Part shown: positions 1 through 64,000 of the stretch, one piece after another | Layout of the letters: every line of letters begins with the position of its first letter | Numbering within the stretch: the stretch's first letter is position 1 | Origin: Escherichia phage A4 | Length of the DNA: 64,000 nt | Sequence record: ON286972 | Strand: one strand, 5' to 3' | Translations under genes and position numbers: made by a program | The notes under the pieces: model-generated | Told to the model about the DNA's origin: nothing | The model's input: the letters and a program-made list of their open reading frames with translations, nothing else | Database searches by the model: none

Positions 1-1
1 G

Positions 2-100
2 TCACTTGTTGTAGATTTCCGTTCAGTAACTTATGACCATATCAAACTAATCAATGAAATGGTTGATATCGTCGCTAAGTTCGAAGAAGAAACCGCATAA
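2..100 (+). CDS. hypothetical protein, 3' fragment (gene starts upstream of window)
   Basis: Frame open from window edge to TAA at 98-100 (...MVDIVAKFEEETA*). Confidence 0.35.
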   Translation, partial: SLVVDFRSVTYDHIKLINEMVDIVAKFEEETA

Positions 101-113
101 TATAAAAAGAAAT

Positions 114-142
114 AAGGCTCTCAATCGGGAGCCTTATATTCA
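114..142 (+). terminator. putative intrinsic terminator
   Basis: AAGGCTC / GAGCCTT 7-bp stem with 8-nt loop, weak T-rich tail. Confidence 0.35.
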
Positions 143-177
143 TTTGTTAAATAAGACAAAGTAAAGGAGTACTTAAT

Positions 178-729
178 ATGATCGAACAAATTCAAAAATT
201 CACGAACCAAATTGTAAATTTCCTAGCAGATAAAGAAGGATTCAGCACTGAAGTTACACATCACGGTGTTAACCTTAACGTTACTGCACCAAGCGGTGAT
301 GTAACGTCATATGACATGTATGAGTTGTTGCTTTATACAATGGCAGTACGCAAAATAGGTTCTGATATAGAGCTAAACATCAATACTGATGACAAAGGGA
401 ACAATATTTTTGCTATTAATACTGATGCTAAACTTGATGTAATTGCAGAAATTCAAAAAATTAACGAGTCATTTATTAATTTCCAACATGATACGATACA
501 ATCCGTTTTTATTGGTCATCAAACATCTGAAAGTGTTTGCCCTTTTTGTGTAATGACTCTCTATAAGAATGGTAATTGGATGCGTCATGATTTGGCTAAA
601 GCTGAAGTTCTTTATGCCATTACACATGGTATGAAACTTGAACTAGATGACAGTGCTTTTGTCTTTAAGAAACTAAGAAAATTAACACTAGATGTTCAGA
701 CGAAATTAAAAGAGCTTAATGATAAATAA
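178..729 (+). CDS. hypothetical protein (183 aa)
   Basis: ORF-track ORF; AAAGGAG RBS 7-13 nt upstream of ATG. Confidence 0.6.
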   Translation: MIEQIQKFTNQIVNFLADKEGFSTEVTHHGVNLNVTAPSGDVTSYDMYELLLYTMAVRKIGSDIELNINTDDKGNNIFAINTDAKLDVIAEIQKINESFINFQHDTIQSVFIGHQTSESVCPFCVMTLYKNGNWMRHDLAKAEVLYAITHGMKLELDDSAFVFKKLRKLTLDVQTKLKELNDK

Positions 730-840
730 TTATGCCAGTAATGGCTAACATATTATTATGTTATTTTTCCTCCCTTCTATAATAAAATTAATTTATTATA
801 TTTTCCATTTCTTATTGTACATTTTATATCTTTTCGTACT

Positions 841-863
841 GCCCCTCCCAGGGGCATTTTTTA
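841..863 (+). terminator. intrinsic terminator
   Basis: GCCCCT-CCC-AGGGGC hairpin followed by TTTTTT. Confidence 0.55.
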
Positions 864-877
864 TATTAGGATAAAGT

Positions 878-1273
878 ATGTTAGGTAGTAGAATAGGCAG
901 CATCGTCACAATTAAACTTTCTTATTATCTAAATGATTTTTCAAAGATCGATTTATCAAAATATCAGCAATCATCATTCTATTATGAATCATCTGAGCAT
1001 GAATTTTCTATCAGCAAAGAAACTGTAAAACTAAAGTATCAGGGGTTTGCAGAAAAGAATGAATTCGTGTATGATTATGGTATGGACAAAATTGTATTCA
1101 CTGAATATACTAAGGGTACAAGACCTACATGGAAAGCGGATTATCATAGAAAATCATTCATCAATATACATAAGTATCTTGACGAAGAGCATTACTTTCA
1201 ACAGTTGCTTTTGGAGGATTTACCATTCACTATTGATGATCTAAAAACATTATTTAAGTACTATGCGATATAG
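878..1273 (+). CDS. FQ-motif paralog family protein
   Basis: ORF track; C-terminal DEEHYFQQLL motif; RBS AGGAT upstream. Confidence 0.55.
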   Translation: MLGSRIGSIVTIKLSYYLNDFSKIDLSKYQQSSFYYESSEHEFSISKETVKLKYQGFAEKNEFVYDYGMDKIVFTEYTKGTRPTWKADYHRKSFINIHKYLDEEHYFQQLLLEDLPFTIDDLKTLFKYYAI

Positions 1274-1290
1274 TACTAAAGGAGATACAT

Positions 1291-1725
1291 ATGAATATAT
1301 CATTCAAAAAAGTACTAAAATATTTCCAAAATAATAAACTTAAAGATATGAAAGTACGTGTCAATTTCTTTGCTAAAAGTGTGTGGTTTTGTACAGAGGA
1401 TGAAATTAAGGTTAATGTAAGATTAACTGATTCATATGAAATAATTCGCCTGTACACAACCATTGATGGCGTGGATACCAAAATATCATACATTTCAACG
1501 AGTGGTACGTTGATCATGAGTACGCGAGAAAATGAAACTGACACATTCAATGAAATTAAGATAGAAAACGTCCATGAAATCACATCTGAAGAGATACTAT
1601 TTCAACGTTCACTTGTTGACAATGTACTAGATTTAACATATGATAATATCATACTAATTCACAAACTACATGATGAGGCAAAAGCGTTTGCTCTAACCAA
1701 ATTCGGAGAATTGGATGATAAGTGA
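1291..1725 (+). CDS. FQ-motif paralog family protein
   Basis: ORF track; AAGGAG RBS; C-terminal SEEILFQRSL. Confidence 0.6.
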   Translation: MNISFKKVLKYFQNNKLKDMKVRVNFFAKSVWFCTEDEIKVNVRLTDSYEIIRLYTTIDGVDTKISYISTSGTLIMSTRENETDTFNEIKIENVHEITSEEILFQRSLVDNVLDLTYDNIILIHKLHDEAKAFALTKFGELDDK

Positions 1726-2140
1726 CCTGTTGAATATTGATATCACTAAACTAAAAATTACCGATTGTGGTATGTGTGTCAATGATAAACGTAAGATTGA
1801 TTATGCTATACTTACTGATGGCAATAAATCTCTTTGGTATGATAAATCTGTAGGAATTCAATTTAGACATAGTTCTAGTATTGAAAAGTATTCAGAGACA
1901 TTAGATTACATAAGTAATGGTAGTATTATCTATGTAAAATATTCAGAATCTGGAAAAATTACAAATACCATTACATTCAATGAAAAGAAGTACTCTGAAG
2001 AAGAATTCTTTATGGTTAGTACTTTGTATGATTTTGGGTGTATCAGGTACTGTGATTATGTTAAAACATTGGACATTTCCAATAAGATCTATTCAATACT
2101 TGAGCAATATGAAAAGGAGATTGTAGATGACAGTAAGTAA
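1715..2140 (+). CDS. hypothetical protein, degenerate FQ-family member
   Basis: ORF track; SEEEFFMVSTL near C-terminus; 11-nt overlap with upstream gene. Confidence 0.5.
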   Translation: MISDLLNIDITKLKITDCGMCVNDKRKIDYAILTDGNKSLWYDKSVGIQFRHSSSIEKYSETLDYISNGSIIYVKYSESGKITNTITFNEKKYSEEEFFMVSTLYDFGCIRYCDYVKTLDISNKIYSILEQYEKEIVDDSK

Positions 2141-2537
2141 ATGTTACATTATCATTCGTGAAGACTTAGATATGCCAGTTGGGAAGCTTGCTGCTCAGGC
2201 GGGTCATGCGGTTGATTCTATCTGGTCCACGATTACAGTTGCTGGTACATCAATTCGTGGTTGTAATGCTGTTGGTGAGAACCCAAGAGATGAAGATGAA
2301 AAGATCCTGAACGATTTCAGTACTTGGGTACAGGACGGTCGCCGCAAGATTATCTTAAAGGCTAAATCTGAAGAACAGATGCTTAATCTATTCGATAAAG
2401 TGAAAGCTGAAGGATTCACTGCAACTAAGATTCATGATTATGGATTCAACCATTTTGATGGTCTAACATTAACTGGATTCGTTGTGTTCCCGTGCACTGA
2501 CGAAGTTAAAGCATTGAAAAGGGTAAGATTATGGTAG
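2127..2537 (+). CDS. peptidyl-tRNA hydrolase, PTH2-like
   Basis: N-terminal CYIIIREDLDMPVGKLAAQAGHA recalls the PTH2 signature (vvRtDLkMgkGKiaAQcaHA); about 136 aa. Confidence 0.55.
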   Translation: MTVSKCYIIIREDLDMPVGKLAAQAGHAVDSIWSTITVAGTSIRGCNAVGENPRDEDEKILNDFSTWVQDGRRKIILKAKSEEQMLNLFDKVKAEGFTATKIHDYGFNHFDGLTLTGFVVFPCTDEVKALKRVRLW

Positions 2538-2911
2538 ATGAATTGGATAGAAAAATTGATGCTTTGTATAAATCAATTGAAACCAATGAGGTTACTGTAT
2601 ATTATGGGAGACAGAGTGTACAACAATCAAATTCATGTTTACGTTTAACCATAACCTTAGATTCAAGAGATAATCCATATACTTGTGTTTTCAAAGAAAG
2701 AAACACCATTGAATGGATTGGTTGGTATATAGATGACCGTCTTTCATACCTTTATGATTTTGAAAATTATGATAGTTCAGAAGTTTACTTGAATTCATCT
2801 GAAGAAGAATTATTTCAACTATCATTAATTGAAAAACATGTAATGTCATATGACAATTTACAAAAAATCAAGTCAATAATGAATTATGCTCTATCTAAGG
2901 TAAAGCAATGA
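2531..2911 (+). CDS. FQ-motif paralog family protein
   Basis: ORF track; SEEELFQLSL motif. Confidence 0.55.
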   Translation: MVDELDRKIDALYKSIETNEVTVYYGRQSVQQSNSCLRLTITLDSRDNPYTCVFKERNTIEWIGWYIDDRLSYLYDFENYDSSEVYLNSSEEELFQLSLIEKHVMSYDNLQKIKSIMNYALSKVKQ

Positions 2912-3348
2912 ACATTAAATTAGTTAAAAAATATATCAGTACTTTTAATAAAATTAAATTTATCAACGATGGTTTGACTGATCCTGAAGAACAAATTAAA
3001 AATACCACATACGTAGGTCAGAATTGCTTTAAGATTATTATTGAAAATAATGTATTATCATTATCAGTTAATAATCTGGTATATGGTGATCAGATGTATA
3101 TCGTGCACAATGTTAATAACAATAACTTAGAAATTATGCTTCGTGATGATAATATTATCAAAATATATCAGGTACAAAATGTAAGTGAATGCACTACTGA
3201 AGAGGGGTATTTCCAGGAATCACTGGTTCAAACATTTAATATTGATTTTAAGGATTTGAAATATCTCATGAACACACTAACAAAAATGCGTTCAGCTATC
3301 TTTAACATCTTTTTTATTGATGAACAGCGACAAATGGATGTAAAATGA
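2908..3348 (+). CDS. FQ-motif paralog family protein
   Basis: ORF track; TEEGYFQESL motif; ATGA start-stop overlap. Confidence 0.55.
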   Translation: MNIKLVKKYISTFNKIKFINDGLTDPEEQIKNTTYVGQNCFKIIIENNVLSLSVNNLVYGDQMYIVHNVNNNNLEIMLRDDNIIKIYQVQNVSECTTEEGYFQESLVQTFNIDFKDLKYLMNTLTKMRSAIFNIFFIDEQRQMDVK

Positions 3349-3767
3349 ACCCAAGAGATTGTTTTGATTTGTTAAAGGGAATGCCTATAGATTCACTAGT
3401 ACCTGATAATAGGTTTGAGCACAATCTTGATTTTCATGGTGAAAATTACAATGTATATATAAGCTACAGTGATGATGAGAGTGAAGAACTAACATTTGTG
3501 TTCATTTATAATGTTTTTGAAGGTGATAAGTTGTTGGATGTTGAAATTGCATCATATACTGTCACAAATCAATACGTTATCGAAGATGAACTTCGCAACA
3601 AATTTGATATAACACTGTACAGTACTGAAGAAGAGTTGTTTCAGTTAAGTACTATCAGTGATGTGTGCACAACTGTCGAAGAGTTAGCAGACGTTAAGAA
3701 AATTATTGACACTGTGTACAACAAGATATACAATACATTCCATATCGAGAAACAATTGAAAGGGTAA
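3345..3767 (+). CDS. FQ-motif paralog family protein
   Basis: ORF track; TEEELFQLST motif. Confidence 0.55.
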   Translation: MNPRDCFDLLKGMPIDSLVPDNRFEHNLDFHGENYNVYISYSDDESEELTFVFIYNVFEGDKLLDVEIASYTVTNQYVIEDELRNKFDITLYSTEEELFQLSTISDVCTTVEELADVKKIIDTVYNKIYNTFHIEKQLKG

Positions 3768-3771
3768 CACA

Positions 3772-4032
3772 GTGACTACAGTAGTTCGTAAACGCCACAT
3801 GATGAACATGGATGAATTCCGTACATTTGACAAATATCGCACTATGTTTCGTATGCTGACACAGGGGCGACCAATTGTCATTGTAACAGAAAATTACATG
3901 TCACCGGAAATCATGTTTGGTAATTATGAAAAGGTTTTCATGTTGTATGTGAAGCGTGGATTATTAACTATCAAGACCTTAGCAGAAGCAACTGATGAAG
4001 ACATGGATGGTGATAACACATTCACTATGTGA
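3772..4032 (+). CDS. hypothetical protein (GTG start)
   Basis: ORF track; start codon is GTG. Confidence 0.4.
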   Translation: MTTVVRKRHMMNMDEFRTFDKYRTMFRMLTQGRPIVIVTENYMSPEIMFGNYEKVFMLYVKRGLLTIKTLAEATDEDMDGDNTFTM

Positions 4033-4108
4033 GGAACTATGAGCGAAAAACCAAAAGAACCATTAGACCGTGATGATGATTACTACGACGAACGTTATGG
4101 TGATAAAG

Positions 4109-4360
4109 ATGAGTGAACATAGTGCAGTACTAAAAAAGATTTTAAATGATATGGGTAGTGAATTTGAAGTTTCAGACGAAGAATATGAATTTTGGAAAAA
4201 GGATTTTGAACAACTGTCCGAGAGTGATAAAGTGTTCAATATGATTGGTGTGGTCAGTCAGTACATATTAGGCGGTGGTCGTGCTAGTGCTTCAATCCTT
4301 GCATCGGCAATCATCTGTACTGCCCGATGGTGTCAAGAAAAAAGTATTGACGATTTCTAA
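4109..4360 (+). CDS. hypothetical protein (83 aa)
   Basis: Same frame as track ORF 4070..4360; first ATG at 4109 (MSEHSAVL...), overlapping the stop of a 25-aa upstream micro-ORF at 4039..4116. Confidence 0.45.
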   Translation: MSEHSAVLKKILNDMGSEFEVSDEEYEFWKKDFEQLSESDKVFNMIGVVSQYILGGGRASASILASAIICTARWCQEKSIDDF

Positions 4361-4418
4361 ATTAGGAGATATAATGTTTGTATCAGAGAGAAAGAATGTA
4401 TAAGGAATTATATTTTGC

Positions 4419-4447
4419 TTGACAATGGAGCAATAATATTATACAAT
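4419..4447 (+). promoter_or_regulatory. sigma70-type promoter
   Basis: TTGACA-N17-TACAAT. Confidence 0.5.
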
Positions 4448-4646
4448 TAATCAATCTTATACAACGAGGAAACTCCAATTGAAATATGTAATGATCCTTA
4501 TCCCAGTGGGGTCATTCCATGAAATTCTACCTACTGATGTACTGGATGGTCTTAAAAAGAGAAATCCACATAAGTTTTAAATAGTATTAAAAAGGACAAT
4601 ACTGGGCGAATATTCGTCCAGTATTTTATTTTATAAAGGATTATAG

Positions 4647-6545
4647 ATGGAACCGATACGTGTACTATCACTATTCAATGGGATGAGTGTTGGGTATATG
4701 GCCTTGCAAAGTGCAGGAATACCAGTTGAAAAGTACTACTCATCTGAAATTGATAAATTTGCTATAGCTGAATCCCAGGCTAACTTTCCTGATATCATCC
4801 AATTGGGTGATGTAACTAGATGGAAAGAATGGGATATCGAATGGGACAAGATAGATCTTCTGATGGGTGGTTTTCCTTGCTTCCCAGCAGGAACCATGAT
4901 CATGACAAATGAAGGTCATAAAGATATAAAAGATATAAAAATTGGTGATATGGTTCTTACACACACTGGACAATACCAAAAAGTATTGAGTATTGGTAGC
5001 AAGATTGCACCAACAAGAATCATCACAGGTCAGGGACATATACCAATTGAATGCACTGATAATCATCCATTTTATGCGAGAAAAATGAGCAAGAAGTGGG
5101 ATAATGAAAAACGACAATATGTTCGTGAATATACAGAACCTACATGGATCGATGCACATGAACTCACAGAAGAACATGCTATATGTAATGTTCGTTGTAA
5201 TGTGAATTTTCAACATAACAAGAGTGAAAGCTTTTGGTATTTCATGGGTAGATTTATGGGTGATGGATGGACTTACAAAGTAAAACGACAAAATAGAAAA
5301 AATAGTTATCAATATCGTGTTTTTATTTGCTGTGCTCATGATGAATTTGATGAATTGGTTTCATGTTTTGATGGTATGAATATGAAATATAATTTTGTTA
5401 AAGAAAGAACATCTTATAAATTCTATATTTGTTCAAAAGAACTAGTTGAATTTTGTGAACAAATGGGTAAGGGTGCTTCAAATAAACAAGTACACCCCAC
5501 ACTTTTCACTGAAAGTATCGCTAATCAGAAAGCATTCATTGATGGTTATTTTGACGCAGATGGTCACCATGACAAGAAAGATGATTGTTTAAAATTTACA
5601 TCAACATCAAAGAATGTTATTCTTGGTATACAACAACTAATTATGAATGTGTATGGTCGTCATTCTAACATAACATACTTTAAACCGTCTGAAACAAAAG
5701 TTATAGAAGAACGTGTTGTTAATCAGAAGCCGTATTACGTATTAACATACAAAAAAGAAAAGCACCGAAAAGATGAAGCATTCTATGATGATGGGTCATA
5801 TTCATGGGTAAAAGGTGTTAAATCGAACACCACAACCGGAGAATGGAAAACCGTTTACAATATTGAAGTTGCAGTAGATAACACATATACGGCGAACAAT
5901 ATTGTAGTTCATAACTGCCAAGCGTGGTCAGTTGCTGGGAAACAAGGCGGTGTGAATGATCCTCGTGGTATGTTATTCCATACAATGGTTGATATTTACC
6001 AGCACATAAAAAGTCTCAATCCTAACTTGAAAGTTCTTTTTGAGAATGTTAAGATGAAGGAAGATTTCAAGGATTATATCAATGGCGTGTTGGAAATGAC
6101 ACCAATTTTGATAAATTCACAAAATTATACAGCACATTATCGCCAACGTTACTACTGGTATAGCTCGGATAAGTTGTTTATTCCAAAACCTCTTATTTTA
6201 GCACCAAAATTACAAGATATACTAACTGGTAATTGGTATACTGATCGTGATAAATCATATTGCATTGACGCAAACTACTTCAAGGGTGGAGATCCGAATC
6301 AGTACTTCAATAAGTCAAGAAGACAAATCGTTTTCAAAGACCCTGATATCAACAGGAACTTCCTGATTGAGAAGGGTAAACGAAATGTGGACTATCGTCA
6401 TTTAACAGTACAAGAGTGTTGCATGTTGCAAGGAATTGATGTAAACTACTTCAAAGTTAGTAGTTCAACACAAGCGTACAAAATGCTTGGTAATGGCTGG
6501 ACAGCACCTGTTATAGAACATTTACTACGTGATATATTCTTTTAA
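4647..6545 (+). CDS. DNA (cytosine-5) methyltransferase, intein-containing precursor
   Basis: Motif I LSLFNGMSVGY, GGFP|C...intein...HN|CQAWS (motif IV PCQ restored after splicing), ENV motif VI, QRYYW, GNGWT. Confidence 0.85.
   Translation: MEPIRVLSLFNGMSVGYMALQSAGIPVEKYYSSEIDKFAIAESQANFPDIIQLGDVTRWKEWDIEWDKIDLLMGGFPCFPAGTMIMTNEGHKDIKDIKIGDMVLTHTGQYQKVLSIGSKIAPTRIITGQGHIPIECTDNHPFYARKMSKKWDNEKRQYVREYTEPTWIDAHELTEEHAICNVRCNVNFQHNKSESFWYFMGRFMGDGWTYKVKRQNRKNSYQYRVFICCAHDEFDELVSCFDGMNMKYNFVKERTSYKFYICSKELVEFCEQMGKGASNKQVHPTLFTESIANQKAFIDGYFDADGHHDKKDDCLKFTSTSKNVILGIQQLIMNVYGRHSNITYFKPSETKVIEERVVNQKPYYVLTYKKEKHRKDEAFYDDGSYSWVKGVKSNTTTGEWKTVYNIEVAVDNTYTANNIVVHNCQAWSVAGKQGGVNDPRGMLFHTMVDIYQHIKSLNPNLKVLFENVKMKEDFKDYINGVLEMTPILINSQNYTAHYRQRYYWYSSDKLFIPKPLILAPKLQDILTGNWYTDRDKSYCIDANYFKGGDPNQYFNKSRRQIVFKDPDINRNFLIEKGKRNVDYRHLTVQECCMLQGIDVNYFKVSSSTQAYKMLGNGWTAPVIEHLLRDIFF
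4878..5915 (+). mobile_element. intein with LAGLIDADG homing-endonuclease domain (346 aa)
   Basis: Begins CFPAGTMIMT (Cys at 4878), two LAGLIDADG-like blocks (FMGRFMGDGW, FIDGYFDADGH), ends IVVHN at 5915 followed by Cys. Confidence 0.8.
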
Positions 6546-6560
6546 CCATCAGAGGCACAA

Positions 6561-7933
<1,373 letters not shown>

Positions 7934-7949
<16 letters not shown>

Positions 7950-8389
7950 CAGTACTGCACCAATTAAAGAAAGTTAAACATCCGGTAGTTTATAATGATT
8001 GGCTACGCCAGAAGGAGATGGGGGACTTTTACTACCCAAAGTCTAAAGTACTGGCAACGTCAAAAACTATATACCTGAAATATAACGATGAAGATTGTTT
8101 GTGTATTCAAATGGGATTCCATCCTAAAGTTGGATTGTTTACATCAAATCAAACATTTTATAAATTTAGAATTCAAAAAGATACATTTAGTATTCACATT
8201 GAAAAGCATGACGTAGAAGATACAATATATCGTGTGGAAAGTGAGCCTTTGAATCTTGTTGGGATTCCGTACAATAATTTAGAAGAAATGTACTTTCAGC
8301 AGTTGACAATACAAGAAGACTTTGGTATGATAGGACTTCAAGAGTTAGAGATGATTAAACAAATTCGTGATATCTACTTTAAGGAGTAA
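7934..8389 (+). CDS. FQ-motif paralog family protein
   Basis: ORF track; LEEMYFQQLT motif. Confidence 0.55.
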
Positions 8390-8391
8390 TT

Positions 8392-8535
8392 ATGCCAGTG
8401 CGTAACAGTACATCACGCTTTACACTTCAACAGAAAGCAGATCTTCTGAATATGGCTAATAAAGATTCTAATTTTTACTATCTAGTACTTGGTGGTTCAG
8501 TTGAAAAGATTGATCTACGCGAGTGTATGAAATAA
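8392..8535 (+). CDS. small hypothetical protein (47 aa)
   Basis: Not in track (under 60 aa); AAGGAG RBS 6 nt upstream of ATG 8392. Confidence 0.35.
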   Translation: MPVRNSTSRFTLQQKADLLNMANKDSNFYYLVLGGSVEKIDLRECMK

Positions 8536-8547
8536 TAAGGGGACAAA

Positions 8548-8718
8548 ATGAGTCTGAGTGAATCCTGGAAACAGTTCAAAGAAGAGATTGGTTATCGTGG
8601 TGTATCGAGTGAACCAATCAATCGTACTGAAAGCATTAAGGCCAGTACTAACGGTACTACCTATGACCGATATGACCCACGTTACGGGTTACATGAAGAA
8701 GTCAAAAAAGAAGATTGA
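8548..8718 (+). CDS. small hypothetical protein (56 aa)
   Basis: ATG 8548 after AGGGGA RBS; competes with track ORF 8558..8758 in another frame. Confidence 0.35.
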   Translation: MSLSESWKQFKEEIGYRGVSSEPINRTESIKASTNGTTYDRYDPRYGLHEEVKKED

Positions 8719-8781
8719 CAATATATCGAGAGTGTGTGATAATACTCTCGTCTTTTAATTAAACAAAAAGGTAAAATAAAA

Positions 8782-9348
8782 ATGGCTGGATGTGAAAAGA
8801 TTTGTGAATACAGTGATGAATATGTTGGACATGAAATGTATCACCATAAACGCAATCATATTCAAGTACTATCTAAGCACAGAAAACATTTCCGTGGTAA
8901 AGAGGCAACTCTTTTTGTTTTTGAAAATGGTTTGAAAGAAGTTTGGAAATCAGGTGGTCAATCCGACGCATCATTGGAATGTGTGAATCCCAATCCAACA
9001 GAAGAGAATTGGGATAATTATGAATACTTCCGCATGTTTAAACGTACACCGTGGGGTAAATCCGAATGCTATGCTGTGTTTTTTGAAAACCTCGATGAAT
9101 ACAAAGCTGCACTGAAACAGTTCCAGCAACGACTGGTAATGGAATATGCATATTACCTGTACGTACCAGATGTACCAGGTAAAGTCGGTGGTATGTATCT
9201 TAACTTCTCAACTGATCTGAGTGCAGTTAAGCGTCGTTTGCGTCGTCTGGTAGGAACACGCAATCTTAAAATCAAATACATGAAAGGTGATTTCTGCGAT
9301 TTCTATAATGAACAGAAATTGATTAGAATCGGTTCAGAGGACATGTAA
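8782..9348 (+). CDS. hypothetical protein (188 aa)
   Basis: ORF track; AAAGG RBS-like upstream. Confidence 0.55.
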   Translation: MAGCEKICEYSDEYVGHEMYHHKRNHIQVLSKHRKHFRGKEATLFVFENGLKEVWKSGGQSDASLECVNPNPTEENWDNYEYFRMFKRTPWGKSECYAVFFENLDEYKAALKQFQQRLVMEYAYYLYVPDVPGKVGGMYLNFSTDLSAVKRRLRRLVGTRNLKIKYMKGDFCDFYNEQKLIRIGSEDM

Positions 9349-9602
9349 TGGAACATCTTAAAACTATATGGGAACAAGTGAAAATCATCGTTGAAGGTGT
9401 TGTATTCGCTCTTATGACCTTAATCACAATTGTAGTTGCTTTGATTCCATCCATCATTTATCAATATAATGGTGGAACTAACACTGATATTGACTTAGCA
9501 TTGCGTATATTAGGTTTTGTGATTTGGTTACTATTTGTTGTTTGGGTGATGAACCGCAAAAGTCCATATGAGCAAGATGAGAAATCGGATAATGAGTATT
9601 GA
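9348..9602 (+). CDS. small membrane protein
   Basis: ORF track; two hydrophobic helices (VVFALMTLITIVVALIPSII, ILGFVIWLLFVVWVM). Confidence 0.5.
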   Translation: MEHLKTIWEQVKIIVEGVVFALMTLITIVVALIPSIIYQYNGGTNTDIDLALRILGFVIWLLFVVWVMNRKSPYEQDEKSDNEY

Positions 9603-10386
9603 AAAGATATTAAAAGATAACTTAACAAAGTACTTGATGAATTGCGACCGTGATGTACGCCGTAAATTTAACGGGTACTTAAAACGTTATCCTTACATCA
9701 TGTTTTGTCCTATTAAAATTAATAACGAGGAAGAACACGATTGTCTTCACATTGGATTCACAAATCGTGTACTGAAAAAAAGTGAATTGTCTGAATCGGA
9801 CGTATGGATTGAAACAGATGCACATGAGACTAATGTTTTCTATCTGTATACTCCATATGCAGAGATTGTACATAACATATGTGATGCTGTATTCATTAGT
9901 ACTGATGAGTTTCCAAAACTTTATATAAAGCCAGCACCACTTAAAGTTGCTATCAATGCACCATCTGTCGGGGAGGATGTATTTGGTACAATACAGTACT
10001 GTGTAGAAGAACATTTGGATCGTGAGATTTCAATTGAAATGGCAGACATGCTTGCTGATGCTGTATCTGAATGTACGGCCCTTGAAAGTTACCTTATATA
10101 TGATAAATCGTATTATAATTTGAATAACATTGTTGAAGGTGAAATCACAGTATGTATCAAATACAACAGTGAAGTTATTGGGTTTGTTCATTGTAAAGGG
10201 CATGATTTGTACCGTAAAAACATATCAGTGGTTGATCTACAGAAATGGAATCAGGTGATGGATTTAATCATTGACAACAGCGGTGTAAATGATATACTCG
10301 TTAAACAATATAGAGTAATCAACCCTAAAGATGACTGTGATTTGTACTTCCCAGTACAAGGTGTAACTGACGAGGATAAGCGATGA
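9568..10386 (+). CDS. hypothetical protein (start uncertain, possibly ATG 9592)
   Basis: ORF track; overlaps upstream gene, alternative in-frame ATGs at 9577 and 9592. Confidence 0.5.
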   Translation: MSKMRNRIMSIEKILKDNLTKYLMNCDRDVRRKFNGYLKRYPYIMFCPIKINNEEEHDCLHIGFTNRVLKKSELSESDVWIETDAHETNVFYLYTPYAEIVHNICDAVFISTDEFPKLYIKPAPLKVAINAPSVGEDVFGTIQYCVEEHLDREISIEMADMLADAVSECTALESYLIYDKSYYNLNNIVEGEITVCIKYNSEVIGFVHCKGHDLYRKNISVVDLQKWNQVMDLIIDNSGVNDILVKQYRVINPKDDCDLYFPVQGVTDEDKR

Positions 10387-10646
10387 AAATTTTAGAATAC
10401 GTATATGGCAGTGAACATCAAAGCACTCTTTATGTTGGTAATGAATTCAGTCCAGACCCTCTGGATATGTTACAACGCATTCAAGGGTTGAAGAAAGATA
10501 TCAGTACTAAGGAACCGTTTGTTAAGCGTGTTGACGTTCAATCACGCAATCCAGAAGAATATATTACCACAGATGCTGATATTAAAAAACTTCTTGCAAA
10601 GAATGGTTATGTTGAGTATAATCCTCACATCGTCAATCTTCAATAA
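10383..10646 (+). CDS. hypothetical protein (87 aa)
   Basis: ORF track; ATGA overlap with upstream gene. Confidence 0.5.
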   Translation: MKILEYVYGSEHQSTLYVGNEFSPDPLDMLQRIQGLKKDISTKEPFVKRVDVQSRNPEEYITTDADIKKLLAKNGYVEYNPHIVNLQ

Positions 10647-10656
10647 GGGAAAGCGA

Positions 10657-10932
10657 ATGACCGAATCAACAGAAGTACTGAAAGAACGCCTATCTAAACT
10701 CCGTGAAGAACGCCGCATTGTTCGTCTGGATTGGGATATTCTTAACCGCAAGGATGAACAATCCTATGCCAACTGGAGTTCAGATAAAGTTCGTAACGAA
10801 CGTTCTAAAGAAGATGCTAAACAATTTTCAGCACTGTCCAAGCGTCTATCATGTCTGAATAGTGAGATTACTGGAATTCAAAAAGAAATCACTGAGCGTT
10901 TACTATCTGAACTGAGATCAATGTATGAATAA
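10657..10932 (+). CDS. hypothetical coiled-coil protein (91 aa)
   Basis: Track ORF 10519..10932 trimmed to ATG 10657 with AAGGGA RBS; charged heptad-like sequence. Confidence 0.5.
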   Translation: MTESTEVLKERLSKLREERRIVRLDWDILNRKDEQSYANWSSDKVRNERSKEDAKQFSALSKRLSCLNSEITGIQKEITERLLSELRSMYE

Positions 10933-11221
10933 ACATGAAGTTCTAGTTTTTGATAATAAGTTCTATGTACCAACATGTGGAAGTACTGAATCATATTATC
11001 TAATTAATAATATCATGTCAGCAACCCAAACGTGTTGCCGTCAACGTCCAGGTGAGTACGAGTTCAGCCAGACTATCGGGTATTACCGTTATACTGAGTT
11101 GGAAAGTTTCACAATTGATTCTAAAAAAGTTATTGACGTTCTTATCAGTAACGGTTACAATGAACAAGAATCAAATAACACTGATTTACCTGTAGTTGAG
11201 ATTGTTCTAAAAAATTCTTAA
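10925..11221 (+). CDS. hypothetical protein (98 aa)
   Basis: ORF track. Confidence 0.5.
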   Translation: MNKHEVLVFDNKFYVPTCGSTESYYLINNIMSATQTCCRQRPGEYEFSQTIGYYRYTELESFTIDSKKVIDVLISNGYNEQESNNTDLPVVEIVLKNS

Positions 11222-11340
11222 GAAGTTGTGGAACAATTTCGAATCCAATGATATAATGTTTTCATCGGCAGATGTTAAAATGCAAATCACTTCCTCAATG
11301 ATTGAGGGTTCTATAAAAAAGAAATAAAAGGGTATTAACA

Positions 11341-11550
11341 ATGGCACAAGAAATTAAAGCACAAGTACTAGACGTAACTGATTTTGACCGCACTGTAAAC
11401 TACATTCAGTTCCAAATTCACCAAGCGGAAGAAGCACTTGCTCAATTCCACGGTACTGGTGCTAAGCCAATCATGTTCGCTCATCTCATCACTTGGAAGA
11501 AAAATCTCCAAGAAGAACTACACGAACTGCGTAAAGCAAATCGTAAGTAA
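11341..11550 (+). CDS. hypothetical protein (69 aa)
   Basis: ORF track; AAAGGG RBS. Confidence 0.5.
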   Translation: MAQEIKAQVLDVTDFDRTVNYIQFQIHQAEEALAQFHGTGAKPIMFAHLITWKKNLQEELHELRKANRK

Positions 11551-11561
11551 TTAGGGTTTAT

Positions 11562-11589
11562 GCCCTGTCCATATGGATGGGGCTTTTTA
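11562..11589 (+). terminator. intrinsic terminator
   Basis: GCCCTGTCCATATGGATGGGGC hairpin then TTTTT. Confidence 0.5.
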
Positions 11590-11615
11590 ATCAAAAGTAT
11601 AGAGGAAAAAAGAAA

Positions 11616-12155
11616 ATGGGTGTAGAATATTATTTTTTATTTGGATGCCTTAGTGTTCTGGTGTTGATAACAGTAGGATTAATTATTAATACATGCATAA
11701 GTGGTTCTAAATATTTTCGTTCTTTCCAGTTTCTTATGTCAGCTATGTCATATAATAAAGAAGCTGATACAGCCATTAATCTATTACTAGATAAGACTGA
11801 AGCTGGAATACTTATTGCGAAATTATCACCATCTGATGACACGATTATGTTTGTCAATCCAAACGATGAAGAAACAACACTTGTAGCAAATCAATATCGC
11901 ACTAGTCATGCAGATCCACGTTATGTTAAAGTTCTTAATTCAGAAGGTGAAATCTGGATTGGTTCTAAATACTATGCTTATGGATACATCCATCGTTACT
12001 ACGGTCAACGAAAGGAAGAATTTTATAAGAAACGTCCAAGTTTAAATACATTTAAACGTATTCTAAAACTTGAACACGAGTTAAAGAAACCAAGTTCAGA
12101 AAACGCAGCACCAAATCATGTGCATAAGCGTGATAGTGATATCGTGGAGTTATAA
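11616..12155 (+). CDS. membrane-anchored hypothetical protein (179 aa)
   Basis: Track ORF 11577..12155 trimmed to ATG 11616 after AGAGGA RBS; N-terminal TM helix. Confidence 0.5.
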   Translation: MGVEYYFLFGCLSVLVLITVGLIINTCISGSKYFRSFQFLMSAMSYNKEADTAINLLLDKTEAGILIAKLSPSDDTIMFVNPNDEETTLVANQYRTSHADPRYVKVLNSEGEIWIGSKYYAYGYIHRYYGQRKEEFYKKRPSLNTFKRILKLEHELKKPSSENAAPNHVHKRDSDIVEL

Positions 12156-12451
12156 TGTCACCAGATGAAGCAAGTAAAGTCCTCGTTGAAGTTCAAAATC
12201 GACTTCTACACGTAATGGACGCAGTAAAAGATTTACCACAAGGATATCAGTATAAGGTTCGCGAAATGCTTTCTTGTGCTGAAACCGTAGTCTCGATGTA
12301 TTGTGATGTTCAACACGGAATTATCCCTGAAGTTCTGAAGAAAGATGTAACAGAAGAACGAGAAATCCCTGAAGAAGTTCAGGTAACACAAGTTGTTAAA
12401 CAAAAAACAATCCTTGATATTAGTGATATCAATCTAGACTTAGGAGATTAA
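12155..12451 (+). CDS. hypothetical protein (98 aa)
   Basis: ORF track. Confidence 0.5.
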   Translation: MSPDEASKVLVEVQNRLLHVMDAVKDLPQGYQYKVREMLSCAETVVSMYCDVQHGIIPEVLKKDVTEEREIPEEVQVTQVVKQKTILDISDINLDLGD

Positions 12452-12453
12452 AA

Positions 12454-12597
12454 ATGAGTTCACAGAAAGTTGATTTGGTTTTAAAACTCCAAGAGATTCA
12501 AGCACTTGCAAAAAATCTCGATGAAAAAAGTACTAAAATGGTAGACGACCTCTGTGCATCTATTTTAGTAGTGTTTGCTGAAGCAGAAAAGAAATAA
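12454..12597 (+). CDS. small hypothetical protein (47 aa)
   Basis: Not in track; TAGGAG RBS upstream of ATG 12454. Confidence 0.35.
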   Translation: MSSQKVDLVLKLQEIQALAKNLDEKSTKMVDDLCASILVVFAEAEKK

Positions 12598-12606
12598 AAT
12601 ATATTA

Positions 12607-12636
12607 CCCAGTACTTAGATACTGGGTATTTTTTTA
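12607..12636 (+). terminator. intrinsic terminator
   Basis: CCCAGTA-CTTAGA-TACTGGG hairpin then TATTTTTTT. Confidence 0.55.
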
Positions 12637-12646
12637 AGGAAAATTC

Positions 12647-13039
12647 ATGACTGATACTGACTTACAAAAACTCATTGATTACATCTATGAAATGGTTCAA
12701 GATAAAAACAATATAAATTACATAGCTTCCGGCTCAAAACCAATTGGAAATGTAATGACATATTCTTTGTCTTTGTGGTTACATCAGTACTATAAGGTTG
12801 ATTGTGTGTATTATCGCCCAGATATCAATGCATTTTATTTTGTGAACCCAGCAGTATTGTTTGACCGAACAAAGAAGCTTCCAGATGATGAATCATTTAT
12901 ACCTAGTCCATTCTATGTATCCGAATCAGACGAAGACGAGTTCCAAAAAAATACTTCTTTAGAGCGTGATGCGGGATGTATCCCTTATAAACTCAAAGAT
13001 AAAATTGATTTCATTGTAGAAGTTATGAAAACATGTTGA
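12647..13039 (+). CDS. hypothetical protein, degenerate FQ-family member
   Basis: ORF track; SESDEDEFQKNT near C-terminus. Confidence 0.5.
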   Translation: MTDTDLQKLIDYIYEMVQDKNNINYIASGSKPIGNVMTYSLSLWLHQYYKVDCVYYRPDINAFYFVNPAVLFDRTKKLPDDESFIPSPFYVSESDEDEFQKNTSLERDAGCIPYKLKDKIDFIVEVMKTC

Positions 13040-13065
13040 TAAGTACAGTGAAACTCTGATATAAT
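13036..13065 (+). promoter_or_regulatory. sigma70-type promoter
   Basis: TTGATA-N18-TATAAT. Confidence 0.4.
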
Positions 13066-13089
13066 ACTATGACTTACTAAGGAGAACAT

Positions 13090-13659
13090 ATGAACTTTAT
13101 TAAATTCAACACATATGAGTCAGAAGCATACTTTAATACAAATAATAAATTTAATATTATTCTTAAAGACGGAACGGTTGTTATCGGAGTATCATTGCTT
13201 TCATTTGATGGCGAAAAACTCAAAACTGTTTATAAATTCACCAATCTTGATGGTGATTACTGGGATACGTCAGATGTATCTAAAATTTGCACACATTATG
13301 TATTTGAATCTATTGAAGTTGGTGATGGCTGGGCATTGACCTGTAATGGTAATAAAGTATTTTCTGGTAACATATTTGGAGTAATTTCCAGTAAAGAAAT
13401 CGTAGACCATCATCTTCATGTTCTCAATAATAACGCCAACACTTATACACCTGATAATATCAAAATTCACGATATTGTAACATACACTGATTATAATGGT
13501 TTCAGACATAAAGCAATCGTAACTGAAGTTAAAAAACCAAAAAATTATTTCGACCACGGTTTAATTGAAGTATATATGGTAGGTGGCGAAAAACAATACT
13601 TTGATCATTTCACTTATACTGGTTGGGATAGATTCCTAACCGTTATTGAGGAATACTAA
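13090..13659 (+). CDS. hypothetical protein (189 aa)
   Basis: ORF track; AAGGAG RBS. Confidence 0.55.
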   Translation: MNFIKFNTYESEAYFNTNNKFNIILKDGTVVIGVSLLSFDGEKLKTVYKFTNLDGDYWDTSDVSKICTHYVFESIEVGDGWALTCNGNKVFSGNIFGVISSKEIVDHHLHVLNNNANTYTPDNIKIHDIVTYTDYNGFRHKAIVTEVKKPKNYFDHGLIEVYMVGGEKQYFDHFTYTGWDRFLTVIEEY

Positions 13660-13660
13660 C

Positions 13661-14137
13661 ATGCCGATTCGTGGTGTGCCAGAACCATTAAGTGAAGTTC
13701 TTAAGAATGTCAATGTTGGAACACGAGAAGTTAATCAGCGACGTGGTAATATATATTACTTTAAAACTACAGGAATGAGTTCTATACAGGTTGTTATTGG
13801 CACATCTATTACGGTCACGCGTGTTCTTGATGGTAGTACTGACTTCGTTGGATACAATGTACTTACTAATAAAGTAACACATACATATAAATGGAGTGGT
13901 TATAAAACCATCACATATGAGTTTGACTTAGCTAGAACTGAAGAAGAACGATTTATGTTGAGTACTATTAATCCAGCAAACTATCCTGACCTTGATGCAT
14001 TTTTGCTAATTTTAAAATTGTATAATGAAGCAAATGAGAAAGCTAAAGAGTATGATAGAATCATGTATGAACGTAGAAAAGAACGTTCTCAAAAAAGTTA
14101 TGATCTGTATGAAAGTTACATTCATAGATCCAAATGA
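13661..14137 (+). CDS. hypothetical protein, degenerate FQ-family member
   Basis: Track ORF 13646..14137 (TTG) trimmed to ATG 13661 after GAGGAA; TEEERFMLST. Confidence 0.5.
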   Translation: MPIRGVPEPLSEVLKNVNVGTREVNQRRGNIYYFKTTGMSSIQVVIGTSITVTRVLDGSTDFVGYNVLTNKVTHTYKWSGYKTITYEFDLARTEEERFMLSTINPANYPDLDAFLLILKLYNEANEKAKEYDRIMYERRKERSQKSYDLYESYIHRSK

Positions 14138-14175
14138 AATAAATAGTTACCTATAGATTAATCTAAGGAGTAACT

Positions 14176-14526
14176 ATGTTTAAAAGTAATCTTAAAGTAG
14201 AATTAATTAATAACGAAGGTCAACGTTGGAAAGTTCTAGAAGATCTAGAATACGAGTATAACGGTATTAAAATTGTTGTTCCCGCAGGTTTCAAAACTGA
14301 TTTTGCAAGCGTCCCACGTATTCGTGGTATATTTGAACTAGTCGGTAATATGGGTCACGCCGCAGCAACAATACATGACTACTTGTATAGTACTGGTATG
14401 CTATCCCGTAAAGATAGTGATAAGGTGCTACTACAGGCTCTACGTGCTACTGAAGTTGGTAAGCCACGTAGTATGATTATGTATGCTGGTGTTCGTGTAT
14501 TCGGTTGGTTGTTTTACAAAAAATAA
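14176..14526 (+). CDS. hypothetical protein (116 aa)
   Basis: ORF track; AAGGAG RBS. Confidence 0.55.
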   Translation: MFKSNLKVELINNEGQRWKVLEDLEYEYNGIKIVVPAGFKTDFASVPRIRGIFELVGNMGHAAATIHDYLYSTGMLSRKDSDKVLLQALRATEVGKPRSMIMYAGVRVFGWLFYKK

Positions 14527-14536
14527 AACTATTTAT

Positions 14537-14565
14537 GAGTACTGCTTGCAGTACTCATATTTTTA
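14537..14565 (+). terminator. intrinsic terminator
   Basis: GAGTACTG-CTTG-CAGTACTC perfect 8-bp hairpin then ATATTTTT. Confidence 0.5.
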
Positions 14566-14578
14566 CTCCGAGGTACAT

Positions 14579-14794
14579 ATGAAAGTTATTATTAATCCAG
14601 CATCAAACTTTTTTGGTGAGGTTTTCGGTGCAGACAGTATTGTGCATAATTTTCCACGAATTGAAATCGACGGAATTGAAGTCCAACGATATGGCAACCT
14701 GTACTATGTAATAGATGAAAATGGTTCTATTGTACACGACAGTGCATTCTTTACTGAAGAAGAGATGAAACACTTGATAGTACTGGACAAATAA
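14579..14794 (+). CDS. hypothetical protein (71 aa)
   Basis: Track ORF 14483..14794 trimmed to ATG 14579 (MKVIINP...). Confidence 0.45.
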   Translation: MKVIINPASNFFGEVFGADSIVHNFPRIEIDGIEVQRYGNLYYVIDENGSIVHDSAFFTEEEMKHLIVLDK

Positions 14795-14795
14795 A

Positions 14796-14981
14796 ATGAC
14801 ACTAGATGAATGGCATAAAAGAAACGATAAACTGTATGAAAATGATATTTTCTTCTTCGCATTCGGTGGTCTTGGAAGTATTTTACGTGATAGTGATGAT
14901 TATTACAATTCGATCATTAGCTATTATGATTGCTATGGGACTATGTACGCTATAGCACGAACAACGGGATGTTACACATGA
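14796..14981 (+). CDS. MTxxEW mini-protein family member
   Basis: ORF track; N-terminus MTLDEWHKRN related to four downstream paralogs. Confidence 0.45.
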   Translation: MTLDEWHKRNDKLYENDIFFFAFGGLGSILRDSDDYYNSIISYYDCYGTMYAIARTTGCYT

Positions 14982-15160
14982 CACATCAAGAATGGTTAGA
15001 TGAATTAAAATTCAAACATGATCATTTTGGCTTTGGTGTACGCCAGGGTCATTATGATATTTTAAAAGATAAGAACAAGTTCAAATCATTTGTCTTGGAT
15101 GAGGATAGTAATCGCTGGTTCATCTATGAGCTTGCGGTTAGAGGTAAAAAAATTGACTAG
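14978..15160 (+). CDS. MTHxEWL mini-protein family member (60 aa)
   Basis: Track ORF 14930..15160 trimmed to ATGACACATCAAGAATGG start; ATGA overlap. Confidence 0.5.
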   Translation: MTHQEWLDELKFKHDHFGFGVRQGHYDILKDKNKFKSFVLDEDSNRWFIYELAVRGKKID

Positions 15161-15205
15161 TACTGATATATATGCTATTCTTTTGTTTTAAACAGGAGTT
15201 CAATA

Positions 15206-15705
15206 ATGCTCATTACGCATGTACCGGAAAGTATTACTGAAATTTTAAATAAAATTAATGTTAATGAGTTTGAACGAACAGTTCGAAAACAGGGTACTTA
15301 TCACTATAAGCACAAAGATGGTGATCATCAAATAAGCTTAGATCAGAATTATCAAACTCTAACAATTAAAATGGTTACTCGTTGGAATTTTGTTCGTAAA
15401 GACACTATTATCTGTGATTTTGGTAAAAGTCTACTTAGAAAATGTTTCTCTGAAACAAATGGTATCTATCCAAACCCGAATAGAATTTTTACATATCGAT
15501 ACATCACAGATGAAGATGCACATTTCCAAGAGAGCTTGGTATGCGATAATAAGTACTTTCCCGCATTTTCTGATAATTTGAAATTAAAAGAACTATATGA
15601 CTATTTCTTGAATGACAATATCCTGTGGGATGAAGAATTAAAAAAACGACAGATAGAACGTGAAAAGAAAAAAGTATGGACTGGCTCACATTGGATGCAA
15701 CGTAA

Positions 15706-15709
<4 letters not shown>
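15206..15709 (+). CDS. FQ-motif paralog family protein
   Basis: ORF track; DEDAHFQESL. Confidence 0.55.
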
Positions 15710-16199
<490 letters not shown>

Positions 16200-16216
16200 T
16201 AATTAAAGGTTAAACC

Positions 16217-16595
<379 letters not shown>

Positions 16596-16596
16596 C

Positions 16597-17611
<1,015 letters not shown>

Positions 17612-17614
17612 TTC

Positions 17615-17770
<156 letters not shown>

Positions 17771-17798
17771 CAAAACGAAATGATAATAGGAAATTAAA

Positions 17799-17984
17799 AT
17801 GCAACTTTTAATTCTTTCAATATTGTATATTATTATAATGGTTCCTATATCAATACGTTTAATTATACTTGAACGATTTTTATCGAAACATGGAAATAGA
17901 TCTATGATATTTGTACCAATCGGGCTTATATTGTTTGGTATATTTGCATTTATAATGGGAATTAACGCTACATTCATTTCATAG
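17799..17984 (+). CDS. small membrane protein (61 aa)
   Basis: ORF track; two hydrophobic helices. Confidence 0.45.
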   Translation: MQLLILSILYIIIMVPISIRLIILERFLSKHGNRSMIFVPIGLILFGIFAFIMGINATFIS

Positions 17985-17993
17985 GAAACAAAT

Positions 17994-18475
<482 letters not shown>

Positions 18476-18482
18476 AAGAACG

Positions 18483-18515
<33 letters not shown>

Positions 18516-18516
18516 C

Positions 18517-18572
<56 letters not shown>

Positions 18573-18573
18573 T

Positions 18574-18780
<207 letters not shown>

Positions 18781-18874
18781 GGTTCAAGAAGAAAACTGGG
18801 GTTTTTAACCTAACGAGGTCAATATGAAAGTAAGTAAAGAAACAGCTAAACAGATTGAAGAACTCTGCACTGCT

Positions 18875-18913
<39 letters not shown>

Positions 18914-18914
18914 A

Positions 18915-18966
<52 letters not shown>

Positions 18967-18967
18967 A

Positions 18968-19098
<131 letters not shown>

Positions 19099-19099
19099 T

Positions 19100-19534
<435 letters not shown>

Positions 19535-19542
<8 letters not shown>

Positions 19543-19906
19543 TCTAATAGTACGTATAATGCAAGATGTTCGAAAGAACCTTTATACAGGCAATTTTGAC
19601 GATTCGAACATTAAACTATTATGTTATGATGGTTTTACCTTGGTACATCCATCTGAATCAAATAATATATACATATCATATACTTCCAAAAATCAATTAT
19701 ATCAATTATATCAATTTGATATATATAGCACAATGGCTAAAATAACTTTGGACGTATCCAAGCAGCCTATCCTTATCGCTGTACCAGAATGCAATTACAC
19801 TGAAGAATCACTGTTTCAGTACTCAATGATAAATGACATTGGCGACTTGACATTAGAAGAGATTAACGCTATACTAGATGTATCACGTTTGATTAATGCC
19901 TACTAA
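19535..19906 (+). CDS. FQ-motif paralog family protein
   Basis: ORF track; TEESLFQYSM. Confidence 0.55.
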
Positions 19907-19919
19907 TTTGGAGATTAAT

Positions 19920-20111
19920 ATGTTCTGGAATTTGTTATGTCTTTTTGGTCGTACCTTTGTTCTTGCAATTATCCATACACCAGGTATTCGTAATTTTGTT
20001 TCTTATGAATTTAAGAAAAATTATCACAACAATACTGAAGTTCGTGCCACTAAAATGTGCAAAGACTTCAATGTAACAGTACCACCATTTAAGAAGTACG
20101 AGGATGAATAA
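19920..20111 (+). CDS. small membrane protein (63 aa)
   Basis: Track ORF 19896..20111 trimmed to ATG 19920 after GGAG RBS. Confidence 0.45.
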   Translation: MFWNLLCLFGRTFVLAIIHTPGIRNFVSYEFKKNYHNNTEVRATKMCKDFNVTVPPFKKYEDE

Positions 20112-20389
20112 TGGAATTCATTGTAGCTCCTGAAGAACTCAAGACCTTTAAGTTCAAAGATAATTATACGTATTCAAATCATTCCTTGAATTCAATTCAT
20201 GTAATTGCAATGGTTGCATCTGAATATAAAGATAACCCGTGTATTGATTTTAAAACCACTGATGGTGAATATACATGGGTGATCCCACGAGATAAATATA
20301 GTTATCAAGGGGCAGTAGAAATTCGTGACTCGATTCTAAAACAAATCGAAGATGGACATACTCATCCTAAACTAAACATTCAGTACTGA
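20111..20389 (+). CDS. hypothetical protein (92 aa)
   Basis: ORF track; ATGA overlap. Confidence 0.5.
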   Translation: MEFIVAPEELKTFKFKDNYTYSNHSLNSIHVIAMVASEYKDNPCIDFKTTDGEYTWVIPRDKYSYQGAVEIRDSILKQIEDGHTHPKLNIQY

Positions 20390-20639
20390 AAATGTTATAC
20401 CGATAGCTTCTGGAGCAGTACTGAATCCTCCTTTTTCTTTCAGAAGCTATCACATATTTTGTCGTAAAATGGTACTGTGAGTGGTTTGTCTTTCCATTCT
20501 CTCCAGGTCCAGTACCTATCATTGTAGTTCTGGAGAGATATAACATGTATAATGTTTTTTACCTCCTGTTTATCATTATATATGTCACTAAACGAGTAAT
20601 AACTACCCTCCCTCTAGGTTATTACTTTTGATTTTGGTA

Positions 20640-20668
20640 TTGACTTTCAATGCCGCAAATGTTATACT
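20640..20668 (+). promoter_or_regulatory. sigma70-type promoter
   Basis: TTGACT-N17-TATACT. Confidence 0.5.
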
Positions 20669-20671
20669 TAA

Positions 20672-20700
20672 GGCTGATTCAAATTGAATCGGCCTTTTTT
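20672..20700 (+). terminator. intrinsic terminator-like hairpin between promoter and gene
   Basis: GGCTGATTCAA-AAT-TTGAATCGGCC 10-bp stem then TTTTTTCTTTTT. Confidence 0.45.
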
Positions 20701-20718
20701 CTTTTTAAGGAGAACACC

Positions 20719-21114
20719 ATGAATTTGGTTGTAGAAGACGATATCTTTTCCGATGCTATTGAGTATATGTACAATCTTGTTAGACTTAATGAATTTGTAC
20801 AACGTCATACATTGACACATAAGGATGGGATTATTACTGTTGGTGCATACATTAATGGATACTTAACCGAGTTTTACAATTGTGATAACATTTTTATAAC
20901 CATTGATAACATCACTACGACTAATGACATATCCATTGATTTATTCAAAGATCATATTGAAATTGATATAGACAAGATGATTGCCATCGATATCGATCCT
21001 GTAATGTATGAGTTACAAGAAGAAATGTATGAGCAATTATGCTTTGTGTATGATTTGAGTAAAATTTCATTCTTTGACTTACGCAGAATCTGTTACGTAG
21101 TAGGTAAGTTATGA
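20719..21114 (+). CDS. hypothetical acidic protein (131 aa)
   Basis: Track ORF 20650..21114 trimmed to ATG 20719 after AAGGAG RBS. Confidence 0.5.
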   Translation: MNLVVEDDIFSDAIEYMYNLVRLNEFVQRHTLTHKDGIITVGAYINGYLTEFYNCDNIFITIDNITTTNDISIDLFKDHIEIDIDKMIAIDIDPVMYELQEEMYEQLCFVYDLSKISFFDLRRICYVVGKL

Positions 21115-21584
21115 CAAATATACGTGATGTATTAATGCAGTACGGTATCAGTGCTGAAATGCTTTCAGATGAAATTATTAAAAACTCTAAGATAGAATTT
21201 ATGTTTAATAGACACCGTTATCCAGGTGTTTATATTAATCGATCCTGTTCATTAATTTACTTTGAATACATGGATGAATATGTTATCATTGAAGAAATCA
21301 AACTCAATGGATGGCACTGTACAATTGAGTTAACGAAACCAAGAACCAAGAACAAAATAGTGATTAGTATTAATATCTATTACGATATTAGTACTGAAGA
21401 TGGAGCCTCACACTTTGTTCGAGTTTTGTCATCTGATGATAATTTAAAGTTAGATTATAAATCAGAAGAAGAATACTTTCAGGAAAGTTTAATCAATGAT
21501 TTAGTTTTTGATTATAACTTTTATAAAGAACTATCAAAAAACTTCGTTGAATGTATCAAACTATATGAGGAAGAGGACGAATGA
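21111..21584 (+). CDS. FQ-motif paralog family protein
   Basis: ORF track; SEEEYFQESL. Confidence 0.55.
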   Translation: MTNIRDVLMQYGISAEMLSDEIIKNSKIEFMFNRHRYPGVYINRSCSLIYFEYMDEYVIIEEIKLNGWHCTIELTKPRTKNKIVISINIYYDISTEDGASHFVRVLSSDDNLKLDYKSEEEYFQESLINDLVFDYNFYKELSKNFVECIKLYEEEDE

Positions 21585-22000
21585 AAAATTATAAGTTAAG
21601 TACAGAATACAATGAAATGATCATCAATGCACTTGATAATCATGGTGAGTTTCGTTATCCAGGTGAAGGATTGAACGTTTACTTCGGAGATGAAAACTGG
21701 TGCTATCTGAATAATGGTGTTCTGACTATCCATATTCAGGATATTAAAAGTGATGTATCATTTGGAATTCACCTAGTTCCCGGTACATTGGTTAATGACG
21801 CACGTATCAATGTTATTGTCAATGAGAACGAATTCTTTCATGATGATTTTGAAGATGTTAAAATGGCAGCTAGTAAGTTGTATACTACTGAAGAAGAGTA
21901 CTTTCAGGATAGCACTGTGAAAGATATGCGAATCCCTTATGAGTTGATGGTTTCAGTACAGAAATTTATTGAGGATTTCAGATGCGATTTGATCAAGTAG
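21581..22000 (+). CDS. FQ-motif paralog family protein
   Basis: ORF track; TEEEYFQDST. Confidence 0.55.
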   Translation: MKNYKLSTEYNEMIINALDNHGEFRYPGEGLNVYFGDENWCYLNNGVLTIHIQDIKSDVSFGIHLVPGTLVNDARINVIVNENEFFHDDFEDVKMAASKLYTTEEEYFQDSTVKDMRIPYELMVSVQKFIEDFRCDLIK

Positions 22001-22449
22001 TTAATCGTGAGTACTTGGGTCGTATGGTGGGTGCTGCAATTGACATGATGGTAAAAAAGATGTGCCGTTATCATCCATCACAATGGAATGCTTCATATAG
22101 CATTGAGATATATGCATATAAACTTCATGGGGCTGCAACTTCATTTGAGAAAATTCACTCATTGAGGCTTCACATGTACAGGGGAACCGAACGTACATAC
22201 ACTGTAATTGTGAATTCCGGTGGTGTTACATTACATTTAACACCATTTAATGCTGTTAATTTGGATTTAAGTTCAGTTATTGAGAGCACAGAAATCTGTC
22301 ACATTGAAGTTGGTGCTAATTATCATCCATTAACCGAAGAACAGTACTTCCAGATTCAAACTCTACATGATATCCATGACTTGACATATGAAGAAATTCG
22401 TGATTTAATAAGATTAAGTGCAATGATTCCAAATAAGGGTACAGTGTGA
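21982..22449 (+). CDS. FQ-motif paralog family protein
   Basis: ORF track; TEEQYFQIQT. Confidence 0.55.
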   Translation: MRFDQVVNREYLGRMVGAAIDMMVKKMCRYHPSQWNASYSIEIYAYKLHGAATSFEKIHSLRLHMYRGTERTYTVIVNSGGVTLHLTPFNAVNLDLSSVIESTEICHIEVGANYHPLTEEQYFQIQTLHDIHDLTYEEIRDLIRLSAMIPNKGTV

Positions 22450-22552
22450 ACGACCACATAACTGTCTGATTTGAATGGGTTGACATTTAACCAATGTAAA
22501 AGAATTGTTTCTATATGTAATCGAATTACATATGAGTACACGGAGATATAAA

Positions 22553-22999
22553 ATGGCATTTGGTAACATTGAAGAAGTACAACTAGTATTTGAAAACTGT
22601 GAAGTTCAAAACTTCAAGTTCACTGACATTCTGTACATGTATGTTGGTGATGAATCGCAACGTGCATATCGTTATGCTAATGGTTTGTCAATTGAATCAG
22701 TACTGAAGAAGTTTGCTATTGTCTTTAAGAAAGACACGGAGGCTGATTTTTACAACGGAACTTCATTGGTAGATCGCCTGTCAGAGCGTGATGTTACTCA
22801 TGTTGTGTTCTTCGGTGCAAATGACAAAATGGCATCATATGTCATTGACTGGGGTGAATATGATTCATGTAATATGCAGTACTCAATCAATCAGAGGTTG
22901 CAATTTACACCTGATGGACATATCATCTTCACAAGCAGTACAGAAGATATGATTAAGATTGATGCAGAAGAGATTGATTCTTTTGCGAGGTACATGTAA
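22553..22999 (+). CDS. hypothetical protein (148 aa)
   Basis: Track ORF 22505..22999 trimmed to ATG 22553 after GGAG RBS. Confidence 0.5.
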   Translation: MAFGNIEEVQLVFENCEVQNFKFTDILYMYVGDESQRAYRYANGLSIESVLKKFAIVFKKDTEADFYNGTSLVDRLSERDVTHVVFFGANDKMASYVIDWGEYDSCNMQYSINQRLQFTPDGHIIFTSSTEDMIKIDAEEIDSFARYM

Positions 23000-23463
23000 T
23001 GCGTCCAGTACTGAAAGATATTAAATCCAGGAAATATTTTCCTGGGTTTATGGAGTACATCATTGGGTTAGCTGAATCCAAGACTGGACAGAAAGTTGAT
23101 ATCCAACTCGGTGATGTACTGATTTGTGCAAGATCTTATCGTAATAATTTCATGGACATTTTTGAAAGATCCAATTCGATTCTTGCCTCTCTTGATTTAG
23201 AGGGCTATTTAAATGCTAAATTCGTATTGGATATATACAGTCATGGGTTTTCAATAAGACCTTATAATTCACATTACAATGATGATCCCAAAAACTTCTT
23301 TGTGCATGTAGAAAATGTTGACCAATTCACTGACCTTAGTGATGAAAGTTACTTTCAGATGCAGGTGGCATATGACCTACAGGACTTGACACGTCAAGAA
23401 ATCAATGCTATCCTCTATGTATGTTCTAAATTGAAAGAAAATGAGGTAAGCGGTCGTGTCTAA
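22999..23463 (+). CDS. FQ-motif paralog family protein
   Basis: ORF track; DESYFQMQVA. Confidence 0.55.
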   Translation: MRPVLKDIKSRKYFPGFMEYIIGLAESKTGQKVDIQLGDVLICARSYRNNFMDIFERSNSILASLDLEGYLNAKFVLDIYSHGFSIRPYNSHYNDDPKNFFVHVENVDQFTDLSDESYFQMQVAYDLQDLTRQEINAILYVCSKLKENEVSGRV

Positions 23464-23884
23464 TACAGCAAAGATTAAAGTTCATTTTCGTGACACATGG
23501 AAAGACGTAGATACTGGTAACGTACTAAATGTAGAATACAGTACAGAAACAGTTCATGCCGATGATATGGGAACGGCTAAAGCTCAAGCACAGAAACTGA
23601 AAGAAACCGAAGGTGTTGCCATTTTTGAAGGTGTTGAGCATACTCGTGAATGTATCAATGTAGATGTGATTACTGAAAATGTCACAGTACTATCAAAGGA
23701 ACAGATGTTTGATTTCATTTTAAATCACACTGTATCTATTACACCAGACAACACACTTTGGACCAAAACTGATGGCACAAAGGTACGTAATAAGTACAAA
23801 GTTATAATTGATGGTATTAACTATCAGGGTTATGACCTGGTAGATGCAATAAATGAACATACTAGTAAGAGTAGAGGTTATTGA
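23456..23884 (+). CDS. hypothetical protein (GTG start)
   Basis: ORF track. Confidence 0.5.
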   Translation: MSNTAKIKVHFRDTWKDVDTGNVLNVEYSTETVHADDMGTAKAQAQKLKETEGVAIFEGVEHTRECINVDVITENVTVLSKEQMFDFILNHTVSITPDNTLWTKTDGTKVRNKYKVIIDGINYQGYDLVDAINEHTSKSRGY

Positions 23885-23887
23885 AAA

Positions 23888-24211
23888 ATGTATGCTATAA
23901 TTATCACTGTAATTTGTTGTGCTACTATAATCATCTGCCGTTGTATTGAAAAGAATGCACACATTCGTGGTATGGAAATTGAAAAAGACCTATATACTGA
24001 AAACATAGCAGAAAAGAAACCACAATCTCCATATAAACTTCAGAGAGATATGCATAATGAGTCAAAAACATGGGGTTATTGCATTACTCAAAACGGTAGT
24101 CGTCTAACATCAAGTTCTGGACATTATCAAATCATCCATAACATTGATGAAGCAAAAGAACTTGTTTGGGAACTAGAGGATCTTGGTGGCTATGAAAGAA
24201 CGAAATTTTGA
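23888..24211 (+). CDS. hypothetical protein with N-terminal TM or signal segment
   Basis: ORF track; hydrophobic N-terminus MYAIIITVICCATIIICRC. Confidence 0.45.
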   Translation: MYAIIITVICCATIIICRCIEKNAHIRGMEIEKDLYTENIAEKKPQSPYKLQRDMHNESKTWGYCITQNGSRLTSSSGHYQIIHNIDEAKELVWELEDLGGYERTKF

Positions 24212-24395
24212 AATTTACAAAACAATTCAGGAATTAAACGTAAAGCATGATATAATGCTAGATGTAGACAATAAGATTGCTTACATGAAAAAAGAAACTG
24301 TTTCAATGCTTCAGAGATTTTCACAAAAAGCATTTTTAATGAAGTTCTGTGCAGATGAGCATCTCACGGGACGAAAACTCTATAACGAGGCATAA
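24183..24395 (+). CDS. hypothetical protein (70 aa)
   Basis: ORF track; overlaps upstream gene by 29 nt. Confidence 0.35.
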   Translation: MVAMKERNFEIYKTIQELNVKHDIMLDVDNKIAYMKKETVSMLQRFSQKAFLMKFCADEHLTGRKLYNEA

Positions 24396-24396
24396 T

Positions 24397-24738
24397 ATGG
24401 ATTTAAGCTCAACAATTAATTTTTTGAGTGATAATTACGAAAAGGTCATATCAAGGGGTGGTATTATTATCCACCCTGTAACAAATGAAATGTTCATGGT
24501 TCGCTTTGATGCAAATTCATATGACCAAGTACTTGTAATATCACAATTTATCGATTATAATGAAGTTGTTCAATTTTGCTGTACTGAATTCGGAATCTAT
24601 CTTAAAGATGCGGAAACTAATGAGATTGGTCATTACTTATATCAAACTCTGATGGTTACTCTAGATTTTGGACTTACTTTCGAAAATCTGGTACAATGTC
24701 ACTATATGTTTAAAAACTTTCCCGCGTCTGGGAATTAA
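24397..24738 (+). CDS. hypothetical protein (113 aa)
   Basis: Track ORF 24349..24738 trimmed to ATG 24397 after GAGG RBS. Confidence 0.45.
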   Translation: MDLSSTINFLSDNYEKVISRGGIIIHPVTNEMFMVRFDANSYDQVLVISQFIDYNEVVQFCCTEFGIYLKDAETNEIGHYLYQTLMVTLDFGLTFENLVQCHYMFKNFPASGN

Positions 24739-24748
24739 TGGAGTTCAA

Positions 24749-25591
24749 ATGTCAAACATTATCGTATTCAAAACTGTATCATTCAATAAAGATCTTTATT
24801 CTCATTCTTATGTGTCTTCCAATAATCTCATCATTGAGTTGACAAATGGGGCAACGTTGGCGGTAGAATTCGATTCTAGTATTGAATCTAACGCTGCACT
24901 AAAAGAACTAGCAATGGTATTAAATGGTGAACCAGTAAACAAATCCAAACCAACTGATGGGTTGGATATGTTGGTCAATAAGATCCTAAATGGCAAATCT
25001 TCTGAAATTGTTGAACTTCTTAAAAATTGTACTGATAAAATCACTGAAACTGTTAGTACTGCAAAATCTAAGGCTGAAGATAAGCTTTATGAAGAAGCAT
25101 TTAAAGTCGTGGGGGCCGCAGCAGAATCTAAGTTAAATGGTATGATTAATAATCTTGACCAAGTGCTGTCTCATATGTTCACAAAAGAATATGAAACTGA
25201 AGAACCTGAATCCCAAGAACAACCTTCCAAAAAAGAAGATGTAAAATCTAAAGTGAAATCCGCATTTACTGGTGCTAAAAAGAAATTTGGTCTATCTGAA
25301 GATATCTTTGGATATTCTGATACCACAGCACAAACCGATGATGATTCACAGTCAGATGATATTCTGATTGGTGATATGCTTGATCGCCAGTTGCGTGCTG
25401 AAATTTCAGCATTCGTTGACAGTGTTGTTAGTTCTGAACGTGCACAAGATATGTTCGAAAGTATCAGTAAGAATTTTGGTGAAGAAGAATCGAAAGCTGC
25501 TATTGATGGATTTAAAAATCTAATTTATTCCGTTGCAGTGCAGCACCAAGATAAAACATTAGAATATGTGATTCGCAATTACTTTATGTAA
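24749..25591 (+). CDS. hypothetical acidic protein (280 aa)
   Basis: Track ORF 24668..25591 trimmed to ATG 24749 after GGAG RBS. Confidence 0.5.
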   Translation: MSNIIVFKTVSFNKDLYSHSYVSSNNLIIELTNGATLAVEFDSSIESNAALKELAMVLNGEPVNKSKPTDGLDMLVNKILNGKSSEIVELLKNCTDKITETVSTAKSKAEDKLYEEAFKVVGAAAESKLNGMINNLDQVLSHMFTKEYETEEPESQEQPSKKEDVKSKVKSAFTGAKKKFGLSEDIFGYSDTTAQTDDDSQSDDILIGDMLDRQLRAEISAFVDSVVSSERAQDMFESISKNFGEEESKAAIDGFKNLIYSVAVQHQDKTLEYVIRNYFM

Positions 25592-25602
25592 TGAGAACGA
25601 AA

Positions 25603-25628
25603 AAGCCTCCATATGGAGGCTTTTTTTA
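25603..25628. terminator. bidirectional intrinsic terminator between convergent genes
   Basis: Palindrome AAGCCTCCATATGGAGGCTT flanked by A-run and T-run. Confidence 0.6.
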
Positions 25629-26783
25629 TTGTTTGTCATAACCAATCACTACAATCTTAGCATCAAATGCTTCGACAGAAGTAATTGTAACATTCTCATC
25701 ATCATCAAGCTGAATTTCACATTGAACTGCATCATTGTTAATATCATATACTTGAACAAAAACAAATTCTTTCAAGTGTCCAGTACTGGATATATTAATT
25801 TCATACATTTCACCATTGCGTGTCCATTCAGAAGAAGAGACATTTTGTACATATGGAGATGTTTGTAATGTACTACCCAATATACTTAGTTTTATAGGTG
25901 TATTATCATATATTGTTACTGTAATATCACCAGTGGAGCTAACATTAATGCCAGCAGATACCAAATTATTATGATTATCATATACCTGAATAGCTAAGTT
26001 ATTACCACGCCCATGTACATCACCAGGGATTCTTGCACTATACACATCACCAGGCCCAGTACTGAATGTAGTTACTGATACAGTAGTGGTAAAGCCGTCA
26101 TCATCACCAACATCTAATATATTAAAATTAACGCTTTTTGTATTATAAAAATCAGACGTAAGAGTTATAGTTGCAGTTCCGGTTGACATAATTTCCGGTA
26201 CTGTTATAATGAATTCATCATTGACTATTGTACTCGTTGAATACTCGGACCCATCTGAAAATTTTACAGTAATTGTCATTCCTGTTGTGTTGATGGTTTG
26301 TCCAGCATTGAACAGTTTACCCGATATTTCAGTATCCCCAACATGAACCGGATTAACTAAAATATTATCTATATCACGATCAATAATTGAACAAGTTGGT
26401 GTGTACATATCAAAAGTAACATCGGAGTTTCCAAATATCGTTTTGTGTAATTGGAATTTAGTTACAAACCCTGTTGGATCTGTAGGTTTCAATTGATTAG
26501 TGTATCCACGAACAAAGAAAGTATTCTTTGCAATAACATCCAATAATTCATCATCGGATTTTTTATAGTTAAGTAAATTTCCTACCTTATCATAAGAAGT
26601 AATTTGTACGCGTCTATATATTTTGTTTGTTACAGGATCTATAATATCAAATAGTTTATAACTACGCTGTCTGTAAATTCTTATATTTTTTAATTTGGTT
26701 CCATCGATTAGTAAAGCACCATCCACGATATAACCACATTCACCGAACTTGTATTCTCCGGCATCAGCTATGGTTCTAGACAT
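25626..26783 (-). CDS. hypothetical beta-rich protein (385 aa), possibly Ig-like or virion-associated
   Basis: ORF track; only long minus-strand gene in the central region; Thr/Ser/Val-rich repeated beta-strand-like segments; GAGGGG RBS. Confidence 0.55.
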   Translation of the reverse strand: MSRTIADAGEYKFGECGYIVDGALLIDGTKLKNIRIYRQRSYKLFDIIDPVTNKIYRRVQITSYDKVGNLLNYKKSDDELLDVIAKNTFFVRGYTNQLKPTDPTGFVTKFQLHKTIFGNSDVTFDMYTPTCSIIDRDIDNILVNPVHVGDTEISGKLFNAGQTINTTGMTITVKFSDGSEYSTSTIVNDEFIITVPEIMSTGTATITLTSDFYNTKSVNFNILDVGDDDGFTTTVSVTTFSTGPGDVYSARIPGDVHGRGNNLAIQVYDNHNNLVSAGINVSSTGDITVTIYDNTPIKLSILGSTLQTSPYVQNVSSSEWTRNGEMYEINISSTGHLKEFVFVQVYDINNDAVQCEIQLDDDENVTITSVEAFDAKIVVIGYDKQ

Positions 26784-26848
26784 AAAACAAACCCCTCATT
26801 GTTGAAATGCTTATAAAATATTTATGATAAGGAGGGTGAAAATCGGCC

Positions 26849-26876
26849 TTGACAGACCTGTATTTTTGAGTATAAT
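26849..26876 (+). promoter_or_regulatory. sigma70-type promoter
   Basis: TTGACA-N16-TATAAT. Confidence 0.55.
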
Positions 26877-26904
26877 GTACATTAATAGTGAAAAGGAGTA
26901 TTTT

Positions 26905-27489
26905 ATGAATGTATTAGAAAATCGTTTAATTGTTAAAAATGGCAAGATGACTGTGAAACTATACTCTGATGAAGCAGATTCTTTCATGGCTAAAGCAATC
27001 GAAAAGTCTGAGCGATATCAAGTTCTTGCACCTGAAAACAAATCACCTTATGGGTTTAATCACGCTCATAGTCATTTTGTTGGAATGGTTTGTGAACACG
27101 CATCGTTTGTATTGTTCTCTGAAATTGAAGCCAGTACTGGTATTAAGTTAAACATTGATCCAGCATTCCAATGTGATGGACGTGATGGTGAATGTGACAT
27201 TAAAGTAAATGGGTTGCGTATAGAAGTAAAAGGTATTAAGTATAAATCATGGAAAGACTTTGGTCCATGTGTCAGTACTCGACAATTGAAAAACATTCAG
27301 AAAAAAGCTGATGTTATTCTGTGGGTCTTGTATAATGAGAAAAAACAAGAATTTACGTTTGAGGGATTCAATTACGTAAAAGACATTAGTTCGATTCCAG
27401 TAGTATTAACAGGTGTACCAGGTCGTCCATTAATTGAGAATCACCCAGTTATTAGTATTCTTAAGCCACTACAGGAGCTACCACTATGA
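26905..27489 (+). CDS. hypothetical protein, possible PD-(D/E)xK nuclease fold
   Basis: Track ORF 26824..27489 trimmed to ATG 26905 after AAGGAG; DGRDGECDIKV...IEVKG resembles a D...(D/E)xK core. Confidence 0.5.
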   Translation: MNVLENRLIVKNGKMTVKLYSDEADSFMAKAIEKSERYQVLAPENKSPYGFNHAHSHFVGMVCEHASFVLFSEIEASTGIKLNIDPAFQCDGRDGECDIKVNGLRIEVKGIKYKSWKDFGPCVSTRQLKNIQKKADVILWVLYNEKKQEFTFEGFNYVKDISSIPVVLTGVPGRPLIENHPVISILKPLQELPL

Positions 27490-27725
27490 TTAAATGTAAT
27501 ATTGAAGTAAATGAATACACTACTAATCAATATAACGGTGAGAAAGAGTTTTCATTTAGTACAGTACAACATGTATTGAATTTCCCAGTACTTCCATCTA
27601 TTGGTTCAGTACTGACAATCACAAATACGTATGATACCCAGTACGAGATCCTTGATATTGAGTACAGAGCAAATCTTAGTTCCAGTGCAGATGTTGAAAT
27701 CTATATCATCGTAGAAGAGGTATAA
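27486..27725 (+). CDS. hypothetical protein (79 aa)
   Basis: ORF track; ATGA overlap. Confidence 0.45.
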   Translation: MIKCNIEVNEYTTNQYNGEKEFSFSTVQHVLNFPVLPSIGSVLTITNTYDTQYEILDIEYRANLSSSADVEIYIIVEEV

Positions 27726-28051
27726 TGATGTTCAAGAACTTCATTGCTATAGTAGCAGTACTATTCTTAACTACGTGCTTCATCAATCCAGTTTATGCTG
27801 ATAAAGTGCGATGGAAGGATGTTAAATCACCATCCTATTGTGCTGGTTATGCTAAGGTAAAGGATGAACAACACAATAAGCAGTACTATAAGGATATGTT
27901 TTCATTTTACAATTCTATGATTTCAGAAACTGACTTGATGGCAAAGAGAGTTGATCGTGAAGATTTCCTTCAAGGCTATGACATGAATGATGATGAAAAA
28001 ACATTAGAATGCGTAGAAGTTTTTAATTACATACGAGGGTTTGATGAATGA
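27725..28051 (+). CDS. secreted hypothetical protein (signal peptide)
   Basis: ORF track; N-terminus MMFKNFIAIVAVLFLTTCFINPVYA. Confidence 0.5.
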   Translation: MMFKNFIAIVAVLFLTTCFINPVYADKVRWKDVKSPSYCAGYAKVKDEQHNKQYYKDMFSFYNSMISETDLMAKRVDREDFLQGYDMNDDEKTLECVEVFNYIRGFDE

Positions 28052-28512
28052 CAGCACTGATATGTATTAGTCTATTTGTTATTGTATATCAATTGATTTT
28101 TTCTATCATTGATGATGTTGAACATATTGCATATAGTAAATCTATATCTAAGTTTGAGGGCAATCTTGCTTTTTTTAAATCATTATTTTGGACATATTTG
28201 TTACCAAAAGAATTTTTAGTTGTGTCTTCATATTATTCATCATATAATCTAAACTATAGTATTAGTGATTTAGCAAACATTGAACTGGTTTGTCGAAATG
28301 CTATCAACAATGTTAATGGATACAAAGTTGTGATGAAAAATCCAGGGGTGATCCATTTTATAGAACCAGGTAACAGCAGTTCTGAACTAAAACTTAGTGA
28401 TATGTATCTTTCATATAACTCAATGGAAAGATTCGTTTTACCACCGTACTATATTCGTTTGATCCTAAAAGCACTACAAAATAAAACTACAGATGTTCTT
28501 GACAGGCTATAG
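28048..28512 (+). CDS. membrane-anchored hypothetical protein
   Basis: ORF track; N-terminal TM helix. Confidence 0.5.
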   Translation: MTALICISLFVIVYQLIFSIIDDVEHIAYSKSISKFEGNLAFFKSLFWTYLLPKEFLVVSSYYSSYNLNYSISDLANIELVCRNAINNVNGYKVVMKNPGVIHFIEPGNSSSELKLSDMYLSYNSMERFVLPPYYIRLILKALQNKTTDVLDRL

Positions 28513-28576
28513 GTGAAGTGATAAGATAGTACCAATGAAACACAACACTAATTTATAATCTAATGAGGAACCAACC

Positions 28577-29035
28577 ATGACAGTATTAGCTACCCAATTT
28601 AAACGAAATACAGAGCAACGTGAAGGTTACTTGAGTATCAGTGAAGTGGTTGAAGGAAACTTCAAACAGTACATTTTCAATGCTTCTATTAAATTAAAAG
28701 CGACAAAATCTGATAAAGATCGTGGCTTTACTAAGTGGGTGGCTTACTGGGAAGATTCACCTGTTGCAATTGAAATGACAGTAATGACAACAGTACTGGA
28801 AACTGGATACATTAAAGCGACCATTGTAGATAAACAAGTACGAACCATTGATGAGATTGGTCCTTACCCAGCACGAAATTCTAAAGTATTTGGTAACTTG
28901 ATTGATGGTAAGTTTATGTTGGATAAAGATGCACAAGTTTATGTGATGGATAAGGTAGAAAAAGCGGCAGCTAAAAAAGAAGTTGTAAATCAAAGTCAAA
29001 TTGACTTAATCAAACAAGCATGGGGTTTAAAATGA
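28577..29035 (+). CDS. hypothetical protein (152 aa)
   Basis: ORF track; GAGGAA RBS. Confidence 0.5.
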   Translation: MTVLATQFKRNTEQREGYLSISEVVEGNFKQYIFNASIKLKATKSDKDRGFTKWVAYWEDSPVAIEMTVMTTVLETGYIKATIVDKQVRTIDEIGPYPARNSKVFGNLIDGKFMLDKDAQVYVMDKVEKAAAKKEVVNQSQIDLIKQAWGLK

Positions 29036-29475
29036 TTTCTATCAAATCCGTAAAATACATTTATCTTCTTGGTATTTTGTCTTGGTTTGCATTACCAGTA
29101 CTGGACTTCTTTCAAGTCACAGATGATAACAAGTACCAAACAGTAGTTTCAGTGTTTTCACTTTTATTTTTTCTTGGTGTCTTTTTTTCTAGTGCTTTTA
29201 TGATCTTTAGTGATGAAGACGATGCAAGACGTTTCTATGCAGTAGTTTTTGAATTTAAACACTATGGGTGGTATCTAACACTCCCGTTCATTCCATGTAT
29301 CATTTATGCTTTCAACTATGAATACTATTCATATATGGGCATGGCAATGATTTTGTTTATTATCCTTGAACGTATGCGAACGGTTCAAAACAAGTTTGCA
29401 CAGGAGTACGAAGACATGCAAACTGCGGAAGAGATACGTAGGAAGTCAATTCCAACAACAAAGGTAGATTTATAA
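29020..29475 (+). CDS. integral membrane protein (start may be ATG 29032)
   Basis: ORF track; several hydrophobic helices. Confidence 0.5.
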   Translation: MGFKMISIKSVKYIYLLGILSWFALPVLDFFQVTDDNKYQTVVSVFSLLFFLGVFFSSAFMIFSDEDDARRFYAVVFEFKHYGWYLTLPFIPCIIYAFNYEYYSYMGMAMILFIILERMRTVQNKFAQEYEDMQTAEEIRRKSIPTTKVDL

Positions 29476-29900
29476 TGAGAACATACTATAAACTATTACT
29501 CGCTCCCTTTTCATTTGGTATTTTATGTCTAATCGACGTATTATGCACAAAGTATTCGATTAGTACAGTACTTAATCCAGCTTGGTTTACTATTGCTATT
29601 GTTGGATACTGCCTGTGTGCGGGTATGGCTGCTCTTATTACGTTACTAACAATTGCAATGGATAATGACGAGAAAGATAAAAACAGCTTTGCGAATGACT
29701 TTGGGTGGAAAACGATCAGTTCAGTAACTATTGTACCATTTGCATTACTGACAGTTTATTTCATTCAAATGGGTGAGATCATTCCTGGTGTTGCATCATC
29801 AATACTTTTGTTAATGACAATAGTTGTTCGTTCACGACAAAATTCAATAATCCAAGAGTTTCTTGAACGAGAGGCAAGGGAAGGAACAAAAACATCTTGA
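29475..29900 (+). CDS. integral membrane protein
   Basis: ORF track; several hydrophobic helices. Confidence 0.5.
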   Translation: MRTYYKLLLAPFSFGILCLIDVLCTKYSISTVLNPAWFTIAIVGYCLCAGMAALITLLTIAMDNDEKDKNSFANDFGWKTISSVTIVPFALLTVYFIQMGEIIPGVASSILLLMTIVVRSRQNSIIQEFLEREAREGTKTS

Positions 29901-29926
29901 CATAAAATGTGTTAAGGGATATAATT
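29898..29926 (+). promoter_or_regulatory. sigma70-type promoter
   Basis: TTGACA-N17-TATAAT; -35 overlaps the TGA stop of the upstream gene. Confidence 0.55.
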
Positions 29927-29954
29927 ATTTTATCAAAACAAAGGAGGGACACAT

Positions 29955-30206
29955 ATGAATCTCGAGGTGGTGAAATCATTAACTGAAGCTTTACAGAAAA
30001 ATGAAGTCCAATGTCAAGAACTACGTGACACTATTAAGGTTGAATACGCACGACTCCAAGGTATGCTTCAAGAATCAGAATGGGTAGTTACTAAAAGCAT
30101 CGAAGGTATCTACAAAGATATCGAATCAATGTTCAATAAGAAAAGTAAGATTGAATCAGATTCTTTTAACAAACGTAAAGAACTAAATGCAGTTTTAGGT
30201 ATCTAA
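29955..30206 (+). CDS. hypothetical protein (83 aa)
   Basis: ORF track; AAGGAGG RBS. Confidence 0.5.
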   Translation: MNLEVVKSLTEALQKNEVQCQELRDTIKVEYARLQGMLQESEWVVTKSIEGIYKDIESMFNKKSKIESDSFNKRKELNAVLGI

Positions 30207-30210
30207 GTAC

Positions 30211-30239
30211 TTGACAGTACTGAAATATAGGAGTACAAT
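30211..30239 (+). promoter_or_regulatory. sigma70-type promoter
   Basis: TTGACA-N17-TACAAT. Confidence 0.5.
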
Positions 30240-30279
30240 GTACTCCTACTTTAATTGAAAACCAAAAAGGAAAAACACA

Positions 30280-30555
30280 ATGAACTCTATTCTAGTAGCA
30301 GTAAACCTGGTTGCTTCTCCGTCTTTTGATTTTAAAAAAGTTATTTCTAATAATCTTAAAAACATTTGCCCTGATACTGAACTTACTTTTTGTGTATTCG
30401 ATTCTGAAAAAGTTACTAAAGTAGATCTTAATTATCTCATGAACGATGTTAAGAGTGTTCAAGGTAAAACTAATTTAGATGTAGTACGTTCTGTTGCTGA
30501 CGACTACGATGATGCTCTGATCATTTCTGAATCTTTTGAAGAGGGTGTACTGTGA
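30280..30555 (+). CDS. hypothetical protein (91 aa)
   Basis: ORF track; AAAGGAAA RBS-like. Confidence 0.5.
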   Translation: MNSILVAVNLVASPSFDFKKVISNNLKNICPDTELTFCVFDSEKVTKVDLNYLMNDVKSVQGKTNLDVVRSVADDYDDALIISESFEEGVL

Positions 30556-31019
30556 ATAAATTAGTTCAATGGGTAGAAAAAACTAAGGTCTATCCACCGT
30601 CTGAATTGTTTTTCCAAGCAGACTCTAAGCAAGCCAAGGCAGAAAAACGCGTTGTAGCCATTTGTGAAGACCTTTATAAACTTGAAGTACATACTCTTAG
30701 TGATATGCATACTGCGTTCACAGTGCTTGCCAACGCAGCTAAACGCGATATTCATAACATGAAGATGAAGTACATTGAAGAACTATGCGGTGTGCTTGCA
30801 TTCCATGTTGAATATTCGGTTAATGCATTAGATGCTATGCATAAGAAAGATCCCATCCTCCAAGCTTATTACAAAGGATGGTCAGTAAAAGCTAAAGAGC
30901 TAAAGGATGAAATCAAAGCATTACTTATTGAATCATTCCCTGATATTGATAAGGCAATGTTACTTTCGGAGATGCAGTACTATTATGATTCTGAAAAAGA
31001 TAAGGTACTTTCTAAGTAA
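30552..31019 (+). CDS. hypothetical protein (155 aa)
   Basis: ORF track; GTG start, ATGA-type overlap. Confidence 0.5.
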   Translation: MNKLVQWVEKTKVYPPSELFFQADSKQAKAEKRVVAICEDLYKLEVHTLSDMHTAFTVLANAAKRDIHNMKMKYIEELCGVLAFHVEYSVNALDAMHKKDPILQAYYKGWSVKAKELKDEIKALLIESFPDIDKAMLLSEMQYYYDSEKDKVLSK

Positions 31020-31416
31020 ACTAATTCTAAGTAAGCCCAAAGTACAAATACAAGCTCAAGAGGCTTTTGATATATACGAGGCATTGAATAATTGTAATTA
31101 TGATTTACTCAATAAGCATTGTAGATCCAAAGTAGCTGTTGATTTGATATGTGAACAAATGGCAGTTAGTAACTTTTCAAAAAATTACAACATTCACTAT
31201 TTTGGATTTGATGGTTCACCTACAAAATTTGATTATAATTATGCTTATGCAGAATTGGTTAAGAGTAAGGAAAACATCAAAATAACTGAATTCATTGCCT
31301 TGTATTTTTTCACAAAACTTGGTATAGTAACTGGATGTAAAGATCCCTTCCCATTTGATAAGGTATTGAAAGGAAGAGAACTTGATATATATTCCGCATT
31401 CTTAGATAAGGTGTAG
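30985..31416 (+). CDS. hypothetical protein (start uncertain)
   Basis: Track ORF 30907..31416; first plausible in-frame ATG 30985 still overlaps upstream gene by 35 nt. Confidence 0.35.
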   Translation: MILKKIRYFLSKLILSKPKVQIQAQEAFDIYEALNNCNYDLLNKHCRSKVAVDLICEQMAVSNFSKNYNIHYFGFDGSPTKFDYNYAYAELVKSKENIKITEFIALYFFTKLGIVTGCKDPFPFDKVLKGRELDIYSAFLDKV

Positions 31417-31417
31417 A

Positions 31418-31915
31418 ATGACTACAGTATATGTTGACAAGCGTGTTGGATTATTGCTCACTGATTCACGAGTAACAACCACTACTGAGAGGTACTTTCT
31501 CGGATTATTCCCGTTAAAACCAAAAAAACAATATGGTGTAGTTACTCAAAAATCATTATACATTCATGATCGTCTGTTTAGTGCCGCAGGTTCAGTGAAT
31601 GAAATCAATAAAGTCTTGATGTATTTGATATATGGTGATATAGTACTGCCCAGTAGAAAAGAGAACTGCCATTGTGTCTTGTTGTCCAAAGATTATTGTA
31701 TTCACTTAGGAACAAAGAACGGGAAGTTTTTTAAGTACCTTGAGTTCATGCATGAGGAATATGTGTTCTTCATGGGGAGTGGTGGAGAGTACATGGTTGA
31801 TGCTGCTGTGCATGAGAACCAAGACACACTACTTCAAAAAATATTCAGTACTTTCAAAGAGGTAAAAAACCACGATGAATATACTGACGACAATATTAAT
31901 GTATACCAATTTTGA
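31418..31915 (+). CDS. hypothetical protein (165 aa)
   Basis: ORF track. Confidence 0.5.
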   Translation: MTTVYVDKRVGLLLTDSRVTTTTERYFLGLFPLKPKKQYGVVTQKSLYIHDRLFSAAGSVNEINKVLMYLIYGDIVLPSRKENCHCVLLSKDYCIHLGTKNGKFFKYLEFMHEEYVFFMGSGGEYMVDAAVHENQDTLLQKIFSTFKEVKNHDEYTDDNINVYQF

Positions 31916-31936
31916 TTTTTTCATTAGGAGAAGTAA

Positions 31937-32899
31937 GTGAAGAAACTAGACTTAAACGCAATTTCCGAAGAAGTACTGGATGAATGTTTTGCGAATGAAG
32001 AAGTCAATCCATTGGAAGCAATTGAACCATCAGAAGTTATTGAAGATGATATTCCACATAAAGTTCGTAGTAAAAGTAACATTAGTCTCAAGCGTCCAGT
32101 AGGTGTGACTAATGAATCCATCATCGAAGAGATTCGTGCTGGAATTAATGTAAAAAAGAACACTGACCTATTACTTCGTTATAACTATGGTATGATCGTT
32201 GATGTTGCTTCAAAGTGTACATGTTATATTCCGTTTGAAGATAAAATTGCATATGGTGTAGAAGGTTTTATGCGAGCACTTAAAACCTTTGATCTTAGTA
32301 AGAATGTCAAATTCATTACATATGCAACAACGTCCGTTTATATGACTATGTATAATGAAAGTTCAGATGCAAATTACATGGTGTACTTACCACGTTATAT
32401 GAGCGTTCATAACATCCAAGTACGTCGATTTAATGAATCATATCAACGTGAACACGGTAAGCGACCTACACCAGAATTAATCTCTGAGAGTACTGGTATC
32501 GAGCTTCAGCACGTTAAGAACTGTTTGTTATACCAGAATGCATATACGACTCTTGATGCACAACTGGGTTCAGATTCAGACGGAACCCTTGGGGATATTC
32601 TGAGTTCATCTGCTCGTGATTATAACCTTAATGTTGATAGCATTTGTAATCCATTACGTTATGCAATCACAGAAATCATTGACGAATTGAGTACTAAAGA
32701 ACGAGAAATTATCATGCGTGTTCATGGTCTTGGGGATTACAAAGCAGAAACCCTTCGTGAAATTTCTGATAATGGATATGTTGATGATAAAGGAAACATT
32801 GTTAAGTCCCGTTCATCTGTGCACCGAAAATATAGTGAAGCTATTCAAAAGCTTAAAAAAATAGTACTTGAAAAAGGGTACGAATACGAAGATTTCTAA
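31937..32899 (+). CDS. phage-encoded sigma70-family RNA polymerase sigma factor
   Basis: GTG start after AGGAG; region-2-like LLLRYNYGMIVDVA...FMRALKTFD...KFITYATTSVYM and region-4-like LSTKEREIIMRVHGL...TLREIS...SRSSVHRKYSEAIQKLKK. Confidence 0.75.
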   Translation: MKKLDLNAISEEVLDECFANEEVNPLEAIEPSEVIEDDIPHKVRSKSNISLKRPVGVTNESIIEEIRAGINVKKNTDLLLRYNYGMIVDVASKCTCYIPFEDKIAYGVEGFMRALKTFDLSKNVKFITYATTSVYMTMYNESSDANYMVYLPRYMSVHNIQVRRFNESYQREHGKRPTPELISESTGIELQHVKNCLLYQNAYTTLDAQLGSDSDGTLGDILSSSARDYNLNVDSICNPLRYAITEIIDELSTKEREIIMRVHGLGDYKAETLREISDNGYVDDKGNIVKSRSSVHRKYSEAIQKLKKIVLEKGYEYEDF

Positions 32900-32906
32900 A
32901 GAAAAA

Positions 32907-32934
32907 GGGTTGACTTAGGTCAGCCCTTTTTTTA
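32907..32934 (+). terminator. intrinsic terminator (GGGTTGAC-TTAG-GTCAGCCC hairpin)
   Basis: Same hairpin family as the downstream terminator/promoter cassettes, followed by TTTTTTT, no good -10. Confidence 0.6.
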
Positions 32935-33457
32935 TGGGACAAAATGGATGTTCATGATACAATGATATTGTACAATTCTGTTGGCATGGATGACATGAAC
33001 CTGATCCACTCGAAAATGTAGAGGGCAGTTGAGCAGTCCAGCAGTGCGAAGTGCAGAAGAAACCCGTCAGATGTGGGCATATTATGAACCCCTCACGGCA
33101 ATGCGGCACTATAAAGAACCACGTTAGGATGGCTGGTGGTTCCTCGATAGACATATAAGGATAACACCTTACGAATTATCTAAGGGAGAGTTATCAAATT
33201 TTGTACAGGAAAGTTGCGTCCAAAATTTGAGTACTCACATTAAGTATTTGATTGCATAGATACTTAATGAAGATACACTATGTTTAAAAGTGTAGACCGT
33301 CATATGAAACTGAAGTAGAGAGAAACAGGATGACCCGCTTTCGTACTCATTAAGAGTAATCTTCAATGCAATAGCTCTGATACCATCAGCGTCAAATTCC
33401 CCTCCCAGCGGGGGGAAGAAAAATCCCTTCCTCAAATCCCGTCAATATTAAAAGTCC

Positions 33458-33486
33458 TTGACAGTTATTAATCATTCGCGTAGAAT
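33458..33486 (+). promoter_or_regulatory. sigma70-type promoter
   Basis: TTGACA-N17-TAGAAT. Confidence 0.5.
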
Positions 33487-33550
33487 ACGTAGTATTAGAA
33501 GCGAACAGACATCTCGAAGAGATGGATGACTAACTATTAAGGAACATTCA

Positions 33551-33760
33551 ATGAATACTACAATCTTTTTAATTGTTGCTCTTTCAATGCAATCCGGTGT
33601 ACAAATTACCCCTATGAATTCATTAAACCAATGTTTTTCTGTACGTGATAGTACATACGAACAAGTAAACAAAAATTCTTGGATGACAGTTAGTGAAGAA
33701 CAAATGTGGTGTTACAAAAGTGATATTAAAGCGAAATTTATTGTAGGACAAACTCAATGA
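33551..33760 (+). CDS. small secreted or membrane protein (69 aa)
   Basis: ORF track; hydrophobic N-terminus; AAGGAA RBS. Confidence 0.45.
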   Translation: MNTTIFLIVALSMQSGVQITPMNSLNQCFSVRDSTYEQVNKNSWMTVSEEQMWCYKSDIKAKFIVGQTQ

Positions 33761-33951
33761 TTTATCGAGTGAGGTTTGAAGTTTGTAAAATTGTTTTCAA
33801 TAGCAAAGGTGAAGCCTCACTAGATGAAACTATGCACATATATAATCTCCAATTTAGGGCAAAAACAGAAGCTGATGCATTAGTAAACATGTTTAATTTC
33901 AACCATAGGTGCGGGTATCATTTAGTAAGAGTTATAGAGGTTAAAAAGTAA
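33757..33951 (+). CDS. hypothetical protein (64 aa)
   Basis: ORF track; ATGA overlap. Confidence 0.45.
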   Translation: MIYRVRFEVCKIVFNSKGEASLDETMHIYNLQFRAKTEADALVNMFNFNHRCGYHLVRVIEVKK

Positions 33952-33981
33952 TCACCGAATGCAGTGAAGAGGAAATCTAAA

Positions 33982-34245
33982 ATGAGTACTATCAATGCAT
34001 TCAAGCACTTAGACAAAGGTATCAAACACTTTGATGTTGAATGTTTAAATTCAGGTATGAATCGTTTAGTACAAATTTACATGAAATCGTTTATAGGTAT
34101 TGACAGTGCACGACTACCAGTATATAATTACTTTATTGAAAGCGTAGAAGGTGAATCACTTCGTGATTATGGTGAAAGATTTAATAAGAAAGTTTTCACT
34201 GCAATAGCAAATGAGATTCATTACTATAAACCCTATGTAATTTAA
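33982..34245 (+). CDS. hypothetical protein (87 aa)
   Basis: Track ORF 33964..34245 trimmed to ATG 33982 after AGAGGAAA. Confidence 0.45.
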   Translation: MSTINAFKHLDKGIKHFDVECLNSGMNRLVQIYMKSFIGIDSARLPVYNYFIESVEGESLRDYGERFNKKVFTAIANEIHYYKPYVI

Positions 34246-34259
34246 TTAGAGGAACTATC

Positions 34260-34427
34260 ATGCAAATCATTATCTTAATCGTTGGTATCGGTTTGGGCAT
34301 CTATGGACATTCATGGGTAACTGAGAAGTTTCCTGACACCCGTCCAGATTACTGTACAACTAAAACAGAAAGTACTGAAAGTATTGGAACTAAGATCGAT
34401 AAAGTAATCGAGGTGATTAAACAATGA
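34260..34427 (+). CDS. small membrane protein (55 aa)
   Basis: Not in track; AGAGGAA RBS; hydrophobic MQIIILIVGIGLGIYG; followed by two 26-27 aa hydrophobic micro-ORFs at 34424..34504 and 34727..34810. Confidence 0.35.
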   Translation: MQIIILIVGIGLGIYGHSWVTEKFPDTRPDYCTTKTESTESIGTKIDKVIEVIKQ

Positions 34428-34515
34428 TGAAACTTAATATATTTCTGGTTGTATTCACTGTCGTTGTTATCGGTATTGGTGCACTGGCATATATCCAACC
34501 TTAAAGGAAAAATAA

Positions 34516-34716
34516 ATGTTTAAATCGAATACAAATGTTGGTAAGCAGGTTCAATTACTTGAAGACGTATCCACTATGAGTGGAACCTTCACTAAAGGTC
34601 ACATCATGACTATTATTGCCGAAACATCCCGTGGCTGGGACTTGGAAGATGCTGATGGTAATCGCATCCTTGAGGCTGGCTTCTATGGTCATCGTGAATA
34701 TAAAATTATCGATTAA
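34516..34716 (+). CDS. hypothetical protein (66 aa)
   Basis: ORF track; AAAGGAAA RBS. Confidence 0.45.
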   Translation: MFKSNTNVGKQVQLLEDVSTMSGTFTKGHIMTIIAETSRGWDLEDADGNRILEAGFYGHREYKIID

Positions 34717-34812
34717 GGATATAACATGATGTTAGAGGCTATCGTTGGTATTATTAGTTTAGTCGTCTGTGTAGGTTGGTTTGGGTATCTGATGATTTTT
34801 GGCGATTAATAC

Positions 34813-34840
34813 TTGACATAAGATATCAGTACTGTATAAT
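34813..34840 (+). promoter_or_regulatory. sigma70-type promoter
   Basis: TTGACA-N16-TATAAT with cagtactg spacer. Confidence 0.55.
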
Positions 34841-34884
34841 GTTTATATCAACGACACCCACTTTAACAAATAATAGGAAATATT

Positions 34885-35163
34885 ATGTCTTTTACCAAAG
34901 AAGAACGTGACCTTATTAAAAAAGCAATCTGGTTTTATGCTAATGAAGGGGAGTGCGATGAAGAAAAAGCACGTGAACTGTGTAATATCCTTGAGCAGAA
35001 ACAAGAACTGAAAGTTTATCGTATCCGTGTTTTGGATGACGGGGATCGTATTGTCCTAGCTGAAACAAAAGAAGAAGCAGAACAAATCTTCACTGATAAA
35101 AACGAAAATCCACATTGGATGGAAGAAGTCTGTGAAGTAAAAAAAGGTACTTATATCGATTGA
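34885..35163 (+). CDS. hypothetical acidic protein (92 aa)
   Basis: ORF track; TGA stop sits inside the next -35 (TTGACT). Confidence 0.5.
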   Translation: MSFTKEERDLIKKAIWFYANEGECDEEKARELCNILEQKQELKVYRIRVLDDGDRIVLAETKEEAEQIFTDKNENPHWMEEVCEVKKGTYID

Positions 35164-35188
35164 CTGTACTGAATAATAGCAGTATAAT
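35160..35188 (+). promoter_or_regulatory. sigma70-type promoter followed by long leader hairpin
   Basis: TTGACT-N17-TATAAT, then 13-bp stem GGGAATGCAGTGA...GTCACTGCGTTCCC at 35200-35250. Confidence 0.5.
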
Positions 35189-35281
35189 GTTTATATCAAA
35201 GGGAATGCAGTGAAAGGAAAGACAGCATAATCGTACTCGTCACTGCGTTCCCGCCCTTTTAAATTAAATGAGGAATTAACT

Positions 35282-35590
35282 ATGTTTCAAACTAACACTC
35301 AAGGTTTTGTAATCATCGATTTGAATCAAAACAGCGGTTATTGGATGAAACCTACTGACGCATGTATGCAGTTTGATTTCTTAGGTTACAGAATTAGTGT
35401 AAGTACTGGTGCTTCTGTACTGCGTGGTGGTTGTATCGTTGAACATCTGGTAACTGATCCAGAAGGTCGTGAGTATGAAATCGCAGGTTCAGTACAAGAT
35501 GCCATTATGTTTGTATGTCAGCGTGAAATGAATGGTTCGAATTCAAATGCACTGACTCATGCTCTTTCTCAAGAAGTGGAGGTTCGTTAA
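35282..35590 (+). CDS. hypothetical protein (102 aa)
   Basis: ORF track; GAGGAA RBS. Confidence 0.5.
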   Translation: MFQTNTQGFVIIDLNQNSGYWMKPTDACMQFDFLGYRISVSTGASVLRGGCIVEHLVTDPEGREYEIAGSVQDAIMFVCQREMNGSNSNALTHALSQEVEVR

Positions 35591-35835
35591 TGAAATATAT
35601 TGTAGCAGTACTAATTGCTTTCCTACTCACTGCATGTGATGCTTCAACAAAAGAACGAACTGGTGAGTTTGTTTTACCAACTGAACTCAAAGAAGCAGGG
35701 TGTAAGATTTATCGTATGCAACAGGAAGGTGCAGGTGCAACTTTGTACACTGTTTACTGTCCTAATGCAAACACTACTACGTCTTATATGAGTGGTAAAG
35801 TTCGCGTGGATACATCTGTGGTTCATGGAGAATAA
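35590..35835 (+). CDS. small lipoprotein (lipobox LLTAC)
   Basis: ORF track; N-terminus MKYIVAVLIAFLLTAC. Confidence 0.5.
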   Translation: MKYIVAVLIAFLLTACDASTKERTGEFVLPTELKEAGCKIYRMQQEGAGATLYTVYCPNANTTTSYMSGKVRVDTSVVHGE

Positions 35836-35837
35836 CA

Positions 35838-36206
35838 ATGAGTCTTGATACTACTCGTTCGGCAAATATCTTGGAACGTTTGAATGATGAAGAATATCTT
35901 GCTAATGCAAAATATCAGCTTGAAAAACTCATTCGAAATGTAAAATATGTTGATATCACTACACAGCTTCCACTAGATGAATATCACAAGTTAAACGAAG
36001 ATATTGTATATCACCCAAATGAAATTTGGATTGAGTGGGAATCATGGACTCATTCGGTTCTCCGTATCGAAGGATATTGTGTGAAATATGAAAGTTCACC
36101 AGGTGATTTTACAAAAAAACTGTCGATATTGTGCACTGACACACATGAAATAGTTGAGGTGAATTTGAATCATATGAAGGGTTGCCGTTGGGGAGATGTT
36201 AAATGA
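35838..36206 (+). CDS. hypothetical protein (122 aa)
   Basis: ORF track. Confidence 0.5.
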   Translation: MSLDTTRSANILERLNDEEYLANAKYQLEKLIRNVKYVDITTQLPLDEYHKLNEDIVYHPNEIWIEWESWTHSVLRIEGYCVKYESSPGDFTKKLSILCTDTHEIVEVNLNHMKGCRWGDVK

Positions 36207-36478
36207 TTAAAAAACTCTTGACGGTGTTTGTTGTATTCTGTACAATGTTTCTTACAGCATGTAATGATGACGGCAGGTTCAGTGCAAAAGACTTAGTTCG
36301 TCAGGATTGTACATTCACAGGTAAGTCTTTTATTAACGAATATGAAATATGTACACAAGCAGGACGTATTTGTGGGGGTTGGGAAAAACGTCAGGAGCGT
36401 CTGTATGTATATGATTGTCCAGGACACCTCAACAAAGTACTAAGCACACACAAACTTGTTTATGATAAGGTTGAATAA
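36203..36478 (+). CDS. small lipoprotein (lipobox FLTAC)
   Basis: ORF track; N-terminus MIKKLLTVFVVFCTMFLTAC. Confidence 0.5.
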   Translation: MIKKLLTVFVVFCTMFLTACNDDGRFSAKDLVRQDCTFTGKSFINEYEICTQAGRICGGWEKRQERLYVYDCPGHLNKVLSTHKLVYDKVE

Positions 36479-36687
36479 TGACTACCAATGAAATGATGCA
36501 GGTTATTTGGAATAAAGGTTGTGATATTAAAATCACTAGTACTGATGTTCGTGTATTCAAAACTGAATACATGGAATACTTGGACCTTGATACTTATAAT
36601 AATATTGTATCAATTGAACACAAAGGTGCAGTACTGGAAACAATTGACGTTGTTCTCAAGAAAGCAACGGATTTATTGGGAGCATAA
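36478..36687 (+). CDS. hypothetical protein (69 aa)
   Basis: ORF track. Confidence 0.45.
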   Translation: MTTNEMMQVIWNKGCDIKITSTDVRVFKTEYMEYLDLDTYNNIVSIEHKGAVLETIDVVLKKATDLLGA

Positions 36688-36688
36688 G

Positions 36689-36835
36689 GTGAACAATAAA
36701 GAATGGGAAGAGTACCGCAAGAAGTGCCGAGAGTTTGATAAAGAACTCACTGGTACTGTGAACGCAGTAATGTGGGTATCTGCAATAATTGCAGTACTGG
36801 GACTGTTTGCAGTTATCATTAATAAGTTTTTTTGA
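36689..36835 (+). CDS. small C-terminally membrane-anchored protein (48 aa)
   Basis: Track ORF 36521..36835 overlaps upstream gene; trimmed to GTG 36689 after GGAG. Confidence 0.35.
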   Translation: MNNKEWEEYRKKCREFDKELTGTVNAVMWVSAIIAVLGLFAVIINKFF

Positions 36836-36844
36836 GGAATACAC

Positions 36845-37045
36845 ATGTTTACTTTATATCTAGCTGTAGTACTAACAAATGGTGAAATCACACGTACATT
36901 CGGTGATGGTGTATATAAAACACCTGAGCAGTGTTATTCTGCGACACACTGGCCTCGTGATGCTGGTGACGAAACTCGTACCGAATACAAATGTATGAAG
37001 GTCAAAGGTGACTTTGTTAACCTTAAGGTCATTGAGGTGAAGTAG
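36845..37045 (+). CDS. hypothetical protein (66 aa)
   Basis: ORF track; GAGGAA RBS. Confidence 0.45.
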   Translation: MFTLYLAVVLTNGEITRTFGDGVYKTPEQCYSATHWPRDAGDETRTEYKCMKVKGDFVNLKVIEVK

Positions 37046-37551
37046 TGAATCTTAGTACTGATAAGTTTGTAAAGTTCATAGAGTTTATCAATTTCAATGA
37101 GAGCTACAATGGTACGTACAATACTATGAATATTGTATCTGATAAAGTATTTGATAGTACAATGTTCTATTTGTATGATACAAACGGTGATAAGCTGTGT
37201 GATGTTACATTCGGTATTGGTGATCTTTTTGAATCTGCGGTTTATCTATCTAAACCAACGGTGCGTGATACATATGAAATTCACTTTCATAATAGACCGA
37301 ATCACAAAAACATTGTAGAATATGATATACCATCATCACACGAACTGTTCATTGTAGATTACAGTACTGAAGAGGGTGTATTTCAAAGTTCATTGCTATA
37401 CAACTTTGAACTACACGATCCTGATATTCCTAAAGTACTGGCAATTTCGAATAAGGTATGTGAATTGCCATATAACATATACATGTCAGTTCCTGGTAAA
37501 AGAGTAGGTAATTTCTGTAAAGCCTTTGACATACAAGCGGATGATAAATGA
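37045..37551 (+). CDS. FQ-motif paralog family protein
   Basis: ORF track (GTG start); TEEGVFQSSL. Confidence 0.55.
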   Translation: MNLSTDKFVKFIEFINFNESYNGTYNTMNIVSDKVFDSTMFYLYDTNGDKLCDVTFGIGDLFESAVYLSKPTVRDTYEIHFHNRPNHKNIVEYDIPSSHELFIVDYSTEEGVFQSSLLYNFELHDPDIPKVLAISNKVCELPYNIYMSVPGKRVGNFCKAFDIQADDK

Positions 37552-37772
37552 ACAGATACGTGATTGAATACGTGGGTATATCTGAATTTGATAACATTCG
37601 TGGCTATGAAAAGGTCATGAGTGAACGCACGATATATGTTAGGGGTCGCGATGAAGCCCATGTTCTCTCTTTACTGTTAAATGACCTGACAAAGTTCAAT
37701 ACAACAAAGACACAACGTTATATTGAAACAATTAAATCTATTAAACTTTTAGACGAGGATGATGAAGAATGA
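37548..37772 (+). CDS. hypothetical protein (74 aa)
   Basis: ORF track; ATGA overlap. Confidence 0.45.
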   Translation: MNRYVIEYVGISEFDNIRGYEKVMSERTIYVRGRDEAHVLSLLLNDLTKFNTTKTQRYIETIKSIKLLDEDDEE

Positions 37773-37981
37773 ATTTATATCTAGTAGAAGGTACAGTGCA
37801 GGTTTTCCGTTTTGATGGTGATCGTGGTATGCGTTTCTCACATGTTGAAGAATTTAAATTTGTCGTACATGCAGAAGGTGAGTACGAAGCTGAGATTAAA
37901 GTATCTGAATCCTTTGATAAGAAAGAAACCGTAGATGTACAGTATCAGCAACTACAATTTAAAGTGTGGCCTACGCTTTAA
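37769..37981 (+). CDS. hypothetical protein (70 aa)
   Basis: ORF track; ATGA overlap. Confidence 0.45.
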   Translation: MNLYLVEGTVQVFRFDGDRGMRFSHVEEFKFVVHAEGEYEAEIKVSESFDKKETVDVQYQQLQFKVWPTL

Positions 37982-37985
37982 AAAC

Positions 37986-38014
37986 TTGACACGCATGTAA
38001 AAAGCGAGTATTAT
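37986..38014 (+). promoter_or_regulatory. sigma70-type promoter
   Basis: TTGACA-N17-TATTAT. Confidence 0.5.
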
Positions 38015-38045
38015 ATCTGTATTATGAATTAACTGAGGAATACGT

Positions 38046-38711
38046 ATGCTCGCCAATTTAAGTTACATTATTAGTGATGATATGGTACAAAGTCGTGGGA
38101 TGTATCTTGAGAAAGTTCCATACGATAGCGATGGTATCAAAGGAACTTTATACGAAAGTCGTTTTGACAGAAAGCATCCATTCTGGGAAAAGGCTAATCT
38201 AACGGAAGAAGATAGTAATCGTTTATTTTGTGCTGTGCAGACACCTACACCTGGTATATTAGCGGGTTATGGTATAGATAAAGTCATTAACTTTATGACA
38301 GACTATGAAGTTATTGAACGTCTTCAATATATTAATACGAACAATGGTGAGTTCTATAATTCTGATGATTTTCTTGCTATGTGTAGTGCTTCATATGAGA
38401 GTGAATTATTGCCAAGTGGTAGACCATTCCCATTGTCAACACATTGTAATTCCCCTTACGGTGTAGCTGACAACTTACAGCAGATCCTTAAGAAACATAA
38501 GAATGTTCTTACATCTGAAATGGAAGTTGTTATTGGATTTCATCCAGTGTACAAGGAAGATCAACCTGAACATGGTGGGTGGCGTTGGCATAAGCACGGC
38601 ACATACATTGGTACTCATAAGAAAAAGCATGAGTACTTGTATGATGAAGAAGGTATTGATGTTGTTTATTGTTACGAACTAATCCCAGTAAAGAAAAAGG
38701 AAACACTATAA
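38046..38711 (+). CDS. hypothetical protein (221 aa)
   Basis: ORF track; GAGGAA RBS. Confidence 0.55.
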   Translation: MLANLSYIISDDMVQSRGMYLEKVPYDSDGIKGTLYESRFDRKHPFWEKANLTEEDSNRLFCAVQTPTPGILAGYGIDKVINFMTDYEVIERLQYINTNNGEFYNSDDFLAMCSASYESELLPSGRPFPLSTHCNSPYGVADNLQQILKKHKNVLTSEMEVVIGFHPVYKEDQPEHGGWRWHKHGTYIGTHKKKHEYLYDEEGIDVVYCYELIPVKKKETL

Positions 38712-38953
38712 TGTTAATTTTATACGTTGTACTGATTTTATTAGTTAACTTTTCTCCAACTATTTTAACTTTAGTATGGGGTAAATTTTATGATGCTGTA
38801 AAAGTATTTCTCTTGAATACTGCATGGGTATTGGTAAGTCTGACTCTTTATTGGTCTACTGATTGGATGATGATTGTGAGTCATATACTACTATATATTT
38901 CATTCCTAATGTTGTTCCAAGAAAAAGAAGTACTTGACAAACTTGAAGGTTAG
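38711..38953 (+). CDS. small integral membrane protein (80 aa)
   Basis: Track ORF 38669..38953 trimmed to ATG 38711 overlapping upstream stop. Confidence 0.45.
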   Translation: MLILYVVLILLVNFSPTILTLVWGKFYDAVKVFLLNTAWVLVSLTLYWSTDWMMIVSHILLYISFLMLFQEKEVLDKLEG

Positions 38954-38962
38954 ACCTATAAT
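38934..38962 (+). promoter_or_regulatory. sigma70-type promoter
   Basis: TTGACA-N17-TATAAT inside the 3' end of the upstream gene. Confidence 0.5.
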
Positions 38963-38985
38963 ATCCTTCTACTAAGGGGGATATT

Positions 38986-39246
38986 ATGGCAGTAGGTTTT
39001 GGTTCACCTGATAACCACCAAGAAACAATACAAGCAACAATTGATAATGCTATTGACTTTGCTCGCTCAAATCTGTATAGTGGTGAGTCTGAAGAGTACT
39101 GCATCGACTGTGACTGTGAGATACCAGAGAAGCGGAGGTTAGTACTGAAGGGTGTAAAACGATGTGTTCAGTGTCAATCAAAGGTTGACAAGGTATATCA
39201 AGAGCGTTATAATAGACGTGGAAGTAAAGACAGCCAACTCCGTTAA
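38986..39246 (+). CDS. TraR/DksA-family C4 zinc-finger protein
   Basis: CIDCDCEIPEKRRLVLKGVKRCVQCQ...YQER matches the TraR signature (CEACGNPIPEARRKIFPGVTLCVECQAYQER). Confidence 0.8.
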   Translation: MAVGFGSPDNHQETIQATIDNAIDFARSNLYSGESEEYCIDCDCEIPEKRRLVLKGVKRCVQCQSKVDKVYQERYNRRGSKDSQLR

Positions 39247-39266
39247 ATTAATATGAGGAACTACTA

Positions 39267-39599
39267 ATGTTATCATTTATTCTTTCTATCCCTTGTTTTG
39301 TTCTTCTTTTTGTATTACTTTTTGAAGCATTCCAGAAAGATGAAGAAGTTAAAAATGACCTACGTAAACTATTCAATCTGGATAGTCCAGTAGTTAGGAT
39401 CTTTTATGTTTTAGTATGTGTGTATGCGGTTGTGTGGCTATTGGGCTTTTTATTACCACTATCTACTGTACTTGCATGGATTTCCGTTGTTGAAAATTTA
39501 GTAGCTATTGTATGGTTTATTCAATGTTTGTTTAGTGGTTTGGTTTCTGATTGGATTTTCTTACTTAAAATGAAGTTTAAATCAAAATCTGATAAGTAA
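39267..39599 (+). CDS. integral membrane protein (110 aa)
   Basis: ORF track; hydrophobic helices. Confidence 0.5.
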   Translation: MLSFILSIPCFVLLFVLLFEAFQKDEEVKNDLRKLFNLDSPVVRIFYVLVCVYAVVWLLGFLLPLSTVLAWISVVENLVAIVWFIQCLFSGLVSDWIFLLKMKFKSKSDK

Positions 39600-39690
39600 T
39601 AACCAAGTACTCATATAAAATACAGAATAGTATTAAATACTTGTGTACTAGTTAAGTACGCAAGTATTTTTTTATTATTTTGAGGTTAAT

Positions 39691-40056
39691 ATGGGAAAGC
39701 TTACAATTATAATAGCCATGATAATGGCACTTAATGTTATGCCAGTTGAAGCTAACGAGGACGTTGCGTGGTTCGATTGCATAGGAAATGATGGACAGTG
39801 GCATACGTTTTCCAGTGATCCATATAATGGTACTGATATACTAATAGATGGTGAAAATTATCGTTTTGTTAGTGAAAGTAAAATTGGCAACAAAAAGGTA
39901 TCGACATTTAGAACTGATTCTGGTATAATTGCTAATGTCATAATGATAGTTGATCCTGAAAATAATACAGGGGATATATATGTAGTGGTTTACCGTGATC
40001 ATTCCAATAAAAGAAGTCTGGATCTTGATAAACTTCATTTACATTGTCAAATATAA
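39691..40056 (+). CDS. secreted hypothetical protein (signal peptide)
   Basis: ORF track; MGKLTIIIAMIMALNVMPVEA; paralog of 40442..40795. Confidence 0.5.
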   Translation: MGKLTIIIAMIMALNVMPVEANEDVAWFDCIGNDGQWHTFSSDPYNGTDILIDGENYRFVSESKIGNKKVSTFRTDSGIIANVIMIVDPENNTGDIYVVVYRDHSNKRSLDLDKLHLHCQI

Positions 40057-40070
40057 TTTAAGGTAAATCT

Positions 40071-40445
40071 ATGTTCAATAGTATCATTGGGTTCTCATTA
40101 GTACTTCCACAAATCATTTTTGGTATTTGTTTTGTAACTTTTATGATGGGGTCAATCTATGGTATATGGTATTACATTTTAAAACAATCAGATGGAATCA
40201 TTTTAAAAATAACAATGCATTTTGATGTGGATTCACCAGCATGGAATTCATCTATTATTACCAATACATTGTATTTTATGATGATCATTTTGGAACAATT
40301 GGGATTTGTATCTAATAGTAATGTTTCTATGACCGCAGGTATGGCAAGTATTTGTTGTTTGTGGTATATTGTTTATAAGATTGATGTGTTGTATAATATG
40401 TATCGTGAAATGGTATTGAACAGAGATATGCAGAGGAAAAAATGA
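40071..40445 (+). CDS. integral membrane protein (124 aa)
   Basis: ORF track. Confidence 0.5.
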   Translation: MFNSIIGFSLVLPQIIFGICFVTFMMGSIYGIWYYILKQSDGIILKITMHFDVDSPAWNSSIITNTLYFMMIILEQLGFVSNSNVSMTAGMASICCLWYIVYKIDVLYNMYREMVLNRDMQRKK

Positions 40446-40795
40446 TGAAAGTTATATTATTTTTTATGTGTATTATTATGTGTGGTGTCTCTTATGCTGC
40501 ACCCTTAGCCGGATTGCTTTGTAAAGAGAATTCTGAACAACACATATTCCAAGGGGATTCAGATGACCTTGATATCATTTACATCGATGGTACTGAATAT
40601 ACATACGTTAAAGACCATACTGTTGGTGATATCAGTTTCACTGAATATGCAAAAACAGGTGACACTGATTATAGAGCCTACCTTCAAGTGAATATGATAG
40701 AGGGTGAAGACGGAACACAAGAAGTCAAACTCGTACTTAAACGTATTGGAGATAAGGAGGCTGATTTTGGAGGTGAGTGTACATATGATGATTGA
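40442..40795 (+). CDS. secreted hypothetical protein, paralog of 39691..40056
   Basis: ORF track; signal peptide; shared DG.EY...G pattern. Confidence 0.5.
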   Translation: MMKVILFFMCIIMCGVSYAAPLAGLLCKENSEQHIFQGDSDDLDIIYIDGTEYTYVKDHTVGDISFTEYAKTGDTDYRAYLQVNMIEGEDGTQEVKLVLKRIGDKEADFGGECTYDD

Positions 40796-40803
40796 TTAAA
40801 AAA

Positions 40804-40836
40804 GGTTGACTAACGTCAGCCTTTTTTGTTATACTG
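40804..40836 (+). promoter_or_regulatory. terminator/promoter cassette (hairpin containing -35, T-tract, -10)
   Basis: GGTTGAC-TAAC-GTCAGCC hairpin, TTTTTT, TATACT; TTGACT -35 lies inside the stem. Confidence 0.55.
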
Positions 40837-40844
40837 ATCCCAAT

Positions 40845-40970
40845 ATGCTTGCATTTCTTCAAGTTGATGTATATGAAGAAAGTAATGGCGAACAGTATGT
40901 TAAACTTGTGATGATGCGTAAGGCAGCAAAACAGGCAACATTCGGTGGCTTGTGTAAATATGAGGACTAA
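40845..40970 (+). pseudogene. truncated copy of the C-terminus of the 40442..40795 gene family (41 aa)
   Basis: LQVDVYEESNGEQYVKLVMMRKAAKQATFGGLCKYED versus LQVNMIEGEDGTQEVKLVLKRIGDKEADFGGECTYDD. Confidence 0.4.
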
Positions 40971-40974
40971 ACAT

Positions 40975-41166
40975 ATGTTGATTTATCAATGTGATAACAT
41001 TCGTGTTATACAGCATCCCTACTTACAAATCTTTGATGTGCAGCAGTATATGGAAGGTGATGACCCAAGAACCTATGGTCGTAAGTATGATTACTTCACT
41101 GTAAAGCAGTGTCGTAACATCAAAGAAGTACGACAATTAGTTCAAGAACTTCAAAATAAAGGTTGA
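40975..41166 (+). CDS. hypothetical protein (63 aa)
   Basis: Track ORF 40945..41166 trimmed to ATG 40975 after GAGGA. Confidence 0.45.
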   Translation: MLIYQCDNIRVIQHPYLQIFDVQQYMEGDDPRTYGRKYDYFTVKQCRNIKEVRQLVQELQNKG

Positions 41167-41193
41167 CTTCGGTCAGCCTTTTTTGTTATAATC
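41161..41193 (+). promoter_or_regulatory. terminator/promoter cassette
   Basis: GGTTGAC-TTCG-GTCAGCC hairpin, TTTTTT, TATAAT; the TGA stop of the upstream gene is inside the hairpin. Confidence 0.6.
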
Positions 41194-41221
41194 ATTTCAT
41201 CTACTACTGGGGATTTTAATT

Positions 41222-41662
41222 ATGTATGTATATCGTTTTGAACTTAAATTCAGTTATATTGAACCTAACTTAGATCCTGCAAAAACAGTAGGACCGTTCG
41301 CACGGTACTCTTCGCGATACAGTACTAAAAATGGATTTGAACGTTTGTGTATGACTACACCTTCGCAATTCCAACCTGAGCCAACTGAAGATGGGATATA
41401 TTCAATCAAACGTGGCTGGGTATTTGGTTGTCAGAGTTTGAATGATTTGTTTAAGTTCTTTACTATGGACTTGGGTAAATTACATCGTGCAGGGTTCGCT
41501 GTATCAGTATATGAAGTTCCTGATAACCATGTAGACATTGGACATAACCAAGTGCAGTACTATTGTGGTAGTGCAAAACTACTTCGTATTATGTCAGTAA
41601 AGGAAGCTAAAGAAGAATTTCGTGCTACAAGATTTAATAAGGAAGAGATGGCATATGAATAA
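41222..41662 (+). CDS. hypothetical protein (146 aa)
   Basis: ORF track. Confidence 0.55.
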   Translation: MYVYRFELKFSYIEPNLDPAKTVGPFARYSSRYSTKNGFERLCMTTPSQFQPEPTEDGIYSIKRGWVFGCQSLNDLFKFFTMDLGKLHRAGFAVSVYEVPDNHVDIGHNQVQYYCGSAKLLRIMSVKEAKEEFRATRFNKEEMAYE

Positions 41663-42011
41663 AACATCAACACGATTTGCAAAGTACTTGAGTTATGAAA
41701 TACCACAAGATCCGTATTTCGACCAACGTGACGATGAAGATTACATAAAGTTAACTCGTGAACTACGAAATAAGTTCCAACAGATTTTAAGTTCATACAC
41801 TAATACACATCCACATTTAAAGTACTTCATTAAGGCAGATATAGATTCAGATGATTCTGAACTATCATTCCTTGAATACACAGTTGAGTGTGTTGGGTAT
41901 GTACCTGATAATAGTGTAATTAATCACAACAAAATAAAGTTCGACTTGTACGTTATTTGTGTTATAATGAACTTAATTGCACAAATGAACAACTATTCAA
42001 TAGGGGATTAA
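41655..42011 (+). CDS. hypothetical protein (118 aa)
   Basis: Track ORF 41622..42011 trimmed to ATG 41655. Confidence 0.5.
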   Translation: MNKTSTRFAKYLSYEIPQDPYFDQRDDEDYIKLTRELRNKFQQILSSYTNTHPHLKYFIKADIDSDDSELSFLEYTVECVGYVPDNSVINHNKIKFDLYVICVIMNLIAQMNNYSIGD

Positions 42012-42275
42012 ATGAAACTGAAATTGAACTATCATGGTTTTCGTCTGCGTGATGATGTGGAGTTCCTTCGTCGCACACCAGGTGCTGAATTGTTTTTAAC
42101 TGAAATGGGTGTCCCATTTAAAGTCGAGCACATTGGTGACAATGACTGCCTGGTATATGATAATCAACCAGATATCAACGTTCCGTGGTATTCTGAACAT
42201 ATGTACATTGATATGGCGGCTCGCTACAACTGTACGTTTGAAATTACATCTAAAGGTATTGCTATTCAATTCTAA
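42012..42275 (+). CDS. hypothetical protein (87 aa)
   Basis: ORF track. Confidence 0.5.
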   Translation: MKLKLNYHGFRLRDDVEFLRRTPGAELFLTEMGVPFKVEHIGDNDCLVYDNQPDINVPWYSEHMYIDMAARYNCTFEITSKGIAIQF

Positions 42276-42296
42276 TAGTCTGATGGACACGAGTAA

Positions 42297-42521
42297 ATGA
42301 AATACATGCTGGTGGCATTAATGTTTGTGAGCACTATAGTACAGGCCAGAATCAAGTACTTTGTGAAGTGTACAAACGTTAGCGGTGGCTACACAGAGAC
42401 ATATCAGGGTAAGTCGGTTAAGATGGCAATACACAATGATAGAGGAACAGTGATTTTCCTTGTGAATGATATAATCATTTTGTACAAACCAGATGTACCA
42501 TGTGAAGTAAAAAGATATTAA
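42297..42521 (+). CDS. small secreted protein (signal peptide)
   Basis: ORF track; MKYMLVALMFVSTIVQA. Confidence 0.45.
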   Translation: MKYMLVALMFVSTIVQARIKYFVKCTNVSGGYTETYQGKSVKMAIHNDRGTVIFLVNDIIILYKPDVPCEVKRY

Positions 42522-42527
42522 ACTACG

Positions 42528-42559
42528 GGGTTGACATAAGTCAGCCCTTTTGTATAATG
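42528..42559 (+). promoter_or_regulatory. terminator/promoter cassette
   Basis: GGGTTGAC-ATAA-GTCAGCCC, TTTT, TATAAT; -10 ends only 8 nt before ATG 42567. Confidence 0.55.
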
Positions 42560-42566
42560 GTGACTT

Positions 42567-43145
42567 ATGAACCGTAAAGGTAAGTTTAAAGTATCAAAGA
42601 AGAATAAAAGTGGAAGGTTCAATGATATATGCTTAGGTTTTATCAAAGCACACAATAAACTTTCTGCCCTGAGTAGAAAGATAGTATCTAACAAGATTGA
42701 TATTAGATATATAAGTACTAACAATAGTACAGGGAAAGATGCACATCCAACTGAAAATATTATTTCAGTATCCTTCGTATACGATGGTCTGGACATTACG
42801 ATAGATGATTACAGACGATACGGTACTGGGTTTATACGTATCTATTGCAGAGATGCATCTGATAAGCCGGAACGTATTCGTATTATCGGTACATTGAGTG
42901 CTGGTATATTTGAGTGGGAGATTGTTCAACTTAAAACTATCGATGAGTACACCACAAGTTCTAATATTATTGAGTTGAATTGCAATGTGAAAGACCTCCC
43001 AAACTTGAGCGAAGAAGAATATTTTCAAGAAAGCTTGCTAACGCCAAATTTGGATGATATAATTAAACAATATAAGACGATGGTGTACTTCTTCAAATGT
43101 ATCAAACCTAAGACTTGTTTGATGAATATTGTCCGTGATCTATAA
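42567..43145 (+). CDS. FQ-motif paralog family protein
   Basis: ORF track; SEEEYFQESL. Confidence 0.55.
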   Translation: MNRKGKFKVSKKNKSGRFNDICLGFIKAHNKLSALSRKIVSNKIDIRYISTNNSTGKDAHPTENIISVSFVYDGLDITIDDYRRYGTGFIRIYCRDASDKPERIRIIGTLSAGIFEWEIVQLKTIDEYTTSSNIIELNCNVKDLPNLSEEEYFQESLLTPNLDDIIKQYKTMVYFFKCIKPKTCLMNIVRDL

Positions 43146-43156
43146 CAGGAAAAAAT

Positions 43157-43588
43157 ATGTGGGTTAACGTTAATAGTACTGAACTTAATGAAATTGATAT
43201 CTTTGCATTTGTTAATCTGGAAACTGATACCTTTGTTCGTGGACGTTTGTTCATGAGTTCTGCCTGTGTTCGCAGTATTGCAGTTATGGATGAACTCGGT
43301 CAGGTAATTGAGTGCCTACCATTACCTGCATGGGCATATAGCAGTACTGAAGAAGATGTAATGCAAAAGATCTTTGAAGGGATCAATAAGCTACCAGGTG
43401 CAGATGTGAAGAATAAGATATTCAACATTGAGAATAAGAACTACAGTGCAGATGTATTGCGTCCTTTAGTGGATTCAGTACTACAAGCTGCATTAGCTAA
43501 ACCTAAGTGCATTATTTTAAAGTACATTCCAGAACTTTCCCTAACTAAAGAGGATATGAAAGGATTTATATTCTCATCGGAGTTGTGA
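43157..43588 (+). CDS. hypothetical protein (143 aa)
   Basis: ORF track. Confidence 0.5.
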   Translation: MWVNVNSTELNEIDIFAFVNLETDTFVRGRLFMSSACVRSIAVMDELGQVIECLPLPAWAYSSTEEDVMQKIFEGINKLPGADVKNKIFNIENKNYSADVLRPLVDSVLQAALAKPKCIILKYIPELSLTKEDMKGFIFSSEL

Positions 43589-43812
43589 TGAAAAGGTATA
43601 AAATTGAATACCTACTTAAAGTAAGAGAGAAAAGTATTAGTAGTGAGAAATACACCAGTGAGATATTCGTCAGAGATGAGTATTACATTGGTGAAAATGA
43701 AGTTGAAGTACTGTTACAATGCATAGAAAATGAATTTCAAGATATGACACGTTATATGTCATTTGAGATATCGTGTGCAAAAGTTACATTCTTGAACAAT
43801 ACTTCATATTAA
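43585..43812 (+). CDS. hypothetical protein (75 aa)
   Basis: ORF track; ATGA overlap. Confidence 0.45.
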   Translation: MMKRYKIEYLLKVREKSISSEKYTSEIFVRDEYYIGENEVEVLLQCIENEFQDMTRYMSFEISCAKVTFLNNTSY

Positions 43813-43816
43813 AAAA

Positions 43817-43856
43817 GGGTTGACTTTTGTTGACCCTTTTTGCTATTCTATAAATA
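43817..43856 (+). promoter_or_regulatory. terminator hairpin with degenerate promoter region (TATAAATA box)
   Basis: GGGTTGAC-TTTT-GTTGACCC hairpin, T-tract, then CTATTCTATAAATATAG. Confidence 0.45.
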
Positions 43857-43902
43857 TAGACATAGAGAATATATAACATGAAATCTATGGAGAGAAATCA
43901 AA

Positions 43903-45441
43903 ATGCCAGGTAAATTCACTGACAAAAACGGCGGCAATATGGCTGGACACTCTGATAAATGGAGTGATGAGAATCGTCGCAAAAATAGTTTCCAAGCGGG
44001 GCAAGGTTCCCGTGGCTCTCGCAACCAAGGAACGGGAGAAGCTGGGAAAGCAAACACAGTTGCATCACAGGGTCTTGATACTTCAAACATGTCCCAGCAT
44101 GAAAAATTGAAGTACTTCAATAGTCTTGGTCTTTTAAATCCGCAGCAGAAGCAACAACTTGCTGCACTGGATAAAGCACAAGAACAACCTAAAGCAGCAC
44201 CAGAAGCACCTGCACAGCCTAAAGCGGCTAATCCGGTAAAAGAACTAAGTGATAAACTTGGGAAGATCTTTGCTAACAAACCACAACTAATTCAAGGTAT
44301 CGTAAAAGCACTTCAAGCGGTTCCTAAAGAACAACTCAAGGATAAAGCACAAGCTGTTCTTGATAGTATGAAAGGGAATACCAGTACTGAACCAACTGAA
44401 GTATTCAGTACTATCATGCGTGCACTTGAAGGTAAGCCACAGGCTGATGATGATATTGAGTTTGATGAACCTGCACAAGAAGTAGCAAATCTTGACTCAA
44501 TCGTTTCTACATTTGGAAAAATTGGTGCAGAAGATAAGACTAATGCACAACAAGTTAAGAATGTACAAGCTAAGTTACAAAATCGTCTTGAAGGTAAAGA
44601 TGAAAAGATTAAACTTGCAGCAGATGCGTTGAAGAAAGCATTAGAATCATATAAACCTGGTGAGAAATCTCGCTTCATTACTGCAATGAATGCAGTATTC
44701 GGTGCAATGAAGAAGTATGAAGCTGAACACGGTGAGAAAGTAACTCCTGATGGATATCTCCTTCGCAAAGATGAAGAAGGTGCTGTTGACCAGAAGGACG
44801 CTGAACCAGACTATGGTAATTTACCAGATACAGTTGATATGGATGGTTACATTCATCGTCCTGATATGCAAGAATTTGGTTCAGACAAAGAAGGTTTTGA
44901 ACATGCTATGGCTGTGTACAAAGCATTAGTCGATAATCCACAATATGCAAATAGTTTTGTAGATGAGTTTGATAGTGCATGGAACAACTACCAAGACAAA
45001 GGATATGATTTCCCAGCAGAAGCAGCATTCTTTGAACTAGGTAAACTTCTTGCTAAAAATGGTATTAATGTTGGTTCTAATGGTGAAGCAAACACTTCAG
45101 AAATGGACGCTGAATTGGCTAAAGATCGTGAAATGACTGATAAGTCAATTCATGAACTACAAAAGCTAATGATGTGGATTGCTGAAATTGGCAAGAAAGC
45201 TGGTGCAGATCCTAAGAGCATTAACAGCAATATTAGTTGGATTAAACATAAGGTTGATAACAATGCCCGTAAATTACAAAAGGCATGGACCGACCTAGTG
45301 AATGGTGCAGACGATGTTGATATCGATTCACCAGAAGCATACGAGTACGCATTGAACACACTTGATAACTCTTTCAAGGATTACGAAAATGGTAACGTAA
45401 CTGATTGGGAAAAGGATATCATGCATAAGTACGGTAAATGA
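43903..45441 (+). CDS. hypothetical Lys/Ala/Glu/Gln-rich protein (512 aa)
   Basis: ORF track; GGAGAG RBS; codon usage richer in GC than neighbours; low-complexity N-terminus. Confidence 0.6.
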   Translation: MPGKFTDKNGGNMAGHSDKWSDENRRKNSFQAGQGSRGSRNQGTGEAGKANTVASQGLDTSNMSQHEKLKYFNSLGLLNPQQKQQLAALDKAQEQPKAAPEAPAQPKAANPVKELSDKLGKIFANKPQLIQGIVKALQAVPKEQLKDKAQAVLDSMKGNTSTEPTEVFSTIMRALEGKPQADDDIEFDEPAQEVANLDSIVSTFGKIGAEDKTNAQQVKNVQAKLQNRLEGKDEKIKLAADALKKALESYKPGEKSRFITAMNAVFGAMKKYEAEHGEKVTPDGYLLRKDEEGAVDQKDAEPDYGNLPDTVDMDGYIHRPDMQEFGSDKEGFEHAMAVYKALVDNPQYANSFVDEFDSAWNNYQDKGYDFPAEAAFFELGKLLAKNGINVGSNGEANTSEMDAELAKDREMTDKSIHELQKLMMWIAEIGKKAGADPKSINSNISWIKHKVDNNARKLQKAWTDLVNGADDVDIDSPEAYEYALNTLDNSFKDYENGNVTDWEKDIMHKYGK

Positions 45442-45450
45442 TAAAAAAAG

Positions 45451-45484
45451 AGGTTGACTTCGGTCAGCCTTTTTTGCTATAATA
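45451..45484 (+). promoter_or_regulatory. terminator/promoter cassette
   Basis: AGGTTGAC-TTCG-GTCAGCCT, TTTTT, TATAAT. Confidence 0.6.
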
Positions 45485-45511
45485 CTCTCATAACCTAAAA
45501 GGAGAAACTCT

Positions 45512-45787
45512 ATGAACACATACGAACGTTTAGTTGGCTCAATGCGTTATGAAGAAATTTTAAGTGATATTGAAGAACTGAAAGACTCTAAAAGTTACAT
45601 CCACTTAGATGAACTTATCGTGAAGTATGGGGAGGTTGGTGCAAAAGAATTAATTTGCTTTATGGTTCATGTTCGAAATTTAAATTACTTTGATCTTTCA
45701 TCGAAGAACGGTGAACCGAATCTTTATTATCTATATTATTTGAAACATAAAGATGCATGTAATAAATTATTCTTAGAACTTTTATAA
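45512..45787 (+). CDS. hypothetical protein (91 aa)
   Basis: ORF track; AAGGAG RBS. Confidence 0.5.
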   Translation: MNTYERLVGSMRYEEILSDIEELKDSKSYIHLDELIVKYGEVGAKELICFMVHVRNLNYFDLSSKNGEPNLYYLYYLKHKDACNKLFLELL

Positions 45788-45800
45788 CTGGAGATATCTA

Positions 45801-46061
45801 ATGCAAAACCCTGAATTGAAAATGTTTACACAAATCCGTCTTGCTCGTGTTGAACATGACACTAACTATGTACTGAACGATGGTCCTCCACAACGCGTTG
45901 AAGTTGGTTATATTGACGTTGATAATTCACAATCTCTTCTGATTACCATTGGTTCTAACTCTTACAGTGTTGCTACACTGGAGAGTGTATTGTCCCTGGC
46001 ACAATCCGCAAGGATTGCCCGTAACGCTCTTATGAACTGTGATGAACCTGATAATGAATGA
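45801..46061 (+). CDS. hypothetical protein (86 aa)
   Basis: ORF track; GGAG RBS. Confidence 0.5.
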   Translation: MQNPELKMFTQIRLARVEHDTNYVLNDGPPQRVEVGYIDVDNSQSLLITIGSNSYSVATLESVLSLAQSARIARNALMNCDEPDNE

Positions 46062-46392
46062 TTATATGTATGAATTAAACCTGGTATCGTTTATCGTATC
46101 AGGACTAGGATGGATGTACTATATGCTTGGGTATATTTTATTATTCTTCCGATACAATACATTCTACAAACGCTATTGGGATGATGCACCAATTCACTTC
46201 TTCGCATTTGTATTCTTAACTATGGCAGTGGGTGAAGTACTGCTAACTGGTATCCAAAGTACTGGTGGAATGATGTGCACACTAACAACATTCTTTGTTG
46301 TTTTTGGGACTGTAGTTTGGTTTTTCGCGTGGGGACTCTTCTCTTTGATTATGAAACTTGAGAAACTCCGAGACAAATTACCAGAGCGTTGA
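46039..46392 (+). CDS. integral membrane protein
   Basis: ORF track; several hydrophobic helices; start uncertain. Confidence 0.45.
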   Translation: MMNLIMNDYMYELNLVSFIVSGLGWMYYMLGYILLFFRYNTFYKRYWDDAPIHFFAFVFLTMAVGEVLLTGIQSTGGMMCTLTTFFVVFGTVVWFFAWGLFSLIMKLEKLRDKLPER

Positions 46393-46402
46393 TGAAAAGT
46401 AT

Positions 46403-46430
46403 TTGACAAACTCAACTAGTACTGTATAAT
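46403..46430 (+). promoter_or_regulatory. sigma70-type promoter
   Basis: TTGACA-N16-TATAAT with tagtactg spacer. Confidence 0.55.
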
Positions 46431-46477
46431 GTTTATCAAGGGGATGAACTTCTCATCCCTACAATCGAGGAACTACC

Positions 46478-47029
46478 ATGATTACTTTTAAGAAAACTGC
46501 CAACCACATCCATGAAATTTACATTAACGGTCACAAAGCTGGCCTTCTTCGTTTACTCGCCCATCATCCTGATGTTACCGTATCTGATAATGAACCTAAA
46601 GATTGGCGTGTATTTTTCTTTGGAAAGTACAGTGATTTTCAAGTATCAAACCTGAAGAACATTCGTTCAGTATGCACGTTAACTGAAATTAAAGAAAAGT
46701 TAACCAAAGCATTGAAAACTAATCCAGATGGTGTTCTTCCACCTGATAACTTTGTAGAGAAAGGATATGCCTTAGCTCATTTCAAAGATGGTACTATTCA
46801 ATCTATCAGTACTGAATATGAATACCAATGGACTGAGTACTTCACTTATGGCTCCCGTAATACTTTGATGGCTTCACGTAGTAAATTGGAAGAAGTACTG
46901 ACTCGTATGAATGAACGCGAGCGTCAGTACTATGAACCAGAAATGTGGAGTTCAACTTACATTGACCGTATTGACTATGTTATGATGACTCCAATCTTTG
47001 ACACTGCTTACTATGATTCTTTGAAATAA
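46478..47029 (+). CDS. hypothetical protein (183 aa)
   Basis: ORF track; GAGGAA RBS. Confidence 0.55.
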   Translation: MITFKKTANHIHEIYINGHKAGLLRLLAHHPDVTVSDNEPKDWRVFFFGKYSDFQVSNLKNIRSVCTLTEIKEKLTKALKTNPDGVLPPDNFVEKGYALAHFKDGTIQSISTEYEYQWTEYFTYGSRNTLMASRSKLEEVLTRMNERERQYYEPEMWSSTYIDRIDYVMMTPIFDTAYYDSLK

Positions 47030-47040
47030 GGATAACTTAT

Positions 47041-47217
47041 ATGAAACTACGTACTCGCAATCGACTGATGGATGCCCTATATCATGAACAGTGTTCATTA
47101 AATGAAGTAAAGCGTCAGTTAATGTACACATATCAGTTACCCGCTCGTGTTGCAAAACAACGTGCTAACGAATTGCTGAAAGAAGCAATCGAGTACTGGG
47201 AATCTGATTCGTACTAA
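47041..47217 (+). CDS. small hypothetical protein (58 aa)
   Basis: Not in track; AAGGAT RBS; clean ATG to TAA frame. Confidence 0.4.
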   Translation: MKLRTRNRLMDALYHEQCSLNEVKRQLMYTYQLPARVAKQRANELLKEAIEYWESDSY

Positions 47218-47256
47218 TATTACGTGATATGTCACGTTAATTAAGTGAGGCGATAA

Positions 47257-47508
47257 ATGAAAATATTATTAGTTCTAATACTACTAATTGTTTTACCATT
47301 TACTTTAGTATCCCCTGAACTTGCATGGAATGTGTTTGTGTACTTAGTATGTACTATTGTAGTAAATGGTATCTTGTTCTTAGTTCTATTCATAAATGGA
47401 ATAGGACACGGTGGAGGATGGACCAGTACTGCTGATATTGTACATAAAACCACTATGTCTTTATTTGTAGTGTGGAATTTATTCTGGACTTGGTTTGTGT
47501 TCTTCTAA
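47257..47508 (+). CDS. small integral membrane protein (83 aa)
   Basis: ORF track; GAGG RBS. Confidence 0.45.
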   Translation: MKILLVLILLIVLPFTLVSPELAWNVFVYLVCTIVVNGILFLVLFINGIGHGGGWTSTADIVHKTTMSLFVVWNLFWTWFVFF

Positions 47509-47517
47509 TTAAAAAAT

Positions 47518-47889
47518 ATGAATATAGATTTGAAAGGTGCAACACGAACTGTCATACTCATTGGGGAATATGCTATCAAGATTCCAACCTTCAAAAGCTG
47601 GAAGTTATTCCTAACTGGAATGATAGCTAACCTCAATGAACGCTCATGGATGCAGTACTCCAAGCGTAGTGACAGTGGGATATGTCCTACTCTGTGGTCA
47701 TCGCGAACTGGCTTAATAACAGTACAGAAACGTTGTAAGCCAGTACAACATAGGGGTTTGTTTTGGGTGGAGTTGAGTGCATTAGCATTGAATTCAGAGT
47801 TGAGTACTGACTTCTTCTATTCAGATGCGAAGCCAGAAAACTTTGGATATTTGAATGGTAAGTTAGTTAAGCTTGATTATGGAGATTAA
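47518..47889 (+). CDS. minimal protein-kinase-like protein (123 aa)
   Basis: YAIKIP (beta3 Lys), DAKPENFGY (D-x-K-P-E-N catalytic loop), KLDYGD (DFG-like); truncated after DFG. Confidence 0.45.
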   Translation: MNIDLKGATRTVILIGEYAIKIPTFKSWKLFLTGMIANLNERSWMQYSKRSDSGICPTLWSSRTGLITVQKRCKPVQHRGLFWVELSALALNSELSTDFFYSDAKPENFGYLNGKLVKLDYGD

Positions 47890-47916
47890 TATGTACGCAT
47901 TGTATAATAAAGAAAA

Positions 47917-47950
47917 GGATTGACTTCAGTCAGCCCTTTTTTCTATAATC
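47917..47950 (+). promoter_or_regulatory. terminator/promoter cassette
   Basis: GGATTGAC-TTCA-GTCAGCCC, TTTTTT, TATAAT, then conserved CATTTCATC. Confidence 0.55.
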
Positions 47951-47977
47951 ATTTCATCGAAACGAGAGGATGAATAC

Positions 47978-48415
47978 ATGACACGCATTAACTTAGTACA
48001 TGTTAAAGAACTTGCTGACCAACATCTGATGGCTGAATATCGTGAACTTCCACGTGTGTTTGGTGCTGTACAAAAACATGTTCAAGCACGTAAGCGTGTA
48101 CGTGATTTCAAAATTAACAGTACTTATCTGTTAGGTTCAGGTCATGTAACATTCTTCTACGACAAGTTACTATACTTACAGAAGCGTCATATTGATATTG
48201 TTAACGAATGTTTGCGTCGTGGTATGAAGATTCAAAACACTGAAGTAAACGACATTAGCGGCTTCCCTGCTGAGTTTTGTAATGACTACGTACCATCGGA
48301 GTCCGAGATTAAAACATCACGCGAGCGTTTGATTGAGAAGCTTCAGATGAAGCCTAAGTGGTATAAGTTTACTGATGTTGAGCTACCTATATATTATGTT
48401 GATATGATACAATGA
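47978..48415 (+). CDS. denV: pyrimidine-dimer DNA glycosylase / endonuclease V
   Basis: Near full-length similarity to T4 endonuclease V as recalled: [30 protein letters not shown]...KRVRDFKI......[11 protein letters not shown]. Confidence 0.9.
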
Positions 48416-48639
48416 ATGATGAAGAATTCAAAAAATATGCGATTGCGAAGCTTGATTCATACAAGTCACGCGAAACGTATAAATTTAATCCTGATAAAAC
48501 AAAAGCATCTATAAGATGGATGATTAATTCACCCAAATATACATTTGACGAAAAATATTCATGGATAGTGCAATGTAGTGATTATGAGGATTTGGTATAT
48601 AATATTAAACTGTGTTGGTATGAATACAACAATAAATGA
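48412..48639 (+). CDS. hypothetical protein (75 aa)
   Basis: ORF track; ATGA overlap. Confidence 0.45.
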
Positions 48640-48645
48640 TATAAG

Positions 48646-48679
48646 GGGTTGACTTCGGTCAGCCCTTTTTGCTATAATC
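48646..48679 (+). promoter_or_regulatory. terminator/promoter cassette
   Basis: GGGTTGAC-TTCG-GTCAGCCC, TTTTT, TATAAT, CATTTCATC. Confidence 0.6.
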
Positions 48680-48704
48680 ATTTCATCAAATTAAGAGGTG
48701 ATAC

Positions 48705-48944
48705 ATGAAACTATCTTTTATACGTTTAGCAGAATTCTTCGGTACTGATATAATTACTTTACAACAAATTGCAGACAATACTTCATTAAGTACACAAGAA
48801 GTACTTGACTTAGATGTGATAGAGTGTGATAATACTTCTATCGATTATAAAGAAGGTCTTGTCGAAAAAGATAAGATTCAGGCTAAGATTAATGGTGCTG
48901 GACGGGTTCAGTACTGGAAAGGAGTTTTAAGTCATGCCAGCTAA
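48705..48944 (+). CDS. hypothetical protein (79 aa)
   Basis: ORF track; AGAGGTGA RBS. Confidence 0.45.
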   Translation: MKLSFIRLAEFFGTDIITLQQIADNTSLSTQEVLDLDVIECDNTSIDYKEGLVEKDKIQAKINGAGRVQYWKGVLSHAS

Positions 48945-50631
48945 ATTAACCCCTAAACAAGCAAAAGAAAAATTCAACAAAAAAGTATTAGAACATAACG
49001 TTCCAATTGAAGCTGATTATAGTAAGTATGAAAATGCCAAATTAAAAAACATCCAAGTAGTTTGCAATGATGTATTAAAACACAAATCAGGCATATCACA
49101 AATATATCTTATGGATCACGCAAACCTCACACACCCATCCAAAAAATTTGGTTGTCCTGAATGTGAAGACTGGTATAATGGTCATGCTAAAAGTTTAGAT
49201 ATTTTAATTGTTAGGGAAAGAATTAATTCTTGGATTAGTACTTATGGCGGGATTATTGATACGGTTAGTGGTGAAGTTGAAGTTTATAAAAATAATTCAT
49301 CCAAAATACCATATATTTGTAAAAATGGAACTAAAAAAACGCTTACTATTTCTTCACTTGGCGATGAAATCGGTTGTAATTGTTCTAAATGTAAAGCTGA
49401 ATTAATATCAGAAATCGAAGATAACAATGAATATACATCCATGACTACTGTTGATGATTGTGTTACAATTTCCCATTTTAAATTTGGGGATGATGTTGCA
49501 TTCTCGTGGATTTCACCATTGGAAATGAAAAAACATGGTTACTGTCTTGCCGAAAAAATGAAAGAAAAAGCATTGTCGGTTGGTAAAAATATTATTGGAT
49601 ATGCAATATCATCTCTTAGTGAATGGAAAAATGAAAAAACTCCTGTAATAACCGAACACGAAGGAGTATTATATCGTATTTCCAAAGCATCATATTTGAT
49701 CAATAATAATATAGTACATAGACCACATTATACAAAAAATAATTTTTTATATTATTTTTACAAATGTTCACCTAACAATCAACTTATTACACCAATCCTA
49801 ATACCTGATGATATTGGTACAAAAAAGAAAATTAAAGTATGTTATAAATCATGTGGGTGTGAATATGATATATCTGTGGACGTTATAATGAACAGAAATT
49901 TAAAAACTTGTGGAAACTGTAAAAATATAGATACTAATAAATTTATAGAACAGTGCTTGGAGTTCACTTCAAGTGGAGATTATATCTATGATAGAGTAAA
50001 CTATATAAATCAAAGTACACCTGTAACTATAGTTCATAAAATTTACGGCGAATTCAAAAGTACACCACAAAATCACTTAATACATTTAAAAAACGGTTTG
50101 AAATATGATACAGCTAACTTTAAAATAAAAAATTTAACTCAATTTAAAATTAAAGCAAATGAAGTTCATAATAACTTATATAATTATGATAAAGTTGATT
50201 ATGTAAATTCTTCAACGAAAGTATTAATAACTCATCCAGTATATGGAGACTTTTGGCAAACTCCAGCAAGTCACCTTGGTGGGTGTGGTCATCCACTTGC
50301 GGCTGGTCATTCTCAGCAATATGCATATATTCATAATATTTTGGATGGTGTTTTATCTGTAGCATTGAAATATGGGATTGAAAAGCAGAAAGGTAAGAGG
50401 GTGATGCAGCAAAATAAAAAATCCATGTTTCAAGTTCAATCTCTGTATACTTATTTTTTTCCATCTGTATACGAATGTAAGCAAGCTGAAAAAGAATGTA
50501 AGAAACTATTTGGTAAAGGTGTTTTAACTAAACAAGAAATGCCAGACGGGTATACTGAAACAACTACACCAAACAACATAGATAAAATTATTGCCATCTA
50601 TGAAAAATGGGGTGGGGTGAAACAAAACTAA
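48934..50631 (+). CDS. Cys-rich protein with three internal repeats (565 aa)
   Basis: ORF track; CPECEDW, CNCSKC, CGCEYD, CGNCKN pairs; repeat Y.YD.V.Y.N.ST.V.I.H..YG.F..TP..HL three times. Confidence 0.6.
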   Translation: MPAKLTPKQAKEKFNKKVLEHNVPIEADYSKYENAKLKNIQVVCNDVLKHKSGISQIYLMDHANLTHPSKKFGCPECEDWYNGHAKSLDILIVRERINSWISTYGGIIDTVSGEVEVYKNNSSKIPYICKNGTKKTLTISSLGDEIGCNCSKCKAELISEIEDNNEYTSMTTVDDCVTISHFKFGDDVAFSWISPLEMKKHGYCLAEKMKEKALSVGKNIIGYAISSLSEWKNEKTPVITEHEGVLYRISKASYLINNNIVHRPHYTKNNFLYYFYKCSPNNQLITPILIPDDIGTKKKIKVCYKSCGCEYDISVDVIMNRNLKTCGNCKNIDTNKFIEQCLEFTSSGDYIYDRVNYINQSTPVTIVHKIYGEFKSTPQNHLIHLKNGLKYDTANFKIKNLTQFKIKANEVHNNLYNYDKVDYVNSSTKVLITHPVYGDFWQTPASHLGGCGHPLAAGHSQQYAYIHNILDGVLSVALKYGIEKQKGKRVMQQNKKSMFQVQSLYTYFFPSVYECKQAEKECKKLFGKGVLTKQEMPDGYTETTTPNNIDKIIAIYEKWGGVKQN

Positions 50632-50637
50632 ACAAAA

Positions 50638-50671
50638 GGGTTGACTTCGGTCAGCCCTTTTTGCTATAATT
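50638..50671 (+). promoter_or_regulatory. terminator/promoter cassette
   Basis: GGGTTGAC-TTCG-GTCAGCCC, TTTTT, TATAAT, TATTTCATC. Confidence 0.6.
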
Positions 50672-50698
50672 ATTTCATCAACTGATGAGGACAACGAA

Positions 50699-51469
50699 AT
50701 GACCAGAGAAGCACGCAGCATTCAAATTCAGAAAAACTTCAACTCCATGATGGTTGCTCTTGAGTGTTTGCTCGATGATAGCAGTACTGTAAAAAGTATG
50801 GTTGTCAGCGGTGCTCCTGGTGTTGGTAAGACTTACACCCTCTCTAAACGCCTCCAGAAAGCACATGACGCGGCAGAATGGAACGTAGCTACCATCAGTG
50901 GTAAAATGACCACTCTGGCTCTGTACGAAGTTCTGTACAAGAATCGTCATAGCACCAACGTGTTAGTACTGGATGATATGGACAGCATCTTTGATTCAGA
51001 AGACGGTATGAACCTGCTCAAAGCAGTACTGGATAGTGGCAAGCGTACTGTTTCTTATATGACTAGCTCGAAGTATCTGAGCAGCAACGGTATCCCTAAC
51101 AGCTTTGATTTTAATGGTCGCATCGTATTCATTACTAACAAAGATTTAGCACTGAATGCTAAAGCTAAAACTAAAATGTCTGCTCACTATGCTGCTCTTA
51201 TGTCTCGCTCTGTATACGTTGACTTACAGATCCAGACCAAAAGCGATATCATGATTCACATTGAGAACGTGATGAACCAGACCAACATTCTGGAATCTAA
51301 GGGTATTAACAGTAATGGTAGTAAAGCAATCCTGAACTGGATGTTGAAGCACGAAGATTCACTTCGTTCACCTTCACTGCGTATGCCACTGTTGATTTCG
51401 GCAGTATATAACAACAACCCATACGATTGGGAAGAGCAATGTGAAAACTTGTTCCTGGAGAAAAATTAA
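50699..51469 (+). CDS. P-loop ATPase (AAA-like)
   Basis: Walker A GAPGVGKT, Walker B VLVLDDMD; GC-richer codon usage than neighbours. Confidence 0.7.
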   Translation: MTREARSIQIQKNFNSMMVALECLLDDSSTVKSMVVSGAPGVGKTYTLSKRLQKAHDAAEWNVATISGKMTTLALYEVLYKNRHSTNVLVLDDMDSIFDSEDGMNLLKAVLDSGKRTVSYMTSSKYLSSNGIPNSFDFNGRIVFITNKDLALNAKAKTKMSAHYAALMSRSVYVDLQIQTKSDIMIHIENVMNQTNILESKGINSNGSKAILNWMLKHEDSLRSPSLRMPLLISAVYNNNPYDWEEQCENLFLEKN

Positions 51470-51688
51470 TTGATAACACATAACATCGATAAGGTCATGT
51501 TATTATATGCATGTATTAACATGATTGTCGTTTTAGTTAAAGTTTATGGATGGTTTCATACACTTGATATTGATACTGAAAAGGAGTATAATCCTCAAGA
51601 AGCATCTCTTGGATTAAAAATTATTGTTTTAATTAGCGTAGTATCCGTATACATGGTATTACTATCAACTATGATTAAGTTCACTTAA
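51470..51688 (+). CDS. small integral membrane protein (72 aa)
   Basis: ORF track; two TM helices. Confidence 0.5.
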   Translation: MITHNIDKVMLLYACINMIVVLVKVYGWFHTLDIDTEKEYNPQEASLGLKIIVLISVVSVYMVLLSTMIKFT

Positions 51689-51698
51689 CGAGGAACAT

Positions 51699-52031
51699 AT
51701 GATTAATTTATTTTCAACTGAGGTTATGATTAAAATTACATTAGTATACATATGTCTATTCGTATACTACCACGCTCTCATCGGAATCTTGTGGTTCTTT
51801 AAGAAAGGTCGTATTCTTGAGAAATTGTACCCAGACTATATGATATTGTATACAATTGTCCAGGGTGTAGGAATAGTACTGGGAATTCTAGTGCACTTGA
51901 TATATTTGTTTGAACCACACCTTCCGTGTATTACACAATACATTGTATTCGGAACTACTATTATGTGGCTTGTAATGATGGGTGTGTATGGTCTGTATTT
52001 GTACAGGAAACGTATAGTGGGAGATTTCTAA
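51699..52031 (+). CDS. small integral membrane protein (110 aa)
   Basis: ORF track; multiple TM helices. Confidence 0.5.
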   Translation: MINLFSTEVMIKITLVYICLFVYYHALIGILWFFKKGRILEKLYPDYMILYTIVQGVGIVLGILVHLIYLFEPHLPCITQYIVFGTTIMWLVMMGVYGLYLYRKRIVGDF

Positions 52032-52384
52032 TGCAAGAGGTTATTAAATGGTTGACAACCAGTGATATTGCTAGTACACTGAACTATGTACTCATTATCT
52101 TATATCCGTTTTTGATGGTTCTAAACTTCATTGGATGGTATTTCAAACGTCCAATTTACTACAAGATTAATAATTCAGAGTACTATGAAAGTGTTGTAAT
52201 TGCAACCTCAATCACGTATACTATGGGTGCGGTTCTTACAGTCATAGGATTAGGTCAAGGTGATAATCTTAACTTTATGCTATGTACCTTTGTTATGATA
52301 TGTATTCCAACACTAATTGTAATTCTATCGAATATTGTGTGGAAAAAAATGTTATTTGCACGCAACAAAATACCGGAGGCATAA
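52031..52384 (+). CDS. small integral membrane protein (117 aa)
   Basis: Track ORF 51926..52384 trimmed to ATG 52031 after GGGAG; contains WYFKRPIYYKI. Confidence 0.5.
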   Translation: MQEVIKWLTTSDIASTLNYVLIILYPFLMVLNFIGWYFKRPIYYKINNSEYYESVVIATSITYTMGAVLTVIGLGQGDNLNFMLCTFVMICIPTLIVILSNIVWKKMLFARNKIPEA

Positions 52385-52719
52385 TGGAGTACTTTATCAG
52401 TTTACTACCGTGGTACTTGAAAGTAAGTACAATTTACTACATCATTTCCGCTGGGTTTTATTTCTTGATGTGGTTCTTTAAACGTCCAATCAGTGAATTC
52501 ATCGATAATCATATGATGAGTTTTAAACTTCACTGCTGGTTTTGGTCATCGTCAGTGATGCCATTCATCCATTACGGAATTATCAGTACTGGTAAACGTT
52601 CTAATGGTGAAATCATTTCCTTGGGTTTTTACTGGATATCGACTATTGTTTACATTGGTGTGCTTTTGTATCCATTTGTAGTTAAACTACGAAACTCTAT
52701 CCCAGATCACAGGAAATAA
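52384..52719 (+). CDS. small integral membrane protein (111 aa), paralog of preceding gene
   Basis: Track ORF 52282..52719 trimmed to ATG 52384 after GGAGG; contains WFFKRPISEFI. Confidence 0.5.
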   Translation: MEYFISLLPWYLKVSTIYYIISAGFYFLMWFFKRPISEFIDNHMMSFKLHCWFWSSSVMPFIHYGIISTGKRSNGEIISLGFYWISTIVYIGVLLYPFVVKLRNSIPDHRK

Positions 52720-52720
52720 T

Positions 52721-53041
52721 ATGAAGATTCAATTTATTCTTTTCACAGTAAGTGCATTCTACTTTTGGGTTTGCTGGATTGGTTTTCTCTTTGCACTAAA
52801 ACCATTTGACTTCTATGCAAAGCAGTGTAAAAATGCTGCTGTTGGTAATGTAGCTTTTACATTGCTTAGTACATTATGGGTAGTACTGATTATATTCAAT
52901 CCACCTGATAATGATTTGGAAATGTCATTGTGTACATTATTTGCAGGACTGTGTGTATTCGCAGCATTCTGTAGTTATATTGGAAAGTTATGTTCTTTGG
53001 TATCAAATTTCCATCGTAAACAAAAAGATAAGAGGGTATAA
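52721..53041 (+). CDS. small integral membrane protein (106 aa)
   Basis: ORF track. Confidence 0.5.
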   Translation: MKIQFILFTVSAFYFWVCWIGFLFALKPFDFYAKQCKNAAVGNVAFTLLSTLWVVLIIFNPPDNDLEMSLCTLFAGLCVFAAFCSYIGKLCSLVSNFHRKQKDKRV

Positions 53042-53424
53042 TGTACACAACAATATATGTTATTCTTAATATCCTAAGTGCATGTCTAACAATAGGTGCA
53101 TTAATATACATTGGAAAGTTCTTTTGTGTAAAGTTCGTCGAAGATGTGTATGAGGATATTGAATCCGACTACGAATCTAAGTGCTTCTTCCATGTTGGAT
53201 ATATCATTTGCTTAGTAACCACTATCTTCACATGGATTGTATACGTATTCGGGATTGGAATCACTTCAATTGGTGAACCAGTACTGTGCATTATTGGATT
53301 AGTGTTTTCTTCAATATTCGGGTTATTGTTCATGATTATTCTTATGTATAATTTAATCTGTACTGCTATTGTTCCTTTCTTTTATGAAATTCACAATAAC
53401 ATTAAACGTAAGAAACGAGGTTAA
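53041..53424 (+). CDS. small integral membrane protein (127 aa)
   Basis: ORF track. Confidence 0.5.
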   Translation: MYTTIYVILNILSACLTIGALIYIGKFFCVKFVEDVYEDIESDYESKCFFHVGYIICLVTTIFTWIVYVFGIGITSIGEPVLCIIGLVFSSIFGLLFMIILMYNLICTAIVPFFYEIHNNIKRKKRG

Positions 53425-53426
53425 TT

Positions 53427-53780
53427 ATGTTTTCTCCTGCTGGACAAGTTATATTCATGGTATGTACACTGGTATTCTTTATGTTGTCTGTACTATTTGT
53501 GATGAAATTCTTTCACATGAAACCATTCAGTACTTGGTATGATAATATTGTGTACTATATTGGTAATGCTATAACACTCTTTTCAGTTGCATACTATTTC
53601 GGTTATTTTGCAATGCTATTTGGGTTATTACTTGAAGCTCGTGCATTGCTTGTAGCTGGTATGGTGGCAGATTTAATGTGTCTAACACTAGCTTGTATTG
53701 GATTTACTGTATGTATGTCGTTAACCATTTTTGACAAATTATGTAAACTACACAAACGTTTAGGTGAGAGGATGAAATAA
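53427..53780 (+). CDS. small integral membrane protein (117 aa)
   Basis: ORF track. Confidence 0.5.
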   Translation: MFSPAGQVIFMVCTLVFFMLSVLFVMKFFHMKPFSTWYDNIVYYIGNAITLFSVAYYFGYFAMLFGLLLEARALLVAGMVADLMCLTLACIGFTVCMSLTIFDKLCKLHKRLGERMK

Positions 53781-54163
53781 TGACTTACCGTGATTACTTT
53801 TGTATTTTTGAAATTGCAGTATTCGCTTTAGGTTCAGTCTGGTTACTTCTATACTACTTCTGTATTAATCCAGTATTCAATTGGGTTCGTCGTGCTGAAC
53901 AAAGTAGTGCTGGACAAATAGCAGTTGTTATGGGTATGACATATTATATGTTCGCCGTGGCTTCTGTTGTTATTGAAGTAATATTTGGTGGCATGAATGG
54001 TGATGATGGGGCAACGTTCTATGGATTCGTAACATTCTTTAGTGTGCTGATTCCGTGTGGTGCTCTTATTATTACTGCGTTCTATTGGCTATATCGTGGT
54101 GTTAAGAAGCTGGAATCAATTCACGTAGATATGCGTTCAAAACGAATGGGGATTGACAAATAA
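53780..54163 (+). CDS. small integral membrane protein (127 aa)
   Basis: ORF track. Confidence 0.5.
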   Translation: MTYRDYFCIFEIAVFALGSVWLLLYYFCINPVFNWVRRAEQSSAGQIAVVMGMTYYMFAVASVVIEVIFGGMNGDDGATFYGFVTFFSVLIPCGALIITAFYWLYRGVKKLESIHVDMRSKRMGIDK

Positions 54164-54714
54164 TGAAACGAAGTTCTAATGTCATTCGCGAACGATTTCG
54201 TAAAGTAAAAACTATTAAGTACGGGACTATTGCTCTTGTACTTAGTAGTACTTTTATTATGACAGGATGTGAACGCTCTGAAGATATTTCTGTATATCAG
54301 AATGTGGACCAATGTAAAAGAAGTGGTAGCAATCCGGTACAGTGTGAAGATGATTATAAAAAAGCACTAACTGAATCGGAAAAGGTAGCACCAAAATATA
54401 GTTCACAAAGTGATTGCTCTAGTGATTTTGGTAATCAGTGTCAACAGCATAGCTCTGGATTCTTTTGGATGCCAATTATGAGTGGATTCCATAGTAGTGG
54501 TAATGGGTTTGCTAGTCAACCACTATACAACTCTAAAGGGAACTACTATGATGCTGGTGGTAACTCCTACGGTAGCAGTACTGCAAAAGGTACAACACGT
54601 ACTGTATCAAGTTCCGCATTAGCTCCAAAACCTCCTACAACGACCACAATCACCCGCAATGGGTTTGGGTCTTCAGTAGCCAGAAGTGCCGCTCACACGA
54701 GTTCTGGTGGATAA
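54163..54714 (+). CDS. lipoprotein (lipobox IMTGC), Ser/Gly/Thr-rich C-terminus
   Basis: N-terminus MKRSSNVIRERFRKVKTIKYGTIALVLSSTFIMTGC; ATGA overlap with upstream gene. Confidence 0.6.
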   Translation: MKRSSNVIRERFRKVKTIKYGTIALVLSSTFIMTGCERSEDISVYQNVDQCKRSGSNPVQCEDDYKKALTESEKVAPKYSSQSDCSSDFGNQCQQHSSGFFWMPIMSGFHSSGNGFASQPLYNSKGNYYDAGGNSYGSSTAKGTTRTVSSSALAPKPPTTTTITRNGFGSSVARSAAHTSSGG

Positions 54715-54715
54715 T

Positions 54716-54745
54716 AAAAAAGCCCACATTAAGTGGGCTTTTTGT
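54716..54745. terminator. bidirectional intrinsic terminator between convergent gene blocks
   Basis: AGCCCAC-ATTAA-GTGGGCT hairpin flanked by AAAAA and TTTTGTT. Confidence 0.6.
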
Positions 54746-56769
54746 TATTTGTGTTTTATGTGTAAAGTGTCTAATATTGTATTGAACAATGATTTAGCAG
54801 AAATCATGATTACTTGATCAAAATCTTTAGTATAAGAAATATTAGCAGTACTGGAAGAATCTTTCACCTCATCCGGTAATGCATCAAACTCTTCTTTTTC
54901 CATAATCTTTTCAAGTTCTTCACGAGAAATGGCTTTTACGTTTTCAATAGTCCTTAGTTGTATATTATAATCTTTATAATACGAAACTAAGTTCGTTGCG
55001 TATGAACCATCTTTAGATGCTGTTCCAGTAAAATCATAACATCCTGTATCAGTACTAACCCAATCGATTTTCCCTGAACTACCACTATATACACCTTTGT
55101 TGAACTTAATGTTAACAACATCACCAATAGTTTTCAATATACCACCTTTACATTCATTAAATGCGTTTAATTGATAACTTGTAGTCATATAGAATTTCGG
55201 TTCTAATGTAACAGTATCACCTACAGTTGCTTTCATATCAGAAACACTTAAGAACAATTCATTAAATCCTTTTGAATAAGTCTTGGTAATTGTTGTTCCA
55301 TCCCTGTTAGTTACTGTGTATTCTAAGTCCAATTCACAAATACTATTCAATGATAAGTAAGGGATATCAAATTTATCAGTACTAGCATCATAAGGACATC
55401 TTGAGGATGGTAGTATACCAGTAGGGTTTGGTACGTATTGAACTTTTGTTAACTCATACCCGCTTGCATTCGCTGGTGTAACTGTAATAGACGGTGTAGA
55501 TATTCCTTTCATTCCACAGAAGTATATGTTATCTGGAAAATCATTTATTACGAAGTCAGTGACAGGAATATCATAAGTATCTTTATCAGTCCAATTAAGA
55601 ACAACATTAGAACTGGTTGGATCAACAATATGTTCACTAGAACCACAGAAATATACTGATTTGGTATTAGTAATCATTAGTAATGTTTTGGATGATGAGT
55701 TCAATTCAAGAACATCTTTCACTTCAAGACCAGATGGTAATGTCAATGGTAACTTCGTAAATGATGTTAAATCTTGTTCATCTTTAACACCACTAGTCCC
55801 CGCCGGAAACTTACCTGAACCATAGAAAACACCTTTATTCGTCATGAAATACATGAACGGGGTTGATGTTCCTTTGTCAAATAGTTGAATGTCATCACAT
55901 GTTAAACCATCAGGTAAATCCACTTTAGATGGAGTTCTATAAACACCAGGCTTAATACCACCTTCACCATTACTTACATCACCTAGTACATATAAATCTT
56001 TACCTAGTTTCAAGAACATTGATTTATTTTTAGCACACAAGAATGTATCATATGATTTATCATCAATTGGTAGCTTGGTATATTCGGTGTATGTAGGCAT
56101 TGAATCATCAATCCACGAACTATCACCACTAATGTAAATGTGATTGTTTCTGTCAATATAATATGAATACACATCAGTACTGTTCATATATAAAGCATTT
56201 AGTGCATTTGTTTTCACTAAGTGATTGAACTTAAGAACTTGTTTTCCATCGTACTTATGGGAGTTGACACCAATATCACCATTTAGGCTACTACCAATTG
56301 AATATATATGACCACGTGGTAATAGAACTTGAACACCACTTTTGGTTAAATTATATTTGGAGTGCAAGAGATCGTTATATACAACTCTAACTTTCTTAAA
56401 GATATCAGTACATTCAATCCACGATTTAGATGGTGTACCATCCATTCCTATTATTGCCGGATCACCATAATAATAAGCTTTATTTTCATATGATATTTTA
56501 AAAGATGATTTACCATCTTTTGTATTAGCACTGAAGTACACATCTTTACTATCTTTAATTGGATAAGTACTATTCTCTACAAAAGTATTATATGAGATAT
56601 CGTTGTTAGCACTATTAAGAACAAAAGAAGTAGATGTACTATTGGACTTATAGACTGCTACGGAAGATGTATCACTGAAATCAATTTTAGTGAACGTATC
56701 TTTGTATGTTTCGTTTAATAATCCTACATAAAAAACATCAGTGCCATCCATCAGTAACGAATATAGCAT
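54745..56769 (-). CDS. RCC1-like repeat protein, possibly the C-terminal part of a frameshifted gene continuing from 56738..57682
   Basis: ORF track; no RBS before its ATG; frame opens 29 nt upstream of the stop of the preceding minus-strand ORF. Confidence 0.55.
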   Translation of the reverse strand: MLYSLLMDGTDVFYVGLLNETYKDTFTKIDFSDTSSVAVYKSNSTSTSFVLNSANNDISYNTFVENSTYPIKDSKDVYFSANTKDGKSSFKISYENKAYYYGDPAIIGMDGTPSKSWIECTDIFKKVRVVYNDLLHSKYNLTKSGVQVLLPRGHIYSIGSSLNGDIGVNSHKYDGKQVLKFNHLVKTNALNALYMNSTDVYSYYIDRNNHIYISGDSSWIDDSMPTYTEYTKLPIDDKSYDTFLCAKNKSMFLKLGKDLYVLGDVSNGEGGIKPGVYRTPSKVDLPDGLTCDDIQLFDKGTSTPFMYFMTNKGVFYGSGKFPAGTSGVKDEQDLTSFTKLPLTLPSGLEVKDVLELNSSSKTLLMITNTKSVYFCGSSEHIVDPTSSNVVLNWTDKDTYDIPVTDFVINDFPDNIYFCGMKGISTPSITVTPANASGYELTKVQYVPNPTGILPSSRCPYDASTDKFDIPYLSLNSICELDLEYTVTNRDGTTITKTYSKGFNELFLSVSDMKATVGDTVTLEPKFYMTTSYQLNAFNECKGGILKTIGDVVNIKFNKGVYSGSSGKIDWVSTDTGCYDFTGTASKDGSYATNLVSYYKDYNIQLRTIENVKAISREELEKIMEKEEFDALPDEVKDSSSTANISYTKDFDQVIMISAKSLFNTILDTLHIKHK

Positions 56770-57682
56770 TTCTATTATTACATAAAGAAGTAATATTTTT
56801 TACTACTTTATTTGAATTATAGTTTGGTAACTTCTTTAATCCACGAACAAAATTATCACAAATAATACCAGTACCATAGAAGTTATAATCTTTATCACAG
56901 TATATAAATGCTGTATCATATGGTGAAGTACTTAAATTCTTATAGAATGGGAATGGAGTGAATGTGAATTGTAGAACCTTACGCAATTCCCCTACTGTCT
57001 CTGTTGGGAATTGTCTGTTTTTATTATTACCAATAAAAACAACTCTATCTGTTAGGAATGTGTACATAATTCCATATGGTTTTACGTACAAATCATTATA
57101 TCCCAATGATAATTTAGTTGGTGATGTTAGTGGTCCTGAGTTTATTTTGGTTTGATTAATTGAAAACTCATTAGAATTATAACCAGCCCCATATGTATTA
57201 CCATTAGTACTTAAATAATATACAGTAGCTTCCCCTGCTCCAAGAAAAGTCTTTACATCAGTTGCTAACGTTTTTTGGAAAGTTGGATAAAATTTATTAT
57301 ATGTTCCCGTTCCCATCATCAGTTCACCATTGCGGTTATGACCACGAGCATATAGAATACCTTTGTCTGTATCTAAGAAGAACATACCATTATATGTTTT
57401 GTAAATCTTACCTTTTGTAATATCGAAATTGGAAAAATCATCACTAATATCAATGAATATTGTCTCAAGATTATCTTCAAGGGAGTTTAGAGATTTACCA
57501 CAATACCATACTGAGTTATCTTTTTTAACAGCAACACAACCACACGGACTGGCATCAAAATATGTTACATCGGAAAGAACCAGAGATAAGTTCTTTGTAC
57601 TGCAATAGTTATCCATTGCATATAAATCGGAATCTTTAAGTATATATACGGAATTCCCAACCGCTTTAATCGAATTTATCAT
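56738..57682 (-). CDS. RCC1-like repeat protein (N-terminal part or separate gene)
   Basis: Track ORF 56738..57772 trimmed to ATG 57682 (MINSIK...) after GAGGA RBS; G.N..GELMMGTG-type repeats. Confidence 0.55.
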   Translation of the reverse strand: MINSIKAVGNSVYILKDSDLYAMDNYCSTKNLSLVLSDVTYFDASPCGCVAVKKDNSVWYCGKSLNSLEDNLETIFIDISDDFSNFDITKGKIYKTYNGMFFLDTDKGILYARGHNRNGELMMGTGTYNKFYPTFQKTLATDVKTFLGAGEATVYYLSTNGNTYGAGYNSNEFSINQTKINSGPLTSPTKLSLGYNDLYVKPYGIMYTFLTDRVVFIGNNKNRQFPTETVGELRKVLQFTFTPFPFYKNLSTSPYDTAFIYCDKDYNFYGTGIICDNFVRGLKKLPNYNSNKVVKNITSLCNNRNAIFVTDGWH

Positions 57683-57901
57683 GTTTATATCCTCATAAAT
57701 TGATACCAATTCTAATGTATTTACCCACTTAAAGTACAAAAAATGATCAATTAAATGGGGAATCTTTAACAAATGAATTCATGATGTACTTGATGAATTG
57801 CCCATACCAACGGATTCCTCAGTCCCAGCATACCACATGGTATTATCGAACTTTTTATCATTGTAGTATCATAACCACACCAAACATCATCAACATTAGT
57901 A

Positions 57902-59254
57902 TTACAACAATTGTATTTCTGTGAGTGTTTGATATGTTGTACCGTTGTACACACCTCTCCAATATACCCTACCTTCAGTACTAACCACTAATAATCCATA
58001 TGTTGTAAACCCAAGAGTACCACCAACATACATAGCATCTTTAATTCGAATACCAATGTCTTCATATGTAAATGAAGCGACTGCTCCCGCTTGCCACGAA
58101 GGACTAGCGTAGTAATCACTATAAACACCATGTGCTTTATATATTGATGTTGTTCCTGGTTCAAAAATTACAGTTCCACAGTAGTTCATTCGTATTTTAG
58201 TACTGGATGAAGTCGGTACATTTATACCTATGCCATCTTTTATCCCTGTAGTTAGGACGTTAAAACCACCCGCCACACGGTTGACGTCATTCTCACCGAT
58301 TAAAAACATACCAACGTTGTAGCCCATATAATATACACTGCTACTGCCATTCCAGAAAGAAAAACCACCACCATTACCACAGCGATATAGTTGTGAATTT
58401 GAGCAGTACATCATACCTTCGTTTGTCGCATCAAATTCATCTGCTGTTCCTATTGTAGCTACAGTAGTCCACGTTTTAATCACTTGGTTTGTACTAGCTG
58501 GTGTTTGTATACCATATCGTATATTATATCCCTTACCAACGATTGTACCATCTTCTAATTTAGCATAAAGTACAGGTCTATTACCAACAAAATACATATT
58601 ATTGTGTGACATGTCTATTGTGCATCTTAATGAAACTACTTTTTGTGTCAATTGATTATCTTTAGTAAAAGAAGTAAAGTAGTAATCCGATGTTGAGTTG
58701 TTTATTAAACCTTGTATTGACAATCCCATATACCAGATTTCACCATTGCTGTTTAATGCTGCCAAAATACAACTATATTTTGAAGTGTATGCTGGTGATG
58801 TTGTTGAAGTTGCTGGTCCTTTATCATATCCACCACAGAATACCATCTCCACAACTTCACCTACGTTCGAAAAATAAGAAGATACATTGATAAAACCATT
58901 TGTTATAAAAGGTGCTGTATTCATACTTGAATGTGTGAATATCCCATTTGCATATACACCACAAAAATGATATGAACCATCATTATCTTGGACTATTATT
59001 CCATTTGATAGTAACCAAAAATTGTTTACATTTTTTCTTACTAATTCAACTCCTGCACCATTGGTTGGTGTTATACCAAAAGAAACATATTTTGTTTGAC
59101 CAATACCATATAAATTTCCATTAGTTGCTAGTATTGCACCAAACCAGTTCCCACCACCATTCCTATCATGACCCATACCAATGGAGTCAAATTTCTTCAC
59201 AGTAGGGACTTCAACTTTATTCCCATACTCTAGCATTCTAACAAAAGGTAACAT
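57902..59254 (-). CDS. RCC1-like beta-propeller repeat protein (putative receptor-binding or tail-fibre-like), paralog E
   Basis: Track ORF 57902..59320 trimmed to ATG 59254 (MLPFVRMLEYGN) after AGGAGG; track N-extension reads through the terminator hairpin. Confidence 0.65.
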   Translation of the reverse strand: MLPFVRMLEYGNKVEVPTVKKFDSIGMGHDRNGGGNWFGAILATNGNLYGIGQTKYVSFGITPTNGAGVELVRKNVNNFWLLSNGIIVQDNDGSYHFCGVYANGIFTHSSMNTAPFITNGFINVSSYFSNVGEVVEMVFCGGYDKGPATSTTSPAYTSKYSCILAALNSNGEIWYMGLSIQGLINNSTSDYYFTSFTKDNQLTQKVVSLRCTIDMSHNNMYFVGNRPVLYAKLEDGTIVGKGYNIRYGIQTPASTNQVIKTWTTVATIGTADEFDATNEGMMYCSNSQLYRCGNGGGFSFWNGSSSVYYMGYNVGMFLIGENDVNRVAGGFNVLTTGIKDGIGINVPTSSSTKIRMNYCGTVIFEPGTTSIYKAHGVYSDYYASPSWQAGAVASFTYEDIGIRIKDAMYVGGTLGFTTYGLLVVSTEGRVYWRGVYNGTTYQTLTEIQLL

Positions 59255-59318
59255 ATATCCTCCTTTATTCATTATATTATATTTAATCAAAAAAGAAAAG
59301 CCAGTACAGAGTACTGGC
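59255..59318 (-). promoter_or_regulatory. repeated intergenic cassette: terminator hairpin, TATAAT box, AGGAGG RBS
   Basis: Minus-strand read: GCCAGTACTCTGTACTGGC, T-tract, GATTAAATATAATATAATGAATAAAGGAGG, ATG; near-identical at four sites. Confidence 0.5.
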
Positions 59319-59329
59319 ATTTAAAATAA

Positions 59330-60505
59330 TCAAAATGTAGGAAGTTTGAATTCTCTCATAACAGATGAACTGCTTGCAGATACATTATCTGGTGATTTCC
59401 CTGCGTAGTATAATTTATTATCAATGAACATATACAATGTTGCATCATTTCCTGCTACAAGTGATTCACTTTTCTTAAATTTAACACCACTAGGTAAAAT
59501 TGCTTCAACAAATGAACCTGATTCTCTTGTAGTATTATTTGCCAATTGACCATTGTTATTATAACCAGTACTATAAATTTTACCTGAACTATAATATACG
59601 AGTCCACGAGTACTAGTGTTTTCTATTCGAATGAATTCACTATCATCTGGGACTGTAGTTGATAGAACTGGGTTTAACTTATAAGCAGATGATACATTAT
59701 TATTACCCAATTGACCATAACCTTGAAAGCCTAGTGTATACATAGGACATGATTCTGGTGTGCCTTTTGTTATAATACCAATATAATTCACACTACAAAA
59801 AATGTCTATTGCTTCTGTAATAGGTGTACCCTTATATTGAACCCAAGGGAATACATACGATTGTTGCTTACCATTTCCCAAAGTACCGGAAGTTGTTGTC
59901 CCAGTACGCCACATTGTATCATCAAGTTTAATAATCCAGTTAGCTGTCGTTATCGATGAACAGAATTTTTTAACATTATCCACTAAAAATGTAAATTGAT
60001 TATAATATGATGCAGTGTTTATACCAAACTTAGCACCAGTATTATCACCTAACAAATATAAACTATTATCTGTACCTAAAATCAAAGCATAATCATAACC
60101 CACGTATATATCTTTAATTCTTGAAATTCCAAATTGTGTAAAATAGCTTGTACATTCTGTGAATGTTGTTATATTATTGGTTGTATTATTACCTAGCCAT
60201 TTATCTAAACCACTATAAAAGAATCTATCATCATTTGTGCGTATTAGACAAAAAGCGTTCATTGTACTGCACCAAAAATCTTTAACATTGCTATATATTT
60301 TTGTCCATTCAGTTACTGCATTAGTATGACCTAAACCAAAAATTCCACCATTCTGAAGACCAATAGCCCATATTGAACCATTTTTATCAAGCATCATTGT
60401 ACATGTATGTGAATAACCACCCGATGGTGTAACTAATTTAACAAAATTGGGAATATATGGTAAAACTTTATTTCCATAATCCAACATTCTAACAAAAGGT
60501 AACAT
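59330..60505 (-). CDS. RCC1-like beta-propeller repeat protein, paralog D
   Basis: Trimmed to ATG 60505 (MLPFVRMLDYGN); repeats such as GIFGLGHTNAVTEW, GYGQLGNNNVSSAY. Confidence 0.65.
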   Translation of the reverse strand: MLPFVRMLDYGNKVLPYIPNFVKLVTPSGGYSHTCTMMLDKNGSIWAIGLQNGGIFGLGHTNAVTEWTKIYSNVKDFWCSTMNAFCLIRTNDDRFFYSGLDKWLGNNTTNNITTFTECTSYFTQFGISRIKDIYVGYDYALILGTDNSLYLLGDNTGAKFGINTASYYNQFTFLVDNVKKFCSSITTANWIIKLDDTMWRTGTTTSGTLGNGKQQSYVFPWVQYKGTPITEAIDIFCSVNYIGIITKGTPESCPMYTLGFQGYGQLGNNNVSSAYKLNPVLSTTVPDDSEFIRIENTSTRGLVYYSSGKIYSTGYNNNGQLANNTTRESGSFVEAILPSGVKFKKSESLVAGNDATLYMFIDNKLYYAGKSPDNVSASSSSVMREFKLPTF

Positions 60506-60569
60506 AATTCCTCCTTTATTCATTATACTATATTTAATCAAAAAAGAAATGCCAGCATCAAGTACTGGC
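60506..60569 (-). promoter_or_regulatory. repeated intergenic cassette (terminator, TATAAT, RBS)
   Basis: Hairpin GCCAGTACTTGATGCTGGC, T-tract, TATAGTATAATGAATAAAGGAGG. Confidence 0.5.
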
Positions 60570-60576
60570 ATTATTG

Positions 60577-61767
60577 TTATAGTTGTCTTGGTGTATCAAG
60601 TACATATCTATTTGTACTAGGACCACCATCATCATACGTTCCGGTTGAATATATATTTTTCATATCAGCAGTTAGAAAAGTACGATACGAACCGCGATAT
60701 ATTTTTATTTTATCATACATAGAATATGATATTTCTGCTGGCATTGGACATATAGTAAATCTACCAATAGTAACATTAGAACCAACACCCAACGAACCAG
60801 CATAACTACTCGCATTTAAACCAGTTGCATATACACCAGTACTCGTAACTAGTATACTAGATTGTGTTGGGTATCCTGTATGAATTGAATACAAAGTTCC
60901 AGTTGGTAATGTCGTACTATTGCTCCCTAATACAGCAAGTGCCGAACTGGTTGTGGTATTGTTACCCCATGCACCATTACTCGCTAAACCACCAACTAGA
61001 AACTGACGTGCACCAGTACTTGGATTCTCAACCAAAGCACTGACTGCACCACTTGAGCATCCAGTGTATTGTAACGTTTTTGTGTATGTTGTACTTGGTT
61101 TATATAAAGTATATTCATTAAATGGTGTCCATGTGGTACTGGTACTTATACCTGACGTACCACCACCAATATATAAATTATTTTGTGTATCAAAAAACAT
61201 TACACAGTTATTTGTTGACTGTATTTGTGCAATATCAACATTAGGCGTGACAGCTTTTACAAATGATCCATCTGTTATTTGTTGAGTACTACCAGTACCA
61301 TCAGCGAATTGTCTAGCCCCACTCCAACCAGTACTCCATATTGTATTATTATCCATTAATACCGTAAACCACGTAGTACCTCCATACATCTGTTTAATTG
61401 AAGTACTTGAACTTTGCGTGTACAAATTTTCAATATATTGGTTATAACTTAAAAACGTAGTAGTACTAGTTGGTAAACCAATATGATCACCATATCCACA
61501 ATAAAAATAATTTGAGTCATTATCTTGTACTAACAAAGTTCCTTGTGACACCCAGAAATCTTTAACATTTTCTCTAATTAAGGTCCATGACTTTACTGCA
61601 TTACTATTTCCTATACCAAACTTCCCAAAACTATTATTTCCACGTGCGTATAGTTGACCATCCGTATAAAGAACGACAACATCTAAATCAGTTGGTGTTA
61701 TTTTCTTAATTTGAATAGGGACTGGTGTTATATTCCCATAATCAAACATTCTAACAAAAGGTAACAT
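60577..61767 (-). CDS. RCC1-like beta-propeller repeat protein, paralog C
   Basis: ORF track; starts MLPFVRMFDYGN; GKFGIGNSNAVKSW repeats. Confidence 0.65.
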   Translation of the reverse strand: MLPFVRMFDYGNITPVPIQIKKITPTDLDVVVLYTDGQLYARGNNSFGKFGIGNSNAVKSWTLIRENVKDFWVSQGTLLVQDNDSNYFYCGYGDHIGLPTSTTTFLSYNQYIENLYTQSSSTSIKQMYGGTTWFTVLMDNNTIWSTGWSGARQFADGTGSTQQITDGSFVKAVTPNVDIAQIQSTNNCVMFFDTQNNLYIGGGTSGISTSTTWTPFNEYTLYKPSTTYTKTLQYTGCSSGAVSALVENPSTGARQFLVGGLASNGAWGNNTTTSSALAVLGSNSTTLPTGTLYSIHTGYPTQSSILVTSTGVYATGLNASSYAGSLGVGSNVTIGRFTICPMPAEISYSMYDKIKIYRGSYRTFLTADMKNIYSTGTYDDGGPSTNRYVLDTPRQL

Positions 61768-61832
61768 ATTTCCCTCCTTTATTCATTATACTATATTTAA
61801 TCAAAAAAGAAAAGCCAGTATCAAGTACTGGC
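61768..61832 (-). promoter_or_regulatory. repeated intergenic cassette (terminator, TATAAT, RBS)
   Basis: Hairpin GCCAGTACTTGATACTGGC, T-tract, TATAGTATAATGAATAAAGGAGGG. Confidence 0.5.
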
Positions 61833-61838
61833 CTATAT

Positions 61839-63008
61839 TTAAACTGGTGAATCTAATACAAATTCTAAACTACTAATGCCACCATATGTGACATTTGTCC
61901 CTGTGCTATATACAAAATTACCATCAGTTATATAAGTTCGGTTATACCCACCTGCCATCTGCGACTTACTATAATCAAACCCATCAGGAACGATTGCTTT
62001 GGTATATACTAATGCATTATTAGATGTACCAATACCTAACATACCAGCTCCTGAAGATTTATTGTAGCCGCAACAATATATACCATCTGTTGTAGCAATA
62101 ACTTGGTTATAATATGAAGTAATGTTAGCAATGCTTACTACATCACCGGGTGGCATTAGTGAAGCAGTTTGAACCTCAAATGCTCTATAATCACTGAGAG
62201 AACCATTTATCCCATCTGCTTGTGCACCAAATATTCTCGAACCGCCATTTGCGATGATGGTTTTACCAGTGGGATCAGTACCAATTGCCATTGCCATTGA
62301 AGTACTATTCTCCATATAGTACTTGATATTAATTGTATTTCTTAAGCTGGTAGGAGCACCATAATATATAGTATATAACTTACCTCCTGAACTTGTAACT
62401 GCATTTACTCTTCCTGTATAAAATAGCCATCCTTGGTTTGTAACATAACCGTGCATTAAATTACTTGCAAACAATTTAACAGGTAATTGATCTGCTGCGG
62501 TCGGAACAGTACTTTTGACGAATTTTCTAGCAACATTGTTAGTTGTTGTCCCATCACCCAACTGACCATCACCCCCTGCTCCAGTACTCCATATTGTTTG
62601 GTCTGTTAGTAATACACTTGTAGTCTGATAACTAACTGCTATATCTAATATTGGTAATGTTAACGTATCGAATGTTGGCATAGCAGAAGTCCATATTGAT
62701 ACTGCTGCCCCTGGCATACCAACAGTTGTTGAACTTCCACTGTACCATATTTCATCATTGCTTTTCTTAATAACTATCGACGTGGCTCCCATCCAAAAAT
62801 CTTGAACATCAGAAGTGCTAAAAGTCCATGTAGTAACAATATTTTTGTGACCTAAACCCAAAAGACCATTTGTATTCTCACCACGCACATATAAATCACC
62901 ACTGTTTGTTAAAACAGCAACATTATAGTTGTTAGCTAGTATTTTTTTAATATTTGGTTTAGCAGGTGCAATATTCCCATACTCTAACATTCTTACAAAA
63001 GGTAACAT
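61839..63008 (-). CDS. RCC1-like beta-propeller repeat protein, paralog B
   Basis: Track ORF 61839..63170 trimmed to ATG 63008 (MLPFVRMLEYGN); GLLGLGHKNIVTTW, GQLGDGTTTNN repeats. Confidence 0.65.
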   Translation of the reverse strand: MLPFVRMLEYGNIAPAKPNIKKILANNYNVAVLTNSGDLYVRGENTNGLLGLGHKNIVTTWTFSTSDVQDFWMGATSIVIKKSNDEIWYSGSSTTVGMPGAAVSIWTSAMPTFDTLTLPILDIAVSYQTTSVLLTDQTIWSTGAGGDGQLGDGTTTNNVARKFVKSTVPTAADQLPVKLFASNLMHGYVTNQGWLFYTGRVNAVTSSGGKLYTIYYGAPTSLRNTINIKYYMENSTSMAMAIGTDPTGKTIIANGGSRIFGAQADGINGSLSDYRAFEVQTASLMPPGDVVSIANITSYYNQVIATTDGIYCCGYNKSSGAGMLGIGTSNNALVYTKAIVPDGFDYSKSQMAGGYNRTYITDGNFVYSTGTNVTYGGISSLEFVLDSPV

Positions 63009-63072
63009 AATTCCTCCTTTATTCATTATATTATATTTAATCCAAATAAGAAAGCCAGTATCAAGTACTGGC
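63009..63072 (-). promoter_or_regulatory. repeated intergenic cassette (terminator, TATAAT, RBS)
   Basis: Hairpin GCCAGTACTTGATACTGGC, T-tract, TATAATATAATGAATAAAGGAGG. Confidence 0.5.
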
Positions 63073-63078
63073 ATTGTG

Positions 63079-64000
63079 TTATTTCGGTAAATCAATTTTA
63101 GTAAAGACTGCAACATCCTCGCTTGCACCGGGAATGGCGTAATACGTTCCAGTACTATATACATCTCCATTTTTGGTTAATATTGAAGTCAAACCATCAC
63201 TAAAAAGAACATCCCTAATCTCACTAACTTCAACGGGTAATTGTAAATTTGTAGCACTATATATAGCACCAGTTTGAGAATTGTTTAATCCCAAACCACG
63301 GTTCGCCCCAACACCCTTCTGATATGTACTGGTAATTACCATTTGTGTAGCAGTATTTAATGCAGGTGAATTCGTCATAAACAACGGAGAACTATTAGGC
63401 AAAGTACTTACAGGAACTGCACGGAATGTAGTCGTACCTGAACTAAGAAAGTTTGGAGTTTGACCACATACGAAATATGATGTACCATTATAGTAATTAA
63501 ATGCATTACCACCAATCGCTGCATCGATTACACCAGAACTACGTAATCCCCAAGTGTTAATTTGTGTTTGGTCCCCTGTACCATGCTGCCCACTGCTATT
63601 CCATCCAGAACTATATAGCTTATTATCTAATGTAATATACATACTATCATTTGCATTAGTCATTACTTTACGCACGTTAGTAGCACATTGAGTTAATGTG
63701 TAAATCGATGATGAGCCAATACCTAAAGAACCACGATATCCATTATCTCCTGCACCATAGAGTACTGAACTAGTGCTAAGTACAAATATTAAACCATTTG
63801 TACATACAATATTAGCAATTTCACTCACTGGTATAGCATTGGTAAACCAATTAGTCCTTTCAACTAATATAGTACTGTAAGAAGTAGTTGTAGAAGATGA
63901 GAACCAGTACGTTTCACCCGATGTCCATATCGTATTATCATTTTTAATAATAACAAGTGTACGACCACCCACGAAAAAATTAGAAACATCTGAACTTACT
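63079..64000 (-). CDS. RCC1-like repeat protein, paralog A, 5'-truncated by window edge
   Basis: Frame stays open upstream of the track start (GTG 63972) to the window end; GYRGSLGIGSSS, GQHGTGDQTQINTW repeats. Confidence 0.55.
   Translation of the reverse strand, partial: VSSDVSNFFVGGRTLVIIKNDNTIWTSGETYWFSSSTTTSYSTILVERTNWFTNAIPVSEIANIVCTNGLIFVLSTSSVLYGAGDNGYRGSLGIGSSSIYTLTQCATNVRKVMTNANDSMYITLDNKLYSSGWNSSGQHGTGDQTQINTWGLRSSGVIDAAIGGNAFNYYNGTSYFVCGQTPNFLSSGTTTFRAVPVSTLPNSSPLFMTNSPALNTATQMVITSTYQKGVGANRGLGLNNSQTGAIYSATNLQLPVEVSEIRDVLFSDGLTSILTKNGDVYSTGTYYAIPGASEDVAVFTKIDLPK

What the first reader, a model, noticed from the sequence alone, without database searches (positions are those of the whole stretch)
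43903..51469. Codon-usage outlier genes within the AT-rich background
ORFs 43903..45441 and 50699..51469 (and the small 8548..8718 ORF) use visibly more GC-rich, CTG/CGT/GGT/AAC-biased codons than neighbouring genes. This fits either very high expression adapted to a Gram-negative-like host codon optimum or recent horizontal acquisition. The 43903 gene is also preceded by a TATAAATA box rather than a clean TATAAT.
Basis: seen in the sequence. Interest (0 to 1): 0.4.

Follow-up and report, generated by a model that had tools for sequence, protein, structure and literature searches.

The report
Host-codon-tuned early phage ATPase gene
Of the three genes flagged in this jumbo enterobacterial phage, only a small AAA+ ATPase gene behind a strong early promoter really uses host-preferred codons, and this looks like heavy early expression rather than recent gene transfer; the large flagged gene is an ordinary late virion-protein gene behind a T4-style late promoter.

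Summary
The window comes from a RaK2/121Q-like jumbo phage (Asteriusvirus relatives, 34% GC).

**50699..51469** is a genuine, extreme codon outlier. GC3 is 0.47 against 0.29 expected (z +7.0). E. coli CAI is 0.44 against 0.22 expected (z +12.6). It ranks 1st of 121 ORFs. It encodes a stand-alone AAA+ ATPase of the T4 NrdC.10 family and sits directly behind a terminator-plus-consensus sigma-70 promoter cassette.
- The bias goes to E. coli optimal codons (CTG, AAC, ACC/ACT, GGT), not to G/C in general. The gene avoids codons served by the phage's own tRNAs.
- Orthologs in seven related phages (45-98% protein identity) keep both the bias and the promoter.
- No bacterial donor was found.
- This points to translational selection on a strongly expressed early gene, not recent transfer.

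**43903..45441** is not a codon outlier. GC3 is 0.27 (z +0.3) and CTG is 1 of 34 Leu codons. Its extra G+C is at first codon positions, from an Ala/Gly/Asp/Glu-rich protein. It is a virion protein gene. Its TATAAATA box is the only copy in 64 kb (about 11.6 expected) and is a T4-type late promoter.

**8548..8718** is too short to call and falls within the distribution.

Temporal-class codon adaptation is known from T4, so interest is modest.

The parts
50634..50661 (+). Intrinsic-terminator hairpin (12-bp stem, UUCG loop, followed by a U run) that ends the upstream HNH-endonuclease transcript. The -35 hexamer lies inside its 5' arm.
   Evidence: RNA fold -17.6 kcal/mol, z -4.9, 0 of 200 shuffles fold as well; sequence.
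50641..50670 (+). Sigma-70-type promoter: TTGACT, 18 nt, TATAAT. One of six copies of the cassette GGGTTGACTTCGGTCAGCCCTTTTTGCTATAAT.
   Evidence: Cassette found 6 times against 0 expected. TTGAC-N-TATAAT found 18 times against 0.71 expected, all on the + strand. The same cassette precedes the orthologs in 121Q, slurp01, UE-S1 and RaK2, with variants in 7t3, Hallingskeid and fHe-Yen9-03.
50687..50690 (+). Shine-Dalgarno GAGG, 8 nt before the ATG.
   Evidence: Read directly from the sequence; conserved in 121Q, slurp01 and UE-S1.
50699..51469 (+). The true codon outlier. A 256-aa stand-alone AAA+ ATPase of the T4 NrdC.10 family, with Walker A GAPGVGKT (residues 38-45) and Walker B VLVLDD (88-93).
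   Evidence: Codon statistics. PHROG 1250 E 1e-103. Pfam AAA 23.3 bits against a cutoff of 21.2. tblastn to T4-type phages 40% identity, E 3e-44. RaK2 annotation 'nrdC.10'. AlphaFold2 pLDDT 93 with a generic AAA+ fold.
43812..43841 (+). Terminator hairpin of a degenerate copy of the same cassette. TTGACT is retained, but the -10 has decayed to TATTCT.
   Evidence: Fold -16.1 kcal/mol, z -6.2; cassette match with 2 mismatches.
43849..43856 (+). TATAAATA, a T4-type late promoter -10 element.
   Evidence: The only copy on either strand in 64 kb, against 11.55 +/- 3.53 expected. CTATAAATATAGACATAGAG is identical upstream of the 121Q and slurp01 orthologs. In 121Q there are 17 copies against about 66 expected, and 11 lie within 60 nt upstream of gene starts, including the major capsid, scaffold and baseplate hub genes.
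43889..43894 (+). Shine-Dalgarno GGAGAG, 8 nt before the ATG.
   Evidence: Sequence; conserved in the alignment.
43903..45441 (+). Late gene for a 512-aa acidic, Lys-rich virion protein with low-complexity stretches (ortholog of 121Q gp201 and phAPEC6 gp035c). Not a GC3 outlier.
   Evidence: PHROG 20398 'virion structural protein', E 2e-201. 121Q annotation. phAPEC6 gp035c was detected in virions with 8 unique peptides (PMC7247149; link to the window gene via hit H68). Codon statistics. 76-78% protein identity to 121Q and slurp01.
8548..8718 (+).
   Evidence: z +1.4 for GC3 and +2.1 for CAI over 55 codons; no family match.
16019..19088 (+). Phage tRNA cluster: Ser-UGA, Gly-UCC, Ser-GCU, Met/Ile-CAU, Asn-GUU, Thr-UGU. 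It is context for the finding, because the outlier gene avoids the codons served by four of these tRNAs.
   Evidence: ARAGORN and Rfam. GGA/GGG, ACA/ACG, TCA/TCG and ATA make up 6 of 52 codons in the outlier gene against 39% pooled, p = 1.3e-5.

Best explanation
The finding merges two unrelated things.

(1) 50699..51469 is an early gene. Host sigma-70 RNA polymerase transcribes it from a near-consensus promoter that sits just after (and partly inside) the previous transcript's terminator. It encodes a stand-alone AAA+ ATPase of the T4 NrdC.10 family, whose biochemical role is unknown. Its codons have been driven by translational selection towards those read by abundant enterobacterial tRNAs (CTG, AAC, ATC, ACC/ACT, GGT, CGT, GCT). 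They have been driven away from codons that depend on rare host tRNAs or on the phage's own tRNAs (ATA, CTA, ACA, GGA/GGG, AGA). As a result the protein can be made fast and in quantity in the first minutes of infection, before phage tRNAs accumulate. Shown here: the bias, its direction, the promoter and SD site, and their conservation. Inferred: high early expression and the selective cause.

(2) 43903..45441 is a late virion-protein gene expressed from a T4-type TATAAATA late promoter. These phages encode a gp55-like late sigma factor. The gene looks G+C-rich only because the protein is rich in Ala, Gly, Asp and Glu. Its synonymous usage is typical of the phage, and like other late genes it almost lacks CTG.
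For: - Outlier size: z +7.0 for GC3 and +12.6 for CAI, rank 1 of 121. The 121Q ortholog gp223 ranks 4th of 579 ORFs genome-wide for CAI z, level with the major capsid protein.
- Direction of the shift: optimal G/C-ending codons rise from 13.5% to 27.6%. Non-optimal A/T-ending codons fall from 51.5% to 30.5%. Optimal T-ending codons are retained. GCC, CCG, CCC and ACG are 0, and GCG, GTC and GGC are 1 each. So this is not a general G+C shift.
- Avoidance of phage-tRNA codons: 6 of 52 against 39% pooled, p = 1.3e-5.
- Promoter, terminator and SD site.
- Conservation: CAI z of 5 to 12 against local background in 121Q, slurp01, UE-S1 (58% aa identity), 7t3, Hallingskeid, RaK2 and fHe-Yen9-03, each with a sigma-70-type promoter, and the terminator-promoter cassette (exact or variant) in all but fHe-Yen9-03. 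At identical amino-acid sites the same codon is used only 44-60% of the time.
- T4-type nrdC.10 also has its own early-type promoter and ranks 3rd of 81 for CAI z.
- Purifying selection: 40 synonymous differences against 4 amino-acid differences from 121Q.
- No donor: no E. coli nucleotide match. The nearest proteins that carry a source name or lie on a long contig are jumbo phages; most other hits are unnamed short metagenome contigs. Synteny upstream of the RCC1-like gene array is conserved.
- For 43903: GC1 0.574 with normal GC3; a unique, conserved TATAAATA; the 121Q TATAAATA map; a gp55-like sigma in 121Q, PHROG 234 E 8e-18; the same late motif was predicted for this phage group in PMC5259590; virion mass-spectrometry detection of the homolog.
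Against: - No expression data exist for this phage or for this gene in any relative that I could find. High early expression is inferred from the promoter and the codons alone.
- An Akashi-type test (optimal codons enriched at conserved residues) points the right way in all six lineages (Mantel-Haenszel odds ratio 1.0-2.5) but is not significant in any.
- The bias is weaker in RaK2 and fHe-Yen9-03 (z about 5, GC3 not raised), so the strength of selection varies between lineages.
- Other genes behind consensus promoters in the window are only slightly raised in CAI (p = 0.04), so a strong promoter alone does not predict the bias.
- CAI weights were recalled from memory.
- The window's own late sigma gene is not in the 64 kb, so it is inferred from relatives.
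Confidence: 0.7

Rival explanations
1. Recent horizontal acquisition of 50699..51469 from a G+C-richer donor (the host or another replicon), with the foreign codon usage not yet ameliorated.
For: The composition is atypical. A mobile HNH endonuclease gene lies immediately upstream. Two very different alleles of the gene (58% aa identity) circulate among otherwise roughly 90%-identical Asteriusvirus genomes, so the locus does get exchanged between phages.
Against: The gene is at the same syntenic position in every RaK2-like genome examined. The family occurs in 1309 phage records. There is no nucleotide match in 5,426 E. coli genomes, and the best protein hits that can be placed are jumbo-phage sequences. 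The bias is present in lineages only 45-58% identical in protein, which inheritance from a single recent transfer cannot explain. The bias is specific to optimal codons, with GCC, CCG and ACG absent, unlike an average enterobacterial gene.
Confidence: 0.04
2. Selection acts on the nucleotide sequence or the mRNA rather than on decoding. For example, raised G+C might protect the early transcript from AU-specific RNases or a phage RegB-like nuclease, evade H-NS silencing of AT-rich DNA, or remove target sites of the neighbouring homing endonuclease.
For: GC3 is raised along the whole gene (0.38-0.58 in every 50-codon window). Non-optimal G/C-ending codons also rise somewhat, from 10.7% to 15.9%. 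An HNH endonuclease gene is adjacent.
Against: Most of the shift goes to optimal codons, and optimal T-ending codons (GGT 9/10, GCT 9/17, ACT 7/14) are kept or increased instead of being replaced by G/C-ending synonyms. RaK2 and fHe-Yen9-03 orthologs have raised CAI without raised GC3. UE-S1 has no endonuclease upstream yet shows the same bias. No conserved antisense ORF or Rfam RNA overlaps the gene.
Confidence: 0.1
3. The codon bias works as a translational timer rather than simply for high yield. CTG-rich early genes are translated only while host tRNA-Leu(CAG) is intact, and they fall silent when the phage remodels the tRNA pool. This is compatible with the best explanation and extends it.
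For: CTG is 13/27 in the outlier gene, 10/27 in 121Q gp223, 17/41 in gp563, and 40-80% in several small sigma-70-promoter genes. In 20 late structural genes of 121Q it is 14/1042 (p = 5e-18), and in the window's virion-class genes 6/255 (p = 8e-6). The most abundant late proteins use CTA instead (major capsid protein 25/30). Recalled and not verified here: T-even infection cleaves host tRNA-Leu1.
Against: There is no evidence that RaK2-like phages alter host tRNA-Leu. CTG enrichment is weak in the 7t3, RaK2 and fHe-Yen9-03 orthologs (4/28, 6/26, 2/29). Plain early-versus-late adaptation to different tRNA pools explains the same counts.
Confidence: 0.15
4. Chance or an annotation artefact: a wrong reading frame, or small-sample noise.
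For: This does apply to the 55-codon ORF 8548..8718, whose values are within the distribution.
Against: For 50699, none of 2000 resamples comes close (z 7 and 12.6). The frame is confirmed by family matches, by a confident structure model, and by a 10:1 synonymous to non-synonymous ratio.
Confidence: 0.01

Closest known systems
T4 NrdC.10 (PHROG 1250), a conserved early ORF of T4-like phages predicted to be an AAA ATPase (PMC1524935)
   Same: About 40% identity over residues 9-215. Same Walker A and B motifs. It stands alone behind its own terminator and early-type promoter, and it has above-average E. coli CAI in a T4-type genome (z +4.6, rank 3 of 81). Function is unknown in both.
   Different: The window protein lacks the roughly 70-residue N-terminal extension of T4 NrdC.10; the PHROG profile matches only from position 77. 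It is not next to nrdC. Its codon bias is far stronger (z 12.6 against 4.6) and includes a large GC3 and CTG shift that T4 lacks.
Temporal-class codon usage in phage T4: early genes fit the host tRNA pool, late genes fit phage tRNAs (Cowe & Sharp 1991; Kunisawa 1992; recalled, not checked here)
   Same: Early genes with sigma-70 promoters lean towards host-optimal codons. Late virion genes use codons served by phage tRNAs or a remodelled pool. The phage carries tRNAs for GGA, ACA, UCA and AUA-type codons.
   Different: Here one gene carries an exceptionally concentrated version of the early signature. The late genes' strong CTA preference is not something I can tie to a known T4 pattern.
T4 late promoters (TATAAATA, gp55/gp33/gp45-dependent) and the ATAAATA late motif predicted in RaK2-like phages CBB and GAP32 (PMC5259590)
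   Same: Identical octamer, 35-57 nt upstream of structural-gene start codons, depleted elsewhere in the genome; a gp55-like sigma is present in relatives.
   Different: No gp33 or gp45 homologs were found in the group, according to PMC5259590. Here the box sits in a decayed copy of the early terminator-promoter cassette, which suggests an early promoter was converted to a late one.
AAA+ initiator and clamp-loader clade (Orc1/Cdc6, Hda/DnaA, RFC, RuvB)
   Same: These are the best structural and weak profile matches: Foldseek E 3e-6 to 1e-4 with TM about 0.5, and TIGR02928 and Hda hits far below their cutoffs.
   Different: Sequence identity is 11-17%. There are no DNA-binding or winged-helix domains; the protein is only the ATPase core plus lid. 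It is not a member of any of these families by their curated thresholds.

Membership tests
T4 NrdC.10 family (PHROG 1250) | Significant full-length sequence similarity to T4-type NrdC.10 | tested here: met
   PHROG 1250 E 1.1e-103. tblastn against T4-type phages gives 40% identity over 81% of the query, E 3e-44, with features annotated nrdC.10 in Acj9 and PEi20. RaK2 ortholog is annotated nrdC.10.
T4 NrdC.10 family (PHROG 1250) | N-terminal extension of about 70 aa, as in the 322-aa T4-type protein | tested here: not met
   The profile matches positions 77-326 of 327 only. The window protein is 256 aa against 322 aa in the T4-type phage. This is a shorter architectural variant.
AAA+ ATPase superfamily | Walker A (GxxGxGK[ST]), Walker B (hhhhDD), and an alpha/beta core followed by a helical lid | tested here: met
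   GAPGVGKT at 38-45 and VLVLDD at 88-93. G38, G41, G43, K44, D92, D93, N147 and R170 are invariant across 45 homologs. Pfam AAA scores 23.3 bits against a cutoff of 21.2. AlphaFold2 pLDDT 93 with top fold matches all AAA+ proteins.
AAA+ ATPase superfamily | ATP hydrolysis and oligomeric ring assembly | not testable with these tools
   Needs biochemistry.
Recently transferred (alien) gene | Atypical composition relative to the genome | tested here: met
Recently transferred (alien) gene | Patchy presence or absence from close relatives, non-syntenic | tested here: not met
   Present and syntenic in 121Q, slurp01, UE-S1, RaK2, 7t3, fHe-Yen9-03 and Hallingskeid.
Recently transferred (alien) gene | Close homolog in a plausible donor with matching composition | tested here: not met
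   No match in E. coli genomes. The nearest proteins that can be placed are from jumbo phages; the rest are unnamed metagenome contigs.
Gene under translational selection for high expression | Excess of host-optimal codons beyond what composition predicts | tested here: met
   CAI z +12.6. The shift is specific to optimal codons, and rare codons ATA, CTA, ACA, GGA and GGG all have zero counts.
Gene under translational selection for high expression | Bias maintained in diverged orthologs | tested here: met
   CAI z of 5-12 in seven phages at 45-98% aa identity.
Gene under translational selection for high expression | Optimal codons enriched at conserved residues (Akashi test) | tested here: inconclusive
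   Mantel-Haenszel odds ratio 1.0-2.5 in six lineages, none significant.
Gene under translational selection for high expression | Measured high mRNA or protein level | not testable with these tools
   No transcriptome or proteome data found for this gene. The only literature hit for NrdC.10 is PMC1524935.
T4-type late promoter | TATAAATA placed a few tens of nt upstream of a late or structural gene | tested here: met
   43849..43856, 47 nt before the ATG of a virion-protein gene. Conserved in orthologs.
T4-type late promoter | Motif avoided elsewhere and enriched before structural genes | tested here: met
   1 copy against 11.55 expected in the window. In 121Q there are 17 copies against about 66 expected; 11 of the 17 lie within 60 nt upstream of starts, and 8 of those 11 genes are structural or morphogenetic (with annotations).
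T4-type late promoter | gp55-like late sigma factor encoded by the phage | tested here: inconclusive
   121Q gp591 matches PHROG 234 'late sigma transcription factor', E 8e-18. The homolog is outside this 64-kb window, so it is inferred for this phage. gp33 and gp45 were reported absent from the group (PMC5259590).
T4-type late promoter | Late transcript initiating just downstream of the box | not testable with these tools
   Needs 5'-end mapping.

The most novel reading that the evidence does not exclude
Leucine codon choice works as a built-in expression timer in RaK2-like jumbo phages. Immediate-early genes such as 50699..51469 are written in CTG, which is read by the host's major tRNA-Leu(CAG). 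Late virion genes almost ban CTG and use CTA instead. If the phage inactivates or outcompetes tRNA-Leu(CAG) after takeover, as T-even phages are reported to do, then host mRNAs and the phage's own early mRNAs would be switched off together at the level of translation, with no repressor needed.
Probability: 0.15. Interest if true: 0.6.

Novelty: new member of a known kind. Interest (0 to 1): 0.3.

Why it matters
Only one of the three genes is a codon outlier, it is not a recent import, and the two large genes belong to opposite temporal classes.
- Practically, it marks an uncharacterised AAA+ ATPase (NrdC.10 family, present in more than 1300 phage genomes including T4) as probably one of the most heavily translated early proteins of RaK2-like jumbo phages. 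Its codon adaptation is level with the major capsid protein. That makes it a sensible target for functional work on host takeover.
- The CTG-versus-CTA split between early and late genes gives a cheap sequence-only predictor of temporal class in these poorly annotated 350-kb genomes.
- The same split hints at remodelling of the tRNA pool during infection, which can be tested.

Tried and rejected
- **Paralogy:** the outlier has no paralog in the window or in 121Q. The other top-CAI ATPase, 121Q gp563, is unrelated.
- **Function from structure:** the PDB sequence search gave nothing below E 0.1. Foldseek found only generic AAA+ folds with TM about 0.5. NCBIfam and PADLOC gave only sub-threshold P-loop matches. 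No specific function could be assigned.
- **Overlapping features:** antisense open frames are not conserved between divergent alleles, and Rfam finds only the tRNAs.
- **Akashi test:** the direction is consistent but not significant.
- **Promoter strength as the sole explanation:** genes just downstream of promoters are only weakly raised in CAI (p = 0.04) and not raised in GC3.
- **Ortholog collection:** the IMG/VR scan returned only 121Q and RaK2 again, so I gathered orthologs from GenBank phage records instead.
- **Literature:** searches for NrdC.10 function and for T4 tRNA-Leu cleavage found nothing usable in the open-access library. The tRNA-Leu point therefore rests on memory.
- **Homing-endonuclease explanation:** rejected, because UE-S1 has the bias without the endonuclease.

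Full report
**What the window is.** Megablast of 43000..52000 hits Escherichia jumbo phages of the genus Asteriusvirus (slurp01 92%, 121Q 87%, PBECO4 and others) and, more distantly, RaK2-like Klebsiella, Salmonella and Erwinia phages. Gene order matches 121Q genes of about 81 to 241. The window has 34.4% G+C. It carries a long run of small + strand genes, six tRNA genes, a sigma-70-family sigma gene, and an array of RCC1-like genes on the - strand.

**Checking the observation.** I called 121 non-overlapping ORFs. For each one I resampled synonymous codons from the rest of the window while keeping the protein sequence fixed.
- 50699..51469 is far outside everything else. GC3 is 0.471 against 0.287 expected (z +7.0; next best 3.2). 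E. coli CAI is 0.436 against 0.216 expected (z +12.6; next best 6.7).
- 43903..45441 has GC3 of 0.272 against 0.266 expected (z +0.3) and ranks 53rd. Its overall G+C of 0.398 comes from first codon positions (0.574 against a mean of 0.436). The protein is 39% Ala+Gly+Asp+Glu+Val against 29% window-wide.
CAI is moderately raised (z +3.6, rank 8).
- The 55-codon ORF 8548..8718 lies inside the distribution (z +1.4 and +2.1).
GC3 and the codon counts do not depend on them.

**Genome-wide control.** The refutation test asked for a genome-wide distribution, so I fetched the whole 121Q genome and repeated the analysis on 579 ORFs.
- The ortholog gp223 ranks 4th for CAI z (+10.1) and 4th for GC3 z.
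- That puts it level with the major capsid protein gp603 (z +11.3) and ahead of the tail sheath (z +7.4).
- The gp201 ortholog of 43903 ranks 35th for CAI and 373rd for GC3.

**Nature of the bias in 50699..51469.**
- Enriched: CTG 13/27 (background 0.09), AAC 17/22, ACC 7 and ACT 7 of 14, GGT 9/10, AGC 10/29.
- Absent: ACA, ATA, CTA, GGA and GGG, all with zero counts.
- G/C-ending codons that are not optimal in E. coli are absent or single: GCC, CCG, CCC and ACG are 0; GCG, GTC and GGC are 1 each.
- Optimal T-ending codons are kept.
- This is the signature of selection for host-optimal codons laid over an AT-rich mutational background. It is not a generic G+C shift and it does not look like an average E. 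coli gene.
- The gene also shows the lowest use in the window (tied) of codons served by four of the phage's tRNAs, Gly-UCC, Thr-UGU, Ser-UGA and the CAU tRNA (ATA only if it is a lysidine-type tRNA-Ile, which was not checked): 6/52 against 39%, p = 1.3e-5.

**What the gene is.**
- The product is 256 aa with Walker A GAPGVGKT and Walker B VLVLDD.
- Family evidence: Pfam AAA just above threshold and PHROG 1250 at E 1e-103. RaK2 annotates its ortholog as nrdC.10. tblastn finds 1309 phage records, including T4-type phages at 40% identity.
- NrdC.10 has been noted only as a conserved T4-like ORF with an AAA motif (PMC1524935).
- An AlphaFold2 model built from 45 homologs is confident (pLDDT 93). 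It matches only generic AAA+ cores plus lids (ORC/Cdc6, RuvB, RFC, Bcs1; TM about 0.5, 11-17% identity).
- NCBIfam and PADLOC give sub-threshold P-loop hits only.
- The biochemical role remains unknown. The protein is shorter than T4 NrdC.10 by an N-terminal segment of about 70 aa.

**Regulatory context.**
- Directly upstream lies AAAAGGGTTGACTTCGGTCAGCCCTTTTTGCTATAAT. This is a 12-bp hairpin with a UUCG loop and a U run (-17.6 kcal/mol, z -4.9). Its 5' arm carries TTGACT, followed 18 nt later by TATAAT, and then GAGG 8 nt before the ATG.
- The cassette occurs six times between 41160 and 50670, against 0 expected.
- TTGAC-N-TATAAT occurs 18 times in the window against 0.71 expected, always on the + strand.
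- These are host sigma-70 (early) promoters, as predicted for the early regions of the related phage CBB (PMC5259590).

**Transfer or selection?**
- The gene sits at the same position, upstream of the RCC1-like array, in 121Q, slurp01, UE-S1, RaK2, Salmonella phage 7t3, Yersinia phage fHe-Yen9-03 and Erwinia phage Hallingskeid.
- Against each local background the ortholog's CAI z is 11.5, 11.7, 11.9, 5.3, 10.1, 5.1 and 11.6 respectively. Each is preceded by a sigma-70-type promoter, and all but fHe-Yen9-03 carry the same terminator-promoter cassette or a variant of it.
- Protein identity to the window gene falls to 45-58%. At identical residues the same codon is used only 44-60% of the time, so the shared bias is not simply inherited sequence.
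- Against 121Q there are 40 synonymous and 4 amino-acid differences.
- A T4-type nrdC.10 also has its own terminator and early-type promoter and ranks 3rd of 81 neighbouring genes for CAI z.
- No nucleotide match exists in 5,426 complete E. coli genomes. The closest proteins that carry a source name or lie on a long contig are jumbo phages; most other hits are unnamed short metagenome contigs.
- Recent acquisition is therefore rejected. Long-term translational selection on a strongly expressed early gene is the best reading.
- One caveat on locus history. Two alleles only 58% identical circulate among Asteriusvirus genomes whose flanks are about 90% identical, and a variable HNH endonuclease gene lies upstream. 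So phage-to-phage allele exchange does occur here. Both alleles, however, carry the bias.

**The 43903 gene.**
- It matches PHROG 20398 'virion structural protein' (E 2e-201).
- It is the ortholog of 121Q gp201 and of phAPEC6 gp035c. The latter was found in virions with 8 unique peptides (PMC7247149; link to the window gene).
- It evolves quickly: 76-78% protein identity to 121Q and slurp01, against 98% for the ATPase.
- Its TATAAATA is the only copy on either strand of the window, against 11.55 +/- 3.53 expected. The surrounding CTATAAATATAGACATAGAG is identical in 121Q and slurp01.
- In 121Q the octamer occurs 17 times against about 66 expected. Eleven copies lie within 60 nt upstream of gene starts, including the major capsid, scaffold, two baseplate-hub genes, three virion-protein genes and endonuclease VII.
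- 121Q encodes a gp55-like late sigma (PHROG 234, E 8e-18).
- The box is therefore a T4-type late promoter, already predicted for this phage group.
- Here it sits in a decayed copy of the early cassette: the hairpin and TTGACT are kept and the -10 has become TATTCT. This suggests that an early promoter was converted to late control.

**An extra pattern.** Leucine codons separate the temporal classes.
- CTG is 13/27 in the outlier, 10/27 in gp223 and 17/41 in gp563, an unrelated AAA ATPase with tandem sigma-70 promoters. It is 40-80% in several small genes at 138-155 kb of 121Q.
- In 20 late structural genes of 121Q, CTG is 14/1042 (p = 5e-18). In the window's virion-class genes it is 6/255 (p = 8e-6).
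- The most abundant late proteins use CTA, E. coli's rarest Leu codon: major capsid protein 25/30, sheath 35/64.
- I recall, but could not verify in the library, that T-even infection cleaves host tRNA-Leu1(CAG).
- This motivates the timer hypothesis given as the novel case. It remains speculative.

**Verdict.** There is one real, strong, conserved host-adapted early gene and one ordinary late gene. The phenomenon, codon usage that follows temporal class in tRNA-bearing phages, is known. The specific gene and the size of its bias are new details.

Noticed in passing
window 4647..6545 (+): A C-5 cytosine DNA methyltransferase gene is interrupted by an intein with Hint and LAGLIDADG homing-endonuclease domains (632 aa). 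The 121Q ortholog gp91 is only 861 nt and has no intein.
   Followed up: partly
window 41160..50670 (+); copies at 41160, 43817, 45451, 47917, 48646, 50638: A compact terminator-promoter cassette, GGGTTGACTTCGGTCAGCCCTTTTTGCTATAAT, occurs six times. The -35 hexamer lies inside the terminator stem and the -10 follows the U run. This turns each downstream gene into its own early transcription unit.
   Followed up: yes
window 16553, 16962, 34813, 46403 (+): A second early-promoter subclass shares TTGAC(T/A)...CAGTACTGTATAAT. Two identical copies lie 409 nt apart, at 16553 and 16962, and the second sits just before tRNA-Gly.
   Followed up: no
window 48934..50631 (+): An HNH/homing-type endonuclease gene (PHROG 681 and 559) has one of the lowest GC3 values in the window (0.19, z -4.1). 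It lies directly upstream of the outlier gene. It differs in length in 121Q (gp221, 487 aa) and is absent from UE-S1.
   Followed up: partly
window 50699..51469 against L004 6050..6823 (UE-S1): Two alleles of the ATPase gene only 58% identical in protein (68% in DNA) circulate within Asteriusvirus, while the flanking genes are about 90% identical. The divergent allele is further from the window gene than the RaK2 ortholog is (70%). This indicates allele replacement between phages.
   Followed up: partly
121Q (L008-L014), e.g. major capsid gene 335645..336820; window virion-class genes 25626..26783 and 54745..63170 (-): Late structural genes almost lack CTG, and the most abundant ones strongly prefer CTA, E. 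coli's rarest Leu codon (major capsid protein 25/30). No phage tRNA-Leu(UAG) was seen. This is unexplained.
   Followed up: partly
window 16019..19088 (+): The tRNA cluster has Ser-UGA, Gly-UCC, Ser-GCU, Met/Ile-CAU, Asn-GUU and Thr-UGU, but not the tRNA-Leu(UAA) that 121Q annotates next to its tRNA-Ser(UGA).
   Followed up: no
window 54745..63972 (-): An array of RCC1-like repeat protein genes (homologs are detected in phAPEC6 virions) has the lowest GC3 and E. coli CAI in the window (z down to -5.1 and -4.1).
   Followed up: partly
L013 24327..25652 (121Q gp563; outside the window): An unrelated 441-aa AAA ATPase has the highest E. coli CAI in the whole 121Q genome (0.46, z +14.8). It is preceded by two tandem near-consensus sigma-70 promoters in a 316-nt intergenic region.
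   Followed up: partly
window 31937..32899 (+): A sigma-70-family sigma factor gene (regions 2 and 3; PHROG 351) lies in the early region. It is probably a middle-class sigma, distinct from the gp55-like late sigma found elsewhere in relatives.
   Followed up: no

Follow-up and report, generated by a model that had tools for sequence, protein, structure and literature searches.

A 123-residue protein of Escherichia phage A4 belongs to PHROG 4301, a widespread phage family that pares the kinase fold to about 120 residues

Results

Here, we describe a gene at positions 47518..47889 (plus strand) of a 64,000-nucleotide stretch of DNA from Escherichia phage A4 (sequence record ON286972; the whole stretch analysed is called the window), which encodes a small kinase-like protein referred to below as the mini-kinase. 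The gene runs from ATG to TAA in the ORF list and its product has 123 amino acids, with a mass of ~14 kDa and a pI of 9.3 (the median pI of its family, PHROG 4301, is 9.1). Its assignment is based on the PHROG profile (phrog_4301, E=3.4e-43), an AlphaFold model and the kinase-fold neighbours of that model. By megablast and tblastn, the window DNA is 94-95% identical to the Asteriusvirus group of ~350-kb jumbo coliphages (121Q, PBECO4, slurp01 and phAPEC6), and the mini-kinase ORF is 93-97% identical in ~35 Asteriusvirus genomes and 67% identical in EJP2. Purifying selection acts on the reading frame, with a dN/dS of 0.085 against 121Q and 0.155 against EJP2, and the gene has no paralogues within the window. 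In the GenBank record of phAPEC6, no CDS is placed over the stretch (818-1482 of locus L046) that is homologous to the mini-kinase gene and the membrane-protein ORF before it.

The mini-kinase gene is the last of four closely spaced plus-strand ORFs (46478-47029, 47041-47217, 47257-47508 and 47518-47889), headed by a consensus σ70 promoter, TTGACA-16-TATAAT, at 46403..46430 (plus strand, 12/12 match), and the four are probably co-transcribed. The third of them (47257-47508) encodes a strongly hydrophobic protein of 83 amino acids that matched no PHROG; it ends 9 nt before the mini-kinase start codon, is kept in 121Q and is not found beside homologues of the mini-kinase in other lineages. No obvious Shine-Dalgarno sequence precedes the mini-kinase start, so translational coupling to the 83-aa ORF is possible. 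A total of 17 perfect TTGAC[AT]-N16-18-TATAAT sites lie between positions 16553 and 50670 of the window, every one of them on the plus strand, where 0.41 would be expected; promoter positions also include 41163-41192 and 45454-45483 (plus strand).

Downstream, the next gene is denV (pyrimidine-dimer glycosylase; 47978-48415, plus strand; phrog_1183, E=4e-59), and the 88 bp between the mini-kinase stop codon and denV contain only a cassette (47917..47949, plus strand) in which a hairpin and T-run overlap the -35 box of the denV promoter (promoter score 11/12; kept in 121Q). This cassette closes the mini-kinase unit and opens the denV unit, and it is repeated at 48646-48678 and 50638-50670 (0 expected by chance); several promoters of the window carry a GGGTTGAC-TTCG-GTCAGCCC hairpin and T-run over the -35 box. 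Hairpin and promoter together make a combined terminator/promoter cassette between gene modules, reminiscent of the 'promoter-early stem-loops' of T4-type phages. From this promoter context, we infer that the mini-kinase gene is transcribed early by the host RNA polymerase. No other frame is open in the 88 bp before denV, and hence no kinase C-lobe is hidden 3' of the mini-kinase gene, where the sequence-only reading had proposed to look for one. In 121Q, a 95-aa ORF lies between the mini-kinase gene and denV, and the ~250 bp that carry it are missing from the window (window 47889-47917 compared with 4356-4643 of the 121Q locus, L007). Repeats of AATAAAGAAAAG flank the deletion relative to 121Q, and a stub of 9 codons (ATGTACGCATTG…TGA) remains; the 95-aa ORF itself clusters with no neighbour from another lineage.

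Further along the window, positions 48934-50631 encode a 565-aa HNH/homing-type endonuclease (phrog_681/559) that is present only in some close relatives, and most Asteriusvirus genomes align over only 51-57% of window positions 46000-50000. Seven tandem ORFs of 297-674 aa occupy 54745-63972 on the minus strand; five of the seven were scanned and all match the RCC1-repeat family PHROG 4219 ('regulator of chromosome condensation'), and five are mutual paralogues detectable by BLAST.

The mini-kinase protein contains the motifs YAIKIP, DAKPEN and KLDYGD in the order of a kinase, and no activation segment or C-lobe follows; both points had been made from the letters of the DNA and are confirmed here by reading the sequence, in which TAA follows directly upon D123 of KLDYGD (residues 118-123), one residue past D-Y-G. 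All coordinates of these elements are on the plus strand. The equivalent of the Gly-loop, G7-A-T-R10-T-V12 (47536..47553), is predicted at the β1-β2 turn, between model strands 2-4 and 10-15, and G7, R10 and V12 are nearly invariant among 144 aligned family members, on which all counts of conservation and end position given here are based. YAIKIP (residues 18-23; 47569..47586) coincides with model strand 18-23, taken as β3, and includes Lys21, the equivalent of the VAIK lysine; Glu41 (47638..47640), in model helix 28-43, is the equivalent of the αC glutamate. The catalytic loop, D103-A-K105-P-E-N108 (DAKPEN, residues 103-108; 47824..47841), was located by hhalign against PKA and by hmmsearch against TTK and MAP3K8, and D120-Y-G (47875..47883) is the equivalent of DFG, with D120 aligned to PKA D184. 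There is no activation segment, APE motif or αF, as the stop codon comes right after DYGD, and the helical C-lobe core (αF onward) is absent from a protein that ends 3 residues past the DFG Asp.

AlphaFold2, given the alignment of 144 sequences, returned a model with a pLDDT of 94.8 and a pTM of 0.85, in which five β-strands and a long helix (N-lobe and αC) are followed by a 14-residue αE-like helix, and the C-terminal part consists of a short helix and then a β-hairpin with DYG at its end. Foldseek against the PDB gave 1864 matches, and all 50 of those listed are protein-kinase-fold enzymes (probability 0.96-1.0); the structure prediction that the sequence-only reading had proposed as a check thus came out in favour of a kinase fold. 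In a viral structure library, the best matches were family members and other viral kinases. The homologue of Ralstonia phage RP12 bears the UniProt label 'Protein kinase domain-containing protein', and a few GenBank records call their copies Ser/Thr or STE-family kinases.

Sequence profiles gave no such match. In Pfam, no Pkinase (PF00069) match was obtained at E up to 10 with the mini-kinase as query or at E up to 1 with the 144 family members, and no kinase family was hit by the second subtype or the longer members of the family described below. The mini-kinase had no match in NCBIfam, none among the PADLOC anti-phage defence profiles at E up to 1, and none when its single sequence was searched against PDB sequences. 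With the family profile, the best kinase matches among PDB sequences were TTK and MAP3K8 at E ~1, and the second-subtype profile retrieved nothing relevant there. The alignment by hhalign with PKA is local (31 columns, E=0.11) and covers the catalytic loop and DFG. Kinase homology is therefore not established by sequence profile at a significant level; for the fold, the predicted structure is decisive where the profiles show nothing, and at the level of the model the kinase-fold assignment is secure. The mini-kinase belongs to the PKL fold class for its N-lobe and catalytic residues. The proposal that it might be an atypical RIO- or Kdo-type kinase found no backing, with a profile match to neither RIO (PF01163) nor Kdo-WaaP (PF06293), and the suggested HMM check (Pkinase, RIO, Kdo) returned no profile match. 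Without a helical C-lobe, an activation segment or a match to any of these profiles, the protein is not filed in any named kinase family.

Among the 144 aligned members, K21 and E41 are invariant (144/144), D120 is kept in 143, and G7, R10, V12, P23, F31, G34, N38, G65, G110 and D120 are each at least 94% conserved; K105 is present in 127 (88%). These motifs are conserved columns of a large family and so are not a chance pattern. An invariant Arg stands at the place of the third Gly of GxGxxG (GxGxxRxV in the second subtype). Both residues of the PKL ion pair, the β3 Lys and the αC Glu, are present in the right predicted secondary-structure elements, 20 residues apart (K21-E41); the spacing of K72 and E91 in PKA is 19 residues. 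In the hhalign comparison, for which the PKA sequence was checked against the PDB, D103, K105, N108 and D120 fall on D166, K168, N171 and D184, and hmmsearch puts the D103-N108 stretch on the catalytic loops of TTK and MAP3K8. The catalytic loop of the mini-kinase is of the Ser/Thr type, D-x-K-x-x-N. Positions 103 and 108 covary across the family, with D…N (as in the mini-kinase) in ~78 and E…S in ~57 of the 144 members, which may reflect compensation between two residues of a working, constrained active site. A pseudokinase is operationally defined by the loss of the VAIK Lys, the HRD Asp or the DFG Asp; since K21, D103 and D120 are all present, the mini-kinase is no pseudokinase by sequence criteria, contrary to one earlier suggestion.

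The match to PHROG 4301, a family of 'unknown function', extends over residues 2-122. A phmmer search of 1.8 billion cluster representatives found at least 862 family clusters (50% identity) at E≤1e-3 and 226 at E≤1e-10. Almost all of the best-scoring 150 of the 862 clusters are 110-135 aa long, with a match that reaches the last residues, and the C-terminal end lies within 5 residues of the DFG Asp in 125 of the 144 aligned members and is exactly D-Y-G-x in 92; typically 2-5 residues follow that Asp. A profile search of 5.8 billion proteins added only further relatives of ~107-230 aa, nearly all of 110-150 aa, and no Pfam domain was found among them, so that no link to full-length kinases emerged. 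Given its near-constant length in hundreds of clusters and its low dN/dS, the mini-kinase is not a pseudogene or an annotation fragment. Some 120 residues are the native architecture of a large phage and prophage family, which is neither a truncation nor one half of a split gene; the kinase-like part of the sequence-only reading thus stands on fold and catalytic residues, and the part that saw a truncated protein does not, as a length ending at DFG is a family trait.

Homologues that share 30-55% identity come from T4-like phages (Dhakaviruses), from rV5-like and Felix-O1-like phages, from jumbo phages of Aeromonas, Erwinia, Klebsiella, Ralstonia, Pseudomonas and Shewanella, from one E. coli plasmid and from Methylococcus and Aquimarina genomes. 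Lambdoid Salmonella prophages (L041-L043) carry a 44%-identical homologue in the moron slot between the Rz lysis gene and the terminase gene Nu1 (6001-6372 of L041 and L042), with HicAB and a DNA methyltransferase nearby, so temperate phages carry PHROG 4301 as well; a search for a moron-type promoter and terminator flanking this homologue gave nothing convincing. In Shewanella phage SXP01 (PV593634.1), two places of the genome match, and a 51%-identical homologue at 16068-16448 is annotated as a 'putative virion structural protein'. A second subtype of PHROG 4301, with lengths of 142-173 aa, matches the profile at E=1e-31 to 6e-57. Proteins of this subtype (loci L026-L040; for example, L028 2526-2954) are ~142 aa long and show a canonical-looking GxGxxRxV loop, VVKVE, DLKPENFG and DYA, only ~20 residues between β5 and the catalytic loop (hence no helix of αE length), a conserved K-x-x-W tail at the end and, in some copies, an N-terminal extension of ~100 aa. 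The rare longer members (OBP_197, Kc263, RP12 and P0160) have C-terminal tails that are mutually unrelated and without a Pfam match. No paper on PHROG 4301 was found in a literature search that covered subscription journals in part, nor was it mentioned in the genome papers of related phages that were checked.

Gene neighbourhoods were compared at 41 loci from 24 lineages, the window included, by clustering all ORFs within 4 kb and by searching PHROGs with the two closest genes on either side. No PHROG or ORF cluster recurs in more than 2 of the 24 lineages, which argues that the mini-kinase is not half of a split kinase. The homologue stands alone on its strand in a Felixounavirus and abuts RNA ligase 2 in JS10; in the lambdoid prophages it is the only gene inserted between the lysis genes and Nu1. 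The order of the window, with denV 3' of a PHROG 4301 gene, is also seen in an unrelated lineage of GC-rich phages whose mini-kinases are only ~30% identical (denV at L028 2888-3436, L030 4264-4830, L032 4500-4994); denV follows immediately in the window, L028 and L030, and after a 60-aa ORF in L032. In other lineages RNA ligase 2, an RtcB-type ligase, or a DNA ligase and a polymerase are close to the PHROG 4301 gene. The proximity of denV and ligases could be due to chance or to a link with nucleic-acid repair.

Discussion

We consider it probable (roughly 0.6) that the mini-kinase is a stand-alone, minimal enzyme of the PKL class, catalytically competent, possibly dimeric, and probably phosphorylating host proteins. 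Such an enzyme would consist of an N-lobe (β1-β5 with αC), a single αE-like helix, the catalytic loop and the Mg-binding Asp of DFG, with ATP-Mg presumably bound through Lys21-Glu41 and Asp120/Asn108 and the γ-phosphate transferred by Asp103 and Lys105. As the D-x-K-x-x-N loop is of the Ser/Thr-protein-kinase type, proteins are the likeliest substrates. The protein would be made immediately after infection, and its phosphorylation of host proteins may aid takeover or counter-defence, as with the unrelated T7 gp0.7. The late or moron position of the homologue in lambdoid prophages means that early host takeover cannot be the universal role of the family.

The face of αE that is normally under αF would, on the reading of a stand-alone enzyme, be covered either by a second copy of the protein in a homodimer or by a bound partner. 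When two copies were fused in tandem through a Gly-Ser linker of 25 residues and modelled from a concatenated alignment, the pTM reached 0.78, with a pLDDT of ~90 in both halves and a disordered linker. We estimate that two independently placed halves would give a pTM of roughly 0.45 or less; the excess hints at a homodimer, in a type of model (linker fusion) that can over-predict packing.

Set against an active enzyme is what is known of other kinases. The αF helix anchors both hydrophobic spines and the catalytic loop, to our knowledge in all known kinases, and even Bud32, RIO, OspG and HopBF1 keep it. Every characterised PKL enzyme that we know of, the minimal OspG, HopBF1, Bud32, RIO and ArkI included, also keeps helices past DFG, and we know of no precedent for catalysis without them. 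In about 40% of family members, Glu/Ser takes the place of the Asp/Asn of the catalytic loop, a replacement that active kinases seldom show.

The closest likeness is to Ser/Thr kinases (PF00069; for example PKA, TTK, PknB), whose core residues (Gly-loop Val, β3 Lys, αC Glu, D-x-K-P-E-N, D-[FY]-G) recur in the mini-kinase unchanged and in sequence. Kinases of this type are among the best structural matches of the predicted model, and from its residues the mini-kinase probably works most like a Ser/Thr kinase core. Unlike these kinases, it has no αD, activation segment, APE or αF-αI and stays below the Pfam threshold. The secreted effectors OspG/NleH and HopBF1 (PDB 4q5h, 6pwd) have ~60-70 residues of helices past DFG, whereas PHROG 4301 has 1-3 residues, and they share no detectable sequence similarity with the family; they are secreted into eukaryotic cells and need host partners (E2~Ub, HSP90). 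Bud32 (PRPK), RIO and ArkI, like OspG/HopBF1, all retain at least 60 residues past DFG, so that PHROG 4301 lies beyond these minimal kinases. Baculovirus PK2 is a viral partial kinase, a truncated eIF2α-kinase homologue that inhibits host eIF2α kinases; it keeps the C-lobe and loses most of the N-lobe, is an inhibitor and not an enzyme, and belongs to a virus of eukaryotes.

Among phage proteins, T7 gp0.7 and JSS1_004 are early kinases whose promiscuous phosphorylation of host proteins disarms defences (PMC12345140; bioRxiv 10.1101/2024.12.20.629319). Proteins of the gp0.7 type are ~360 aa long, carry a shut-off/nucleic-acid-binding domain at the C terminus and are found mostly in Autographiviridae (PMC12345140). 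Like these phage-encoded kinases, which are transcribed early by the host RNA polymerase, the mini-kinase is probably expressed early; they belong to PHROG 2828, it to PHROG 4301, and the PHROG 4301 profile shows no similarity to T7 gp0.7 by hhalign (10 columns, E=0.52).

A different substrate is conceivable, and we regard it as unlikely: the mini-kinase would be an active phosphotransferase on a nucleic-acid end, a nucleotide or second messenger, an envelope sugar or an antibiotic-like molecule, or would carry out AMPylation-type chemistry, with polynucleotide/tRNA kinases, the PKL-fold RNA kinase ArkI, APH and the Kdo/WbdD kinases as models. Such substrates are suggested by three features: no peptide-binding element is present, the pI is basic (9.3, with a family median of 9.1), and repair enzymes are encoded next to the gene, with denV directly 3' in two unrelated lineages and ligases nearby in others.

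Rather improbable is a non-catalytic role, in which an ATP-binding module serves as a decoy, either as a pseudokinase-like scaffold that binds a host protein and blocks or re-targets it, much as baculovirus PK2 acts on host eIF2α kinases, or by sequestering nucleotide. From what is known of kinase structure, the regulatory and catalytic spines are unanchored without αF and the C-lobe, and catalysis may thus be impossible; many phage inhibitors are likewise small, stand-alone proteins encoded at accessory-gene positions, and the unrelated C-terminal tails of some members could be binding modules. However, Lys21, Asp103 and Asp120 are all kept across hundreds of clusters, and the compensatory change of D/N to E/S is hard to explain without chemistry at the site.

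There is very little room for the proposal, first made from the sequence, that the protein is the N-terminal half of a split kinase whose C-lobe comes from a separate gene nearby or elsewhere. The protein does stop exactly where the C-lobe proper would start, and 121Q has the extra 95-aa ORF before denV, but that ORF is absent from the window and does not cluster with the neighbours of other lineages, denV follows 88 bp downstream with no ORF between, and no neighbour family is found in more than 2 of 24 lineages. In a Felixounavirus, moreover, the gene stands by itself on the opposite strand, in the lambdoid prophages it is inserted singly, and the tails of longer members are mutually unrelated and lack a Pfam match. 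For adjacent genes, the split kinase is largely refuted. A length of half a kinase and the absent gene call in the phAPEC6 record might suggest a full-length kinase gene in decay, or a mis-called piece of one. This is refuted by the conservation data, namely a dN/dS of 0.085-0.155 and a length shared by hundreds of divergent clusters across many groups of phages, and the predicted fold is compact and confident. Taken as a whole, the interpretation offered by the sequence-only reading is partly supported.

In PHROG 4301, an uncharacterised family found widely among phages, the kinase fold is pared to ~120 residues; the family is under purifying selection, has all catalytic residues and ends at DFG+1 to +3. 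In a broader and tentative proposal, its members might be the smallest self-sufficient kinase-fold enzymes known, with a ~120-residue core that lacks αF and the C-lobe and gains scaffold and substrate site through a homodimer or by docking to the target, and might serve many phage lineages as a portable module for promiscuous phosphorylation or nucleotide transfer against host proteins or defences. If active, these proteins would mark the true minimum of a catalytic unit with the kinase fold and offer an attractive 14-kDa scaffold for engineering; if inactive, the mini-kinase would still be an unusual viral half-kinase with a partner worth finding. Should the reading as an enzyme that phosphorylates host proteins hold, PHROG 4301 would be a second widespread phage kinase family besides T7 gp0.7, present in jumbo, T4-like, rV5-like and Felix-O1-like phages and in lambdoid prophages.

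What the first reader, a model, noticed from the sequence alone, without database searches (positions are those of the whole stretch)
48934..50631. 565-aa Cys-rich protein built from three copies of an unrecognised repeat
The repeat Y-x-YD-x-V-x-Y-x-N-x-ST-x-V-x-I-x-H-x-x-YG-x-F-x-x-TP-x-x-HL occurs at about aa 30-75, 345-395 and 415-465. Zinc-ribbon-like Cys pairs (CPECEDW, CNCSKCK, CGCEYD, CGNCKN) separate the copies. I cannot assign it to a known family; it may be a nucleic-acid-binding or homing-endonuclease-associated domain.
Basis: seen in the sequence. Interest (0 to 1): 0.5.

Follow-up and report, generated by a model that had tools for sequence, protein, structure and literature searches.

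The report
Phage homing-type nuclease with finger repeats
This gene of a jumbo E. coli phage encodes an ordinary, already described kind of selfish phage nuclease: a string of small DNA-binding finger repeats joined to a GIY-YIG-type (T5orf172) cutting domain, so the "unrecognised repeat" belongs to a known family.

Summary
The 565-aa ORF (48934-50631, +) is real and under purifying selection. The first (aa ~13-77) has only weak profile support. An unlisted copy (aa 96-154) is significant.

The repeat is not unknown. It is the DUF723/DUF4379/CapR treble-clef finger, the DNA-binding module of phage T5orf172 putative homing endonucleases. The "Cys pairs between copies" that could be placed (CPEC, CNCSKC) are the zinc knuckles of further copies; the other two motifs could not be placed. 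The two best copies have lost all four zinc ligands.

Four related Salmonella phages lack exactly this ORF at the same site. Other relatives carry different alleles, a 63-codon repeat copy-number change, or a frameshift. This repeat architecture and this behaviour were described for ICP1-like phages in 2023 (PMC10448857).

Verdict: a new member of a known kind, of low interest. The only mildly new point is the zinc-less repeat subtype.

The parts
48934..50631 (+). 565-aa ORF: a free-standing putative homing endonuclease gene with a finger-repeat array followed by a T5orf172/GIY-YIG nuclease domain.
   Evidence: ORF. PHROG 681 'endonuclease' at 7e-48. dN/dS 0.23 against the slurp01 ortholog.
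48920..48924 (+). AGGAG ribosome-binding site 9 nt upstream of the ATG. It lies inside the end of the upstream 79-aa ORF and is also present in the empty site.
   Evidence: Sequence.
48970..49164 (+). Finger copy 1 (aa 13-77). It is divergent, carries two small insertions, and keeps putative zinc ligands C44, H50, C74 and C77.
   Evidence: hhalign E 0.0037 over the full unit. The knuckle is reached by 21/2000 shuffles. Shared with P0137 at 1.7e-26. Weak evidence overall.
49219..49395 (+). Finger copy 2 (aa 96-154). Putative zinc ligands are C129, C148 or C150, and C153.
   Evidence: 16 bits with a query-independent core HMM, 0/2000 shuffles. hhalign E 8.4e-5.
49396..49938 (+). aa 155-335: unresolved, Cys- and His-containing region. 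It probably holds 2-3 further degenerate finger modules (about 160-205, 208-260, 290-331).
   Evidence: Only weak signals: hhalign E 0.075 for aa 208-239 and SW z 1.6-2.2. AF2 pLDDT below 50 but with recurring helix-hairpin-helix elements. PHROG 681 and 559 profiles cover it.
49939..50109 (+). Finger copy at aa 336-392. The sequence is strongly conserved, but the zinc ligands are replaced (C to H, H to Y, no CxxC).
   Evidence: AF2 pLDDT above 85.
50140..50301 (+). Finger copy at aa 403-456. The zinc ligands are replaced (T/H, Y, H, A). It directly abuts the nuclease domain.
   Evidence: 1.4e-27 to the repeat HMM. Ligand columns. 33% identical, together with the nuclease domain, to ICP1 TcgB/Gp130.
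50141..50265 (+). 125-nt segment that is present twice, 189 nt apart and 100% identical, in phage slurp01. It is the site of the in-frame 63-codon copy-number difference.
50302..50622 (+). T5orf172/MUG113-type GIY-YIG nuclease domain (aa 457-563). Family-invariant residues are Y465, K479, G481, R489, E519, D538, G539 and E542.
48643..48698 (+). Upstream copy of a hairpin / sigma-70 promoter / RBS cassette that bounds the transcription unit (79-aa ORF plus nuclease gene).
50635..50690 (+). Downstream copy (91% identical) of the same hairpin-promoter cassette, immediately after the stop codon.
48705..48944 (+). Conserved 79-aa ORF (PHROG 34150, function unknown). Its last 11 nt overlap the nuclease ORF, and it is kept in phages that lack the nuclease gene.

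Best explanation
The gene encodes a free-standing, homing-type site-specific DNA endonuclease of the phage T5orf172 class, a branch of the GIY-YIG superfamily.

The N-terminal ~455 aa are a 'beads on a string' array of DUF723/DUF4379/CapR-type treble-clef finger modules. At least four are recognisable and probably about seven are present. Together they are inferred to read an extended DNA site.

The C-terminal ~110 aa are the catalytic domain, which is inferred to cut nearby. During co-infection with a related phage that lacks the gene, cleavage near the 79-aa-ORF / ATPase-gene junction would be repaired from the gene-carrying genome, copying the ORF into the empty site.

Shown here:
- the domain identities
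- the repeat structure
- purifying selection on the gene
- precise presence/absence at the locus and allele turnover there

Inferred, not shown: DNA binding, cleavage, the target site, and homing itself.
For: Nuclease domain
- aa 452-565 has 532 representative homologs, always at the C-terminus of 100-590-aa proteins.
- 23/46 of these domains hit Pfam MUG113 (best 6.6e-7) and 18/46 hit T5orf172 (best 7.7e-6).
- The AF2 model has pLDDT 88 and beta-beta-alpha-beta-alpha-alpha topology.
- Y465, K479-x-G481, R489 and E542 are invariant or nearly so. Their order and spacing match the GIY...YIG...R...E pattern.
- In the T5orf172 nuclease Odn, the equivalent Glu (E180A) is required for cleavage (PMC8263062).

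Finger repeats
- The homolog repeat consensus is EFIEKAKKIHGDKYDYSKVEYVNSKTKVTIICPEHGEFEQTPNNHLSGQGCPKC.
- Its units hit DUF4379, DUF723 and CapR.
- The four Cys of CapR are required for DNA binding (PMC8096241).

Close relatives
- The protein is 33% identical over 166 aa to ICP1 TcgB/Gp130, a published putative T5orf172 homing endonuclease (E 4e-24).
- BFVD structural neighbours are named CapR-homology, GIY-YIG, homing endonuclease or T5orf172 proteins.

Mobility signatures
- Salmonella phages SD-15_S21, SD-6_S16, SD-2_S15 and SD-1_S14 align in one piece across the junction. They lack exactly window 48933 to about 50629, which is the ORF and nothing else.
- Ecwhy_1 and 121Q carry different alleles at the same site.
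- slurp01 and phAPEC6 have one extra 63-aa repeat between 125-nt identical direct repeats. E9.1 has a frameshifted allele.
- dS jumps from 0.05 to 0.34 at the repeat/nuclease boundary.
- PMC10448857 describes all of these behaviours for T5orf172 homing endonuclease genes.

Gene function
- dN/dS is 0.23 overall and 0.12 in the nuclease domain.
Against: - The query itself reaches no Pfam or NCBIfam threshold, so membership is transitive.
- The two best-conserved fingers lack all zinc ligands, whereas the Cys residues are essential in CapR. Their DNA-binding competence is therefore assumed.
- aa 155-335 is unresolved (pLDDT below 50).
- No cleavage site is known.
- Homing has not been demonstrated experimentally for any T5orf172 gene (PMC10448857).
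- The presence/absence pattern could also arise from precise deletion.
- The neighbouring genes are of unknown function, not the essential genes near which such nuclease genes usually sit.
Confidence: 0.75

Rival explanations
1. Domesticated derivative. The biochemistry is the same (sequence-specific DNA binder, with or without cutting) but the phage uses it for its own benefit. Possible roles are excluding or degrading competing phages or satellites (as ICP1 Odn does), degrading host DNA, or repressing transcription (as PLE CapR and I-TevI do).
For: Odn and CapR show that this protein class is readily co-opted. A nuclease gene of this class occupies this locus in every sequenced E. coli Asteriusvirus examined here: slurp01, phAPEC6, E9.1, Ecwhy_1 and 121Q. 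The gene is under purifying selection. It sits in an early-type transcription unit behind a near-consensus sigma-70 promoter.
Against: Four related phages lack it entirely with no compensating gene at the site. Alleles are swapped and one is frameshifted, which is the turnover pattern of a selfish gene rather than a fixed function. The catalytic residues are intact, so a pure repressor role like CapR's is unlikely.
Confidence: 0.15
2. Decaying or inactive remnant of a homing endonuclease gene. The ORF is still open but no longer encodes a working site-specific nuclease, because the DNA-binding fingers have degenerated.
For: Both fingers next to the nuclease domain have lost all zinc ligands. 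aa 155-335 is barely recognisable as finger modules. Repeat-region dN/dS is 0.65 on small counts. The E9.1 allele is frameshifted.
Against: A 1.7-kb ORF is intact in at least four independent sequences: the window, P0001, slurp01 and phAPEC6. dN/dS is 0.23 overall and 0.12 in the nuclease domain. Zinc-less fingers form whole arrays in other family members, for example 8 of 9 units in P0002, 4 of 4 in P0003 and 5 of 5 in P0037. They are modelled at pLDDT above 90. This indicates a stable subtype rather than decay.
Confidence: 0.07
3. It is an HNH endonuclease (as annotated in phage E9.1 and implied by PHROG 559) or a UvrC excision-repair subunit (as annotated in phAPEC6).
For: Database labels only: 'HNH endonuclease' for the E9.1 fragment, PHROG 559 at 5e-19, and 'exonuclease ABC C subunit' in phAPEC6.
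Confidence: 0.02

Closest known systems
ICP1 T5orf172 putative homing endonucleases, e.g. TcgB/Gp130 (Netter 2021, PMC8096241; Barth, Dunham and Seed 2023, PMC10448857)
   Same: Same architecture: N-terminal repeated CapR/DUF723/DUF4379 fingers and a C-terminal T5orf172 domain. 33% identity over the last finger plus nuclease domain (E 4e-24). Free-standing ORF. Intragenic repeat recombination gives in-frame copy-number alleles: ICP1 gp174 versus gp174* (228 bp) there, 189 bp here. Domain swapping occurs between alleles.
   Different: Different phage lineage (Asteriusvirus jumbo coliphage) and a longer array. The two nuclease-proximal fingers have no zinc ligands. Neither the finger nor the nuclease Pfam models detect the query directly. 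The neighbours are genes of unknown function rather than essential genes such as terL.
PLE CapR (Pfam PF21817, CapR homology domain)
   Same: Same finger family. 6/29 homologous repeat units hit the CapR model. It is a DNA-binding zinc finger whose four Cys are required for binding.
   Different: CapR has no nuclease domain and acts as a repressor. CapR uses a CxxC...CxC ligand set. The family repeat here is C...H...CxxC (290/376 instances), or zinc-less in the query.
ICP1 Odn (Gp88), the only biochemically characterised T5orf172 nuclease cited in the papers read here (PMC8263062)
   Same: C-terminal T5orf172 domain with conserved Arg and catalytic Glu. It is a sequence-directed double-strand cutter, with specificity supplied by a separate N-terminal DNA-binding domain.
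   Different: Odn uses a RepA_N domain instead of finger repeats. It is an anti-satellite weapon, not a homing gene.
I-TevI and the T4 Seg proteins (canonical GIY-YIG homing endonucleases)
   Different: Domain order is reversed: the nuclease is N-terminal in I-TevI and Seg. The DNA-binding modules differ (NUMOD or helix-turn-helix). There is no detectable sequence similarity.
SLX1 / HIGLE structure-specific GIY-YIG (URI) nucleases
   Different: These are eukaryotic proteins with 11-14% identity. They are partnered with a RING or PHD finger and SLX4, and they are structure-specific rather than sequence-specific.

Membership tests
T5orf172 / MUG113 (Pfam PF10544 / PF13455; GIY-YIG clan) | Pfam model matches the protein itself | tested here: not met
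   No T5orf172, MUG113 or GIY-YIG hit at E up to 10 for the full protein or for aa 458-565 alone (part A).
T5orf172 / MUG113 (Pfam PF10544 / PF13455; GIY-YIG clan) | Clear homologs of the domain match the Pfam models (transitive membership) | tested here: met
   Of 46 domains that are 38-91% identical to the query domain, 23 hit MUG113 (best 6.6e-7) and 18 hit T5orf172 (best 7.7e-6).
GIY-YIG superfamily | Three-stranded sheet with flanking helices (beta-beta-alpha-beta-alpha-alpha) resembling solved GIY-YIG domains | tested here: met
GIY-YIG superfamily | Conserved Tyr (strand 1), Tyr/Phe-x-Gly (strand 2), Arg (helix 1) and catalytic Glu | tested here: met
   Y465, K479-Y480-G481, R489 and E542 are invariant or at least 90% conserved in 150 and 46 homologs. 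They were mapped by order, spacing and secondary structure, not by superposition.
GIY-YIG superfamily | Metal-dependent DNA cleavage | not testable with these tools
   Needs a biochemical assay. The precedent is Odn E180A (PMC8263062).
DUF723 / DUF4379 / CapR finger (PF05265 / PF14311 / PF21817) | Pfam model matches the query's repeat units | tested here: not met
   No hit for aa 336-392, 402-459 or 1-84 at E up to 10. A precomputed PF05265 entry exists for the 95%-identical P0001.
DUF723 / DUF4379 / CapR finger (PF05265 / PF14311 / PF21817) | Repeat units are homologous to units that match the Pfam models | tested here: met
   The query units match the homolog-derived repeat HMM at 2.6e-18 and 1.4e-27. 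Units in that alignment hit DUF4379 (15/29), DUF723 (9/29) and CapR (6/29). Whole homologs do too.
DUF723 / DUF4379 / CapR finger (PF05265 / PF14311 / PF21817) | Four zinc ligands (C, H/C, C, C) of the treble clef | tested here: inconclusive
   Ligands are present in copy 1 (C44, H50, C74, C77) and copy 2 (C129, C148 or C150, C153). All are absent in the copies at 336-392 and 403-456. Across the family, 316/376 units have a full set.
DUF723 / DUF4379 / CapR finger (PF05265 / PF14311 / PF21817) | Sequence-specific DNA binding | not testable with these tools
   The precedent is the CapR band-shift assay with Cys mutants (PMC8096241).
Free-standing homing endonuclease gene | Presence/absence polymorphism with precise boundaries at one genomic site among related genomes | tested here: met
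   Four Salmonella Asteriusvirus genomes lack exactly the ORF. The flanks are 92-95% identical and join in one BLAST piece.
Free-standing homing endonuclease gene | The encoded nuclease cleaves the gene-less allele near the insertion site, and the gene is over-inherited in crosses | not testable with these tools
PMC10448857 states that homing is unverified for ICP1's T5orf172 genes as well.
HNH endonuclease (label on the E9.1 fragment and PHROG 559) | HNH / beta-beta-alpha-metal catalytic motif | tested here: not met
   No HNH Pfam model at E up to 10. The PHROG 559 match is confined to the finger region, aa 176-384.

The most novel reading that the evidence does not exclude
The zinc-less version of the DUF723 finger may be a distinct, metal-independent DNA-recognition module. 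In it the ligands C/H/C/C are replaced together by D, H or T / Y or F / H / R or A. It is seen here in the two nuclease-proximal units and as whole arrays of 3-8 units in about a dozen family members. Its tandem arrays change copy number by recombination. Under this reading they would form a modular, re-assortable DNA-reading code that sets nuclease specificity, somewhat as zinc-finger or TALE arrays do.
Probability: 0.1. Interest if true: 0.55.

Novelty: new member of a known kind. Interest (0 to 1): 0.2.

Why it matters
The result mainly corrects annotation. Orthologs of this gene are currently labelled 'hypothetical protein', 'HNH endonuclease' or 'exonuclease ABC C subunit'. It shows that the repeat-array T5orf172 nucleases described in ICP1-like vibriophages also turn over at a fixed site in Asteriusvirus jumbo coliphages. 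The locus offers a clean occupied/empty site pair that could be used to test homing by a T5orf172 nuclease, which has not yet been shown experimentally. The zinc-less finger subtype is a small structural curiosity. Nothing here challenges current understanding.

Tried and rejected
- Direct Pfam and NCBIfam scans of the protein and of single repeat units gave no relevant hit.
- Self-BLASTP reported no internal repeat. It was replaced by Smith-Waterman alignment with shuffles and by profile methods.
- PDB sequence searches found nothing meaningful with the protein, the nuclease-domain profile or the repeat profile.
- The word-indexed homolog search with the nuclease domain found only one protein. 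The exhaustive representative search was needed.
- The full-length AF2 model has pLDDT below 50 for aa 21-325, because only near-identical orthologs cover that part. Foldseek against the PDB with it returned noise. The N-terminal modules therefore rest on sequence profiles only.
- The afdb50 fold library was unavailable.
- tblastn with aa 1-335 found only the three orthologs and one weak hit.
- No paralog of the repeat or of the nuclease domain exists elsewhere in the window.
- The HNH and UvrC readings were rejected (see rival explanations).
- Loss by recombination between the flanking 56-nt cassettes was rejected as the origin of the empty site. It would also have removed the 79-aa ORF, which the empty-site phages keep.

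Full report
**Context.** The window is from an Asteriusvirus-type jumbo coliphage. The gene region is 96.6% identical at nucleotide level to phages vB_Eco_slurp01 and phAPEC6. Its neighbours are a DenV pyrimidine-dimer glycosylase upstream and a P-loop ATPase-like gene of unknown function downstream.

**The observation.**
- The ORF 48934..50631 (+) encodes 565 aa and starts 9 nt after an AGGAG.
- It has 19 Cys, 16 of them in the first 341 residues.
- The copies at aa 336-392 and 403-458 are unquestionably related. Their Smith-Waterman score is 107 against 23 +/- 4.5 for shuffles (0/2000).
- That first copy does align over the full unit in a profile-profile comparison, once the only divergent homolog of the N-terminus (P0137) is added. 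The alignment has E 0.0037 and places F14, H21, DYS, C44, H50 and C74-x-x-C77 in the expected columns. I treat this as weak support.
It scores 16 bits with an HMM that contains no query-derived sequence (0/2000 shuffles) and hhalign E 8.4e-5.
- So two of the 'Cys pairs that separate the copies', CPEC and CNCSKC, are the zinc knuckles of copies 1 and 2.
- aa 155-335, which holds the other two motifs (CGCEYD, CGNCKN), gives only faint signals. Its AF2 model is low-confidence. It probably holds two or three more degenerate modules, but this is not shown.

**What the repeat is.**
- Homologs from metagenomes and phages carry 1-9 copies of the same unit.
- The consensus is EFIEKAKKIHGDKYDYSKVEYVNSKTKVTIICPEHGEFEQTPNNHLSGQGCPKC.
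- These homologs, and single units cut from them, match Pfam DUF723, DUF4379 ('probable treble clef zinc finger') and the CapR homology domain.
- Across 376 units, the four ligand columns read CHCC in 290 and CCCC in 26.
- In the query's two best copies the ligands are replaced: H or T, then Y, then H or nothing, then A or nothing.
- About 30 units in a dozen proteins show the same coordinated loss, sometimes across whole arrays. AF2 models the query's zinc-less units at pLDDT above 85-90. This therefore looks like a stable zinc-less subtype rather than decay.

**The C-terminal domain.**
- aa 452-565 has 532 representative homologs, always C-terminal.
- Invariant or near-invariant residues are Y465, K479, G481, I482, R489, E519, D538, G539 and E542.
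- Half of the homologous domains hit Pfam MUG113 or T5orf172.
- The domain model (pLDDT 88) has beta-beta-alpha-beta-alpha-alpha topology.
- Viral structural neighbours are named CapR-homology, GIY-YIG, homing endonuclease or T5orf172 proteins.
- The protein is 33% identical over 166 aa to ICP1 TcgB/Gp130.

**Literature.**
- Barth, Dunham and Seed (2023, PMC10448857) describe this class. It consists of T5orf172 putative homing endonucleases with repeated CapR/DUF723/DUF4379 fingers arranged as 'beads on a string'. They report in-frame deletions between intragenic repeats and domain swapping.
- Experimental anchors are the T5orf172 nuclease Odn, whose E180A mutant is inactive (PMC8263062), and CapR, whose four Cys are needed for DNA binding (PMC8096241).
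- Homing itself has not been verified for these genes.

**Behaviour of the locus.**
- Four Salmonella Asteriusvirus genomes join the upstream 79-aa ORF directly to the downstream promoter and ATPase gene. The difference from the window is the ORF alone, 48933 to about 50629.
- Ecwhy_1 has a 447-aa allele. Its similarity to the window breaks at the start codon and resumes inside the nuclease domain.
- 121Q has a third, 487-aa allele.
- slurp01 and phAPEC6 have one extra 63-aa finger between two identical 125-nt repeats spaced 189 nt apart. The window has the single-copy form.
- E9.1 is frameshifted.
- Against slurp01, dN/dS is 0.23 overall and 0.12 in the nuclease domain. dS jumps from 0.05 to 0.34 at the finger/nuclease boundary, which points to a recombination junction inside the gene.

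**Conclusion.** This is a free-standing T5orf172/GIY-YIG homing-type endonuclease gene with a DUF723/CapR-type finger array. It is a new member of a known and recently described kind. Domain identities and mobility signatures are shown. DNA binding, cleavage, the target site and homing are inferred.

Noticed in passing
window 48643-48698 and 50635-50690; also 41163, 45454, 47920: A ~56-nt cassette combines a GC-rich hairpin (GGGTTGAC-TTCG-GTCAGCCC) with a T run, overlapping a near-consensus extended sigma-70 promoter (TTGACT-18-TATAAT) and an RBS. Five copies occur in the window, all on the + strand, where none is expected by chance. Two copies bracket the nuclease transcription unit. From memory, it resembles the 'PeSL' promoter-stem-loop cassettes of T4-type phages that are thought to mediate gene shuffling.
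   Followed up: partly
window 48412-48639: A 75-aa ORF between denV and the hairpin-promoter cassette has no PHROG match. It is replaced by an unrelated 119-aa ORF in slurp01, phAPEC6 and E9.1. This is a second variable slot directly upstream of the nuclease unit.
   Followed up: no
window 51470-54163: A run of at least seven consecutive small (72-152 aa), very hydrophobic ORFs lies on the + strand. Its nucleotide similarity to the closest phages is far lower (about 70% or undetectable) than that of the flanking genes.
   Followed up: no
window about 54000-56000: GC skew changes sign (positive before, negative after). This suggests a switch of coding strand or transcription direction.
   Followed up: no
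L007 2220-2999 (Salmonella phage SD-15_S21): The DenV homolog is annotated as a 259-aa 'endonuclease'. Its first ~135 aa match the window's 145-aa DenV and are followed by an unrelated ~120-aa extension.
   Followed up: no
L006 10881-12691 (phage 121Q genes 221 and 222): A third, unrelated-looking 487-aa allele occupies the nuclease locus, followed by an extra 93-aa ORF. It has CxxC fingers and a C-terminal GDGYTET motif. Its N-terminal region looks like that of the Ecwhy_1 allele by eye.
   Followed up: partly
L005 1998-3492 (ICP1 2017_Dha_O): tcgB (Gp130) sits immediately upstream of a terL gene that is annotated in two pieces. This is an example of the essential-gene association of this nuclease class, which contrasts with the neighbourhood in the window.
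   Followed up: no

What the first reader, a model, noticed from the sequence alone, without database searches (positions are those of the whole stretch)
50699..54714. P-loop ATPase followed by eight consecutive small multi-TM proteins and a lipoprotein, abutting the propeller-gene array
After the Walker A/B ATPase (50699..51469) come eight 72-127 aa hydrophobic proteins (51470..54163), at least two of them paralogous (WYFKRPIYYKI versus WFFKRPISEFI), then a lipoprotein with lipobox IMTGC and a Ser/Gly-rich tail (54163..54714). The block is convergent with the propeller-gene array across a bidirectional terminator. Small membrane proteins and lipoproteins next to receptor-binding genes are typical of superinfection-exclusion or immunity functions in other phages, but nothing here is homologous to a characterised one.
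Basis: inference. Interest (0 to 1): 0.6.

Follow-up and report, generated by a model that had tools for sequence, protein, structure and literature searches.

The report
Early membrane-protein operon of jumbo phage
This is a probably early-expressed operon shared by RaK2/121Q-type giant phages: it encodes an AAA+ ATPase, a tandem family of small three-helix inner-membrane proteins and, here, a phage copy of the host envelope-stress lipoprotein YgiB; its function is untested.

Summary
All ten genes are present, tightly packed, and bracketed by a sigma70-type promoter (50641-50670) and a bidirectional terminator (54717-54743).

The window is a divergent Asteriusvirus-like (121Q/PBECO4) jumbo phage. 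Seven of the eight small proteins (m2-m8), plus a ninth copy at 46054-46392, belong to one family of about 100-130 aa. Each has three TM helices, N-out/C-in by the positive-inside rule. An exhaustive search found only 111 clusters, and every one traced lies in RaK2-like phages or about 350-kb contigs.

The layout "ATPase, then 6-11 paralogues" recurs in Asterius-, Alcyoneus- and Mimasvirus and in metagenomic lineages. The paralogues are under purifying selection but are mosaic, with single-gene allele swaps between near-identical phages.

It is an accessory cargo, already noted in other large enterobacterial phages.

Nothing matches Imm, Sp, Llp, holin, DUF350 or PADLOC models. Superinfection exclusion or envelope conditioning is the most plausible reading (about 0.35) but is untested. 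The block is a conserved, uncharacterised module of moderate interest.

The parts
50638..50670 (+). Hairpin (upstream terminator) overlapping a sigma70-type promoter: GGGTTGACTTCGGTCAGCCCTTTTTgCTATAAT.
   Evidence: The promoter scan scores 11/12 with an extended -10. TTGAC and TAnnAT are invariant upstream of the ATPase gene in 7 phage lineages. The element occurs 6 times on the + strand of the window against 0 expected.
50699..51469 (+). Stand-alone AAA+ ATPase, 256 aa (phrog_1250).
51497..51688 (+). m1: 63-aa protein with 2 TM helices (72 aa if the TTG at 51470 is the start).
   Evidence: It is conserved at 90.5% aa in L019 with 7 synonymous and 4 non-synonymous changes. The family HMM does not detect it.
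51699..52031 (+). m2: 3-TM family member, orthologue group g2 (121Q gp224/225).
   Evidence: This slot holds a 41%-identical allele in an otherwise 96-100% identical relative.
52031..52384 (+). m3: 3-TM family member, group g3 (121Q gp226; Muenster 554/555).
52384..52719 (+). m4: 3-TM family member, group g4 (121Q gp227; Muenster 557).
52721..53041 (+). m5: 3-TM family member, group g5 (121Q gp228+229, split there; Muenster 558).
53041..53424 (+). m6: 3-TM family member, group g6 (121Q gp230; Muenster 559).
53427..53780 (+). m7: 3-TM family member, group g7 (121Q gp231).
53780..54163 (+). m8: 3-TM family member, group g8 (121Q gp232; Muenster 560).
54163..54714 (+). YgiB-like (DUF1190) lipoprotein, 183 aa. 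The lipobox Cys is Cys36, and the +2 residue is Glu.
   Evidence: Pfam PF06693 E 4e-32. NCBIfam PRK11653 scores 154 bits. phrog_3739. Identity is 52% to E. coli YgiB and 58% to the Muenster protein.
54717..54743 (.). Bidirectional intrinsic terminator between the operon and the converging RCC1-like gene (54745-56769, - strand).
46054..46392 (+). Dispersed ninth member of the 3-TM family, outside the array.
   Evidence: hmmsearch with the family profile gives E 8e-11 over the full length. The sequence carries LLFFRY... and ...KLRDKLPER.

Best explanation
The block is one transcription unit, conserved in RaK2/121Q-type jumbo phages and read from a host-type (sigma70) promoter, so it is probably expressed early.

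It encodes:
- (i) a stand-alone AAA+ ATPase;
- (ii) a 2-TM mini-protein plus seven tandem paralogues of a phage-specific family of 106-127-aa inner-membrane proteins, each with three TM helices, a periplasmic N-terminus and a basic cytoplasmic C-tail;
- (iii) a phage copy of the host lipoprotein YgiB.

Proposed mechanism:
- Soon after infection the paralogues insert into the host inner membrane, probably as a mixed assembly.
- The only family-wide conserved elements lie at the cytoplasmic face: [IVL]-G-[WK]-[FY]-F after TM1, and an amphipathic basic L-x-x-[LFI]-[HR]-x-[KN]-[IL]-x-x-[KR][KR]-G tail. Through these the paralogues could meet a common partner, for which the upstream ATPase is the obvious candidate.
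- Together with the lipoprotein they re-condition the envelope of the infected cell. They close it to DNA entry by competing phages (superinfection exclusion) and buffer envelope stress.

Shown: gene structure, one paralogous family, topology by the positive-inside rule, promoter and terminator, conservation across lineages, purifying selection, mosaic exchange, YgiB homology.

Inferred: expression time, localisation, complex formation, ATPase partnership, exclusion.
For: **One transcription unit with a host-type promoter**
- A conserved promoter starts the unit and a bidirectional terminator ends it.
- The same promoter cassette heads five other small-gene units upstream, including denV.

**One family with a consistent topology**
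- Profile-profile links and shared motifs join m2-m8.
- Charge distribution indicates N-out/C-in. This agrees with the TMHMM notes in the Muenster record.
- In a search of 1.84 billion representatives only 111 clusters match, all 56-130 aa (108 of them 97-130). Those traced lie in RaK2-like phages or about 350-kb contigs.

**Conserved layout**
- The layout "ATPase then array" is kept in 121Q, PBECO4, Turkey3, Muenster, CBB and four metagenomic lineages.

**Real, constrained genes**
- dN/dS is 0.10-0.48, against 0.04 for the ATPase.

**Conflict-like mosaicism**
- Between the window and 121Q, synonymous divergence jumps from 0.33 in the ATPase to saturation in the array.
- The m2 slot is replaced by a 41%-identical allele in a relative whose other array genes are 90-100% identical in aa.
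- In that relative, m4 plus m5 show 1 synonymous and 10 non-synonymous changes, against 14 and 0 in the ATPase.

**Other context**
- No array or ATPase protein appears in the phAPEC6 virion proteome, although the neighbouring RCC1-like proteins do.
- Asteriusviruses are enriched among "persistent virulent phages" found in bacterial assemblies. A close relative of this phage is a 357,761-bp contig in an E. coli assembly.
- YgiB is a Cpx-regulon envelope-stress gene.
Against: - There is no sequence relationship to any known exclusion protein or defence-related model.
- The conserved parts of the family face the cytoplasm. The periplasmic loops are only 4-11 aa and are variable. This is not obviously suited to contacting an incoming phage.
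- The paralogues are old, separately conserved orthologue groups under purifying selection, not fast-turnover duplicates.
- Much of the surrounding early region is equally patchy: only 36-46% aligns by megablast to known relatives. Mosaicism is therefore not specific to this block.
- The lipoprotein keeps every residue that is invariant among the six aligned DUF1190 proteins, which include E. coli YgiB and YjfM. This suggests a retained host-type function rather than receptor masking.
- The lipoprotein is dispensable for the array, being absent in 121Q, Turkey3 and L016.
- More distant ATPase homologues (30-40% identical) sit beside RecA, helicase or other genes, not membrane arrays. The ATPase may therefore be an unrelated neighbour.
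- Promoter timing is predicted, not measured.
Confidence: 0.35

Rival explanations
1. Envelope maintenance or host takeover rather than exclusion. The 3-TM proteins would modulate host inner-membrane functions (transport, proton motive force, stress signalling). The YgiB copy would supplement the host Cpx-type envelope-stress response. Together they would keep the cell productive through the long, often persistent, jumbo-phage infection.
For: - The lipoprotein is 52% identical to YgiB and keeps all invariant residues.
- ygiB is Cpx-regulated, and its mutants are sensitive to stress.
- YgiB-like genes occur in 144 records of large enterobacterial myoviruses in unrelated genomic contexts.
- The conserved motifs of the 3-TM family are cytoplasmic.
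- The promoter is of the predicted early class.
- The group has a persistent lifestyle.
Against: - A housekeeping-type role does not explain the single-gene allele swaps or the excess of non-synonymous change in m4 and m5.
- RaK2-like phages encode no YgiC-type ligase partner.
- The biochemical function of YgiB is itself unknown.
Confidence: 0.25
2. Membrane platform for the AAA+ ATPase. The paralogues would form a hetero-oligomeric inner-membrane complex whose basic C-tails dock the ATPase. This would tether a phage process (DNA replication or entry, or assembly) to the membrane.
For: - The ATPase-then-array order is invariant across all RaK2-like lineages examined.
- They form one operon here.
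- The RaK2-like ATPases lack the roughly 76-aa N-terminal extension present in the wider family.
- Each paralogue is kept as a separate orthologue group, as expected for distinct subunits.
- The shared motifs lie on the cytoplasmic side.
Against: - The only evidence is synteny.
- The ATPase is nearly invariant while the array is swapped wholesale and gene by gene. Copy number also varies from 6 to 11. Both fit poorly with a fixed-stoichiometry complex.
Confidence: 0.15
3. Counter-defence. The paralogues would neutralise membrane-acting host abortive-infection effectors or membrane-bound defence sensors, each paralogue with its own target.
For: - The genes carry a predicted early promoter, are variable, and are exchanged gene by gene.
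- There are several distinct conserved paralogues.
- The proteins are predicted to sit in the inner membrane.
Against: - There is no homology to known anti-defence proteins, and the PADLOC scan was empty.
- No host-specific presence or absence pattern was examined.
Confidence: 0.1
4. Lysis control. The 3-TM proteins would be class-I-holin-like (three TM helices, N-out/C-in, charged C-tail), acting as holins or antiholins, and the lipoprotein would be spanin-like.
For: - Size, topology and the basic tail fit the generic description of a holin.
- Single weak hits to two holin Pfam families were seen among 110 family members.
Against: - The promoter is sigma70-type and predicted early, and there is no endolysin in the unit.
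- A holin and a lysozyme are annotated elsewhere in the Asteriusvirus fEgEco12, while its array genes are annotated "hypothetical".
- The lipoprotein is a housekeeping-type YgiB homologue, and no i-spanin-like partner is present.
- The holin Pfam hits are 1 of 110 members each, at E 6e-4 and 9e-3.
Confidence: 0.05

Closest known systems
Orthologous block in published RaK2-like jumbo phages (121Q gp223-232; PBECO4 AGC34984-34978; Muenster gp551-562; CBB gp538-547)
   Same: The gene order is the same: AAA+ ATPase, then 6-11 small 3-TM proteins, then in Muenster and CBB a DUF1190 lipoprotein. The promoter position is the same, and in most of these phages the block converges on propeller genes.
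   Different: The ATPase here is 98.8% identical to that of 121Q, but the array is only 24-67% identical to any published one. The lipoprotein, absent from Asteriusvirus proper, is present here. None of these genes has a described function; the records call them hypothetical or putative membrane proteins.
E. coli YgiB / YjfM (DUF1190 lipoproteins, tolC-ygiBC and yjfIJKLMC operons)
   Same: The phage lipoprotein is 52% identical to YgiB and 32% to YjfM. It shares the lipobox Cys, four further invariant Cys, a basic RFRK n-region and a C-terminal TxTRxGFG...GG motif. Like YgiB it has Glu at +2.
   Different: The phage protein lacks the Gln/Ala-rich insert of YgiB. No YgiC/YjfC peptide-spermidine ligase gene accompanies it in RaK2-like phages. 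The neighbouring membrane proteins are not DUF350/YjfL. It scores below the NCBIfam equivalog cut-off.
T4 Imm and Sp; T5 Llp and phi80/N15 Cor (phage superinfection-exclusion membrane proteins and lipoproteins)
   Same: These are small inner-membrane proteins and/or a lipoprotein made by a virulent phage, expressed early, and in T5 placed beside a receptor-binding gene. This description of the known systems comes from my own knowledge.
   Different: There is no detectable sequence relationship. Here there is a 7-11-member paralogous array with an AAA+ ATPase, and the lipoprotein is a homologue of a host housekeeping protein rather than an orphan.
Class I holins (e.g. lambda S105)
   Same: They have three TM helices, N-out/C-in topology, about 100 aa and a charged C-terminal tail (properties of holins from my own knowledge; topology here).
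   Different: The promoter here is predicted early, there is no adjacent endolysin, and there are multiple conserved paralogues. No holin Pfam family is matched above noise.

Membership tests
DUF1190 / YgiB family (Pfam PF06693) | Match to the family profile above the curated threshold | tested here: met
   PF06693 gives E 4.1e-32 and 112.2 bits, against a cut-off of 22.
DUF1190 / YgiB family (Pfam PF06693) | Lipoprotein signal peptide with a lipobox Cys, plus the conserved Cys pairs and C-terminal motif | tested here: met
   C36, C51, C61, C85, C93, R165, G167, G169 and the terminal GG are invariant in the alignment with E. coli YgiB, YjfM and three phage homologues.
DUF1190 / YgiB family (Pfam PF06693) | Equivalog of E. 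coli YgiB (NCBIfam PRK11653 cut-off) | tested here: not met
   The score is 154.1 bits, against a curated cut-off of 223. It is a family member, but not an equivalog.
DUF1190 / YgiB family (Pfam PF06693) | Genetic pairing with a YgiC/YjfC-type ATP-grasp peptide-spermidine ligase | tested here: not met
   tblastn of E. coli YgiC against 50,697 phage records finds no hit in Escherichia, Klebsiella, Cronobacter, Erwinia or Pectobacterium jumbo phages. No such ORF lies in the operon.
DUF350 / YjfL family (membrane partner of DUF1190 in yjf operons) | Profile similarity of the 3-TM proteins to DUF350 | tested here: not met
   m8 gives E 0.0036, below the cut-off. Only 3 of 110 family members hit weakly. 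hhalign of the family profile against E. coli YjfL gives probability 0.3%.
Known superinfection-exclusion proteins (T4 Imm, T4 Sp, T5 Llp, Cor, SieA/B) | Sequence or profile similarity to the family | tested here: not met
   No such Pfam family appears at E<=1 for any of the ten proteins, or at E<=0.01 for 110 family members. All PHROG hits are to families of unknown function or to a generic "membrane protein" family.
Known superinfection-exclusion proteins (T4 Imm, T4 Sp, T5 Llp, Cor, SieA/B) | Protection of the expressing cell against superinfecting phage | not testable with these tools
   This needs plating and DNA-entry assays.
Class I holins | Small protein with three TM helices, N-out/C-in topology and a charged C-terminal tail | tested here: met
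   Supported by hydropathy and positive-inside counts.
Class I holins | Late expression and linkage to an endolysin; match to a holin family | tested here: not met
   The promoter is sigma70-type and predicted early. The unit contains no endolysin. Holin Pfam families are hit by 1 of 110 members each, at E 6e-4 and 9e-3. In fEgEco12 the holin is annotated elsewhere.
AAA+ ATPases | Walker A and B, sensor and arginine residues, and an alpha/beta core plus helical lid fold | tested here: met
RaK2-like 3-TM paralogue family (unnamed; PHROGs 19454, 19046, 27396, 33258, 26405, 27618) | About 100-130 aa, three TM helices, G-[WK]-[FY]-F after TM1, and a basic [HR]-x-[KN]-[IL]-x-x-[KR][KR]-G tail | tested here: met
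   m2-m8 and the ORF at 46054-46392 match the family HMM at E 4e-8 to 4e-23. The motifs are mapped. m1 does not match.

The most novel reading that the evidence does not exclude
The 7-11 paralogous 3-TM proteins are the distinct subunits of a previously unrecognised hetero-oligomeric inner-membrane machine of RaK2-like jumbo phages. In this reading their conserved cytoplasmic tails dock the invariant stand-alone AAA+ ATPase, which acts as its switch. The machine would gate the infected cell's inner membrane, for example by controlling DNA entry or exclusion, and individual subunits would be swapped between phages to change specificity.
Probability: 0.12. Interest if true: 0.75.

Novelty: new variant of a known kind. 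Interest (0 to 1): 0.4.

Why it matters
- RaK2/121Q-type jumbo phages are candidates for therapy and are frequently found persisting inside bacterial isolates, yet more than 80% of their genes have no known function.
- This block is one of their most stereotyped units. It has a fixed promoter, an invariant AAA+ ATPase, a phage-specific family of inner-membrane proteins that is exchanged gene by gene, and in some lineages a captured host envelope-stress lipoprotein.
- If it controls exclusion or envelope integrity, it would bear on how these phages coexist with hosts and with competing phages. It would also matter for phage cocktail design.
- The phage YgiB copies offer a handle on the still unknown function of the host YgiB/YjfM family.
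- As it stands, the result is a well-delimited, conserved, uncharacterised module. No new mechanism has been demonstrated.

Tried and rejected
- **DUF350/YjfL link.** I considered that the array might be an expanded yjfL next to a yjfM-like gene. The hits were weak and hhalign rejected the link at probability 0.3%.
- **Phage-encoded YgiC/YjfC partner.** None exists in RaK2-like phages.
- **ATPase guilt by association outside the group.** Homologues at 30-40% identity sit beside RecA, DEAD helicase, GP88 and other genes, not membrane arrays.
- **Library scans.** Pfam, NCBIfam, PHROGs and PADLOC gave no functional name for the small proteins.
- **Holin and spanin reading.** Rejected on promoter class, on the absence of an endolysin or i-spanin, and on the YgiB homology.
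- **Source of the window.** There was no match in complete E. coli genomes or in plasmids. Only metagenome contigs identical to the window and a 98%-identical 357.8-kb contig in a draft E. coli assembly were found.
- **Gene-wide positive selection.** Not supported, since dN/dS is below 1. The 1:10 synonymous to non-synonymous count in m4 plus m5 at short distance is too small to distinguish relaxed from diversifying selection.
- **Literature.** No paper describing the array was found.

Full report
**1. What is there**

- Ten + strand genes fill 50699-54714 almost without gaps.
- Nine have a Shine-Dalgarno-like sequence. Five gene junctions in the array are one-base stop/start overlaps, TAATG.
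- The first gene encodes a 256-aa P-loop protein with Walker A GAPGVGKT and Walker B VLVLDD.
- Eight small hydrophobic proteins follow. m1 is more probably 63 aa from the ATG at 51497, as independent gene callers have it, than 72 aa from the TTG at 51470.
- m2-m8 are 106-127 aa.
- The last gene encodes a 183-aa protein with a lipobox (IMTGC) and a Ser/Gly-rich tail.
- The run of TM codons shows in the raw composition: AT skew is -0.153 at 52-54 kb and mostly positive upstream.
- A hairpin with A- and T-tracts on either side (54717-54743) separates the block from the converging 674-aa RCC1-like gene.

**2. Where it comes from**

- The window is a divergent relative of the Asteriusvirus jumbo coliphages 121Q, PBECO4 and phAPEC6.
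- Upstream, only 36-46% of 24.7 kb aligns by megablast, at 85-88% identity.
- DNA identical to the window occurs in metagenome contigs.
- A 98%-identical relative is a 357,761-bp contig in the draft E. coli assembly GCA_012813795.2.
- Nothing matches in complete E. coli genomes or in plasmids.
- Asteriusviruses are reported to be strongly enriched among "persistent virulent phages" recovered from bacterial assemblies.

**3. One transcription unit, probably early**

- Just upstream of the ATPase gene lies TTGACT-18-TGcTATAAT, which scores 11/12.
- The -35 element is embedded in a hairpin followed by T5, which is a terminator for the preceding unit.
- TTGAC and TAnnAT are invariant at the same distance from the ATG in the window, 121Q, PBECO4, Turkey3, Muenster, CBB and a metagenomic lineage, while the surrounding sequence is not conserved.
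- The 25-nt core GGGTTGACTTCGGTCAGCCCTTTTT occurs six times on the + strand of the window against 0 expected. Five copies carry a TATAAT, and four of those the leader cATTTCATC, ahead of a gene start. One of those genes is denV.
- I infer transcription by host RNA polymerase early in infection. This has not been measured.

**4. The small proteins are one family**

- m2-m8 align over their whole length with one another and with their counterparts in other phages.
- Profile-profile comparison links the orthologue groups: g3-g4 96%, g3-g5 87%, g6-g8 82%, g3-CBB group 84%, g6-g7 53%.
- A profile of 33 members was searched against 1.84 billion representative proteins. It found only 111 clusters, 108 of them 97-130 aa long.
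- The clusters traced come from RaK2-like phages such as Serratia phage BF, from about 350-kb contigs, or from short metagenome contigs with the same gene order.
- No Pfam family is matched above noise.
- Column conservation over 110 members shows only two strongly conserved blocks:
  - [IVL]-G-[WK]-[FY]-F at the end of TM1, with Phe in 99 of 110 members;
  - the C-terminal L-x-x-[LFI]-[HR]-x-[KN]-[IL]-x-x-[KR][KR]-G.
- K+R counts are 0-2 for the N-terminus plus loop 2, and 6-8 for loop 1 plus the tail, in every one of m2-m8.
- By the positive-inside rule the proteins are N-out/C-in. This agrees with the TMHMM notes in the Muenster record. Both conserved blocks therefore lie at the cytoplasmic face, and the periplasmic loop is 4-11 aa.
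- The family HMM also finds a ninth, dispersed member at 46054-46392 (E 8e-11). It does not recognise m1.

**5. Evolution of the array**

- Each of m2-m8 has its own orthologue in 121Q or Turkey3, and most have one in Muenster, in nearly the same order. The paralogues therefore predate the split of these genera.
- Between 121Q and Turkey3, dN/dS is 0.10-0.48 for the array genes and 0.04 for the ATPase. The array genes are constrained but looser.
- Between the window and 121Q, the ATPase is 98.8% identical in aa with dS 0.33. The adjoining array genes are 24-67% identical with saturated dS. A recombination boundary therefore lies at the 3' end of the ATPase gene.
- Between the window and its 98%-identical relative:
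  - the ATPase has 14 synonymous and 0 non-synonymous changes;
  - m3-m8 are 95-100% identical in aa;
  - m4 plus m5 have 1 synonymous and 10 non-synonymous changes;
  - the m2 slot holds a 41%-identical allele.
- The propeller gene nearest the terminator also differs between the two phages.
- Copy number ranges from about 6 (CBB) to 11 (L016).

**6. The lipoprotein**

- It hits Pfam DUF1190 at E 4e-32 and PHROG 3739.
- It is 58% identical to the Muenster/RaK2 protein that follows the same array. It is 52% identical to E. coli YgiB and 32% to YjfM.
- The lipobox Cys, four further Cys and the C-terminal TxTRxGFG...GG motif are invariant.
- YgiB is encoded in the tolC-ygiBC operon. It is predicted to be an outer-membrane lipoprotein of unknown function.
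- ygiB is Cpx-regulated and is needed for growth under envelope or oxidative stress in C. rodentium.
- In bacteria, DUF1190 pairs with a YgiC/YjfC peptide-spermidine ligase and, in yjf operons, with DUF350. Neither partner is present here.
- YgiB-like genes occur in 144 phage records of large enterobacterial myoviruses, in unrelated contexts. These include RaK2-like phages, Agricanvirus, Moonvirus, Vequintavirinae and phiKp24-like phages. The Moon genome announcement already noted one, with its role described as unknown.
- Within the RaK2-like group the lipoprotein is optional. It is present in the window, Muenster, CBB and L020, and absent in 121Q, PBECO4, Turkey3 and L016.

**7. The ATPase**

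- The family is PHROG 1250 (E 1e-103). The RaK2-like version lacks the first 76 or so positions of the profile.
- With a 60-sequence alignment, AF2 gives pLDDT 93.
- More distant homologues in other large phages lie beside RecA, a DEAD helicase or other genes, not membrane arrays.
- Its functional link to the array rests only on invariant adjacency and co-transcription within the RaK2-like group.

**8. What it most likely does**

- Homology assigns no function, so the argument is from anatomy and context. The relevant features are these:
  - The promoter is predicted to be early.
  - The products are not found in virions. phAPEC6 MS detects the RCC1-like neighbours but none of these proteins.
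  - The proteins are predicted to sit in the inner membrane.
  - The genes are exchanged one at a time.
  - The block sits at a variable junction next to virion propeller genes.
  - The phage group persists in its hosts.
- These features best fit an envelope-conditioning or exclusion role, to which I give 0.35.
- The main rival, at 0.25, is envelope maintenance or host takeover without exclusion. It is favoured by the conservative YgiB copy and by the cytoplasm-facing motifs.
- A membrane platform for the ATPase (0.15), counter-defence (0.10) and lysis control (0.05) are less supported.
- Points against exclusion:
  - there is no similarity to Imm, Sp, Llp or Cor;
  - periplasmic exposure is tiny;
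  - the orthologue groups are old;
  - the whole early region is mosaic.

**9. Novelty**

- The genes are already present, as "hypothetical" or "putative membrane protein", in more than 40 GenBank phage records. The YgiB-like lipoprotein has been remarked on before.
- Three things appear not to have been described, in the literature I could search:
  - the recognition of the array as one phage-specific family with defined motifs and topology;
  - its fixed coupling to an AAA+ ATPase and a conserved promoter;
  - its slot-wise allele exchange.
- I rate it a new variant of a known kind, namely a block of early small membrane proteins and morons in a virulent phage, and of moderate interest.

Noticed in passing
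window 46054-46392 (+): This is a ninth member of the 3-TM family, about 5 kb upstream of the array (family HMM E 8e-11). It has the LLFFRY motif and a KLRDKLPER tail. The family is therefore not confined to the tandem array.
   Followed up: partly
window 32907, 41160, 45451, 47917, 48646, 50638 (+): There are six copies of a stereotyped cassette, aaaaaGGGTTGACTTCGGTCAGCCCTTTTT(gCTATAATcATTTCATC), against 0 expected by chance. It is a terminator hairpin whose stem contains the -35 of a consensus sigma70 promoter. Its reverse strand explains the recurring spurious peptide AKRADRSQP in minus-strand ORFs.
   Followed up: partly
window 51699-52031 versus L019 1543-1881 and L018: In a relative whose flanking array genes are 90-100% identical in aa, the m2 slot carries a 41%-identical allele. 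The first RCC1-like gene after the terminator also differs: 674 aa here, against 182 plus 307 aa there.
   Followed up: partly
L018 (GCA_012813795.2, AATHYQ020000001.1) and L008-L011: A close relative of this phage is a 357,761-bp contig in a draft E. coli isolate assembly, and DNA identical to the window occurs in metagenomes. This fits reports that Asteriusviruses persist in bacterial isolates.
   Followed up: partly
window 54268-54276 (residues after lipobox Cys36); Muenster, CBB, Deimos-Minion, P0233-P0238: The window lipoprotein has Glu at +2, as E. coli YgiB does, which predicts outer-membrane sorting. Most phage homologues have Asp at +2 followed by Asp, Glu or Thr. By the E. coli Lol-avoidance rule that predicts retention in the inner membrane.
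   Followed up: partly
L001 6985-7300 (121Q gp228 and gp229): The orthologue of m5 is split into two overlapping ORFs in 121Q. This could be a frameshift, a sequencing error or a pseudogene. It is intact in Turkey3 and in the window.
   Followed up: no
window 48934-50631 (+): This 565-aa Cys-rich protein lies directly upstream. Its counterpart in L018 hits DUF723. It aligns with the close relative only over its last third, at 75% nt identity, so the highly conserved ATPase gene is an island between two variable segments.
   Followed up: no
PV764938.1 (Sinorhizobium phage Phosso) 386647-388344: In this 469-kb phage the DUF1190 gene lies directly beside a glutathionylspermidine-synthase-family (YgiC-like) gene. 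The bacterial ygiB-ygiC pair therefore seems to have been captured whole there, unlike in enterobacterial phages.
   Followed up: no
L003 7597-8229 (Muenster gp563): In the RaK2-like Klebsiella phage a ClpP-family protease gene (Pfam E 7e-23) directly follows the YgiB-like lipoprotein, in the same orientation.
   Followed up: no
L001 8450-9109 (121Q gp233); L020 4010-6225: An unrelated family of about 110-220-aa proteins with no Pfam match, sharing an FQYSL motif, occupies the end of the operon in 121Q in place of the lipoprotein. In L020 it forms its own tandem run after the lipoprotein.
   Followed up: no
window 47257-47508 (+): This is another small (83-aa) hydrophobic ORF just upstream of denV. 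It matches neither the family HMM nor any Pfam family.
   Followed up: no
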